Positions 1 through 32,000 of a DNA stretch of 32,000 nucleotides are shown in pieces. Source of the DNA: Candidatus Fimenecus sp. GTDB taxonomy: Bacteria; Bacillota; Clostridia; Oscillospirales; Acutalibacteraceae. Both the position numbers and the translations under genes were made by a program. The stretch spans positions 2,807-34,806 of the forward strand of contig JAZSDZ010000080.1 in the NCBI GenBank assembly GCA_045531435.1, read 5' to 3'. The notes under the pieces are model-generated. The model searched no databases. It was given only the letters and a program-made list of their open reading frames with translations, and was not told the DNA's origin. Positions within the stretch are counted from its first letter, which is position 1. Each line of letters starts with the position of its first letter.

Positions 1-2235
1 CGAAAAAAGAAACCTGTTGAAACAGAAATTACCGAAGAACAACTCAATGCCCACATTCTTGGTGCAGGTGAGGTTGTAACTCAGAATATAACAGAAACAC
101 TTGAAACAAACTTTATGCCTTATGCTATGAGTGTTATCGTATCCCGTGCAATTCCTGAAATTGACGGTCTTAAACCATCTCACAGAAAGCTTCTTTATAC
201 AATGTATAAAATGGGGCTTCTTAATGGCGGAAGAGTTAAGTCAGCAAATATTGTAGGTCGTACAATGCAGTTAAACCCTCATGGTGACGCTGCTATTTAT
301 GAAACAATGGTACGACTTTCCCGTGGTAACGAGAGTTTGTTGCATCCTTATGTTGACTCAAAGGGTAACTTCGGTAAGGCGTATTCAAAAAATATGGCGT
401 TTGCTGCATCTCGTTATACAGAAGCGAAGCTTGAACCGATAGCAGCTGAACTTTTCAAGGATATTGATAAGGATACAGTTGATTTTGTTGATAACTATGA
501 TGCCACAATGCAGGAACCTACACTTTTACCTGTGTCATTTCCATCAATCCTCGTAAATTCAAATACAGGTATTGCTGTTGGTATGGCGTCTTCAATTTGT
601 TCATTCAATCTTCGTGAAATATGTGAAACGACAATCGGACTTATTAAAAATCCTGATTTTGATATAACAGAAACACTTAAAGCACCTGATTTTATTGGCG
701 GTGGCAAAATTATCTACGACCAGAATCAGATGAATGAAATTTTCCGTACAGGTCGTGGTGGTTTTAAGGTAAGAGCAAAATACGAGTATGATAAAGCTAA
801 TAACTGTATTGATATTACTGAAATCCCACCTACAACAACTGCAGAAGCAATCATTGATAAGGTTATTGAAAAGGTAAAGGCAAATGCTATCCGTGAAATC
901 AGCGATATCCGTGACGAAACGGATAAAAAGGGTCTTAAAATCACAATCGACTTAAAGCGTGGCACGGATGTTGAAAAGCTTATGCAGAAGCTTTATAAAA
1001 TGACTTCACTTGAAGATACATTCTCTTGTAATTTCAATGTGCTTATTGCAGGTGTACCACAGGTGCTTGGCGTTGCAGAGCTTCTTACAGAATGGATTGC
1101 ATTCCGTACAGAGTGTGTAAATCGTCGTGTTTATTTCGATTTAACAAAAGCAAAGGATAAGCTTCATCTCTTGTTAGGTCTTCAGAAAATCCTTTTAGAT
1201 ATTGACAAGGCAATTAAAATTGTCCGTGAAACTGAAGAAGAAGCCGAGGTTGTGCCTAACTTGATGATAGGTTTCGGAATTGATAAAATTCAGGCTGAAT
1301 ATGTTGCTGAAATCAAGCTCCGTCATCTTAACCGTGAATACATTATGAAACGTCTTAATGATGTTGACGACCTTAAAAAGCAGATTGAGGATATGGAAGA
1401 TATTCTTTCAAGCAAGGCAAGAGTCAAGAAGATTATCGTTAATGAGCTTAAACAGATTATTGATAAATACGGTAAGGACAGAAAAACTGAAATTATCTAT
1501 GCACAAGAGATTGAGGAAATGGAAGATGTATTGGAAGAAATTCTTGATTATCCTGTTACTCTTTTCTTCACAAAGGAAGGTTATTTCAAGAAAATTACTC
1601 CTTTGTCACTTCGTATGAGCGGTGAGCATAAGCTCAAGGAAAATGACCAGATTATTTCAACTGTTGAAGCAACAAACAGTGTTGAACTTCTCTTCTTTAC
1701 AAATAAATGTCAGGTCTATAAGTCAAGAGCTAGTGAATTTGATGATACAAAGGCAAGTGTCCTTGGGGATTATGTTGCAACAAAGCTTCAGATGGAGCCT
1801 GATGAAACTGCAATATTTATGGTTGTTGTGAAGGAATATAAGGGCTATATGCTCTTCTTCTTCCAGAATGGTAAGGTTGCAAAGGTTGATATTTCTGCTT
1901 ATGAAACAAAGACTAACCGTAAAAAGCTCATTAAGGCATATTCTGATAAGAGTCCGCTTATAAGTGCAATTTATGTAGCTGAAGATAAGGAGATTGTAAT
2001 GAAATCTTCAGCGGGTAGATATTTGCTCTTTAATTCAGGTGCAATCTCAGCAAAGACGACAAAGGACAGTCAGGGTGTTGCAGTAATGAGCCTTAAAAAA
2101 GGTCACAGAGTTGAATCTGTATCTGATTTGAAGGAAGGTCAATTTGCAAAACCAAGTCGTTACAGAACGAAAAATCTTCCTGCAAACGGTGCAATACTCA
2201 GCGCAGAGGATCAGGGAGAGCAGTTAACCTTTTAA
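1..2235 (+). CDS. Type IIA DNA topoisomerase subunit A (GyrA/ParC family), 5' end outside the window
   Basis: The frame is open from nt 1 (RKKKPVETEITEEQ... precedes the ORF-track Met at 115), so the true start is upstream. Motifs: YAMSVIVSRAIPEIDGLKPSHRKLLY, NPHGDAAIYETMVRLS, and the catalytic Tyr context AASRYTEAKL. I saw no QRRGGKG GyrA-box in the short C-terminal domain, so it is ParC-like rather than canonical GyrA. Confidence 0.9.
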   Translation, partial: RKKKPVETEITEEQLNAHILGAGEVVTQNITETLETNFMPYAMSVIVSRAIPEIDGLKPSHRKLLYTMYKMGLLNGGRVKSANIVGRTMQLNPHGDAAIYETMVRLSRGNESLLHPYVDSKGNFGKAYSKNMAFAASRYTEAKLEPIAAELFKDIDKDTVDFVDNYDATMQEPTLLPVSFPSILVNSNTGIAVGMASSICSFNLREICETTIGLIKNPDFDITETLKAPDFIGGGKIIYDQNQMNEIFRTGRGGFKVRAKYEYDKANNCIDITEIPPTTTAEAIIDKVIEKVKANAIREISDIRDETDKKGLKITIDLKRGTDVEKLMQKLYKMTSLEDTFSCNFNVLIAGVPQVLGVAELLTEWIAFRTECVNRRVYFDLTKAKDKLHLLLGLQKILLDIDKAIKIVRETEEEAEVVPNLMIGFGIDKIQAEYVAEIKLRHLNREYIMKRLNDVDDLKKQIEDMEDILSSKARVKKIIVNELKQIIDKYGKDRKTEIIYAQEIEEMEDVLEEILDYPVTLFFTKEGYFKKITPLSLRMSGEHKLKENDQIISTVEATNSVELLFFTNKCQVYKSRASEFDDTKASVLGDYVATKLQMEPDETAIFMVVVKEYKGYMLFFFQNGKVAKVDISAYETKTNRKKLIKAYSDKSPLISAIYVAEDKEIVMKSSAGRYLLFNSGAISAKTTKDSQGVAVMSLKKGHRVESVSDLKEGQFAKPSRYRTKNLPANGAILSAEDQGEQLTF

Positions 2236-2264
2236 ACGCAAAGCGCAAGAATCTCAATACAAAA

Positions 2265-2286
2265 ACCGACTGCAAAAACAGTCGGT
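2265..2286. terminator. 8-bp stem hairpin after the topoisomerase gene; the T-tract lies on the opposite strand
   Basis: ACCGACTG-caaaaa-CAGTCGGT. An A-run precedes it on the plus strand and no T-run follows. Read on the minus strand it is followed by TTTTTTG. A second hairpin, GCAGACAG...CTGTCTGC, follows at 2287-2329. Confidence 0.4.
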
Positions 2287-2396
2287 GCAGACAGGCTGGC
2301 AAACGCAAATTAACTTGTTGCTGTCTGCAAAAGTAGTATTTGTTATAAAGTAATAGTAATTCATTGAAAAAAATACCACTTTTTTTAAAAAAACAC

Positions 2397-2425
2397 TTGC
2401 AATTTCTATTGTGTTGTGTTAGAAT
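2397..2425 (+). promoter_or_regulatory. Sigma-A type promoter for secG
   Basis: TTGCAA (2397-2402), 17-nt spacer, TAGAAT (2420-2425). A GGAGG RBS at 2453-2457 precedes the ATG at 2468. Confidence 0.5.
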
Positions 2426-2467
2426 ATCAAGGCTGTGAAATATACATGGTTTGGAGGTTGACACGTT

Positions 2468-2716
2468 ATGGCATGGTATCACATAGTTTTTGGTATAGCA
2501 CTTATTGTGTTAGCAGTTTTAATCGTTCTTTTCGTTCTTATGCAGGAAGGTAATGAGCAAGGACTCGGTGCCATTTCCGGTGGTTCTTCTGAATCATTCT
2601 TTGGTAAGAACAAGGGCAGAACAGATGAGGCAAAGAAAGCATTCCTTACAAAGATTTTTGCAGGAGTGTTCTTAGTACTCGTTCTTGTTTCTTCAATTGT
2701 AATGATTTTTGCTTAA
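2468..2716 (+). CDS. secG: Preprotein translocase subunit SecG
   Basis: 82 aa with two hydrophobic helices flanking a Gly-rich loop (LMQEGNEQGLGAISGGSSESFFGKNKG), the typical SecG layout and size. Confidence 0.85.
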   Translation: MAWYHIVFGIALIVLAVLIVLFVLMQEGNEQGLGAISGGSSESFFGKNKGRTDEAKKAFLTKIFAGVFLVLVLVSSIVMIFA

Positions 2717-2753
2717 TTAAAAACTAAAATCCCGATATATATCGGGAATATAT

Positions 2754-2829
2754 GATCCACTAGCTCAGTTGGCAGAGCACTTGACTTTTAATCAAGGTGT
2801 CCGGAGTTCGAATCTCCGGTGGATCACCA
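2754..2829 (+). tRNA. tRNA-Lys (anticodon UUU)
   Basis: Hand-folded cloverleaf. Acceptor GATCCAC/GTGGATC, D arm TAGCTCAGTTGGCAGAGCA, anticodon stem CTTGA/TCAAG with loop CTTTTAA (anticodon TTT), T arm GGAGTTCGAATCTCC, discriminator A and an encoded CCA. Confidence 0.93.
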
Positions 2830-2834
2830 AAAAG

Positions 2835-2866
2835 AGAGCACGCATTTTGCGTGCTCTTATTTTTTA
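2835..2866 (+). terminator. Rho-independent terminator after tRNA-Lys
   Basis: AGAGCACGC-atttt-GCGTGCTCT (9-bp stem) followed by TATTTTTTAT. Confidence 0.8.
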
Positions 2867-2952
2867 TAAGCAAGGCAGAGATTCTAACTCTCAAAATTAT
2901 AATTTAAAGAATGTGGTTTCATTTTTTGCTAATACTATTACAGGTGATTATT

Positions 2953-4251
2953 ATGATATCTGTATGGACTGACAATTCGGAGTTTAAGACTTTCCCGGAA
3001 TTAAAAAATGACATTAAAACGAGTGTTGCCGTAATCGGTGGTGGAATAACAGGACTTTTATGTGCTTATGAACTAAAACAAAAAGGTATAGATTGTGTTG
3101 TGCTTGAAGCAGACAGAATTTGTGAAGGTGTAACACAGAATACAACAGCAAAAATAACTTCTCAGCACGGTTTGATTTACGACAAACTCATTAGAAAATA
3201 TGGTATAGAAAAAGCACAGATGTATATTGATACTAATGAAAATGCGTTGAAAAAATATAAAGCAATGTGTAAAAATATTTCTTGTGATTTTGAAATTAAA
3301 GATAATTATGTTTATTCAGTAAATAATTCAAGAAAAATCAACGACGAACTTCATGCGTTAGTAAGATTAGGGTTTAATCCTGATTTTTGCACAGAAATTC
3401 CTGTGCCGATAGAAATTGCAGGTGCGATTAAATTCCCAAATCAGGCACAGTTCAATCCGTTGCGATTCCTATCATTTATCTCAAAAGGTCTGACTATTTA
3501 TGAAAAAACAAAGGTTATTGAAATTCGAGGAAAAAGGGCAATAACTGAAAAAGCAAAAATTACAGCCGATTATTTTATAGTGGCAACTCATTTCCCTTTT
3601 ATGAATAAATTTGGTGGATATTTTGTAAAGCTTTATCAGGAAAGAAGCTATGTGTTGGCATTACAGGGTGGTCCTAAAATTGACGGAATGTATGTTGATG
3701 AAGCAAAAAGTGGAATGTCTTTCAGAAATTATAAGAATTATCTTTTAGTAGGTGGTGGCGACCATCGTACAGGCAAGGATGGCGGAAATTATAGAGAGTT
3801 AAAAGCTTTTTCAGCTCTAAATTATCCCGAATATCCGATTAAATATCAGTGGGCAACACAGGATTGTATGAGCCTTGATTCTGTGCCGTATATAGGCAGG
3901 TATTCCAAGAAAATCCCGAATGTTTTTGTTGCAACAGGCTTCAATAAATGGGGAATGACATCTTCATTGGTATCAGCCCAACTGCTTTGTGATATGGTTT
4001 GTGGGCAAAAGAATGAGTATGAAGAAATTTTTTCACCATCACGAAGTGTGTTGACATTGCAATTACCAATAAACATTTTTGAGTCAACAGTAGGTCTTTT
4101 AACACCTTCTAAAAAACGATGTCCACATCTTGGATGCGCATTGAAATGGAATTCTGCTGAACACACTTGGGACTGTCCGTGCCACGGTTCAAGATTTACA
4201 GAGGATGGTAAACTCATCAATAACCCTGCAACAGATGACTTGAGCAAATAA
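2953..4251 (+). CDS. FAD-dependent oxidoreductase fused to a C-terminal Rieske [2Fe-2S] domain (YhfW-like architecture)
   Basis: N-terminal Rossmann motif VAVIGGGITGLLCAYEL. C-terminal Rieske motif CPHLGC...(15 aa)...CPCHGSRF. I prefer the ATG at 2953 (AGGTGA RBS 7 nt upstream) to the ORF-track Met at 2911, which has no RBS. Confidence 0.8.
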   Translation: MISVWTDNSEFKTFPELKNDIKTSVAVIGGGITGLLCAYELKQKGIDCVVLEADRICEGVTQNTTAKITSQHGLIYDKLIRKYGIEKAQMYIDTNENALKKYKAMCKNISCDFEIKDNYVYSVNNSRKINDELHALVRLGFNPDFCTEIPVPIEIAGAIKFPNQAQFNPLRFLSFISKGLTIYEKTKVIEIRGKRAITEKAKITADYFIVATHFPFMNKFGGYFVKLYQERSYVLALQGGPKIDGMYVDEAKSGMSFRNYKNYLLVGGGDHRTGKDGGNYRELKAFSALNYPEYPIKYQWATQDCMSLDSVPYIGRYSKKIPNVFVATGFNKWGMTSSLVSAQLLCDMVCGQKNEYEEIFSPSRSVLTLQLPINIFESTVGLLTPSKKRCPHLGCALKWNSAEHTWDCPCHGSRFTEDGKLINNPATDDLSK

Positions 4252-4275
4252 CGAAGATTCATAATAATTTTTTTA

Positions 4276-4304
4276 TTGACAAAATCTGACATAATTGTTA
4301 TATT
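4276..4304 (+). promoter_or_regulatory. Sigma-A type promoter for the serine hydrolase gene
   Basis: TTGACA (4276-4281), 17-nt spacer, TATATT (4299-4304). Confidence 0.5.
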
Positions 4305-4343
4305 ATCCTTCGATAAGCAAATAATCGGAAGTGACATAATATA

Positions 4344-5651
4344 ATGAAAAAACGATTGTTAAAGATTTTATGTATTGTTTTATCCTTTGTAATAGTTATT
4401 ATTTCAATAACTTTCATGAAGAAGGATAAACCTGTAAATCAGGATTTCATTGAGAAAGAAAGTACAACTTCAGAAATGACACTTGAAGAAAGCACAACTG
4501 TTCAGGAAAATACAACTGAGGTGGAATCTACTACAGAAATAACTACTATAATTGAAACAACAACAGAAACAGCACCATTATTCACATATGCACCGGTATC
4601 AGCATCATCACCGGAATTAGAGAAACTTGTCAAGGAAGTTGCTGAAAAACATGGAGCAGTTGCTGTGCAGGTTGCTACAATTAAAGATGGTATGGTTTCT
4701 GCAACGGCTGAATATGGTTGGGCAGTTGCAAATGAGCGTCCGATAGAAACCGATACAAAAATGCGTATAGCTTCCCTTTCAAAAACACCTATCGGTATGG
4801 TGGTTTTTAAGCTTGTTGAGGAAGGAAAACTCAATATTGATACGGACATTTCTGAATATTTAGGTGTGTTGGTAAGACATCCTGATTATCCTGATATGCC
4901 GATTACAATAAGGATGTTATTGACACATACATCAGGTTTGACTGATAAGGGTTATCAGGATTCGCTGGAGAAGATACAAGACCATCTTTTATCACCTAAG
5001 GCTTATCAGGAAAAACCAGGTGAGAAATTCAGATACAATAACTATGGTTTCGGACTTGCAGCTACTATTTGCGAGTGCGTTACAAGAAAAAGTCTTAATA
5101 ACCTTGTAAAAGAGTATTTTCTTAATCCTATGGGTATAGAGGCATCTTATCTTGGAGGACAGCTTAATTCACAGAAACTTGCAACCATATATGACAGTGA
5201 GTGGAAAATAGGTTTAAGTGTCAAAAGACAGGCAATGCCAAAAACAGATAAAAATGTACCAGGTAGATATATGATGCTTTATGCAGGTGGACTTACAATC
5301 AGTGCAAGTGACCTTGCTAAACTGTTGACTATTCTTGTAAATGAGGGAATGTATAATGGTATGCAGCTTTTATCCCAAGAAAGTATTGACCAGATGCAGA
5401 CACCTCAATTGCCAAACAATTCAATACAAGGTATGCCTATAAAAAAGAAGGCTGGACTTTACAATCAGGAATATATGTATCACCATTCAGGTAGTGCATA
5501 TGGCACATACTCGTTCTATATGTATAATCCTGAAACAGATATTGGCGTAGTTGTCATTTCTACGGGAGCAAAATTATCAAGAGACCGTTACGGCACATAT
5601 TCTATATGTGGTGATATTGTTGATGGAATTATAAAACAGAATTTGCTATAA
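4344..5651 (+). CDS. Membrane-anchored beta-lactamase-fold serine hydrolase (class C / PBP-related family)
   Basis: N-terminal TM helix, a Thr/Glu-rich stalk (ESTT-type reiterations), then the S-x-x-K motif (ASLSKT) and the Y-x-N motif (YNNYGFG). Confidence 0.8.
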   Translation: MKKRLLKILCIVLSFVIVIISITFMKKDKPVNQDFIEKESTTSEMTLEESTTVQENTTEVESTTEITTIIETTTETAPLFTYAPVSASSPELEKLVKEVAEKHGAVAVQVATIKDGMVSATAEYGWAVANERPIETDTKMRIASLSKTPIGMVVFKLVEEGKLNIDTDISEYLGVLVRHPDYPDMPITIRMLLTHTSGLTDKGYQDSLEKIQDHLLSPKAYQEKPGEKFRYNNYGFGLAATICECVTRKSLNNLVKEYFLNPMGIEASYLGGQLNSQKLATIYDSEWKIGLSVKRQAMPKTDKNVPGRYMMLYAGGLTISASDLAKLLTILVNEGMYNGMQLLSQESIDQMQTPQLPNNSIQGMPIKKKAGLYNQEYMYHHSGSAYGTYSFYMYNPETDIGVVVISTGAKLSRDRYGTYSICGDIVDGIIKQNLL

Positions 5652-5684
5652 AAAAGTCGGTAGAGTAATTTCTACCGACTTTTT
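5651..5684. terminator. Bidirectional rho-independent terminator between convergent genes
   Basis: AAAAAGTCGGTAGA-gtaatt-TCTACCGACTTTTT, with an A-run and a T-run on either side. Confidence 0.85.
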
Positions 5685-5686
5685 GA

Positions 5687-6346
5687 TTATCTTAACAGTG
5701 GGATAACATTTTCAGCAACAACCTTGTATGCTTGTGCATTGATATGAAGACCATCGTAGGTGTATTCTTGTTTAAGATTTCCATCCTTATCCTTTAACTT
5801 GTCAGTAAAATCAAGCCATACACAATCATACTTTTCACAGAGTTTAATGAATTCGCTATTCATCTTATTAATTTTTGCATTACTTCTTTTTTCAAATCTA
5901 TCACGAATTTTTTCATTTATAGGATAAACTGCTTCGATAATCAAATTGACTTGAGGACAAACGCTTTTTGTTATCTTGATAATGCTTTCCATATTTTTCA
6001 GAGATAATGAAACTGGAAGACCACGACCTATGTCGTTTGTACCTATAAGAAGAACAATGTTTTTAGGCTTAATACAAAGCACATTTTCAGTAAGCCTTTC
6101 AAGAAGACGGTCAGTTGTATCACCACTGATACCACGATTATATACTGCCTGACCACTTTTGTCTGAAAAGTCATAAAACAATTCATACCAGTTAAAAGAA
6201 TCTGTAATCGAATCACCTAAAAGCACAGTCTGATTATCAAGTGCATAGTGCTGATTCAGAAAAGTGTAGTTACTTTTTTTAGTTGCCATTTTCTTGTTGT
6301 ATGCTGTGACAATTGAATAGGCAGGTTGTTTCTTGTTGAAAATCAT
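5687..6346 (-). CDS. SGNH/GDSL-family hydrolase (esterase/acylhydrolase)
   Basis: Block I LLGDSITDS, block II GISGDTT, block III LIGTNDI, block V DGLHIN. Its ATG overlaps the stop of the upstream gene (ATGA). Confidence 0.85.
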   Translation of the reverse strand: MIFNKKQPAYSIVTAYNKKMATKKSNYTFLNQHYALDNQTVLLGDSITDSFNWYELFYDFSDKSGQAVYNRGISGDTTDRLLERLTENVLCIKPKNIVLLIGTNDIGRGLPVSLSLKNMESIIKITKSVCPQVNLIIEAVYPINEKIRDRFEKRSNAKINKMNSEFIKLCEKYDCVWLDFTDKLKDKDGNLKQEYTYDGLHINAQAYKVVAENVIPLLR

Positions 6347-7401
6347 ATGCTGTTATCCTCTGTTTCAGTTAAAAAATCTCTTTTCATAATACATTCTTCA
6401 AGGAAGTTGTTTGCAACGTCCATAACTGTCAAATCTTCTTTTGTAATAAGTGAATAATCAATATTCTGATAAATTTCGTATGCTTCTGGACTGCTTTCAC
6501 CTAAAGTTGCAATCTTTGCAAACGTGTCATTGAGATATTGTTCGGCATCCTTGGCAAGATATACATTATGATATTTACTTTCATACAAAACAGTTCGTAC
6601 ATTAGGATTGTTGCTGATTTTACTTTTAAGTCCCACAGGACTGTTTTTAACAGTAACCTGCATATCGTTTCCACCGTGCATAATAAGTATCGGAACAGAA
6701 TTATTGTTGATTGTATCACAAGTGCGAAGAACACCTGCTTTCCCGAAACGGATTAAATTAATCAAATCAAAAAACGGACCGAAAACTGAAAGATTAATTT
6801 TAGTTTGTGATTTTGCATTGTCACTGATTAATTTATTCATAGAATTAAACGGAGAAAAGGCAACAATACCCTTAATATCTTTTTCAGGAATAAGTGCAGA
6901 TACATTAGAAACACAGTAAGCACCCCAGGAATGACCAACTAAAACCAATGGTAGTTCTTTTAAATCATCTCTTGATTCCGCAAAAAGAATTGCGTGTTTA
7001 AGGTCTATAACACCTTGTGCAAATCCATAAAGCTTGTCACCCTCAGATGAACATGTACCTGTGTTATCATATGCAAGAACAAGATAACCCTTTTGTGCAA
7101 AATAATTGATTTCAGTAGTGTATGCAAGATGACCTGCGCCCATTCCGTGTGAAAATACAACAAGCGCCTTGTAATTATCAACCTTTGCGCTACTGTAAAG
7201 AAATCCATGAAGAGTCTGACCCTTATCCGATGGAAAATTAATGGGTCTTGCATTAAGATTATCAAAGTTTTTCGCTTTTAAATATTTAAGATTGTCATTT
7301 CCCTCACAGCGTTTTGAAATTCCCGAAAAATCAAGAATTTTTAAGGCAACGAGAAATAAAAGTAAGCATATTACTAAGAATATAATAAGAAAATAAATCA
7401 T
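6343..7401 (-). CDS. Membrane-anchored alpha/beta-fold hydrolase
   Basis: N-terminal TM helix, nucleophile elbow GHSWG, later HGGNDMQV and KYHNV (candidate Asp and His). Translationally coupled to the SGNH gene. Confidence 0.8.
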   Translation of the reverse strand: MIYFLIIFLVICLLLFLVALKILDFSGISKRCEGNDNLKYLKAKNFDNLNARPINFPSDKGQTLHGFLYSSAKVDNYKALVVFSHGMGAGHLAYTTEINYFAQKGYLVLAYDNTGTCSSEGDKLYGFAQGVIDLKHAILFAESRDDLKELPLVLVGHSWGAYCVSNVSALIPEKDIKGIVAFSPFNSMNKLISDNAKSQTKINLSVFGPFFDLINLIRFGKAGVLRTCDTINNNSVPILIMHGGNDMQVTVKNSPVGLKSKISNNPNVRTVLYESKYHNVYLAKDAEQYLNDTFAKIATLGESSPEAYEIYQNIDYSLITKEDLTVMDVANNFLEECIMKRDFLTETEDNSI

Positions 7402-7446
7402 AATACCTTCCTTTCCTTATACATTTTACCATATGAGCAGGATTTT

Positions 7447-7487
7447 GCAATATTTTTATTGCGGAGAACATTTTTATATTGTATAAT
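7447..7487 (+). promoter_or_regulatory. Promoter of the XRE regulator with an overlapping palindromic operator
   Basis: TTGCGG (7459-7464), 17-nt spacer, TATAAT (7482-7487). The perfect dyad GCAATA-tttt-TATTGC (7447-7462) overlaps the -35 element. Confidence 0.45.
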
Positions 7488-7504
7488 TTAGAAGAGGTGT
7501 AATT

Positions 7505-7864
7505 ATGGATTTTTGTCGTAAGTTGAAAATTATAAGACATCAGAATAATCTTAAGCAACAACAACTGGCAGATATTTTAGGAATTACGCGTTCTGCTTAT
7601 TGTAGTTATGAAACAGGTCGACGCTCTGTGGATTTAGATACGATTGTCAAATTGTCAAACTTTTATAATATACCTATTGAGAATTTTTTTGAAGATGATT
7701 TGACGATTGTTTGTGATAATGATAATTATGAAAGTGAGCCCGATACAAGATATCTTTCACAGCTTTCCCGTGATGAAATAGCACTCATTGTAAAATATCG
7801 AATGATGAGTAAAGACGACAAAAAAGAAATCAAAGACCTTGCTGACAGTAAAACTAAAAAATAA
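7505..7864 (+). CDS. XRE-family helix-turn-helix transcriptional regulator
   Basis: Cro/C1-type HTH: LKQQQLADILGITRSAYCSYETGRRSVDLDTIVKLSNFYNIPIENFF. Confidence 0.85.
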   Translation: MDFCRKLKIIRHQNNLKQQQLADILGITRSAYCSYETGRRSVDLDTIVKLSNFYNIPIENFFEDDLTIVCDNDNYESEPDTRYLSQLSRDEIALIVKYRMMSKDDKKEIKDLADSKTKK

Positions 7865-7870
7865 AGACAA

Positions 7871-7912
7871 TGCTACACAATGGATAGTTATTAAGACTAT
7901 ATTTGTGTAGCA
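7871..7912 (+). terminator. Long hairpin terminator after the XRE gene
   Basis: TGCTACACAA...TTGTGTAGCA (10-bp stem, with inner ATAGT/ACTAT pairing) followed by ATTTTGTT. Confidence 0.6.
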
Positions 7913-7989
7913 ATTTTGTTAGCTATATTGACTGTTTGGCTAATTTTATGATAAAATAAAATAGAATTTTTTTGAAAAGGTTTGTTATT

Positions 7990-8376
7990 ATGAAGAATAA
8001 TAATTATAATATGACATCATCACTTGAGGATTACCTTGAGGCTGTTTTTGTGATTTCGCAGCAAAGAAGTAATGTGCGACTTACGGATATAGCTGAATAT
8101 CTTGGTGTTTCAAAACCAAGTGTAAATCGCGCTATAAATACACTTACCCAGAATGGTTATCTTGAACATGTAACTTATGGTGACATTCAGATTACACCAC
8201 AAGGTGAGAGTTATGCTGCAAATGTGCTCAGAAGACATAAACTTATAAAACAGTTTCTTATTAATACTCTTGGTGTTGATGAGAAAACAGCGGAGCATGA
8301 TGCTTGTCAGATGGAGCATGTTATGAGTTCAAGTACTATTGACAAACTTTACGATTATCTTGAAAGGCAGGGATAA
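7990..8376 (+). CDS. DtxR/MntR-family metal-dependent transcriptional repressor (no SH3-like C-terminal domain)
   Basis: SSLEDYLEAVFVISQQRSNVRLTDIAEYLGVSKPSVNRAINTLTQNGYLEH, plus metal-ligand-like RRHKL and AEHDACQMEHV. The ORF-track start at 7972 is TTG; I prefer the ATG at 7990. Confidence 0.8.
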   Translation: MKNNNYNMTSSLEDYLEAVFVISQQRSNVRLTDIAEYLGVSKPSVNRAINTLTQNGYLEHVTYGDIQITPQGESYAANVLRRHKLIKQFLINTLGVDEKTAEHDACQMEHVMSSSTIDKLYDYLERQG

Positions 8377-8379
8377 GTT

Positions 8380-9627
8380 ATGACTAAAGTTGCTGTAATC
8401 GGTGGCGGTGCATCAGGACTTGCCTGTGCAATTGAGATTATGCATACCGTAATAGATAGGGAAGATGTTAAGGTTACTGTTTTTGAAAAGCTTTCACGAA
8501 TCGGAAAAAAGATTTTAGTGACAGGTAACGGCAGATGCAACCTTACAAATATGAATGCAACAGAAACGGGATATCGTGGTGATGTACCTTTTTCTGTTTA
8601 TGCTCTTAATAAATATACGCCTGAGAATAATATAGAGTTTTTTAATGGCTTGGGTTTGTTCACAAGAGTGGAGGATGAGGGTAGGGTATATCCGCTTTCG
8701 AATCAGGCATCTTCTGTCCTTGATGTGCTCAGGTTTGAGTGTACCCGTCTTGGCATTGAAGTTGTCTGTGACTATAATGCAATGCATTTAAAATCTGTTT
8801 TTAATGGTGTTGTAAATAAACTTGTAATCAACAATCGTGACCGATTTGACTATGTTGTTGTAGCTGCAGGAGGAAAAGCAGCAAAGGTTCACGGTACAGA
8901 CGGAGATTCATACGAACTTCTTAAAATGATGGGGCATAAAATAACACCTGTAGCGCCTGCACTTGTATCACTTAATTGTGAGAATTTTACAAAAGCACTT
9001 AAAGGTGTTCGTTCAATATGCAGAATGGACTTAATTATAGATGGCAAGAAAGCGCTTGAAAATTATGGTGAAGTGCAATTTACAGACTATGGACTTTCAG
9101 GAATTCCTATTATGCAGTTGTCACGATTTGTGTCAATGTCACCATCAAATAACATTTATATAAATCTTGATATGACACCTGATTTTACTGCAGAAAAAAT
9201 GGAAAACTACCTGTTTGATCGTCGTGAATGTGGCACAGGTATTTGTGAAAATATTCTTATTGGTGTTATGAACAAACAACTTTGCATAACATTATTAAAG
9301 GAATGTGGAATCGCACCAAACTGTAAAATCAGCGAATTAAGTGACAATGAAATAATCAAACTTGCCTCCATTTGCAAATGTTGGAAAATCAAAGTTAAAA
9401 CTGCTCGTGGTTTTGATTTTGCACAGGTTACGGCAGGTGGGGTTGATTGCTCACAGTTTGATAGTGAAACTATGGAGTCAAACCTTGTCAACAACTTATT
9501 CTGTTGTGGTGAGGCTTATGATATTGACGGTGATTGTGGTGGATATAATCTGCAATGGGCATGGAGTTCAGGCCGTTTAGCAGGGAATACCATTGCTGAA
9601 AGGATTAACAATGCTCAGAATCAGTGA
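8380..9627 (+). CDS. HI0933/BaiN-family NAD(P)/FAD-dependent flavoprotein
   Basis: VAVIGGGASGLACAIE Rossmann motif and the family signature ILVTGNGRCNLTN. It starts 4 nt after the repressor stop. Confidence 0.8.
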   Translation: MTKVAVIGGGASGLACAIEIMHTVIDREDVKVTVFEKLSRIGKKILVTGNGRCNLTNMNATETGYRGDVPFSVYALNKYTPENNIEFFNGLGLFTRVEDEGRVYPLSNQASSVLDVLRFECTRLGIEVVCDYNAMHLKSVFNGVVNKLVINNRDRFDYVVVAAGGKAAKVHGTDGDSYELLKMMGHKITPVAPALVSLNCENFTKALKGVRSICRMDLIIDGKKALENYGEVQFTDYGLSGIPIMQLSRFVSMSPSNNIYINLDMTPDFTAEKMENYLFDRRECGTGICENILIGVMNKQLCITLLKECGIAPNCKISELSDNEIIKLASICKCWKIKVKTARGFDFAQVTAGGVDCSQFDSETMESNLVNNLFCCGEAYDIDGDCGGYNLQWAWSSGRLAGNTIAERINNAQNQ

Positions 9628-11206
9628 AATTAAACTTTCTCTTGATGCAAATTTTCAGGATATTGAGGAAGCTGCATCAAAAACATTAAAACTCAATAAA
9701 AAAAGAATTCTGAAAACAGAGATATTCAAACAGAGTGTTGATTGTCGAAAAGGTGAGGTTAATTTTGTTTATACTGTGGATGTTACCATTGATGGTGATG
9801 AGGATAAGGTTTTAGAGAGTCTTAATAACAATCGTGTTATCAAGATTCAGAAATATGAGTATCATATGCCACAATCCAACAGAAAAAGCACTTTGCCACC
9901 TGTTGTTGCGGGATTCGGACCTGCAGGTATGTTTGCAGCGTTGATTCTTGCCCGTAGTGGTCATTGTCCTATTGTGGTTGAACGAGGCAGAGATATTGAT
10001 TCTCGTACAGAAGATGTCAATAAATTCTGGACAAACAAAATTCTTGACGAAACATCAAACATCCAGTATGGTGAAGGTGGTGCAGGAACTTTTTCTGACG
10101 GAAAACTGACAACAGGAATAAAGGACAGTCGTTGCCGTTTTGTTTTTGAGGAATTTGTCCGTCACGGTGCACCAGAGGATATATTGACAAATGCGAAGCC
10201 CCACATTGGTACTGACAAACTCAAGAAAACAGTTAAAAATATCCGTGAGGATATTATATCTCTTGGTGGTACAATCCTTTTTGAAACGCAACTTACAAAT
10301 ATTATTGTTGCGAATAAAGTTATTCACGGTGTAACTGTAAGGGATAAATATGGCAAGGAAAGAGATATTGAAACGGATGCATTAATTTTGTCAATCGGTC
10401 ATTCGGCAAGAGATACTATTGAAATGCTCTACGGCAAAGGTATTAATATGATGCAAAAGCCGTTTTCGGTAGGTGCAAGAATTGAGCATCCGCAAGAATA
10501 CATTAATACAGTTCAGTATGGTGAATTTAAAAATCATCCTAAACTTAAAGCGGCAGATTATAAACTTGCGTGTCATCCACCACACGGCAGAGGCGCATAT
10601 ACATTCTGTATGTGTCCTGGCGGTACGGTTGTGTGTGCATCGTCACATAAAGGTGGAGTTGTTACAAATGGTATGAGCGAATTTGCACGAGATAAGGAAA
10701 ATGCAAATTCTGCTATATTGGTGGGCGTTGAACCGATTGATTTCCCTACAGAACATCCACTTTCAGGATTTGCTTTGCAACAGGAAATCGAAGAAAAAGC
10801 ATTTAAAATGGGTGGCAGTGACTATTCTGCTCCCACAACACTTGTAGGAGATTTTCTTAAATGTGAAAAATCTACTAAACTCGGTTCAGTAAAGCCATCG
10901 TTTACAACGGGTGTTACACTGGGTGACATAAGTGAGGTATTGCCACAAAAGGTTGTTAATACTATGCGCGATGCATTGGTGCAGATGGATAAAAAGCTTA
11001 AGGGATTCGCTATGAATGATGCAGTGCTTACTGCACCTGAAACCAGAAGCTCATCTCCTGTGCGAATTATTCGTGATGAATTCTATCAGACTAATATAAG
11101 AGGACTTTATCCTTGTGGTGAAGGTGCGGGATATGCAGGAGGAATTGTTTCTGCAGGTGTTGACGGTGTAAAATGTGCTGAGGCTGTACTTTCTGATGTT
11201 ATGTAA
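9611..11206 (+). CDS. FAD-dependent dehydrogenase (COG2509-like uncharacterised flavoprotein)
   Basis: MLRISEIKLSLD-type N-terminus, Rossmann motif VVAGFGPAGMFAALILARSG, C-terminal CGEGAGYAGGIVSAGVDG. The ATG at 9611 (GAAAGGA RBS) overlaps the upstream gene by 17 nt. Confidence 0.75.
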   Translation: MLRISEIKLSLDANFQDIEEAASKTLKLNKKRILKTEIFKQSVDCRKGEVNFVYTVDVTIDGDEDKVLESLNNNRVIKIQKYEYHMPQSNRKSTLPPVVAGFGPAGMFAALILARSGHCPIVVERGRDIDSRTEDVNKFWTNKILDETSNIQYGEGGAGTFSDGKLTTGIKDSRCRFVFEEFVRHGAPEDILTNAKPHIGTDKLKKTVKNIREDIISLGGTILFETQLTNIIVANKVIHGVTVRDKYGKERDIETDALILSIGHSARDTIEMLYGKGINMMQKPFSVGARIEHPQEYINTVQYGEFKNHPKLKAADYKLACHPPHGRGAYTFCMCPGGTVVCASSHKGGVVTNGMSEFARDKENANSAILVGVEPIDFPTEHPLSGFALQQEIEEKAFKMGGSDYSAPTTLVGDFLKCEKSTKLGSVKPSFTTGVTLGDISEVLPQKVVNTMRDALVQMDKKLKGFAMNDAVLTAPETRSSSPVRIIRDEFYQTNIRGLYPCGEGAGYAGGIVSAGVDGVKCAEAVLSDVM

Positions 11207-11284
11207 TAAAGATGTAATTTGACAATAAAATACAGTGTGATATAGTATAATGTTAGAATAGATTTTTAAGAAAGGGGATATATT

Positions 11285-12964
11285 ATGAACTATGATAATC
11301 TTTGTATGGGTTGTATGAGCGAATTAGATGGTCATAAACAATGTCCGAATTGTGGACATTATGTTGATTCTCCACAGATATCACCCTATTTACCATTCCG
11401 AACACCAATTGGTGGTAAATATGTTGTGGGGAAAGTTATTTCTTCAAACAGCGAAGGCATCTCATATATTGCTTATGATGTTGACAAAAGGTCAGCAGTA
11501 GTTATAAGAGAATTTTTCCCTGAAAAATTTGTTGAAAGACAAAATGATAAAAAGTCAATAAAAACAATTGAAGGTTATGAAGATTTGTATTATTCTCTAT
11601 TGAATGATTTTCTTGATATGTGGCGTAATATTGCAAGAATCAGAGGATTTTCAGCACTTATTCCTGTTATTGATATTGTTGAGGAAAACAACACAGCGTA
11701 TGCTGTTACGGAATATATTGAAAGCATCACATTAAGAGAATTTCTTTTGCGAAGCAAGACGGGATATCTTAACTGGGAAAAGGCCAGCTCATTATTTATG
11801 CCGGTGCTTTCATTACTATCAAATCTTCATAATGTGGGCATCATTCATTATGGTATAAGTCCTGATACATTACTTATTGGTCGTGACGGAAAACTCCGTC
11901 TGTCAGGCTTTTGTATTCCACAGGTTAGATTTGAGAAAAACAGACTTGCACCTGAAATATTTGACGGATACGCACCGCTTGAGCAATACGGATATTCATT
12001 AGGTAGTGGTGAATGGTCTGATGTGTATGCGTTTTGTTCTGTTATATACAGAGCGTTGGTCGGAAGTGTGCCACAGGACGCAGTTTCCCGTTCAACAAAT
12101 GATAAACTTATAATTCCTGCGAGATATGCTGAAATTATTCCTGTCTATGTAATAAACGCGTTGATGAATGGGTTACAGGTTGACCCACAGGAAAGAACAA
12201 AGGATATTGAAGCACTTCGCGAGGAACTTTCCGCTACACCATCCAATGTGGTTTCTTCTTATTCGGGAATGAATGTCAATCGTGACGATAAAAAAGATGC
12301 TCCGGTTGTGGTTACATACGATGATGAGTCACCGTGGCAGATTATACTTAAAACTTTCCTTATTATTCTTGGCGTAGGCTTGATTGGATTTGCCGGTTGG
12401 ATGGTTTATGACAAGGTTATAAATGCTCCCGAAGAAAATTCTGTTGAGGATGTAACCGAAGAAGCAGAAATGATTGAAGTTCCTAATTTTGTCAATACAT
12501 CCTACGACCTTATTGCACAGAATCCTGTTCAGAATGACAGATTTACAATCAAGTCTGTATCGGAGTATAGTACAGAAATTGAAAAAGGTTATATAGTTTC
12601 ACAAAGTATTGAACCGGGAACAATGATTGAAAAGGGCAGTGAAATTGTTTTTGTAATCAGTAAAGGTCCTGAATATGTTGTTGTTCCGCAAGTTGTAGAT
12701 ATGGACGCAGATACAGCGAAGATACAACTTGAAGAATTGGGATTTGTTGTAAAGATTATTGAAAAAACAAACGATGGAAGTCATACAGCAAACACAGTAG
12801 CTGAGATTTCAGCTGAAGTTGGCGTGGGTCTGATAAAGGGTAGTGAAATTCAGATGTATGTCTGGGGTGAAGAACCGGAAAATGACTTTGATTGGATTTT
12901 TGGTGATGATAACAGTGCAACACCAGGCATTGATTTTGATGGAATTTTTGATTTATTCAGATAA
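11285..12964 (+). CDS. Zinc-ribbon / degenerate Ser-Thr kinase-like domain / TM / two PASTA domains (predicted pseudokinase)
   Basis: N-terminal CMGC...CPNC zinc ribbon. The Hanks-kinase fold is recognisable (APE-like YAPLEQ, SDVYAFCSVIYRAL). Catalytic positions are replaced: the VAIK Lys is Arg (VVIREF), HRDxKxxN reads HYGISPDT, and DFG reads SGF. One TM helix (ILKTFLIILGVGLIGFAGWMVY), then two PASTA-like repeats. Confidence 0.75.
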   Translation: MNYDNLCMGCMSELDGHKQCPNCGHYVDSPQISPYLPFRTPIGGKYVVGKVISSNSEGISYIAYDVDKRSAVVIREFFPEKFVERQNDKKSIKTIEGYEDLYYSLLNDFLDMWRNIARIRGFSALIPVIDIVEENNTAYAVTEYIESITLREFLLRSKTGYLNWEKASSLFMPVLSLLSNLHNVGIIHYGISPDTLLIGRDGKLRLSGFCIPQVRFEKNRLAPEIFDGYAPLEQYGYSLGSGEWSDVYAFCSVIYRALVGSVPQDAVSRSTNDKLIIPARYAEIIPVYVINALMNGLQVDPQERTKDIEALREELSATPSNVVSSYSGMNVNRDDKKDAPVVVTYDDESPWQIILKTFLIILGVGLIGFAGWMVYDKVINAPEENSVEDVTEEAEMIEVPNFVNTSYDLIAQNPVQNDRFTIKSVSEYSTEIEKGYIVSQSIEPGTMIEKGSEIVFVISKGPEYVVVPQVVDMDADTAKIQLEELGFVVKIIEKTNDGSHTANTVAEISAEVGVGLIKGSEIQMYVWGEEPENDFDWIFGDDNSATPGIDFDGIFDLFR

Positions 12965-13000
12965 AAAATATGAGGTATCAATCGATACCTCATATTTTTT
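12963..13000. terminator. Bidirectional rho-independent terminator between convergent genes
   Basis: ATATGAGGTATC-aatc-GATACCTCATAT (12-bp stem) flanked by an A-run and TTTTTT. Confidence 0.85.
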
Positions 13001-13007
13001 ATGTGCT

Positions 13008-15167
13008 TTATGAAATTGTGATGTAATCCATAGGGTTTATTATAATACCGTTTACTGTTACACTTTCGTTTGTGTAATTTACATAGGTTTTGATACTGTT
13101 ATCATATTCCGTGCAGAAAACACCATCTTGAATTTTATAGTGAGATGTCATTCTGGCATCTCTTAATTCTGCGAACGATGCATTTGCTTTAATATAATGG
13201 AGAACAATATCATTTATATTGTTGTCATAGTAATACTTTTCGTCAATTGCTTTATCAAATGTGGAGCAGTACCAATCTGCACTTGGCAGACAACCATATT
13301 CAACTGATTTTAAAAATGCAGAATTAAGGTCTTGAACGGTGTTTGCACCGATTGCACTATATTCGACGATTCCATGAAGCAACATCTGTACAAAAGGAAT
13401 GCTTTCATAAGCAGAATTTTCTACACGTGCAAAAGTTGAAACGGGGATATTTGATACAATGTCAGCGTTTTTTAATGAGTAGAAATTTCCTGTATCAACC
13501 ATAAGTAATTTTGATGTAGATAAAACAGAAATCTGTGAAAATAGCTCGGATTCTGCGAGTGACCTTGAATATGAGTCGTGGGAATAGTCAGAGTAGAGAT
13601 ATCTTCCCGCATCATTAAGACAATAACCGTCAAAAGATATTTTTTCTGAATCAGCCAGAATGTTTTCGACTGCATTTTCAAGTTTTCCTATTTTTAGGAA
13701 TTCCTGTGATGCAGTGCTACAGGGGAATGAGTAGGTGTTTTTATCCACAATCCACTTTTTATTTATTGATAAAGCACCGGACAAACTATTGTCATAGGTT
13801 AGAATATCTGTATCAATAAACAACGAGAATTTCTGGCTACTCAAATATGTGTATAACTCATTATAGTCTGACTTGTTGCCGAGAGTACCATTAAGAGAGT
13901 CAAAATCGGACTTGTTACCATTGTTAGCATTATCATAAAGTCCGTTGTAACGAAGATAAACATTGTTGACACCTTTAGCTTTTAAAAGTGTCATAAGTGA
14001 AAGTGTCTGCTTATAATTTGAAAGTTTGTGGTATTTTCCTTTAGCATCAACATATCCGCCTTGAAGAGATACAACCATAGGAAGATATTCAGAATCCACA
14101 TTCACAGATTTTGTTGACAAAACAGAATTTCTAATAAGGTTTTCACGACAAGCAGTAGCCATACCTGAATATGTTGCCGATTTCCCTGAAAGGAATCGAT
14201 AGCATAGTTTAATTGCGCTTGCATATGGTGTGCTTTGTACTTTTTCAGAATACACATCAGTTATTTTAAAACTTGCATTAACACTGTTGAGTGAAGCGTC
14301 ATTGTTACGATTTGCATTGATTTTCGCAATTTCTTCACCTTCCTCAATAATGCAAAGAAATGCACTATCATTATGCTTTATACCGAATGCACCAATCAAG
14401 CATCGTGTACCATTTCTGTTATCTGTTGTTGCAACATCTTCTCCATAAACGGTAAGTGAAATTGGTGAAAAATCGGCATCATCAACACCTGTTTTAATGA
14501 TTGCACCGCATCCGTCGGGGACAAAAATATAGTCATCTACGTCACTGTTTTCATATGCACCAAAATCGTTGAGAAATGTAATATCCTCAAGGTAAATGCC
14601 TTCGGGAAGCCAAATCTGATTCATACTCATATATACATAGAATGAACCGTCCTGCAACGTGTAAAGAACTGTTAAATCTGCGCGGATATCATCACTATTT
14701 AAGTTGTTCCTCTTTTTTGCACCTGTTTCTTTATCAAGTGCCATAGAGTAGGTTACAGAGACACCATCAACAGATGATGTGTATTCAAAATTTCTGAAAG
14801 CAACAGCGTTATCCTGTGAGTTAAGTGTATAAATTTTATTTCCACCATCTGAAAGCTTTATTTCAATAGCAGAACTTAAAAGCTTTTTAGTAACCACTTT
14901 TTCAGGAAGAGTTGTCCATACAGTACCGGAATTAGTGTCGTGGATAGCAACGGTTGCAGTGTTTTTATCAAAAAGCATTTCGATAAGTCCGGATTTTGAA
15001 ACAACCTGAAAGTCAGATATATCTGCAGTGTGGAGTGCCTTACCTGAATATACAGTATCTACATACTCCAAATTTTCAAATCTGTTGATATCTGTGACAC
15101 AAGAAGTAAGCAATATGGAAATCAGACAGATGATTGATACTATTTTTATATAAAATGTTTTTTTCAT
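13008..15167 (-). CDS. Large secreted lipoprotein of unknown function (719 aa)
   Basis: Start moved to MKKTFYIKIVSIICLISILLTSC, with a GGAGAG RBS and a lipobox LLTSC giving a lipidated Cys. I recognise no catalytic motif. It may belong to a DUF-type family found in Firmicutes, which I could not verify. Confidence 0.7.
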   Translation of the reverse strand: MKKTFYIKIVSIICLISILLTSCVTDINRFENLEYVDTVYSGKALHTADISDFQVVSKSGLIEMLFDKNTATVAIHDTNSGTVWTTLPEKVVTKKLLSSAIEIKLSDGGNKIYTLNSQDNAVAFRNFEYTSSVDGVSVTYSMALDKETGAKKRNNLNSDDIRADLTVLYTLQDGSFYVYMSMNQIWLPEGIYLEDITFLNDFGAYENSDVDDYIFVPDGCGAIIKTGVDDADFSPISLTVYGEDVATTDNRNGTRCLIGAFGIKHNDSAFLCIIEEGEEIAKINANRNNDASLNSVNASFKITDVYSEKVQSTPYASAIKLCYRFLSGKSATYSGMATACRENLIRNSVLSTKSVNVDSEYLPMVVSLQGGYVDAKGKYHKLSNYKQTLSLMTLLKAKGVNNVYLRYNGLYDNANNGNKSDFDSLNGTLGNKSDYNELYTYLSSQKFSLFIDTDILTYDNSLSGALSINKKWIVDKNTYSFPCSTASQEFLKIGKLENAVENILADSEKISFDGYCLNDAGRYLYSDYSHDSYSRSLAESELFSQISVLSTSKLLMVDTGNFYSLKNADIVSNIPVSTFARVENSAYESIPFVQMLLHGIVEYSAIGANTVQDLNSAFLKSVEYGCLPSADWYCSTFDKAIDEKYYYDNNINDIVLHYIKANASFAELRDARMTSHYKIQDGVFCTEYDNSIKTYVNYTNESVTVNGIIINPMDYITIS

Positions 15168-15245
15168 ATTTTCTCTCCAAAAATAAAAATATGGTGGAAT
15201 ACTTTCTTTGTATTCTACCATACATTTATAAAAATATCAAATTTT

Positions 15246-15896
15246 TCATCCTGTAAGTTTCTTTCGCATATTCTGGAGAATGGTTTTTTCCTTTCTTGAA
15301 ACCTGAACTTGTGAAATGCCAAGTATATCTGCAGTTCTGCTTTGTGTATAGCCTCGAAAAAATCGTAGCTCAATTAATTGTCTGTCCTTTGGTGGTAAAG
15401 TATCAAGCACTTGATGAATAGATATTTTGTTATCAATTGGTGTGTATTCATCTTCTGTTGGTATATCAATCTGTTTATTATCATCGTCTTCTGCTGTAAG
15501 AGATTTTACAGGCTGTAAAACACATATTAGTTGTGCAGTTTCTGAAATAGAGATATTCATCATTTCGGAAAGTTCGGAAACTGTAGGTTCGACACCGTTT
15601 TCTTTTTCGTACTGTTCTTTTATAATTGCCAATGTACGAGCCTTTTCTTTAAGGCTTCTGCTTATTTTTATAGCACCATCATCACGGAAAATTCTTTTTA
15701 TTTCGCCTAAAATTGATGGTACAGCATAAGTTGAAAAAGCAAAACCTAATTCTTCACGAAATCCGTCAGCGGCTTTAATAAGTCCAACACAACCTGCTGA
15801 GTATAAATCTTCATAATCAACACCTTTGCCAATAAATCGGGAAGCACAGCTTCCCACAAGTCCAAGATTCTGAAGTATTAATTGGTCTCGTGTCAT
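15246..15896 (-). CDS. sigF: Sporulation sigma factor SigF
   Basis: Sigma-70 regions 2-4 (DLYSAGCVGLIKAADGF, FSTYAVPSILGEIKRIFRDDG, C-terminal HTH YTQSRTADILGISQVQVSRKEK). It sits directly after spoIIAA-spoIIAB, with an overlapping stop/start. Confidence 0.9.
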   Translation of the reverse strand: MTRDQLILQNLGLVGSCASRFIGKGVDYEDLYSAGCVGLIKAADGFREELGFAFSTYAVPSILGEIKRIFRDDGAIKISRSLKEKARTLAIIKEQYEKENGVEPTVSELSEMMNISISETAQLICVLQPVKSLTAEDDDNKQIDIPTEDEYTPIDNKISIHQVLDTLPPKDRQLIELRFFRGYTQSRTADILGISQVQVSRKEKTILQNMRKKLTG

Positions 15897-16324
15897 TTTC
15901 TGCGTCCTTGTATTGTTTTGTAAAGAGTTACAGTTGTACCTGAATTGACCTTTGAACGAATAGTCAGCTTGTCCATAAAGCTTTCCATAACAGAAAAACC
16001 AAGTCCGGCACGGTCACCACCGAGAGTGGTGAAAAGTGGTTCACGGGCTTTGTTGATGTCAGGAATTCCACAACCCTTGTCACGGATTGAAATAATAACC
16101 TTGCCGTTATCGTGAATTTTTACTGTTATGTATATTTTACCAAGAGTATTTTTATATCCGTGAACAATACAGTTTGTGACAGCCTCACTGACTGCAGTTT
16201 TTATGTCGTTGATTTCTTCAACAGTAGGGTCTAATTGTGCGGTAAATACAGCAACAACTGTTCGCGAAAAACTTTCGTTGACAGAACGACTGTCAACAGT
16301 CATTTTCAATTCATTTATTACCAT
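15893..16324 (-). CDS. spoIIAB: Anti-sigma F factor / SpoIIAA kinase SpoIIAB
   Basis: HATPase N-box EAVTNCIVHGY, G1 DKGCGI, G2 GLGFSVM. 143 aa, with AGGAGG 7 nt upstream of the ATG. Confidence 0.9.
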   Translation of the reverse strand: MVINELKMTVDSRSVNESFSRTVVAVFTAQLDPTVEEINDIKTAVSEAVTNCIVHGYKNTLGKIYITVKIHDNGKVIISIRDKGCGIPDINKAREPLFTTLGGDRAGLGFSVMESFMDKLTIRSKVNSGTTVTLYKTIQGRRK

Positions 16325-16646
16325 TTTTGTTTCCTCCTCGTTTTATGGTTGCAATTCTGTCAAGCCCTGCAAGTCGCATGACCTTGTATGAATTGCTTGA
16401 AAGTCCCGTTACTTCAAGTTGACCACCAAACTCGTTCAATAGTTTGTATCGTCCCATAACAAGCCCTATACCTGAACTGTCCATAAATGTCACATCGGAA
16501 AAATCAAGCACAAGGGTTTTAGGTCTGCAGATTTCAATTTTTTCATCTGTATGCAGACGGATTGAAAGTGCAGTATGATGGTCGATTTCTCCATTTAATC
16601 GGCAATAAAGTGTTTCATCTTTAAAATCTGTTGTTACACTCATCAT
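16311..16646 (-). CDS. spoIIAA: Anti-sigma F factor antagonist SpoIIAA (STAS domain)
   Basis: Phosphorylatable Ser context FMDSSGIGLV. The start is set at MMSVTT, with AGGAGG 5 nt upstream. Confidence 0.88.
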   Translation of the reverse strand: MMSVTTDFKDETLYCRLNGEIDHHTALSIRLHTDEKIEICRPKTLVLDFSDVTFMDSSGIGLVMGRYKLLNEFGGQLEVTGLSSNSYKVMRLAGLDRIATIKRGGNKNGNK

Positions 16647-16695
16647 TTCAACCTCCTTTTTCACTTATTTTACTATTATGAAATTGAAAACATTG

Positions 16696-17676
16696 TCACA
16701 TTATGATTTCTGCTCCTTGATAATAATGTTGCAGTATTTCTTTGTAGCTGAAGCCTTGTTGTGCCATATAATTAGCACCATATTGGCTCATTCCTACACC
16801 ATGCCCGTAGCCATTTACAGTAAAAATAAATTCATCATCCTTATATTCACAGGTGAATGTACTGCTTCTCAAATCAAAAAGCTTTCGTATATCTGTACCT
16901 TTAAATTCTTTTTTGCAAATGGTAATTGTTTTTACCATTCCTGTTTTGGTGTTGTTAATTTTTCCAACCCATTTTTCAGGCTCTTCTTCAAATGAAATTT
17001 CTTCTTTTTTAAAGACTTTGGTAAAATCACTTTTTGAAATCCTGACTTCGGATTGGTAGGCAGGGGATAGCTTGTCACCTGTACTTGCAACAGATACAAG
17101 ATAAGGGTAATTCCCGCCCCAGACATCTGAGGCATTTTCTGTTTTGCCATTTGAAATTGAGTGGAAGATAGCGTTTATGTATTCACCTTTATATTGCAAT
17201 GTACAATTTATAACCTCATCAACACATTTTTCGATTTTTTTGCGATATGTGTCATAGTTGTCCTTCCATTTTTCCTTTTGTTTTTCTTTTGTGAGATATC
17301 CTTGATGGATTTTGCTGTCTCCAGAAATATCAGCACCATCAAGGTCTTTTATATCTTTATCCTTTAGATATAAAAGCAGAGTGTGAGATGCCACAATCTG
17401 TGCTTTTAATGCTTCTTCGTGATAAGATGCGTTCATTTCTTCTGCCACAACACCTATAAGATATTCTCTTAATGAGATTTCAGTAATATCCTTACTGCTG
17501 GCAGACATAACTTTTACGGTAGGAATTGTTTCTTCAATGATGTTGGCTGTCGTAGATATTTCAGTTTCGTCCGAAAATTCCTGTGAAATAAGGTTGTCAG
17601 ACTTGTCTATGGCAATAAGCGGAAAAAGAATCATACTGAGTGCGAGAAAAAAGCATATAAGAGTAAAGTTTTTCAT
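16696..17676 (-). CDS. spoIID: Stage II sporulation protein D (SpoIID lytic transglycosylase family)
   Basis: VVAEEMNASYHEEALKAQIVASHT and GHGVGMSQYGANYMAQQGFSYKEILQHYYQGAEI are family hallmarks. N-terminal signal anchor. I prefer the MKNFTL start at 17676 (GGGAG RBS); the alternative is 17712. Confidence 0.88.
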   Translation of the reverse strand: MKNFTLICFFLALSMILFPLIAIDKSDNLISQEFSDETEISTTANIIEETIPTVKVMSASSKDITEISLREYLIGVVAEEMNASYHEEALKAQIVASHTLLLYLKDKDIKDLDGADISGDSKIHQGYLTKEKQKEKWKDNYDTYRKKIEKCVDEVINCTLQYKGEYINAIFHSISNGKTENASDVWGGNYPYLVSVASTGDKLSPAYQSEVRISKSDFTKVFKKEEISFEEEPEKWVGKINNTKTGMVKTITICKKEFKGTDIRKLFDLRSSTFTCEYKDDEFIFTVNGYGHGVGMSQYGANYMAQQGFSYKEILQHYYQGAEIIM

Positions 17677-17784
17677 TTTTTGTGACTCCCTTTTGTTGAC
17701 TTTGTTTTTCATTTATATTAAAATATACAATGTATAATTATTATCTTGGATACATGTCGAAATTTTCTAATAGGAGGTAAAACA

Positions 17785-19200
17785 ATGACAGAATATATTT
17801 CAAGTATCTCCAACGAGGCTCTTTCAACTTTATGCGAAGAACTTCGTAAAAATAACCACATTAATCCTGATTACTACAATAGATTTGAAGTAAAAAGAGG
17901 ACTTCGTAACTACGACGGAACAGGTGTTCTTGCCGGTCTTACACGTGTTTGTTCCGTTGAAGGTTACTATATGGATGACGGTGAAAAGGTGCCTAAAAAT
18001 GGTCGTCTTGTTTACCGTGGAATCAATATGACAGATATTGTTGATCATTGTGAACAGGAAAATCGTTTTGGTTATGAAGAGGTTGTATGGCTTCTTTTGT
18101 TTGGTGCTCTTCCAACAAAGGAACAGCTTAAGTGGTTTACAGAATTACTTGCTGAAAGTCGTAATCTTCCTGAGGATTTCATCGAAGATATGATTATGAA
18201 AGCACCATCGCCTGATGTTATGAATAAGGCTGCCCGTAGTGTTCTGGCACTTTATTCTTACGACCCTAATCCTGATGATACATCACCTGAAAATGTGCTT
18301 CGTCAGTGCATTCAGCTTATAGCACAGATGCCTGTAATTCTCACAAGTGCATATCAGGTTAAGCGTAGAGTTTATGATAAAAAGAGTATGTTCTTCCATC
18401 AGAATAAAAAGGAATTAGGAATAGCAGAAAGTATTTTGCGTTCAATCCGTCCTGATAAAAAATTTACTGACGAAGAAGCAAAGTTACTTGATATTTGTAT
18501 GATTATCCACGCTGAACACGGCGGTGGTAATAACTCCACATTTGCAACACGATGCGTTTCTTCAAGTGGTACTGACACATATGCAGCAATTGCTGCTGCT
18601 ATCGGTTCTCTTAAAGGTCCTCGTCATGGTGGTGCAAATATCAAAGTTTTTAAAATGCTTGAAGATATGAAAGCAAATATAAGCGATATTACAAATGAAG
18701 GTCAGGTTGCCGATTATATTACAAAGATTATGAATAAAGAGGCAAACGACCATTCAGGTCTAGTTTATGGTATGGGACACGCAGTTTATACTCTTTCTGA
18801 CCCAAGAGCAGTTATTCTTCGCAGATATGCTGATAAATTCTCTAAAATGCAGGGCAGGGAAGATGAATTTAAAATGCTCAATCTTATTGAAACATTAACT
18901 CCGGAACTTTTTGCAAAGCATCGCGGTATAAACAAAAAGATGTGTGCAAATGTGGACTTGTATTCAGGTCTTGTTTACGATATGCTTGGAATTCCACAGG
19001 ATTTGTTTACACCTATATTTATGGCTGCTCGTATGGCAGGTTGGTCTGCTCATAGAATTGAGGAACTGACAACAGGCGGAAGGATTATTCGTCCAGCATA
19101 CAAGAATGTTACAATTCCTCGTAATTATGTTCCTATGTCTGATCGTATTATTCGTACAAATGGAGTTCAGGCTGAATATATTCCTATTGCAGAAAGGTAG
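17785..19200 (+). CDS. Citrate synthase
   Basis: HAEHGGGNNST, GMGHAVYTLSDPRA and NVDLYSG active-site contexts. Start at MTEYI, with AGGAGG at 17773-17778. Confidence 0.88.
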   Translation: MTEYISSISNEALSTLCEELRKNNHINPDYYNRFEVKRGLRNYDGTGVLAGLTRVCSVEGYYMDDGEKVPKNGRLVYRGINMTDIVDHCEQENRFGYEEVVWLLLFGALPTKEQLKWFTELLAESRNLPEDFIEDMIMKAPSPDVMNKAARSVLALYSYDPNPDDTSPENVLRQCIQLIAQMPVILTSAYQVKRRVYDKKSMFFHQNKKELGIAESILRSIRPDKKFTDEEAKLLDICMIIHAEHGGGNNSTFATRCVSSSGTDTYAAIAAAIGSLKGPRHGGANIKVFKMLEDMKANISDITNEGQVADYITKIMNKEANDHSGLVYGMGHAVYTLSDPRAVILRRYADKFSKMQGREDEFKMLNLIETLTPELFAKHRGINKKMCANVDLYSGLVYDMLGIPQDLFTPIFMAARMAGWSAHRIEELTTGGRIIRPAYKNVTIPRNYVPMSDRIIRTNGVQAEYIPIAER

Positions 19201-19207
19201 TTGTGTT

Positions 19208-20089
19208 ATGAAAATTATCGGTAGATTTAAAAAAATTAATCCATTACTTCCTTTATATATTATTGTGGGACTTTTGTGTCTTGCAATCCCATTCAGAACA
19301 TATCAGTTGCTTTTTATTACTGAAAATGTAACGGGATTTTATAAAACTATTGACTGGTCTGTATATGCAATCTACGGCTTATCAGCATTGGCAATACTTG
19401 TGTCATTTGTCGTAGTAAACCTTGCAAAGAATGTTCCTTCATCAAGAGATGAAATCAAGAAAAAGAATGTATTTTTGGCAGTCGCATCTATTCTTTTTTC
19501 ATTTGGTATAGTTATCGATTCCGTTTTTTCACTTACATCAATTCTTGCAGGTACAGCAAGTGCGGATAATCTTACATCAGTGATGATTGAAGCAGTTTTT
19601 GGTATTTTTGCAGCAATTTACTTTATGTTGTTCGGTATATCGCATTTCGATGGCAAAACAACTTATTTCCAATACAGATTTTTAGCACTTGCACCACTTG
19701 CATGGACAACAGGTAGAATAATCATAAGATTTATGAAAAAAATAGCTTATGTAAATATTGCTGATTTGATGCTTGAAATATTTATACTTGCAGGAATGAT
19801 GATTTTCTTCCTGGCATTTGCGAGAATTTCATCAGGTCTTTCAAACGAAAAGTCAATGCGTTCACTTTTTGCATCAGGATATGTGTGTATTTTCTTTTGT
19901 GCATTGGCAAATATTCCAAGAGTTGTCTTGATTTTCACAGGAAACAGCGATTATATTCCTTTTGATTATCCACTCTCAATATGTGACCTTACATTTGCTC
20001 TTTTTGTTGCTACTTATATTGTAAATGCTATGAATAAAGCAACAGTAAATGACCATGACGAAATTTATACGGATGAGGACGAAAATTAA
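19208..20089 (+). CDS. Polytopic membrane protein of unknown function (about 7-8 TM)
   Basis: The ATG at 19208 lies 8 nt after the citrate synthase stop; the ORF-track N-terminal extension overlaps that gene. Multiple hydrophobic helices and an acidic C-terminal tail. No family recognised. Confidence 0.6.
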   Translation: MKIIGRFKKINPLLPLYIIVGLLCLAIPFRTYQLLFITENVTGFYKTIDWSVYAIYGLSALAILVSFVVVNLAKNVPSSRDEIKKKNVFLAVASILFSFGIVIDSVFSLTSILAGTASADNLTSVMIEAVFGIFAAIYFMLFGISHFDGKTTYFQYRFLALAPLAWTTGRIIIRFMKKIAYVNIADLMLEIFILAGMMIFFLAFARISSGLSNEKSMRSLFASGYVCIFFCALANIPRVVLIFTGNSDYIPFDYPLSICDLTFALFVATYIVNAMNKATVNDHDEIYTDEDEN

Positions 20090-20098
20090 TATATAATT

Positions 20099-21043
20099 AT
20101 GGCATACTTTTTTGACAATGTTTTAACAGCTTTTACTCAGGTTGTAATACTTTTCCTTGTTGCTATGGTTGGTTTTATCTGTCATAAGGCAGGCATTTAT
20201 ACTGAAAAGGCATCAAGACTTACAACAGACTTACTTTTTTATATTGTTTCACCTGCGATTATTATCCGTTCATTTTACGGAATGGAATATAATCCGAGTG
20301 CACTTAAAAGCCTGTTGCTGGCACTTGTTGGTGGTATCTTTTTGCACCTTGTAGGTATTGTCATTGTGCCCTTCCTTTTTAATAAAGGTGATAAGTCAAC
20401 TGCTTGTATTTTTAAATATGCTTGTATTTATGGTAATGTAGGTTATATGGCTCTTCCGTTGGCACAAGCTGTTTTAGGTGATGAAGGTATATTCTACTGT
20501 TCAGTTATTTTGGTGCCATTCAATATTCTTTCGTTTACTCACGGTGTAAATATAATGCAAAAAGGTGATAATGCAGAGAAGTTTAATTTCAAAAAACTTC
20601 TTATAAATCCGGGTATAATAGGCGTTGCGATAGGATTACCATTATTTCTTTTACAAATTAAGATACCTGATGTTATTTATTCACCTGTTTCATATATTGC
20701 CGACCTCAATACTCCACTTGCGATGGTAATGTTCGGCACATATTTAGCATCAGCCGATTGGAAAACTTTGTTTTCAGATAAGAGAATTTTCGGTTCAGCA
20801 CTTGTTAAAGTGATTGTTGTACCTCTTGTTACAATTTTTACATTAAAGCTTTTCGGTTATGGTGGCACTTTATTAACTGCGTGTGCATTGAGTGCATCTG
20901 CACCAACAGCAAGTAATACAGTTATGTTTGCTGCGAAATATAATCGTGATACAGCATTGGCGTCAAAGGTAACGGCTTTTATCAGTGTGTTGTCAATACT
21001 GACAATGCCTGTAATGATAGCTCTTGCACAGGCGTTACAGTAA
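20099..21043 (+). CDS. AEC (auxin efflux carrier / malate permease-like) family transporter
   Basis: 314 aa with about 10 TM. The N-terminus (FLVAMVGFICHKAGIYTEKASRLTTDLLFYIVSPAIIIRSF) and the C-terminal SAPTASNTVMFAAKYN are typical of the family. Confidence 0.75.
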   Translation: MAYFFDNVLTAFTQVVILFLVAMVGFICHKAGIYTEKASRLTTDLLFYIVSPAIIIRSFYGMEYNPSALKSLLLALVGGIFLHLVGIVIVPFLFNKGDKSTACIFKYACIYGNVGYMALPLAQAVLGDEGIFYCSVILVPFNILSFTHGVNIMQKGDNAEKFNFKKLLINPGIIGVAIGLPLFLLQIKIPDVIYSPVSYIADLNTPLAMVMFGTYLASADWKTLFSDKRIFGSALVKVIVVPLVTIFTLKLFGYGGTLLTACALSASAPTASNTVMFAAKYNRDTALASKVTAFISVLSILTMPVMIALAQALQ

Positions 21044-21070
21044 AAATAATATGATTAAGGAGTGATTTTC

Positions 21071-21397
21071 GTGAAGCTTATCGTTGCAATTATAAATAAC
21101 GATGATGTAAATGCGGTAATGTCAAATCTTACAAAAGAAGGGTATTCAGCAACAAAGCTCAATACTTCAGGCGGATTTTTACGCGCAGGCAATATAACGC
21201 TTTTAATCGGTGTTGAAACAAGTAAGGTTGATGATGTGATAAACATTATCGGTAAACACAGTAGTCAACGCAAGAAAATCACACCTGTAAACACTACATA
21301 TATCGGGGAGTCAATGCTTTCATCAATGCCCATTGAGGTGACAGTGGGCGGAGCAACAATTTTTGTTCTTGATGTTGAGCAGTTTTATAAGATATGA
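21071..21397 (+). CDS. darA: PII-like cyclic-di-AMP receptor DarA (YaaQ/PstA)
   Basis: Collinear with my recollection of B. subtilis DarA: KLIVAII...TKLNTSGGFLRAGNITLLIGVE...VEVTVGGATIFVLDVEQF. GTG start at 21071, 8 nt after AAGGAG. Confidence 0.85.
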   Translation: MKLIVAIINNDDVNAVMSNLTKEGYSATKLNTSGGFLRAGNITLLIGVETSKVDDVINIIGKHSSQRKKITPVNTTYIGESMLSSMPIEVTVGGATIFVLDVEQFYKI

Positions 21398-22263
21398 CTA
21401 ATGAAATACAGACAAAAACAGAAATGATATATAATCAGGTTGTGTCTTTGGTTGAGCAGGGCAATTTCCCACACGGAGTTCTGGTGGAGTGTCAGAATTC
21501 TGCAGAGGGGGAGAGCTTCGCACACTTTATCGCAAATGCACTTGTTTGCAGGGGGGATAATAAGCCTTGTTCGGTCTGTCCTGACTGTATAAAAGCACAG
21601 GGTAAAGGGCATCCTGATATTTTCATTACAGATGGAATAAAAGGTAAAAGTAAGAATTTTACTGTGGATGCAGTCCGTGAAATACGCGATGATGCATTCG
21701 TTATTCCAAATGAAAGTGACAAAAAAATATACATACTGAAAAATGGTCACAATATGAATGAACAAGCACAGAATGCTATTCTTAAAATATTGGAAGAACC
21801 ACCATCATATGTATATTTCATAATAGTGACAGAATCAAAAAGTACAATGCTTGAAACTGTTCTTTCCCGTGTACAGATTTTTTCTATTTTAACTGATGAG
21901 GAAAGCTATACAGAAAAAGAGGCACAGGCTGTAAGTGGTATGGTAAAAGCATTGTTAAGTGTCAATGAGTTGGCATTGATGGAACAGACTGCGGTTTTCC
22001 AGAAAAACAATCAGTTTGCAAAATCAGTCCTTGTATTAATGACAGAGGTTTTTCGTGATGCACTTGTTAAAAAGAATGGTTTTACAAGAGAGTTTCGTTT
22101 TAAGAATGAAACTGATTCAATCTGCAATTCATTGACAGCAAAAGCAATTTTGCAGTTGATTTCGGCCTGTGATGAACTGATAGAATCCATTGACAGAAAT
22201 TGTAACAATAACTTGCTTCTTGTTCGTATGTGTTATGAATTCAAGCAAGCAATAGGTAGGTAA
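21394..22263 (+). CDS. holB: DNA polymerase III subunit delta' (HolB)
   Basis: Clamp-loader AAA+ fold with the Zn module CRGDNKPCSVCPDCIKAQ and the ILKILEEPP motif. ATGA overlap with darA, and conserved synteny. Confidence 0.85.
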   Translation: MTNEIQTKTEMIYNQVVSLVEQGNFPHGVLVECQNSAEGESFAHFIANALVCRGDNKPCSVCPDCIKAQGKGHPDIFITDGIKGKSKNFTVDAVREIRDDAFVIPNESDKKIYILKNGHNMNEQAQNAILKILEEPPSYVYFIIVTESKSTMLETVLSRVQIFSILTDEESYTEKEAQAVSGMVKALLSVNELALMEQTAVFQKNNQFAKSVLVLMTEVFRDALVKKNGFTREFRFKNETDSICNSLTAKAILQLISACDELIESIDRNCNNNLLLVRMCYEFKQAIGR

Positions 22264-22279
22264 GTAGGAGACATTATAA

Positions 22280-23143
22280 ATGATAGAGACAGTTGGAATA
22301 AGATTTAAAGAAGGCGGAAAAATCTACGATTTTGATGCAGATGGTAAAAACTTTAACAAGGGCGATTTTGCTATGGTTGAAACTGTACGTGGCATCGAAT
22401 GTGGTGAGGTAGCAAAGGCAAACCATGGTGTGAATGAGGATAATATTACAAAGCCTTTAAAGAAAGTTATCAGAGTTGCTACTGAGGATGATATTAAAAC
22501 TCTTGAAGAAAACAAAGAAAAAGAAAAGGAAGCATTTAAAATCTGCGAACAGAAGGTAGAGGCACATGGACTTCAAATGAGCCTTGTTGATGCTGAATAT
22601 ACATTTGACAGAAGCAAGCTTCTTTTCTATTTTACTGCTGATGGCAGAGTTGACTTCCGTGAACTTGTAAAGGATTTGGCATCTACATTCAAAACACGAA
22701 TTGAACTTCGTCAGATTGGTGCTCGTGATGAGTCAAGAATGGTTGGCGGTTTTGGCATTTGTGGCAGACCTTTCTGTTGTAATACATTCTTAACTGATTT
22801 TCAGCCTGTTTCAATTAAAATGGCAAAGGAGCAAGGACTTTCACTTAATCCTACAAAAATCAGCGGTACTTGCGGACGCCTTATGTGTTGTCTTAAATAT
22901 GAACAAGAAACTTATGAGCATCTTCTTCGTGTTACACCAAAAGTTGGTGCAATCGTTGACACATTTGACGGAAAAGGCAAGGTAATTGAAAATAACCTTA
23001 TTACCGGTATGTTAAAGGTTTGTCTTGACCGTCGCCCTGATGCTGCTCCACTCGTTATTCATCGTCATAGTGTGAAACTTATCAAAGATGCTCACATCAG
23101 AGTAGAAAAAGAGGAATTAGAGGCATTAAAAGGAATTGAGTAA
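22280..23143 (+). CDS. ricT: PSP1-domain regulatory iron-sulfur protein RicT (YaaT, stage 0 sporulation protein)
   Basis: Cys clusters GICGRPFCCNTFL and GTCGRLMCCLKYE, in the position after holB as in Bacillus. Confidence 0.85.
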   Translation: MIETVGIRFKEGGKIYDFDADGKNFNKGDFAMVETVRGIECGEVAKANHGVNEDNITKPLKKVIRVATEDDIKTLEENKEKEKEAFKICEQKVEAHGLQMSLVDAEYTFDRSKLLFYFTADGRVDFRELVKDLASTFKTRIELRQIGARDESRMVGGFGICGRPFCCNTFLTDFQPVSIKMAKEQGLSLNPTKISGTCGRLMCCLKYEQETYEHLLRVTPKVGAIVDTFDGKGKVIENNLITGMLKVCLDRRPDAAPLVIHRHSVKLIKDAHIRVEKEELEALKGIE

Positions 23144-23150
23144 AAAACAC

Positions 23151-23178
23151 TTGATTTTTCTTATTAATGTGCTACAAT
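23151..23178 (+). promoter_or_regulatory. Extended -10 sigma-A promoter for the ferredoxin gene
   Basis: TTGATT (23151-23156), 16-nt spacer ending in TGc, TACAAT (23173-23178). Confidence 0.5.
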
Positions 23179-23210
23179 GATACTATACCAAGAAAGGGAG
23201 GGTATATAAC

Positions 23211-23381
23211 ATGGCATATAAAATTACTGAAGACTGCATTTCATGTGGCGCTTGCGCAGCAGATTGTCCTGTAGAAGCTATTTCTGAAGGCGACGGCATC
23301 TATGTAATCGACGCTGATACATGCATCGATTGTGGTGCTTGTGCAGATAGTTGCCCTGTTTCAGCACCTGTAGCTGAATAA
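23211..23381 (+). CDS. fdx: Clostridial-type 2x[4Fe-4S] ferredoxin (56 aa, below the ORF-track cutoff)
   Basis: Hand translation: MAYKITEDCISCGACAADCPVEAISEGDGIYVIDADTCIDCGACADSCPVSAPVAE, with two CxxCxxCxxxCP motifs and a GGGAGG RBS upstream. The 74-aa minus-strand ORF at 23278-23502 is antisense to it and spurious. Confidence 0.9.
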   Translation: MAYKITEDCISCGACAADCPVEAISEGDGIYVIDADTCIDCGACADSCPVSAPVAE

Positions 23382-23396
23382 TTATAATAAAAAAAG

Positions 23397-23430
23397 AAAT
23401 CGCCGAGGTTAACGCCTTGGCGATTTTTTT
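23397..23430. terminator. Rho-independent terminator after the ferredoxin gene, usable from both sides
   Basis: TCGCCGAGG-ttaacg-CCTTGGCGA, preceded by an A-run and followed by TTTTTTT. It lies between the convergent fdx and MerR-family genes. Confidence 0.8.
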
Positions 23431-23482
23431 ACATAAAAATTTCTGTAAGTGACTATGTTTGCATGTAATTTTTACATGTTTC

Positions 23483-24295
23483 TCAACCAAGAGAAAATTC
23501 AAATAAAAACTTAAATATAATAAATAATGGATATACCATGCAGAAAAGAAGTGCCAACCAGCATATAACAGATAGTATTGTTAGCAGTATGTCAATTACC
23601 TTTGAGAGTTTTGGATATTTTTTTCTTAAAAACCTCATGAATAAGAAAAAAGGAAAAGCGATGACTGACGAGATAAAAGCAAAAAATACACAAGCGCCAA
23701 AATGTTCAAGAAAGGCTGAAAGTGTAATTTCGTTAGTTCGTAAACATCTTAAAAATGAAAGTGCCGAAAGGAGAAGAAACAGAGAAAGGATAACACCGAT
23801 TATACCAAATTTTTCTTTAATTTTTTTTAGATTTATAAAATAAAACATTTCTATAATATTGGTATAGTGGTCTATTTCGTTTTTGATAAAATCTTTCATT
23901 ATTTCATTAAAACCTTCACCTCTGCTTTCTCTGGTATTGATAATATGCCAAAAATAATCTTGGGGAAACTCTTTTTCATTTGAATTAGTTTCTTTAATTA
24001 ATTCACATACCTTGATTGCACCATTCAATTCGTCGATTTTCTCATGAAGACGATTAAGATTGTTTGTAATCGCAGTTTGTAAAGGCAATGAGCCATTGAA
24101 AATATTGTGTATATCAGCAATGGAAAGTCCCAGCTTTCGAAAAATAATGATTTTTTTAAGTTGCGTAATATCTTCATTACTGTATTCCCGATATCCATTT
24201 TCTTTTCTTACGGGAGAGACTAAACCCTCATGCTCATAAAATCGAATATTTGCACGTGAAACTTTTAATTCTTTTTCAACTTCTTGAATTTTCAT
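23483..24295 (-). CDS. MerR-family transcriptional regulator with three C-terminal transmembrane helices
   Basis: N-terminal MerR HTH (IQEVEKELKVSRANIRFYEHEGLVSPVRKENGYREYSNEDITQLKKIIIFRKLGLSIADI), a coiled-coil linker, then three hydrophobic helices (IIGVILSLFLLLSALSFL, FGACVFFAFISSVIAFPFFLFM, VIDILLTILSVICWLALLFCMVYPLFIIF). Confidence 0.8.
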   Translation of the reverse strand: MKIQEVEKELKVSRANIRFYEHEGLVSPVRKENGYREYSNEDITQLKKIIIFRKLGLSIADIHNIFNGSLPLQTAITNNLNRLHEKIDELNGAIKVCELIKETNSNEKEFPQDYFWHIINTRESRGEGFNEIMKDFIKNEIDHYTNIIEMFYFINLKKIKEKFGIIGVILSLFLLLSALSFLRCLRTNEITLSAFLEHFGACVFFAFISSVIAFPFFLFMRFLRKKYPKLSKVIDILLTILSVICWLALLFCMVYPLFIIFKFLFEFSLG

Positions 24296-24315
24296 TGTAT
24301 ACCTCCTTTTTAAAG

Positions 24316-24346
24316 ATTATAAGGTATAAACCAACTTTACAGTCAA
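24316..24346 (-). promoter_or_regulatory. Promoter of the MerR-family gene with a 19-nt spacer
   Basis: Minus strand: TTGACT, then the 19-nt spacer GTAAAGTTGGTTTATACCT, then TATAAT. The imperfect dyad TGTAAA-gttgg-TTTATA is centred in the spacer. Confidence 0.5.
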
Positions 24347-24437
24347 GTAATATTTTTAATTTTAAGAAAATTTTTGTTTATCAAGCACAGAAATAATCAA
24401 TTTCTTATTTTAAGTCTTCTAAATATAATATCTTATT

Positions 24438-24472
24438 AAAAAATAGTAAAGGGACGACACAGGCATCGTCCC
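24438..24472 (-). terminator. Rho-independent terminator ending the long minus-strand sugar operon
   Basis: Minus strand: GGGACGA-tgcctgtg-TCGTCCC followed by TTTACTATTTTTT. Confidence 0.75.
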
Positions 24473-24488
24473 AGTATAATGAATAATC

Positions 24489-25673
24489 TTATCCGAATAT
24501 ACTCAAATCAAAATTATTAGCAACAATCTGACCGCCTTCAAAGTTCGGGTGAAGCTTATCTCTGCCTAAAAGATCTTTCCTTGAACAATTTGGTTTGTTT
24601 TCGTCAATACAATAACTTGCCTGGTCATATACCATGTCAAAGCAATCTTTATTTTCCATAAGCAGACGGTTATATTCAAGTACCATAGCTTCTTTTTCAG
24701 GGTTTGAGTCGATGTCAAGACCAAAGTGAAGTACATTCATTGCAATAAATTTCTTACCGTGCTTATGTGCCTTATCTGCCAATTCCTTAACAGCGTTAAA
24801 AGCGTTTTCAGGAGTTGGCTTTTCATTTTTTGGTGCAGAAATCGTGCCGTATTGAAGAAAGTCATTTGTACCAAGTGCAAAAATTATGTATTCAGCATCG
24901 GAAAATCGCAAAGCATCATTTTCATATCTTTTTATTCCACTTATACCGAAAAGCCCGGGGCAGGGGAATCGTTTACTGAAATCCCTAAGTATTCTGTTTC
25001 CCATAATTGAACGATTGATAACTGCATATCTGCCCTTATATTCTTCACGGATTCGTTTTTCAAAGGCATTTGTCCAGAATCCTTGCTGAGTTATTGAATC
25101 TCCAAACATAACAATTGATGTTGCATTGTCATTGTTAAGCAACTCAACCGTATTGATAAGTGGAATCGGTTTGTGAAAACCCATTCCAAGGACTACTGTT
25201 GCAATTTTTCTTACAGTATCTCTTGGTCTTGGCTGATTTTCTGTGTAAGGAATTTTTGTATAATCACCTTTAACTGTAATCAGATTTACATTGTCAAGAA
25301 GATTACCACTACAAAGGTCGCCACTTATTACATAAATGCTGATACAAAAATATTCATCAACGGAGATGTCTAAATCAATAGGGTCAGTTATCACCATTTT
25401 GTTTTTGGCAAGTGTGAAGGACTCCTTTGAATTGACGGTGACAGTTTTATACAAACCATCGGTAAAAGTACCGTTTTTGTCACATTTAGCAACTGTAATA
25501 CCACCGATTTCAACATCGTTTTTACCGGGCCTATTGCAAATTTCAATTCGAAGTTTACTACCGCTTATGGCAGAATGGATAATGGTCCTGTAAGTCCTTT
25601 TGCACGATGGATAATAAAAATGTGAAAGTGCAGAGTGGGCTTGACCCCATACTTGTACCCATTTTTCAGACAT
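24489..25673 (-). CDS. Two-domain SGNH/GDSL carbohydrate esterase (N-terminal beta-sandwich plus SGNH domain)
   Basis: MFGDSITQQG (block I), ALGTNDF (block III), DKLHPN (block V). About 180 aa of N-terminal non-catalytic domain. The AAGGAG RBS overlaps the end of the GH35 gene. Confidence 0.8.
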   Translation of the reverse strand: MSEKWVQVWGQAHSALSHFYYPSCKRTYRTIIHSAISGSKLRIEICNRPGKNDVEIGGITVAKCDKNGTFTDGLYKTVTVNSKESFTLAKNKMVITDPIDLDISVDEYFCISIYVISGDLCSGNLLDNVNLITVKGDYTKIPYTENQPRPRDTVRKIATVVLGMGFHKPIPLINTVELLNNDNATSIVMFGDSITQQGFWTNAFEKRIREEYKGRYAVINRSIMGNRILRDFSKRFPCPGLFGISGIKRYENDALRFSDAEYIIFALGTNDFLQYGTISAPKNEKPTPENAFNAVKELADKAHKHGKKFIAMNVLHFGLDIDSNPEKEAMVLEYNRLLMENKDCFDMVYDQASYCIDENKPNCSRKDLLGRDKLHPNFEGGQIVANNFDLSIFG

Positions 25674-25685
25674 AATAAATTCTCC

Positions 25686-27494
25686 TTAACCTAAATTATG
25701 TGTATCAAGAATTCTAACTTCAGGATTTTTCATTCCAAGTGTTTCAAGTACAATAATTTCGTTTTCTTCTTTTAAAAGGCAACCCGGCAGATAAAGGGAT
25801 TTTTGTGGACCAACTTTCCAATATCTTCCAAGGTTAAAGCCGTTAACCCATACATAACCCTTGTCGAAGCCATCAAGATGCACGAAGCAATCAGCTTGTG
25901 AACTTGCTTTGAATGTGCCTTTGTAGAACATTGCACCATTATCTTTATTAAAGCTTTCAGCAGGTTTATATGTGAGCTTATCAAGGTTATCAAGAGGGAG
26001 CGTCCATACATCGTAACCCATCTGACGCTGATTTGCGATATAGATGTCAGAAAAGCCTTTTCTGTCCATCATTTTTTCGCCATAATTTACTCGTCCCATA
26101 GTGTCAACAAGAAGACCGATTTTCTTTTCGCCGTCAACTGCGCCGATAAACACTGTTGATGTGTCACTACTGTCTTTTGTAACACTCTTAAAGAGCGAGC
26201 CTAATGAAGGTTTGCCACGCTTTGTATATGTAGTACGGTCAATAAATTTTTTGTATTTATCATCAACATAAACGAAACCGAAATCGTGAATATCTCTAAT
26301 CATTAATGGAATAGGGTCATAATGGCCACGAATTATAGTTTCATAGTAAATCATACCAAAATTCTGACCGAAGTATTCCATACTTTCAGGCACAGGAATG
26401 CGATGCTTTTCACCGATTACATTAAGATTTTCAAAAAGAGAAGCTGACTCTGTAAGCTTAACTGTACCAATTTTCTGTAACTTTGGTGATGGTGGTAACT
26501 CTTGCATCTCCAGTCCCTGATGCTTATGTAAAAGCGCTCTGACTGCGTGATAAGCAGGAGTGTAATCACCATATTCGTTAAGTAAGGCACAATAATCATA
26601 ACTGGTTATTGTTGGTTCGTAAGCACAGGCAGGATTGTGATTTGCGCCTGCGTTGAAACCGAAGTTCGTGCCACCGTGGAACATATAGAAATTAAAACTT
26701 GCACCACAGTCGAGGAATTCCTTAACTTCCTTAACAACAGACTGTGGTTTTCTTGTGTGATGCTTATCTCTCCAATGGTCAAACCAACCACACCAGAATT
26801 CACCACACATATTAGGTCCGTCATTCTCGAAATTCTTAAGACAGTTAAAAGCAGTTTTTGCCCTTGAACCAAAGTTAAGAACCTTGTAAATGTGTGGTAA
26901 TGAACCACCTGAAAGCATATTTTTCCAGTTTCCGTCAGATGTGAAAAGGGGAACATCAATGCCACATTCTCTTGTTAAATCCTCAACATATTTAAGGTAA
27001 TCTTTGTCGTTACCATAAGATCCGTATTCATTTTCCACCTGCATCATAATAATATTTCCACCATTTGACTGTAAAAGTGGACAAAGTCTTCCTAAAAGTT
27101 CCTTGTAGTAACGTTCAATACAGGTAAGGAAATCAGGATACATACAGCGAATCTGCATGTTTTTATCTTTTAAAAGCCACGCAGGAAGTCCGCCGAAATC
27201 CCATTCAGCACATATATATGGACCGGGTCTTACAATGCAGTAAAGACCGACCTTCTGAGCAGTTTTTACGAATCTTTCAATGTCTAAAATTCCGTCAAAA
27301 TGGAATTCACCGGGCTTTGGTTCGTGAAGATTCCAACAAGTATATGTTTCAACTGTATTGAATCCTGCCAACTTTAGTTTTGTAAGTCTGTCCTCCCAAT
27401 AATCAGGCACAGTACGAAAATAGTGCATAGCACCTGAATAAATTTTGAAAGGCTTACCATCCATATAAAATTCCTTGTTTTTAATCTCAAACAC
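25686..27494 (-). CDS. Glycoside hydrolase family 35 beta-galactosidase
   Basis: FKIYSGAMHYFRTVPDYWEDRLTKLKLAGFNTVETY, RPGPYICAEWDFGGLPAWLL, MMQVENEYGSYG (acid/base Glu context). I prefer the GTG start at 27494 (GGAGGA 8 nt upstream, 4 nt after the upstream stop) to the overlapping ORF-track Met at 27521. Confidence 0.88.
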   Translation of the reverse strand: MFEIKNKEFYMDGKPFKIYSGAMHYFRTVPDYWEDRLTKLKLAGFNTVETYTCWNLHEPKPGEFHFDGILDIERFVKTAQKVGLYCIVRPGPYICAEWDFGGLPAWLLKDKNMQIRCMYPDFLTCIERYYKELLGRLCPLLQSNGGNIIMMQVENEYGSYGNDKDYLKYVEDLTRECGIDVPLFTSDGNWKNMLSGGSLPHIYKVLNFGSRAKTAFNCLKNFENDGPNMCGEFWCGWFDHWRDKHHTRKPQSVVKEVKEFLDCGASFNFYMFHGGTNFGFNAGANHNPACAYEPTITSYDYCALLNEYGDYTPAYHAVRALLHKHQGLEMQELPPSPKLQKIGTVKLTESASLFENLNVIGEKHRIPVPESMEYFGQNFGMIYYETIIRGHYDPIPLMIRDIHDFGFVYVDDKYKKFIDRTTYTKRGKPSLGSLFKSVTKDSSDTSTVFIGAVDGEKKIGLLVDTMGRVNYGEKMMDRKGFSDIYIANQRQMGYDVWTLPLDNLDKLTYKPAESFNKDNGAMFYKGTFKASSQADCFVHLDGFDKGYVWVNGFNLGRYWKVGPQKSLYLPGCLLKEENEIIVLETLGMKNPEVRILDTHNLG

Positions 27495-27498
27495 CAGG

Positions 27499-27897
27499 TT
27501 ATTCCTCCAATGTATTTGCATATTTCTGAATCATATCAAGAATCAACTGTTCGTTTTCATTGAAAATCTTATCACATTCACGGATTTTTTCTTCAGTTTC
27601 AAGGTTTTCTTCATTAACGAGAACAACATAATAAGAATACGCTGTCTTTAAGTTTTCACAAAGAATTTCAGGAAGCAATCCACCGATTTTCTTAACTGCC
27701 TTTTCCACTTCGCCACAAAAAGCAATATTGATGAAAAATCTTGTGTGACCACCATCTTTTATTTCCTTGTAGTATGTCATAATTGTGTTATGTGGTTCAG
27801 GCACTTTTTCAAGTCTCCACAAATCCCATAAAAATTCTAATTTTTCCTGTTCTTCTGTTAGTGGCTCTTTCTTTTTAAATAAATCAAAAAGTCCCAT
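27499..27897 (-). CDS. Small cytoplasmic protein, possibly DMP19/DUF4375-like
   Basis: 132 aa. DGGHTRFFIN resembles the NGGfxQff.N motif of the DMP19 family, followed by AVKKIGG and a C-terminal helical CDKIFNENEQLILDMIQKY. The assignment is from memory of the family pattern only. Confidence 0.35.
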   Translation of the reverse strand: MGLFDLFKKKEPLTEEQEKLEFLWDLWRLEKVPEPHNTIMTYYKEIKDGGHTRFFINIAFCGEVEKAVKKIGGLLPEILCENLKTAYSYYVVLVNEENLETEEKIRECDKIFNENEQLILDMIQKYANTLEE

Positions 27898-27946
27898 GAA
27901 TTAAATCTCCTTCTTTTCGTTATTTGGCTCACCTGAAAGGGGAATT

Positions 27947-27962
27947 GTCACCGTATGGTGAC
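27947..27962 (-). other. Intercistronic hairpin between the transporter and the downstream genes
   Basis: GTCACC-gtat-GGTGAC, a perfect 6-bp stem. A second TCACC at 27929-27933 could pair with the same GGTGA arm instead. Confidence 0.4.
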
Positions 27963-27969
27963 TGAGAAG

Positions 27970-29427
27970 TTATTTCTCTATATCATATTTCTTTGACATT
28001 TTGCTCAATGCTTCTTCTCTTGTGATTTTGCCTGTATTACAGTCAATCATTAATTGAACATCCTTGTCCTTCAAATCATAGAAAAGCCATGTGATAAATG
28101 CTAAAAGACCACCGATTGCAGGAATAAGCGTATAGATTATCCAAAGTATATTAAGTGCGTGAGGTGTCTGTGTAACTCCACTCTGTTCCAATTCCTGGAA
28201 TGAGCCCACCTCAACCACTTTCCAGCCTACTGAATCAAGACCGAGAATGAAAAGCCCCAAGGCACCTGAAATTGAGCTTGTAAGCTTTGCCATAAATGTC
28301 TGAACAGCAAATGTGATACCTTTTGCTTCAGTATTTGTTTTGAATCGTCCATATTCAGCACAGTCAGGTGTGAACATACACATTTCAAGGCTGACAATTG
28401 CCAGAGGAACTGAACGGAGCGTAAAGAGAATTATGTAAACAACAGCATTACCATAGCCCAAAAGCCAGATAATAACGCTGAGTATTACATAGAGCAATAA
28501 GCAAATCTGATTTACCTTCATCTTGTCATATTTACGGATAATTTTCGGTAACAGTAATGAAACGACAAGCTGTGGAATTGTGCCGATTGCACCGACAAGC
28601 AAGGAGAATAACGCACTGTCAAAGAGGTAATATGAAACATAAAGAGTGAATGCGTTACCAATGTTGAGTGCAGAATAGAAGAAAACACCAAGATTATATA
28701 CAAGCAGATATTTGTTTCTGATAAGATATGAAAACATTCTTTTGATTGTAAATGTTTCTTCGCTTTCAGCGTGATAGCGTTCTTTAAGTCTGAATGAAGC
28801 AGGTGTCATTAAAGCGAATGCAATTACACAGATGATAATTGAGATTGTGCCGTAATTCATGCCAACCTCTTCGCTGATAAGAACAGTTGTAAGTGCAGAT
28901 GTAATACCAACCCCTGCATATGTAGTAATACTTTTGTATGACTGAATAGTGTTTCTCTCGTCAATACTCTGACTCATAGATGTAAGAATACCGAAAATAG
29001 GAACATCGCATAAGGTGTAAGCAGTATCCCATAATATGTAGGCAACGGCAAACCACACCAATTTAACTGTTTCAGATGAGTTGGACGGAATAACAAAGGT
29101 CAGTATTGTTGCAAGAGGAATGAGTATGGTGGAAATGCGTATCCAAGGCAGGTATTTCTTTCCACTCTTGAACTTAATCAAATCAAATATCGCACCAAAC
29201 AAAGTATCGTTTACAGCATCCCACACTTTTACAATAAGTATAATTGTTGCTGATTTGATAGGGTTAATGCCTAAAAACAAAAGATAGGTTGTAAGACATA
29301 CATTGAAAAGTGTGTAAATCATATTCTGACCGGCAAAATATGAATAATAGCTTGCTCTCTCAATGGGTTCAGTTGACCAACCGCCTTTGGTCACAAAAAG
29401 ATTTTTTGCTTTTGATGTAAGGTTCAT
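27970..29427 (-). CDS. GPH-family (glycoside-pentoside-hexuronide:cation) sugar symporter
   Basis: 12-TM MFS-like protein with the family N-terminal motif VKVWDAVNDTLFGAIFD. The start is set at MNLTSK (29427), 7 nt after AAGGAG; the ORF-track Met at 29433 is only 1 nt from the RBS. Confidence 0.85.
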   Translation of the reverse strand: MNLTSKAKNLFVTKGGWSTEPIERASYYSYFAGQNMIYTLFNVCLTTYLLFLGINPIKSATIILIVKVWDAVNDTLFGAIFDLIKFKSGKKYLPWIRISTILIPLATILTFVIPSNSSETVKLVWFAVAYILWDTAYTLCDVPIFGILTSMSQSIDERNTIQSYKSITTYAGVGITSALTTVLISEEVGMNYGTISIIICVIAFALMTPASFRLKERYHAESEETFTIKRMFSYLIRNKYLLVYNLGVFFYSALNIGNAFTLYVSYYLFDSALFSLLVGAIGTIPQLVVSLLLPKIIRKYDKMKVNQICLLLYVILSVIIWLLGYGNAVVYIILFTLRSVPLAIVSLEMCMFTPDCAEYGRFKTNTEAKGITFAVQTFMAKLTSSISGALGLFILGLDSVGWKVVEVGSFQELEQSGVTQTPHALNILWIIYTLIPAIGGLLAFITWLFYDLKDKDVQLMIDCNTGKITREEALSKMSKKYDIEK

Positions 29428-29444
29428 ATACATTCTCCTTATTC

Positions 29445-29502
29445 TGATAATTCACGTGCCGTTAGGCACATATCGCAAATCACGACGGTGATTTATATCG
29501 CT
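29445..29502 (-). repeat. Downstream copy of the direct repeat flanking the orphan gene (two hairpin+ATATCGC units)
   Basis: 29452-29475 is identical (24/24) to 30300-30323, and 29474-29502 matches 30358-30386 at 27/29. It contains the hairpins GTGCC-gtta-GGCAC and AAATCAC-gacg-GTGATTT, each followed by ATATCGC. Confidence 0.85.
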
Positions 29503-30193
29503 ATAATTTTAGTGACTTTTGCCACTCATCTATTCTATGATTTCTTTTATTTATGAACTCTATTGTATTATTCTTATATTTTTCGTATTCATCTTTTGTT
29601 TTAGGTAATGGATTATATGCAAAATTATCAAATGGATGTAAAAATTTTATACTTGTATAATCATCTGTGACGAGGTCTTGAAAAAAGAAAAAGTCAACAT
29701 AACCTTTAAAATTACAAAACAAATCAAAAAAATCTTTATAACCTAATAAACAATCAGTCATTGGACTTTCTATATTTAGATAGTATCGACGGATACACTC
29801 AAGAGTCAAATCAATTCTATCATTTATTCTGTGATTTAAACCTCGTTCACCGTTTATCGTCTTTTTACCTTCTATCTTATTACATGGAAAAATCGTCATT
29901 CCACCAATTGTATATGACAATTTGACGAACTCATTTATTTCCTTATCAGGTATTTGTTTGATTATTTCTTGCGTTCTTTTCCACTTGCAATAAGTATGTA
30001 TAATGGAATCACTAGAAAAAACAAAACAACCAGCATCAGAAAAATTTTTCAAGTCTTCATCTAAGTTCAATTTTTGACCATTTGGTAATACCTTACTCCA
30101 TAAATATCGGTGATATTTCTTTAGAGTAGCACTATGTGCATCCGGGTCTTTTCCAAAGGAATCGTTACGAAAGTCATATGTAATATCTATCAT
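29501..30193 (-). CDS. Orphan hypothetical protein (230 aa), AT-rich
   Basis: Intact ORF with GAGG 5 nt upstream of the ATG. Conserved-looking segments are KDPDAHSATLKKYHRYLWSKVLPNG and TINGERGLNHRINDRIDLTLECIRRYY, but I can assign no family. No signal peptide or TM helix. Confidence 0.6.
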   Translation of the reverse strand: MIDITYDFRNDSFGKDPDAHSATLKKYHRYLWSKVLPNGQKLNLDEDLKNFSDAGCFVFSSDSIIHTYCKWKRTQEIIKQIPDKEINEFVKLSYTIGGMTIFPCNKIEGKKTINGERGLNHRINDRIDLTLECIRRYYLNIESPMTDCLLGYKDFFDLFCNFKGYVDFFFFQDLVTDDYTSIKFLHPFDNFAYNPLPKTKDEYEKYKNNTIEFINKRNHRIDEWQKSLKL

Positions 30194-30210
30194 ATTAGCC
30201 TCAATTAAAA

Positions 30211-30386
30211 TATTTTAACGATATACTCGCTTACGCTCGTGCGATATAATCTCATTCGATTGCGATATTTTTATTGTCACAAAAACGATATGATATAAAT
30301 CACGTGCCGTTAGGCACATATCGTGTCGCAAGACATATCGCGTACCTCTGTATATATCGCAATTCACGACAGTGATTTATATCGCT
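30211..30386. repeat. Motif array: 4x CGATAT then 4x ATATCG (plus strand), the latter each preceded by a tetraloop mini-hairpin; includes the upstream copy of the direct repeat (30291-30386)
   Basis: CGATAT at 30219, 30242, 30263 and 30286. ATATCG at 30318, 30335, 30354 and 30379. Hairpins are GTGCC-gtta-GGCAC (30304-30317), TGTC-gcaa-GACA (30324-30335), a weak GTAC-ctct-GTAT (30342-30353) and TCAC-gaca-GTGA (30364-30375). A CACGTG palindrome at 30301-30306 sits near the orientation switch. Confidence 0.85.
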
Positions 30387-31540
30387 GAATGTGTTTGCAC
30401 TAAAAGTGCAACACATTCTACATGGTCCGTATGTGGAAACATATCCACAGGCTGAATTTTCTTTACTTTATATCCGTTTTTGGAAAGATACATCAAATCT
30501 CTTGCAAGGGTTTCAGGATTACAGCTTACATAAACAACCTTTTTCGGACTGAGCTTAATAAGAGAAGACAAAAACGGAATGTCACTTCCGGCACGGGCTG
30601 GGTCCATAATAACTGCATCAATCTGTTCGTTGTTATTTGCTAAATCAACCATAAATTTTCCTGCATCGGCTGCGAAAAACTTAATATTTTCTATGCCGTT
30701 GAGTTTTGCATTTTCCTTTGCATCCTTTACGGCATCTTTATTTATTTCAACACCGAGAACACTTTTCACATTCTTACTTGCAATAAGACCGATTGTACCT
30801 GTGCCACAATAAGCATCGATAATTCTTTCACTGCCATCAAAATCAGCATATTCAAGTGCTTTGTTGTAAAGAATTTCTGTCTGCACAGGGTTAATCTGAT
30901 AAAAAGCCTTTGGTGAAATACGGAATTTAAGTCCACAAAGCTCCTCAGTGATTTTTCCGTCACCATAAAGCACTTCACTTTTATCACCAAGCACCATACT
31001 TGTAAATTTATTGTTTACATTCTGCACAATTGTAGTAATTTCAGGATGTCTGCCAAGAAGTGCATTGACAAAAGAACGTTTTGACGGAAACTGTGGTGTT
31101 GAAGTCACAAGAACTACCATAACCTCACCACTTTTAAAGCCAGTTTTAACTAAAACATGTCTTAAAAAGCCTTGTCTTGTGTTTTCATCATAAGGCTTCA
31201 GTTTAAAGCTCTTCATCAGTTTTTTTACTGTATTTGCAATTTCATCAGCTTTTGTGTCTGTCAGCATACAACGTTCAATATCAACAATTTTATGAGTTGA
31301 TGACTGATAAACACCTGTGACAGTTTGTCCGTTACGACCGCGACCAAATGCGTACTGTGCTTTGTTTCGGTAATTATATGGTTTTTCCATTCCGATAATT
31401 TCTTCAATATGACAAAACCTGCCTAAAAGTCTGATAACTTTAACTTGTTTATGTCGTAACTGTTCTTCATATGAAAGATTTAATAACTGACATCCACCAC
31501 ACTTTTTTGCATGTGGACAAATTTGTTTTGATTTATTCAT
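30377..31540 (-). CDS. TrmA/RlmC/RlmD-family RNA (uracil-5)-methyltransferase with an N-terminal Fe-S cysteine cluster and no TRAM domain
   Basis: CPHAKKCGGCQ at the N-terminus, SAM motif DAYCGTGTIGL, IMDPARAG, catalytic Cys context YVSCNPETLARD, and a C-terminal HVECVALL. Confidence 0.85.
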   Translation of the reverse strand: MNKSKQICPHAKKCGGCQLLNLSYEEQLRHKQVKVIRLLGRFCHIEEIIGMEKPYNYRNKAQYAFGRGRNGQTVTGVYQSSTHKIVDIERCMLTDTKADEIANTVKKLMKSFKLKPYDENTRQGFLRHVLVKTGFKSGEVMVVLVTSTPQFPSKRSFVNALLGRHPEITTIVQNVNNKFTSMVLGDKSEVLYGDGKITEELCGLKFRISPKAFYQINPVQTEILYNKALEYADFDGSERIIDAYCGTGTIGLIASKNVKSVLGVEINKDAVKDAKENAKLNGIENIKFFAADAGKFMVDLANNNEQIDAVIMDPARAGSDIPFLSSLIKLSPKKVVYVSCNPETLARDLMYLSKNGYKVKKIQPVDMFPHTDHVECVALLVQTHSAI

Positions 31541-31542
31541 AA

Positions 31543-31857
31543 TTATCCTATTCTTCTACCATTTTTTATTTCGATTTTGCCAAAGAAAGGCACCTTGATA
31601 TATCCTGTGAAAGTATCGTTATGAATTTCAACTGAAACATCAACAATCATTTTGCCCATAAGGTCAATTTCGGCTTTGCCCGACAGACGGTTGCCATCTT
31701 CTTTGATGTTATAAACTCTGAAATTGGGAAGCTTTTTGAGAGATGGGACAGTAACGGTAAAATCATATTCACCATTATTATCAGTGATTTCCACAATTGC
31801 ACTGCCACTTATTACAGATGTTTCAATATCACCAGTCCATTTTCCTAATCCTATCAT
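31543..31857 (-). CDS. Small hypothetical protein (104 aa, predicted beta-rich)
   Basis: Intact ORF with an AAGGAG RBS. Its stop is 2 nt before the methyltransferase ATG, so the two are probably co-transcribed. No family recognised. Confidence 0.55.
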   Translation of the reverse strand: MIGLGKWTGDIETSVISGSAIVEITDNNGEYDFTVTVPSLKKLPNFRVYNIKEDGNRLSGKAEIDLMGKMIVDVSVEIHNDTFTGYIKVPFFGKIEIKNGRRIG

Positions 31858-31893
31858 TTCAAAGGTCTCCTTAACATTAATGCATATAACATA

Positions 31894-31922
31894 ATTTTAT
31901 CATTATTTACAAATAATGTAAA
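31894..31922 (-). promoter_or_regulatory. Promoter of the small-ORF/methyltransferase unit with an operator-like perfect palindrome in the spacer
   Basis: Minus strand: TTTACA, 17-nt spacer, TAAAAT. The palindrome CATTATTT-ac-AAATAATG (31901-31918) fills the spacer and touches the -35 element. Confidence 0.45.
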
Positions 31923-31967
31923 GCAAAAAAACAGTCCTGTTTATTCTCCTTTTTTAAACACATTCCA

Positions 31968-31996
31968 TTGACAATGGTGAAAAATAGGAGTAAAAT
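31968..31996 (+). promoter_or_regulatory. Candidate sigma-A promoter firing out of the right window edge
   Basis: TTGACA (31968-31973), 17-nt spacer, TAAAAT (31991-31996). The target gene lies outside the window. Confidence 0.35.
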
Positions 31997-32000
31997 AATA

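Follow-up and report, generated by a model that had tools for sequence, protein, structure and literature searches.

The structured motif Gut-1 has remained an orphan since 2010. The intervening-sequence elements that encode S23p/PF05635 proteins have, to our knowledge, been suspected of being selfish since the 1990s, and we know of no way by which they move. The Gut-1 motif was reported from gut metagenomes only and was proposed to be a free-standing small RNA to which neither a gene association nor a function was assigned (Weinberg et al. 2010, PMC2864571), and 23S rRNA intervening sequences harboring an S23p/PF05635 open reading frame have been described in Leptospira and Coxiella (PMC4990558). 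Here we analyzed a 32,000-nucleotide stretch of DNA (the window) from a ruminant-gut Clostridia bacterium, in which a small gene is bracketed by Gut-1-like arrays of short hairpins. We read the 909-bp segment of Table 1 as a small gene cassette that entered the interval between a methyltransferase gene and a transporter gene and was not inherited with them, and give this reading a probability of about 0.55.

In the direction of its genes, the locus consists of the methyltransferase stop codon, a forward (F) array of four units, an inverted (R) array with four ATATCG hexamers, the gene of a DUF6994 protein, a second F array of two units, and the transporter gene (Table 1). The methyltransferase matched the profiles TIGR00479 (rumA, 1.5e-123) and PF05958. 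The true start of the transporter is probably the second ATG at 29427, 7 nt past an AAGGAG, and of 80 Acutalibacteraceae/Ca. Fimenecus genomes, 79 have it at 74-92% identity and one locus has it at 64%. The DUF6994 ORF has the lowest GC content of the 22 window ORFs of at least 150 aa (28.6%; mean 35.5%, sd 2.6), in agreement with the AT-richness described in an earlier note on this DNA, although the contrast drawn there was overstated, as the methyltransferase has 35.9% GC and not 47% (transporter, 37.2%). A Pfam scan of these 22 ORFs of the 32-kb window and of two small ORFs adjacent to the locus revealed no integrase or transposase, as had been claimed, and no recombinase or reverse transcriptase either. 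The sole Rfam match at gathering level in the window was a tRNA at 2754-2826, a promoter scan of the R array found none that was convincing, and a terminator scan retrieved just two weak terminator-like hairpins, both without a proper U-tract.

Table 1. Features of the locus (window positions; linker and hexamer positions refer to the plus strand).
Feature	Position	Strand	Remarks
GPH/MFS_2 sugar:cation symporter (transporter), conserved downstream neighbor	27970..29433	(-)	PF13347 1.5e-49, TIGR00792
F2 array, two units, downstream direct-repeat copy	29444..29502	(-)	then transporter RBS
F2 linkers	29495, 29470		
F2 unit bodies	29476-29494, 29456-29469		
909-bp segment absent from empty-site allele L012	29464..30372		edges ambiguous within shared ATCA
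GTGATTTATATC, arm of perfect 12-nt inverted repeat	29488..29499		partner GATATAAATCAC at 30292-30303
DUF6994 (PF22507) protein gene, putative cassette cargo	29501..30193	(-)	230 aa, 28.6% GC, Pfam match
R array, four inverted hexamers and intervening units	30194..30291	(-)	then GAGG RBS, ATG of DUF6994
R array CGATAT (+ strand)	30219, 30242, 30263, 30286		spacing 23/21/23
F1 array, four CGATAT + hairpin units, upstream direct-repeat copy	30292..30386	(-)	
F1 ATATCG linkers (+ strand)	30379, 30354, 30335, 30318		
F1 unit bodies	30360-30378, 30341-30353, 30324-30334, 30304-30317		
RlmD/RumA-type 23S rRNA (uracil-C5) methyltransferase	30377..31540	(-)	387 aa, no TRAM domain

The direct repeats that the earlier note had placed on both sides of the gene were confirmed: there are exactly two occurrences of TCACGTGCCGTTAGGCACATATCG, one at 29452-29475 and the other at 30300-30323 (24/24 identical), and the 29-mer of 29474-29502 is found again, with 2 mismatches, at 30358-30386 (27/29), whereas 100 shuffles yielded not one match for either. 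The sequence likewise bears out that the copies start at the stop codons of the preceding minus-strand genes, both stops lying within or beside CGATATAA. The 24-nt and 29-nt blocks correspond to the outermost units, first and last, of a single modular array, whose unit is the hexamer CGATAT followed by a hairpin of 3-7 bp with a loop that is mostly UNAC. The upstream copy (F1) has two additional middle units with respect to the downstream copy (F2), the two arrays of the window thus not being identical (four versus two units); F2 has lost these middle units, which are retained in the metagenome relative L093. Between 29470 and 30384 the hexamer ATATCG/CGATAT occurs ten times in a pattern of four forward, four inverted and two forward, and the whole window contains 25 occurrences versus 11.3 expected, a number reached in 0 of 100 shuffles. 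F1 is closed by a 12-nt inverted repeat (30372-30383 with 30292-30303) and its RNA fold was calculated at -36.1 kcal/mol, and F1 and R together make up one long imperfect palindrome (-52.6 kcal/mol). Terminal inverted repeats had been reported as absent, yet the perfect pair GTGATTTATATC/GATATAAATCAC (12 nt, 100% complementary) brackets the R array and the DUF6994 gene. Both this pair and the ATCA shared with the empty-site allele (see below) lie inside arrays and may be mere array symmetry. A stretch within the R array, AATCGAATGAGATT (30240-30260), was considered as a remnant of a PF05635 3' end and was rejected, since comparison with L015, L021 and L101 identified it as a regular R-array unit.

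Array units were judged by regular expressions and shuffle statistics. The mean best stem of 53 units was 4.6 bp, versus 3.2 bp in shuffles (0 of 200 as high), the commonest loops were TGAC, TTAC and TAAC, G-U pairs were nearly absent from the stems, and stem variants differed by compensatory double changes (AAATCAC/GTGATTT, AAATCAT/ATGATTT, AAATCCC/GGGATTT and AAATTCC/GGAATTT). As the stems co-vary while the linkers are fixed and the loops are mostly UNAC, the arrays would act as folded single strands, either RNA or ssDNA. Searches with the Rfam Gut-1 model (RF01706) matched the window at 29444-29514(-) with 25.9 bits (E 0.014) and at 30292-30387(-) with 20.1 bits, and the array of L021 with 32.4 bits, all three matches covering full model positions 1-77 and all falling under the gathering threshold of 50 bits. 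The Gut-1 seed sequences contain F arrays followed by inverted AUAUCAC arrays, and the feature by which Gut-1 is recognized, at least three co-varying hairpins with a repeated conserved linker, is found in the present arrays. Judged from these sequence comparisons, the arrays would be a variant of the orphan Gut-1 motif, an assignment that we slightly favor. That the array serves the transporter as its leader or riboswitch was considered and discarded, as the same arrays are also present before non-transporter genes and before a terminator.

The closest relative, L012, whose methyltransferase and transporter are 94% and 92% identical to those of the window at the amino acid level, lacks the segment between the two genes. 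In blastn alignments, window positions 21979-29463 and 30373-31998 were collinear with L012 and nothing aligned between them, so the segment is an insertion between conserved genes relative to a true empty-site allele, as the earlier note had anticipated. That note had expected one repeat copy at the empty site and clean excision between the copies. The junction of L012 has no array and keeps just CGATATAAATCA, with a 4-nt ATCA microhomology, which is not what simple repeat-by-repeat excision would leave, and its state is better explained by an imprecise deletion or a virgin target than by excision from F to F. Solo F arrays do occur in other relatives, at sites that are filled in related genomes (L016, and L025 with respect to L021). 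Among about 80 species-level genomes, an intact DUF6994 gene at the transporter locus was found only in the window, L093, L001, L004 and L020, and L015 has a C-terminal DUF6994 remnant. A comparison of the window with L093 gave about 98% nucleotide identity for the cassette and about 88% overall for the adjoining transporter gene, which ranges from 70 to 98% per 60-nt block, with a drop that starts at F2; this mosaic shows that homologous recombination in the flanking genes occurs. No circular or excised form of the cassette was observed.

The array is not private to this locus: Gut-1-like tandem-hairpin arrays also flank genes of the PF05635 family ("23S rRNA IVS protein") after methyltransferase, transporter and histidine-kinase genes. 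The order F-R-PF05635-F was found in L021, R-PF05635-F in L015 and L050, and F-R-PF05635 after TRAM-type methyltransferases in L101, L102 and L103, whereas in L104 the PF05635 cassette lies behind a histidine kinase, between F arrays that form a perfect direct repeat of 83 nt. Inverted arrays are present on both sides of the PF05635 ORF in L015, L021, L050 and L104, and upstream only in L101-L103. The R array of the window aligns with the PF05635-associated R arrays of L021, L015, L101 and L104, and is homologous to these R arrays, which precede PF05635 genes. Furthermore, the last codons and the stop of the host genes are supplied by the array: the C-terminal codons and TAA stop of the window methyltransferase (..SAI*) lie inside the conserved start of F1 (TTCAG CGATAT AA), and a ..T-x-SAI* ending is also found in the array-bearing methyltransferases of L101-L103, the two host methyltransferase paralogues being 40% identical. 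Tandem cassettes, PF05635 and then DUF6994, were found in L001 and L020, decay remnants of both cargo genes were detected, and array units have been gained and lost among relatives.

In the cassette reading, the mobile unit would comprise a 5' inverted R array with an RBS, one cargo gene, and a 3' F array of CGATAT-linked mini-hairpins, and the direct repeat results from its placement immediately after another F array, located where the upstream gene stops. Recombination within F arrays, whether homologous or catalyzed by a factor encoded elsewhere, would account for the gain, loss and exchange of cassettes and would duplicate F on entry. As the arrays have no terminator, a cassette could sit in an operon without silencing the downstream gene. 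These data suggest a type of gene cassette for which we found no description in the literature. In weighing this reading, we counted in its favor the empty site of L012, the sporadic distribution, the difference in identity between cassette and flank, the lowest GC, the same scaffold with PF05635 cargo, the R-array alignment, the solo F arrays, the stem statistics, the Gut-1 match and the presence of arrays before genes other than transporters. Counted against it were the lack of a recombinase in the window and of any observed circular or excised form, the array-less site of L012, the unequal F1 and F2, the sub-threshold Gut-1 scores, the array-free DUF6994 genes of other taxa, the BrxU fold match below significance, and the fact that homologous recombination in conserved flanks alone could move the cassette between related genomes.

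A broader proposal is much more tentative, and we hold it as doubtful: Gut-1-type arrays may be the insertion/recombination sites of an unrecognized minimal class of gene cassettes in gut Clostridia, each with one small gene, a 5' inverted and a 3' direct array, which would land on a host stop codon, supply a new stop, and be moved without a cassette-encoded recombinase. A possible mover would be an Avd-like PF05635 protein acting in trans. Alternatively, movement could proceed through an intermediate of RNA or ssDNA; this would account for perfect, LTR-like repeats on both flanks, of which the 83-nt pair of L104 is an example.

The strongest rival explanation holds that the arrays are RNA-level punctuation only, acting as 3'-end stabilizers, processing sites or insulators, that each small gene has its own, and that the cassette spreads among related genomes solely via homologous recombination of the flanks, with no role of the arrays in mobility. 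The arrays are indeed placed precisely in the interval that separates a stop codon from the following RBS, they belong to the sense strand, their UNAC loops are strand-specific, and they have no U-tract; the mosaic transporter gene demonstrates that flank recombination is active, no recombinase is encoded nearby, and in other species the gap between methyltransferase and transporter contains many unrelated cargo genes without arrays. However, the F-R-gene scaffold is found behind non-homologous host genes (the two methyltransferase paralogues, a transporter and a histidine kinase), for which flank homology cannot account, the 83-nt perfect duplicate formed by the flanking F arrays of L104 points to duplication at entry, and the array supplies the last codons and stop of the host genes. 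We regard this explanation as unlikely, although it carries real weight.

A second rival concerns the cargo. The protein, which the earlier note had described as an orphan of no family, is a full-length match to Pfam DUF6994 (285.5 bits, cutoff 27; E 4.1e-85; profile positions 1-226 of 226), a family of roughly 1,500 clusters whose invariant residues D7, D18, D62, D125, D128 and E132 (50-sequence alignment) are all kept in the window protein. The protein is not a housekeeping protein, a possibility that the earlier note had also named. No match to the protein was found in PADLOC, PHROGs or NCBIfam, and a sequence-profile search of the PDB matched no chain. Structure prediction with AlphaFold and Foldseek, proposed in that note, gave a confident AF2 model (pLDDT 96.3) and no significant relative: the top three PDB matches were BrxU chains (7p9k/7p9m) at E 0.26-1.6 and TM 0.21, below significance, and in BFVD DUF262 proteins ranked 3-4 at E about 2, with nothing significant. 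According to the Pfam curators, DUF6994 has a beta-beta-alpha core of HNH-like type in which Ala replaces the catalytic His (PMC11701544). Taken with the model, this hints at a nuclease-like protein with a weak GmrSD/BrxU-like fold. The likeness to the GmrSD/BrxU type IV restriction nucleases extends to the defence-island-like neighborhoods of DUF6994 homologues, whereas the window protein differs from them in being a stand-alone protein of 230 aa with no DUF262 domain.

From these features one could propose that DUF6994 is a free-standing homing-type endonuclease. It would cleave the allele lacking the cassette close to the stop of the methyltransferase, and repair of the double-strand break would copy it in ("intronless homing") and leave the flanking repeats as by-products. 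Apart from the HNH-like core and the fold matches, such a process would agree with presence/absence at one intergenic site, a clean empty allele, low GC, the lack of a transposase, and a cassette that is more similar than its flanks between genomes. It is nevertheless highly improbable, as PF05635, a four-helix-bundle protein with no nuclease fold, is found by itself with the same arrays and the same geometry of insertion, and as the DUF6994 genes of other taxa are found in defence-island-like contexts, not between conserved gene pairs, and without arrays at the loci concerned (L010, L095, L098); the sub-significant fold matches and the His to Ala replacement also argue against it.

An ancestral order without any insertion, in which methyltransferase-DUF6994-transporter was the original arrangement, DUF6994 was lost many times, and the repeats represent a cis-regulatory leader that belongs to the transporter operon and was duplicated, is already disfavored and we give it very little credence. 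The order DUF6994-array-transporter is common to three lineages, with DUF6994 74-79% and the transporter 80-85% identical to those of the window, but the upstream neighbor differs in each (two methyltransferase paralogues and a fusion of a serine recombinase with a remnant of a methyltransferase). Moreover, DUF6994 lies downstream of the transporter in L020 and is absent from the transporter locus in about 75 of the 80 species, the cassette is more conserved than its flank, and arrays are also found away from any transporter. Equally slim is the chance that the blocks are a generic REP/BIME-like dispersed element located on both sides of the gene by coincidence, as its modular units, F-R inverted doublets giving REPIN-like long palindromes, varying unit number, and very numerous PF05635 relatives (5707 proteins at E<=1e-10, often on short contigs) are opposed by the absence of any further array elsewhere in the 32-kb window, the restriction of arrays of at least four hexamers in about 0.9 Mb of related loci to methyltransferase/transporter/cassette junctions (the only other clusters there being two of three hexamers each, in L027 and L079), the finding of R arrays only upstream of cassette genes in the loci examined, and the lack of a RAYT-type gene or HUH transposase in the sequence examined. 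In the rest of the window and in these related loci, the repeat was not scattered like the REP-type element that the earlier note had named as an alternative. The F-array pattern had no match in viral contigs and only 3 matches in JGI metagenomes.

Compared with known mobile systems, the proposed cassette differs from insertion sequences and transposons in having no transposase gene, either in the cassette or in the window. With REP/BIME/REPIN elements and their RAYT partners it has in common that a short conserved motif stands 5' of a hairpin, that inverted doublets give rise to long palindromes, and that the repeats flank a single gene, but it has no HUH/Y1 transposase, its stems vary from unit to unit, and there is no high-copy dispersal in the window and the related loci. 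Integron cassettes are likewise promoter-poor single-gene units with a 3' structured site conserved by folding and not by sequence, and they also occur in tandem and at empty and filled sites; in contrast, the window has no IntI, its array is a string of 3-7 bp hairpins (by eye, 2-5 separate short hairpins per site) instead of one long bulged attC hairpin, and the cassette has an extra inverted 5' array. An integron attC assignment, suggested by one loop (GTTAGGC/GCCTAAC), was abandoned, the loops of relatives being TTAC or TGAC.

The 23S rRNA intervening sequences resemble the cassettes in being small, low in GC, sporadic and selfish-looking, with a single small ORF between complementary or inverted borders and no mobility enzyme known for either, and the sister cassettes carry the same PF05635 family. 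They differ in position, as the cassettes are located at the 3' ends of protein genes and not in helix 25 or 45 of 23S rRNA, in their borders, which are hexamer-linked hairpin arrays here and one 28-bp stem in the intervening sequences, and in the window cargo, which is DUF6994 and not PF05635. Gut-1 shares with the present arrays the succession of at least three short hairpins with a conserved heptamer linker (GUGAAAU/GUGAUAU; here GCGAUAU) and the inverted AUAUCAC arrays that follow its seeds, similar to the R array of the window; the linker of the window arrays is off by one or two bases, scores remain at 20-32 bits, and the arrays here abut stop codons and flank cassette genes. If the cassette proposal is correct, DUF6994 would gain a defined mobile context, and the locus would illustrate how an operon can take up small accessory genes, here between a housekeeping gene and the gene of a sugar transporter, with no terminators involved. 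Gut-1-like arrays and PF05635 coincide in a single architecture that recurs and has clean empty, solo-array, filled and decayed states, which makes the question of cassette movement testable. Under the broader proposal above, the orphan Gut-1 motif would acquire a function, and would be linked to the puzzle of how the S23p-encoding intervening sequences of 23S rRNA move.

A scan of the transporter protein against species-representative genomes returned 80 loci, all from Acutalibacteraceae or Ca. Fimenecus MAGs and, where a source was named, mostly from ruminant guts. The closest relative, locus L012 (methyltransferase 94% and transporter 92% identical), is collinear with the window over 21979-29463 and 30373-31998 with nothing between, and is missing the 909 bp at 29464-30372 that carry the DUF6994 gene. 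The L012 junction reads CGATATAAATCA joined to GACATTAGGAG, whereas the window reads CGATATAAATCA joined to CTGTCG at the left edge and GAATTATCA joined to GAATAAGGAG at the right edge, so the breakpoints are ambiguous within a common ATCA. The insertion proposed in the earlier note is thus borne out by an insertion/empty-site polymorphism with defined edges, but the single repeat copy that the note expected at an empty site is absent, as L012 keeps no array.

The positions given there for the bracketing repeats were exact: TCACGTGCCGTTAGGCACATATCG lies at 29452-29475 and 30300-30323 (24/24 identical), and the 29-nt block at 29474-29502 has a second copy, differing at two positions, at 30358-30386. 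Elsewhere in the window neither block was found, and 0 of 100 shuffles gave any match. The two blocks are in fact pieces of one modular array, and a perfect 12-nt inverted pair around the gene (29488-29499 with 30292-30303) had been overlooked. The array is composed of CGATAT linkers and mini-hairpins, with direct arrays F1 and F2 and an inverted array R placed before the gene. The window contains 25 copies of the hexamer against 11.3 expected (0 of 100 shuffles reach 25), 10 of them within 29470-30384, and of all hexamers in the window it alone builds a spaced array of four copies. F2 corresponds to F1 reduced to its outermost two units, the first and the last; since the close metagenome relative L093 still keeps four units 3' of DUF6994, two have been lost from F2 of the window. 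Arrays grow by tandem duplication (three near-identical units in F1 of L001) and shrink by deletion between linkers (window F2). A palindrome at 2733-2744, CGATATATCG, in which the hexamer of one strand adjoins that of the other, is found just 5' of a tRNA gene (2754-2826) and is probably due to chance.

Features of the cassette in the window and of related array loci
Locus	Feature	Position	Strand	Description
Window	Methyltransferase (RlmD/RumA-type)	30377-31540	minus	3' end ..TTCAG CGATAT AA; stop codon within first hexamer
Window	Array F1	30386-30292	minus	four units, each CGATAT + short hairpin
Window	Array R	30291-30219	minus	four inverted hexamers (ATATCG) with own intervening units
Window	DUF6994 gene	29501-30193	minus	after array R; GAGG ribosome-binding site in front; TAG abuts CGATAT AA
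Window	Array F2	about 29502-29444	minus	two units
Window	GPH/MFS_2 transporter	27970-29433	minus	after F2; preceded by AAGGAG
L021	F-R-PF05635-F			downstream of transporter
L015	R-PF05635-F			downstream of transporter; upstream F degenerate
L050	R-PF05635-F			upstream of methyltransferase
L101, L102, L103	PF05635 scaffold			directly behind TRAM-type methyltransferases
L104	PF05635 scaffold			behind histidine kinase; R + gene flanked by 83-nt perfect direct repeat of F array
L015	ATGAATT array	4636-4769		
L020	ATGAATT arrays	1763-1821, 3415-3474, 4987-5120		
L021	ATGAATT array	1432-1490		
L037, L051, L083	ATGAATT arrays			

Across 53 units, drawn from the window and 12 loci (13 sources in all), the hairpin starts at the first base past the linker. 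The best stem averages 4.6 bp, compared with 3.2 bp after shuffling, and 0 of 200 shuffles attain the observed value. The most frequent loops are TGAC, TTAC and TAAC, i.e. UNAC. Between genomes the linker is constant and the stems vary by double pair-preserving changes, both in the first hairpin (AAATCAC/GTGATTT, AAATCAT/ATGATTT, AAATCCC/GGGATTT, AAATTCC/GGAATTT) and in the last (GTGCC/GGCAC, GTTTCC/GGAAAC, GTTGC/GCAAC, GCTTTGC/GCAAAGC). Folded together, F1 and R are predicted to form a single long palindrome that is imperfect and bears side hairpins (-52.6 kcal/mol in the window, -63.0 in L021). As G-U pairs are nearly absent from the stems, RNA and single-stranded DNA are not distinguishable; the strand-specific loops favour the sense strand as the folded one. 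Both window copies (25.9 and 20.1 bits) and the L021 array (32.4 bits) match the Rfam motif Gut-1 (RF01706) over its full length, all three scoring below its gathering score of 50. Gut-1 consists of hairpins spaced by GUGAAAU or GUGAUAU and is known from human-gut metagenomes only, with no assigned function (PMC2864571). Inverted AUAUCAC arrays come after the published seed sequences, which is the F-then-R layout found here. On account of these full-length matches and the shared layout, we regard the arrays as a variant resembling Gut-1 that does not qualify for membership by Rfam's criterion.

At other loci the F-R-gene-F pattern encloses a four-helix-bundle gene of family PF05635 ("23S rRNA intervening sequence protein", Avd-like), and the R array of the window can be aligned with the R arrays of these loci. 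In L101, L102 and L103 the array start encodes the C-terminal T-x-SAI, followed by the stop, of the methyltransferases. Solo F arrays occupy sites filled in other genomes (L016; L025 versus L021), and both cargo genes leave decay remnants, the C-terminal part of DUF6994 in L015 and a piece of PF05635 in L083. A second array family of like layout, whose linker ATGAATT resembles the GUGAAAU of Gut-1, accompanies a 52-53% PF05635 variant; its first linker provides the TGA stop of a TRAM-type methyltransferase, and genomes examined hold 1 or 4 such units, others none. Relatives of the cassette-type PF05635 protein number 5707 at E<=1e-10; over 100 of these are 78-93% identical, and many lie on short contigs.

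Intact DUF6994 is present at the locus only in the window, L093, L001-3, L004-9 and L020, in the last downstream of the transporter. The cassettes of the window and L093 are about 98% identical at the nucleotide level, against about 88% overall (70-98% per 60-nt block) for the adjoining transporter gene; the shift starts at F2, and this high identity between diverged genomes is specific to the cassette. We propose, with a probability of about 0.55, that cassettes are gained and lost through recombination in the F arrays. Entry by this route would duplicate F, and the cassette could sit inside an operon because the arrays lack terminators. Counting against the proposal, no recombinase was found among the 22 window ORFs of >=150 aa and two small ORFs beside the locus, in agreement with the earlier note's report of no integrase or transposase nearby, no circular form of the cassette was seen, and L012 retains no array. 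Alternatively, the arrays might be RNA punctuation only and the cassette might move by homologous recombination in its flanks, which could explain its spread at this single locus. We regard this as less likely; one scaffold is common to non-homologous host genes, and the insert is flanked by duplicated F arrays, perfect in L104. Vertical inheritance with losses appears unlikely, because different lineages have non-orthologous genes upstream of the cassette: in the window and L004 these are methyltransferase paralogues 40% identical, and in L001 it is a large serine recombinase gene to which the 3' remnant of a methyltransferase gene is fused. It carries small weight, as do the readings of the cassette as a homing endonuclease or of the arrays as generic REP elements.

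The methyltransferase-transporter gap (L004-L092) is a general hot spot, containing, according to species, a PNP_UDP_1 phosphorylase, DUF7225, an ASCH-like protein (by eye), an esterase-like protein and several family-less ORFs of 115-216 aa, most of these genes without arrays. The L001 recombinase (3-1424; Resolvase, Recombinase and Zn_ribbon_recom domains), with a counterpart in the sequence preceding the transporter of L035 and possibly of L028, reads at its 3' end into a remnant of the methyltransferase C-terminus (..VESVALLTLSSI, then stop) just 5' of the F array. The 3' end of the methyltransferase gene thus seems to have been the insertion site of an integrative element. In two species (L013, about 3720-3900; L039, about 4800-4960) the gap holds a GC-rich element of ~170 nt (ATAGGCTCCACCCTTGAGGGG ... 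CCCCTCGTAGGGGGAAGGC), unrelated to the hexamer arrays; a MITE is one possibility, a structured RNA another. In L047, L062 and L064 the window-type 387-aa methyltransferase (90-94% identical) lies inverted beside GH35, 2-4 kb downstream of the transporter, so that an inversion or rearrangement with ends near array sites separates the window/L012 lineage from them. On the other side of the transporter, whose stop is followed by a hairpin (GTCACC-ATAC-GGTGAC) without hexamer linkers, an AT-rich 132-aa ORF (27499-27897, minus strand; 32% GC) sits between it and the GH35 beta-galactosidase gene and overlaps the latter, with weak matches only, to DMP19-like (DNA mimic) and AbiJ_NTD3. A true DMP19 gene lies near the PF05635 cassette of L103.

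The cassette gene, 230 codons long, had been called an orphan, but its product belongs, over its full length, to Pfam DUF6994 (E 4e-85). At E<=1e-3 this family has 1509 cluster representatives (clusters at 50% identity), which are mostly stand-alone and 230-250 aa long. Its AT-richness holds, since 28.6% GC is the lowest of the 22 window ORFs of >=150 aa (mean 35.5%, sd 2.6); the methyltransferase, one line of which the note put at roughly 47%, measures 35.9%. An AlphaFold model from 50 homologues (pLDDT 96.3) gave no significant structural neighbour in the PDB or among viral models, and a sequence-profile search of the PDB gave no match. The three best PDB structure matches, not significant (E 0.26-1.6, TM 0.21), were to BrxU, a GmrSD type IV restriction enzyme, and two DUF262 proteins were among the weak viral ones. 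Pfam curators describe a beta-beta-alpha core of HNH-like type in which the catalytic His is replaced (PMC11701544), and the weak BrxU matches agree in direction with that description, without proving it. In other taxa DUF6994 occurs in defence-island-like or mobile contexts, beside, among others, Fic, BrxC/PglY, an M78 peptidase with DUF4411, a DUF4011 helicase and a resolvase. In two of three contexts it is abutted or overlapped on its upstream side by a small partner ORF, and in none of the three are arrays near it. Outside Acutalibacteraceae the 5' side is abutted or overlapped by a family-less ORF (L010, 5694-6008, 104 aa; L095, 5364-5999, 211 aa), and in L001 and L020 the preceding, adjoining gene is PF05635; the gene may therefore belong to a unit of two in which the partner varies. 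The L010 pair, from another Clostridia lineage, has a GC-rich, structured-looking leader at 5540-5680. PADLOC has no model for the family; we take DUF6994 to be the cargo of the cassette, with a nucleic-acid-targeting or defence role that is probable.

A full-text literature search for DUF6994, Gut-1 and PF05635/S23p brought up only the Pfam update, the 2010 motif catalogue, a paper on the Coxiella IVS and work on DGRs, together with a handful of papers that name the PF05635 protein once; in those read, no link between these arrays and gene cassettes was found. That the cassettes represent a distinct system is a real possibility, though not the likelier one. REP/REPIN-RAYT elements are among the nearest known things. 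Gut-1, itself without known function, has its architecture in common with the sub-threshold arrays. Integron cassettes likewise combine a structured 3' site with tandem cassettes but, unlike the cassette here, need IntI and a single attC hairpin. The 23S rRNA intervening sequences that encode S23p share the cargo family of the sister cassettes, as well as inverted borders, low GC and sporadic distribution, and differ from the cassettes described here in lying within rRNA.

Follow-up and report, generated by a model that had tools for sequence, protein, structure and literature searches.

The hexamer array at the end of a methyltransferase gene in the stretch of DNA analysed here (the window; 32,000 nt from Candidatus Fimenecus sp.) belongs, as a diverged copy, to a structured intergenic repeat family that is dispersed through gut Clostridia and their phages. 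Its best explanation is a CGAUAU subclass of the Gut-1 motif (RF01706), related to the orphan Gut-1 RNA, and we further find that Gut-1-like ladders are strongly associated with genes of the 23S rRNA intervening-sequence protein family (IVP; PF05635). Combined into one account, the element would be a transcribed Gut-1-type structure that folds as a ladder and has the IVP as a candidate cognate partner; we see this overall account as evenly balanced.

A hexamer scan of the window places plus-strand CGATAT at 30219, 30242, 30263 and 30286 (a spacing of 21-23 bp) and plus-strand ATATCG at 30318, 30335, 30354 and 30379, with two further ATATCG at 29470 and 29495 in a second copy about 880 nt off. 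An earlier description made from the letters alone (hereafter the sequence-only reading) had given these coordinates and counts exactly. Over the whole window the hexamer occurs 25 times against an expected 11.5 ± 3.4, a total reached in none of 100 shuffles. The claim that eight copies in 170 nt lie far above chance is also borne out, with about 0.06 matches expected per 170 nt and P(≥8) of about 1e-14 by Poisson arithmetic on the background rate of the window. Mini-hairpins with the described loops (gtta, gcaa, ctct, gaca, gacg) are found in the sequence, and the second copy (29447-29503) corresponds to the upstream right half minus exactly 36 nt, the two-unit difference that had been noticed (direct repeats D1/D2). 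As the flanking genes all lie on the minus strand, the units read CGAUAU and then hairpin in the sense of transcription. Two details held only in part. The CACGTG palindrome at 30301-30306 is present because hairpin 4 ends directly against the centre arm GTGATTT, but it is a chance product of this copy rather than a family-conserved landmark of the orientation switch. Similarly, the coupling of hairpins to right-hand hexamers had been read from the window copy, which is AT-rich and has weak or degenerate left-hand hairpins; in relatives the left-hand hexamers are separated by hairpins as well.

Family membership was established with a specific scan pattern, CGATATAAAT-N12-17-CGATAT-N8-16-CGATAT, for which about three chance matches are expected. 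In GTDB genomes this pattern gave at least 120 matches, nearly all from gut Clostridia MAGs among the matches listed (labelled Clostridia, Oscillospiraceae, Acutalibacteraceae, Faecousia and Ruminococcus), and IMG/VR added seven further stretches. A generic three-hexamer scan of IMG/VR returned mostly tandem-repeat noise among the matches listed, yet also the first true relatives, on phage contigs. The array is therefore no lineage-specific accident, an outcome that the sequence-only reading had allowed for: it is found in related loci and recurs widely. The consensus begins with a long variable hairpin, CAG or CAT, CGATAT and AAATYCC-loop-GGRATTT, and continues with two to three more heptamer-plus-hairpin units, a short linker, GGRATTTATATC and four ATATCG with hairpins. 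Its modal form has 4+4 heptamers (77/144 copies among the matches listed), while a short form consists of the CGATAT units alone (the L half) and leads directly into a ribosome-binding site. A covariance model of the L half (R1), built from 69 copies with the window sequences left out, matches the long window copy at 30305-30387(-) with 68.5 bits (E 1.7e-14) and the short one at 29413-29503(-) with 39.8 bits (E ~1e-7). R1 has just one other match in the window, of 18.5 bits at 10168-10264; it is a lone hairpin within a coding region, and we discounted it as chance.

In the window, the element runs on the minus strand and begins with a long hairpin of 13-14 bp (30387-30418), which joins the first heptamer through CAG. 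The 5' arm of this hairpin is conserved C-terminal coding sequence of the methyltransferase (E-C-V-A-L). Equivalent long hairpins stand ahead of nearly all family members, and in 84 of about 139 copies the first heptamer comes after CAG or CAT. The long-form L half (30304-30386, minus strand) comprises four (G/A)CGATAT heptamers, with hexamers at 30379-84, 30354-59, 30335-40 and 30318-23, each bearing a 3' hairpin (30361-78, 30341-53, 30324-34 and 30304-17, respectively). It aligns over its full length with 47 relatives, and the TAA stop codon of the methyltransferase lies inside CGATATAA of the first unit. There follows, on the same strand, the centre arm GTGATTTATATC (30292-30303; inverted repeat I11), which is perfectly complementary over 12 nt to GATATAAATCAC in unit 1 (30372-30383). 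The R half (30219-30291, minus strand) contains four sense-strand ATATCG with hairpins between them, including the tandem-G.A hairpin ACGAGC-GTAA-GCGAGT (30225-30240). R1 matches this half on the opposite strand with 32.2 bits, and the R half thus resembles an inverted L half.

The short form (29447-29503, minus strand) combines L units 1 and 4 with a truncated centre arm. The stop codon of the DUF6994 gene lies inside its first CGATATAA, and the copy ends 36 nt ahead of the ATG of a transporter gene, just upstream of the ribosome-binding site. Scans of the region for sigma-70 promoters and terminators stayed at background level, and the hairpins called as terminators there were rejected as hairpins of the element itself. 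A CGATATATATCG palindrome at 2733-2744 is unrelated and belongs to a terminator-like hairpin before tRNA-Lys; the palindrome CCCGATATATATCGGG at that place (window 2731-2829) stands just ahead of the tRNA-Lys(UUU) gene (2754-2829), with both hexamers there by chance.

The order of transcription is methyltransferase, long array, DUF6994, short array, MFS_2/GPH transporter, and then a GH35 beta-galactosidase and others. The methyltransferase gene (30377-31540, minus strand; RNA uracil-5-methyltransferase family, PF05958) runs into the element with its 3' end. The DUF6994 gene (29501-30193, minus strand; 230 aa; PF22507, E 4e-85) lies between the two copies, and the transporter gene (27970-29433, minus strand; PF13347) directly follows the short form. 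The sequence-only reading had seen no regulator gene; there is in fact a MerR-family gene (23483-24295) at the far end of the glycosidase cluster, 5 kb from the array, and nothing links it to the array. It had also spoken of an orphan cassette, but DUF6994 is not a recent orphan insertion: homologues with 74-79% identity occupy the same methyltransferase-DUF6994-transporter synteny in relatives. The transporter synteny is kept in L001-L009; CGATAT-hairpin arrays precede the transporter in relatives too, with stems that differ from those of the window and with four-unit versions at the short-form site, and some syntenic relatives retain a large array 3' of the methyltransferase. Relative L001 reads methyltransferase, L-R, IVP, one R unit, DUF6994, L' and transporter. 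The window locus (methyltransferase, L-R, DUF6994, two-unit L, transporter) has no IVP gene, which it has lost or never carried.

DUF6994 has a predicted HNH-like fold with an atypical active site (PMC11701544). An exact-protein lookup of the window DUF6994 gave no match, nor did PADLOC for DUF6994, IVP or two small neighbouring ORFs. We note that the last DUF6994 codons (29503-29531) resemble a degenerate unit, with 66% identity to 29447-29475 (repeat family D1); either the decay of a former unit or chance could account for this. The methyltransferase family also lies upstream of the element in 12 other loci, with 38-42% identity. The proteins of related loci have 448-480 aa, with a TRAM region of some 70 aa at the N terminus; the window protein, of 387 aa, lacks this region. 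A split gene was considered and rejected, since the protein is merely without those N-terminal 70 residues and is about 40% identical to the L004 protein. At about 40% identity to the related-locus proteins, it may be a paralogue rather than a strict orthologue.

Comparison of copies reveals a predicted fold in which pairing, rather than stem sequence, is kept. The spacers between heptamers are near-perfect palindromes with 45-63 distinct sequences per position (65 elements), and their mean stems measure 3.6-6.6 bp, against 1.8-2.9 bp in shuffles. Across 48 aligned copies the heptamers are invariant, while hairpin sequences differ in almost every copy. The base before the L hexamer covaries by element with the base after the R hexamer (G with C, T with A), and in each heptamer class seen the R sequence reverse-complements the L sequence exactly. 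In the RNAalifold prediction, L heptamers 1-4 are joined to R heptamers 4-1 and the seven hairpins stand out as side arms, giving a chain of four-way junctions; 27 pairs of this ladder show double changes. For the window copy, the ladder has the lowest energy of all folds (-51.2 kcal/mol), and averaged over copies it lies within 2.5 kcal/mol of the optimum (shuffle z ~-6). From these models we infer that the L and R halves zip into a ladder, with the caveat that the seventh-base match is not always kept (A.C in 4/48 at one pair). The ladder pairing rests on invariant heptamers and class-level covariation, and as such it is indistinguishable from inverted sites bound by one protein. Unit 1 and the centre arm are perfectly complementary in 45/65 copies, with eight covarying triplet types. 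A fold closed by this 12-nt helix was not adopted, being about 10 kcal/mol worse than the ladder on average. The conserved complement is thus not used in the ladder and is unexplained by that model; a conformational switch or alternative conformation is one possibility.

Several observations bear on the strand that folds. Among the matches listed, the upstream ORF is co-oriented with the element in 95 cases against 26, tandem gene contexts favour the sense orientation by 31 to 8, and divergent contexts are rare. The tandem-G.A hairpin occurs in 35/83 R halves in sense and never in antisense or in L halves; its G.A/A.G mismatches are conserved and its flanking pairs covary. Hairpin 4 has 16 G.U against 2 A.C pairs and is the sole clearly biased hairpin, with alignment totals of 28 versus 18 and, under strict stem rules, 9 versus 2 from few events. 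Where the element follows the methyltransferase gene, the coding 5' arm of the upstream hairpin is matched in each genome by a complementary 3' arm. The sense bias, the tandem-G.A hairpin, the G.U pairs of hairpin 4 and the complement of the coding arm therefore favour a single-stranded fold of the sense strand, most simply as RNA. Judged by position and orientation, the element is probably a transcribed sense-strand fold. Intrinsic terminators just 3' of the R half show no strand preference (18 sense versus 23 antisense of 82), the low overall number of G.U pairs fits DNA-level palindromes as well as RNA, and part of the orientation bias could stem from the direction of replication instead of transcription. 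Of the interpretations put forward in the sequence-only reading, a reiterated RNA element in a 5' leader is largely borne out in kind, through the Gut-1-like architecture, the sense orientation and the strand-specific tandem-G.A hairpin; as to leader position, it is the short copy that lies ahead of the transporter start codon.

Weinberg et al. described Gut-1 in 2010 as a likely RNA, "not cis-regulatory", known from human gut sequence only and with no function given (PMC2864571); the paper mentions neither an R half nor a neighbouring gene, and its seed alignment holds GUGAAAU and GUGAUAU members (PMC2864571 supplement). Our literature search on Gut-1 function and on this repeat found nothing beyond that description. 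Rfam searches of the window and the related loci gave Gut-1 as the only relevant match and no rRNA match. The window scores 25.9 bits (E 0.018) at 29444-29514 and 20.1 bits at 30292-30387, and relatives score 32-49.7 bits, so that none attains the gathering score of 50. One of the same MAGs also holds a GUGAAGU-type element, which likewise reaches only 45.8 bits and shows how narrow the curated threshold is. In the cmscan alignments CGAUAU falls on the UGAAAU positions of the model and the hairpins fall on its stems. The element thus presents four N-N-G-A-(A/U)-A-U heptamers with three covarying hairpins between them, and it shares with Gut-1 the alternation of four conserved heptamers with three to four covarying short hairpins behind a long hairpin. 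Both groups come from gut-associated uncultured Clostridia, and the flanks of the Gut-1 seed also hold a centre complement and an inverse half: GUGAUAU three times, then GGCGAAUAUA, then AUAUCAC four times. This same layout is seen in L282, an IVP-linked locus to which one Gut-1 seed locus is identical. The two differ at two heptamer positions (GUGAAAU/GUGAUAU in Gut-1, G/U-CGAUAU in the family of the window) and in extent, since the Rfam model spans the L half only while the CGATAT element comprises L and R.

The link to IVP genes emerged from the gene neighbourhoods. In 20 long forms among the matches listed, an IVP gene lies 16-40 nt downstream. It encodes a 115-aa PF05635 protein annotated as a "23S rRNA IVS protein", an Avd-like four-helix bundle whose closest homologue of solved structure, 2RLD, is an entry with five chains. 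Only about eight of these 20 also have the methyltransferase upstream, several of the 20 are followed by a second L array, and one ladder with another heptamer in the same MAG loci adjoins an IVP paralogue. Starting from the protein instead, we find that 68 of 80 metagenomic IVP loci have a heptamer array in the 330 nt upstream, counted as such when one hexamer is repeated there, with spacing, three or more times; of the controls, 10 out of 140 distal windows and 9 out of 750 shuffles had one. These arrays are true ladders, of the form L-R-IVP-L' or R-IVP-L', and their heptamer class tracks the IVP clade in about nine classes (GTGAAAT, ATGAAAT, GTGATAT, GAGATAT, GCTAAAT, GTGAAGT, TGATATT, TCGAAT and G-/T-CGATAT). 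PF05635 is an uncharacterised, Avd-like family that is also found scattered into cas loci, and insertion into unrelated loci is typical of it (PMC3936711, PMC10053308). An IVP gene is missing near most copies of the element, among them those of the window and every phage copy, and the correlation between IVP and heptamer could be simple co-inheritance of neighbouring sequences. We tentatively propose, at somewhat less than even confidence, that a large clade of Avd-like IVS proteins has Gut-1-type ladders as its cognate nucleic-acid partners, each IVP lineage having its own 7-base code repeated about eight times in the neighbouring element and in IVP-less satellite copies in the genome and in phages.

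The flanking genes of the copies are mostly unrelated to each other, and the only recurrent neighbours among the matches listed are IVP and the methyltransferase. Phage contig L251 holds three near-identical copies, upstream hairpin included, 3' of its terminase, portal and capsid genes and all in sense with the late operon; in the related phages L073 and L252 copies sit at other gene junctions, and two copies in L169 are about 90% alike. Copies being alike within genomes and phages and yet at different junctions, the element has evidently been gained, lost and copied within genomes. De novo scanning of the same 8-kb MAG loci as the CGATAT copies found ladders with GTGAAGT, GCTAAAT and AAATCA, and one genome can therefore hold several classes; ladders with other heptamers lie at L180 3108-3258, L153 3380-3552, L137 4793-4971 and 6812-7027, and L164 3420-3564.

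Variant forms were also observed. A conserved GC-rich insert of about 130-150 nt, GGGAGCGATGGGAGCGC...GAGCGAGTGGCAGCGGTCGGC...CCGCAACAGGA, separates hairpin 4 from the centre arm in L134 (4765-5000), L151 (1143-1420, 1531-1800) and L085/L252 (around the L-R centre); different MAGs and a phage contig have it in common, and it resembles a nested element or an optional domain. Unit numbers vary, with six L units and an exact two-unit duplication in L190 (7225-7400), nine GCTAAAT units 3' of the IVP gene in L321 (1812-2060) and five units on each side in L258 (835-940). In phage L073 (1428-1620), between terminase and portal, the order is reversed, ATATCG units preceding CGATAT, and the AAATYCC first unit is missing. 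On the viral contig L047 (5313-6026; also L253), the element lies 4 nt 3' of a rolling-circle-type replication gene (PF23343 REP_ORF2-G2P).

Such dispersal would also suit a selfish DNA repeat of the MITE or REP-BIME kind, which spreads as folded single-stranded DNA or by way of an enzyme recognising heptamer and hairpin, has no dedicated host function and affects RNA only as a by-product. We regard this as unlikely, if still worth serious attention. Copies are about 90-100% alike within a genome or phage, upstream hairpin included (L169, L251), and different between genomes; related phages carry them at different gene junctions; gene 3' ends are preferred and divergent promoter regions avoided; the stems are almost perfectly Watson-Crick with few G.U; and a gene flanked by its own repeat class recalls RAYT-REP. 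However, the element has no transposase, HUH or recombinase gene linked to it, IVP is without a known catalytic motif, and no target-site duplications are seen in the copies. The architecture, the 4+4 count and the pairing are moreover conserved across Clostridia families and syntenic loci, and this conservation, together with compensatory changes opposite a coding arm, therefore argues for selection on the fold rather than mere recent copying. The same gene orders can be read in another way, along the lines of the recombination or mobilisation site that was among the candidates of the sequence-only reading, as sites of site-specific recombination or cassette capture at which L arrays would be attachment sites and cargo (IVP, DUF6994) would lie between direct L repeats, much as in integrons or rRNA IVS. 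An L-R-cargo-L order does occur in L188, L211, L225, L232, L001 and the window, with a few bases before L duplicated too; L258 and L321 show R-IVP-L' with inverted arrays, and the gene content 3' of the methyltransferase-linked copy varies among genomes. We nevertheless consider a capture site improbable, as no recombinase gene lies nearby, 76 of the 98 long forms among the matches listed are without cargo, DUF6994 is widespread without such arrays and stably syntenic here, and the downstream genes look like ordinary chromosomal ones, unlike cassettes.

The explanation that fits the data worst, and that we hold to be very improbable, is a double-stranded operator or iteron array, bound either by a regulator of the sugar operon, as the sequence-only reading had suggested, or by IVP as a DNA-binding autoregulator. 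Invariant heptamers reiterated in both orientations, the 21-23-bp spacing of the left-hand copies in the window and the position immediately upstream of IVP in many loci are what one would look for in such an array. However, operators would be restricted to an operon, helically phased and conserved as sites, and here the same element neighbours over 100 unrelated genes and occurs in structural operons of phages (terminase, portal, capsid), with spacings that vary from 16 to 25 nt. Between the hexamers it is hairpin pairing that is selected, without sequence conservation, which a duplex-binding protein does not need; the tandem-G.A hairpin is strand-specific; the usual site is after genes rather than in promoter regions; and no regulator of the window is linked to the array, the MerR-family gene being distant.

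In sum, we favour a structural element of the Gut-1 type that would be transcribed in sense along with the upstream gene. In the single strand, L heptamers would pair with R heptamers and the hairpins project sideways, forming a rod of stacked four-way junctions; in the L-only short form, the heptamers would stay unpaired just ahead of the ribosome-binding site. The heptamers are identical within an element and different between lineages, and therefore suggest a lineage-specific partner, for which the Avd-like four-helix-bundle IVP (PF05635), encoded directly 3' of many copies, is the candidate. The local effect is likely structural, an insulation, processing or stabilisation of adjoining cistrons, with no sugar-specific regulation.

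The Gut-1 motif, an orphan since 2010 as to host, function and partner, can now be placed in Oscillospiraceae, Acutalibacteraceae, Faecousia, Ruminococcus and phages, and it makes up just one half of an element with two parts, for which a fold as a chain of four-way junctions is predicted. The family has at least nine heptamer classes; new are the statistical tie of its ladders to IVP genes and the tracking of class by clade. The PF05635 "IVS proteins" are abundant and related to the DGR accessory protein Avd, with no known function, and whether IVP tells cognate from non-cognate heptamer arrays is now a concrete question for binding experiments. Should the partnership be true, it would represent a module of protein and structured repeat not recognised before, with a RAYT/REP-like logic and a non-enzymatic pentameric binder, and it would open a first way to the function of both orphans, the Gut-1 RNA motif as well as the 23S rRNA IVS protein family. 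For annotation, we caution that such arrays are not to be read as operators of a nearby operon.

Among known systems, integron attC sites are likewise structure-defined and sequence-variable folded sites with short conserved cores and small cargo genes. They are single imperfect hairpins with R''/R' cores, whereas the present element is a multi-unit array without such cores or an integrase gene; no attC core sites are visible in the sequences read, and no integrase is found in the annotated part of the window. REP and BIME elements are similar in their dispersed palindromic units, in the short motif beside each hairpin and in their alternating clusters at gene 3' ends, and the REP/RAYT pair also in that the repeat class matches a neighbouring gene flanked by its repeats. 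REP stems are conserved in sequence within a genome, and the linked RAYT is an HUH/Y1 transposase. Here, by contrast, the heptamer alone is conserved, the stems of adjacent units differ and the linked gene encodes a 115-aa four-helix bundle; no RAYT is among the recurrent neighbours. Intervening sequences of 23S rRNA that carry an IVP ORF are found in Leptospira and Coxiella. They share with our loci the PF05635 family and an ORF flanked by complementary sequences (R-IVP-L' here), which could pair around it. The elements differ in that the window and all loci examined are protein-gene contexts, intergenic or in mRNA, rather than the inside of a 23S rRNA helix, that heptamer-hairpin arrays take the place of simple inverted repeats and that most copies are without an ORF. 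Finally, sponge RNAs of the CsrB/RsmZ type also carry many short motifs between or on hairpins. In the present element half of the motifs are reverse complements able to pair, the copies lie within mRNAs rather than in free-standing sRNA genes, and protein binding is putative; an arrangement of this kind would suit a multimeric binder.
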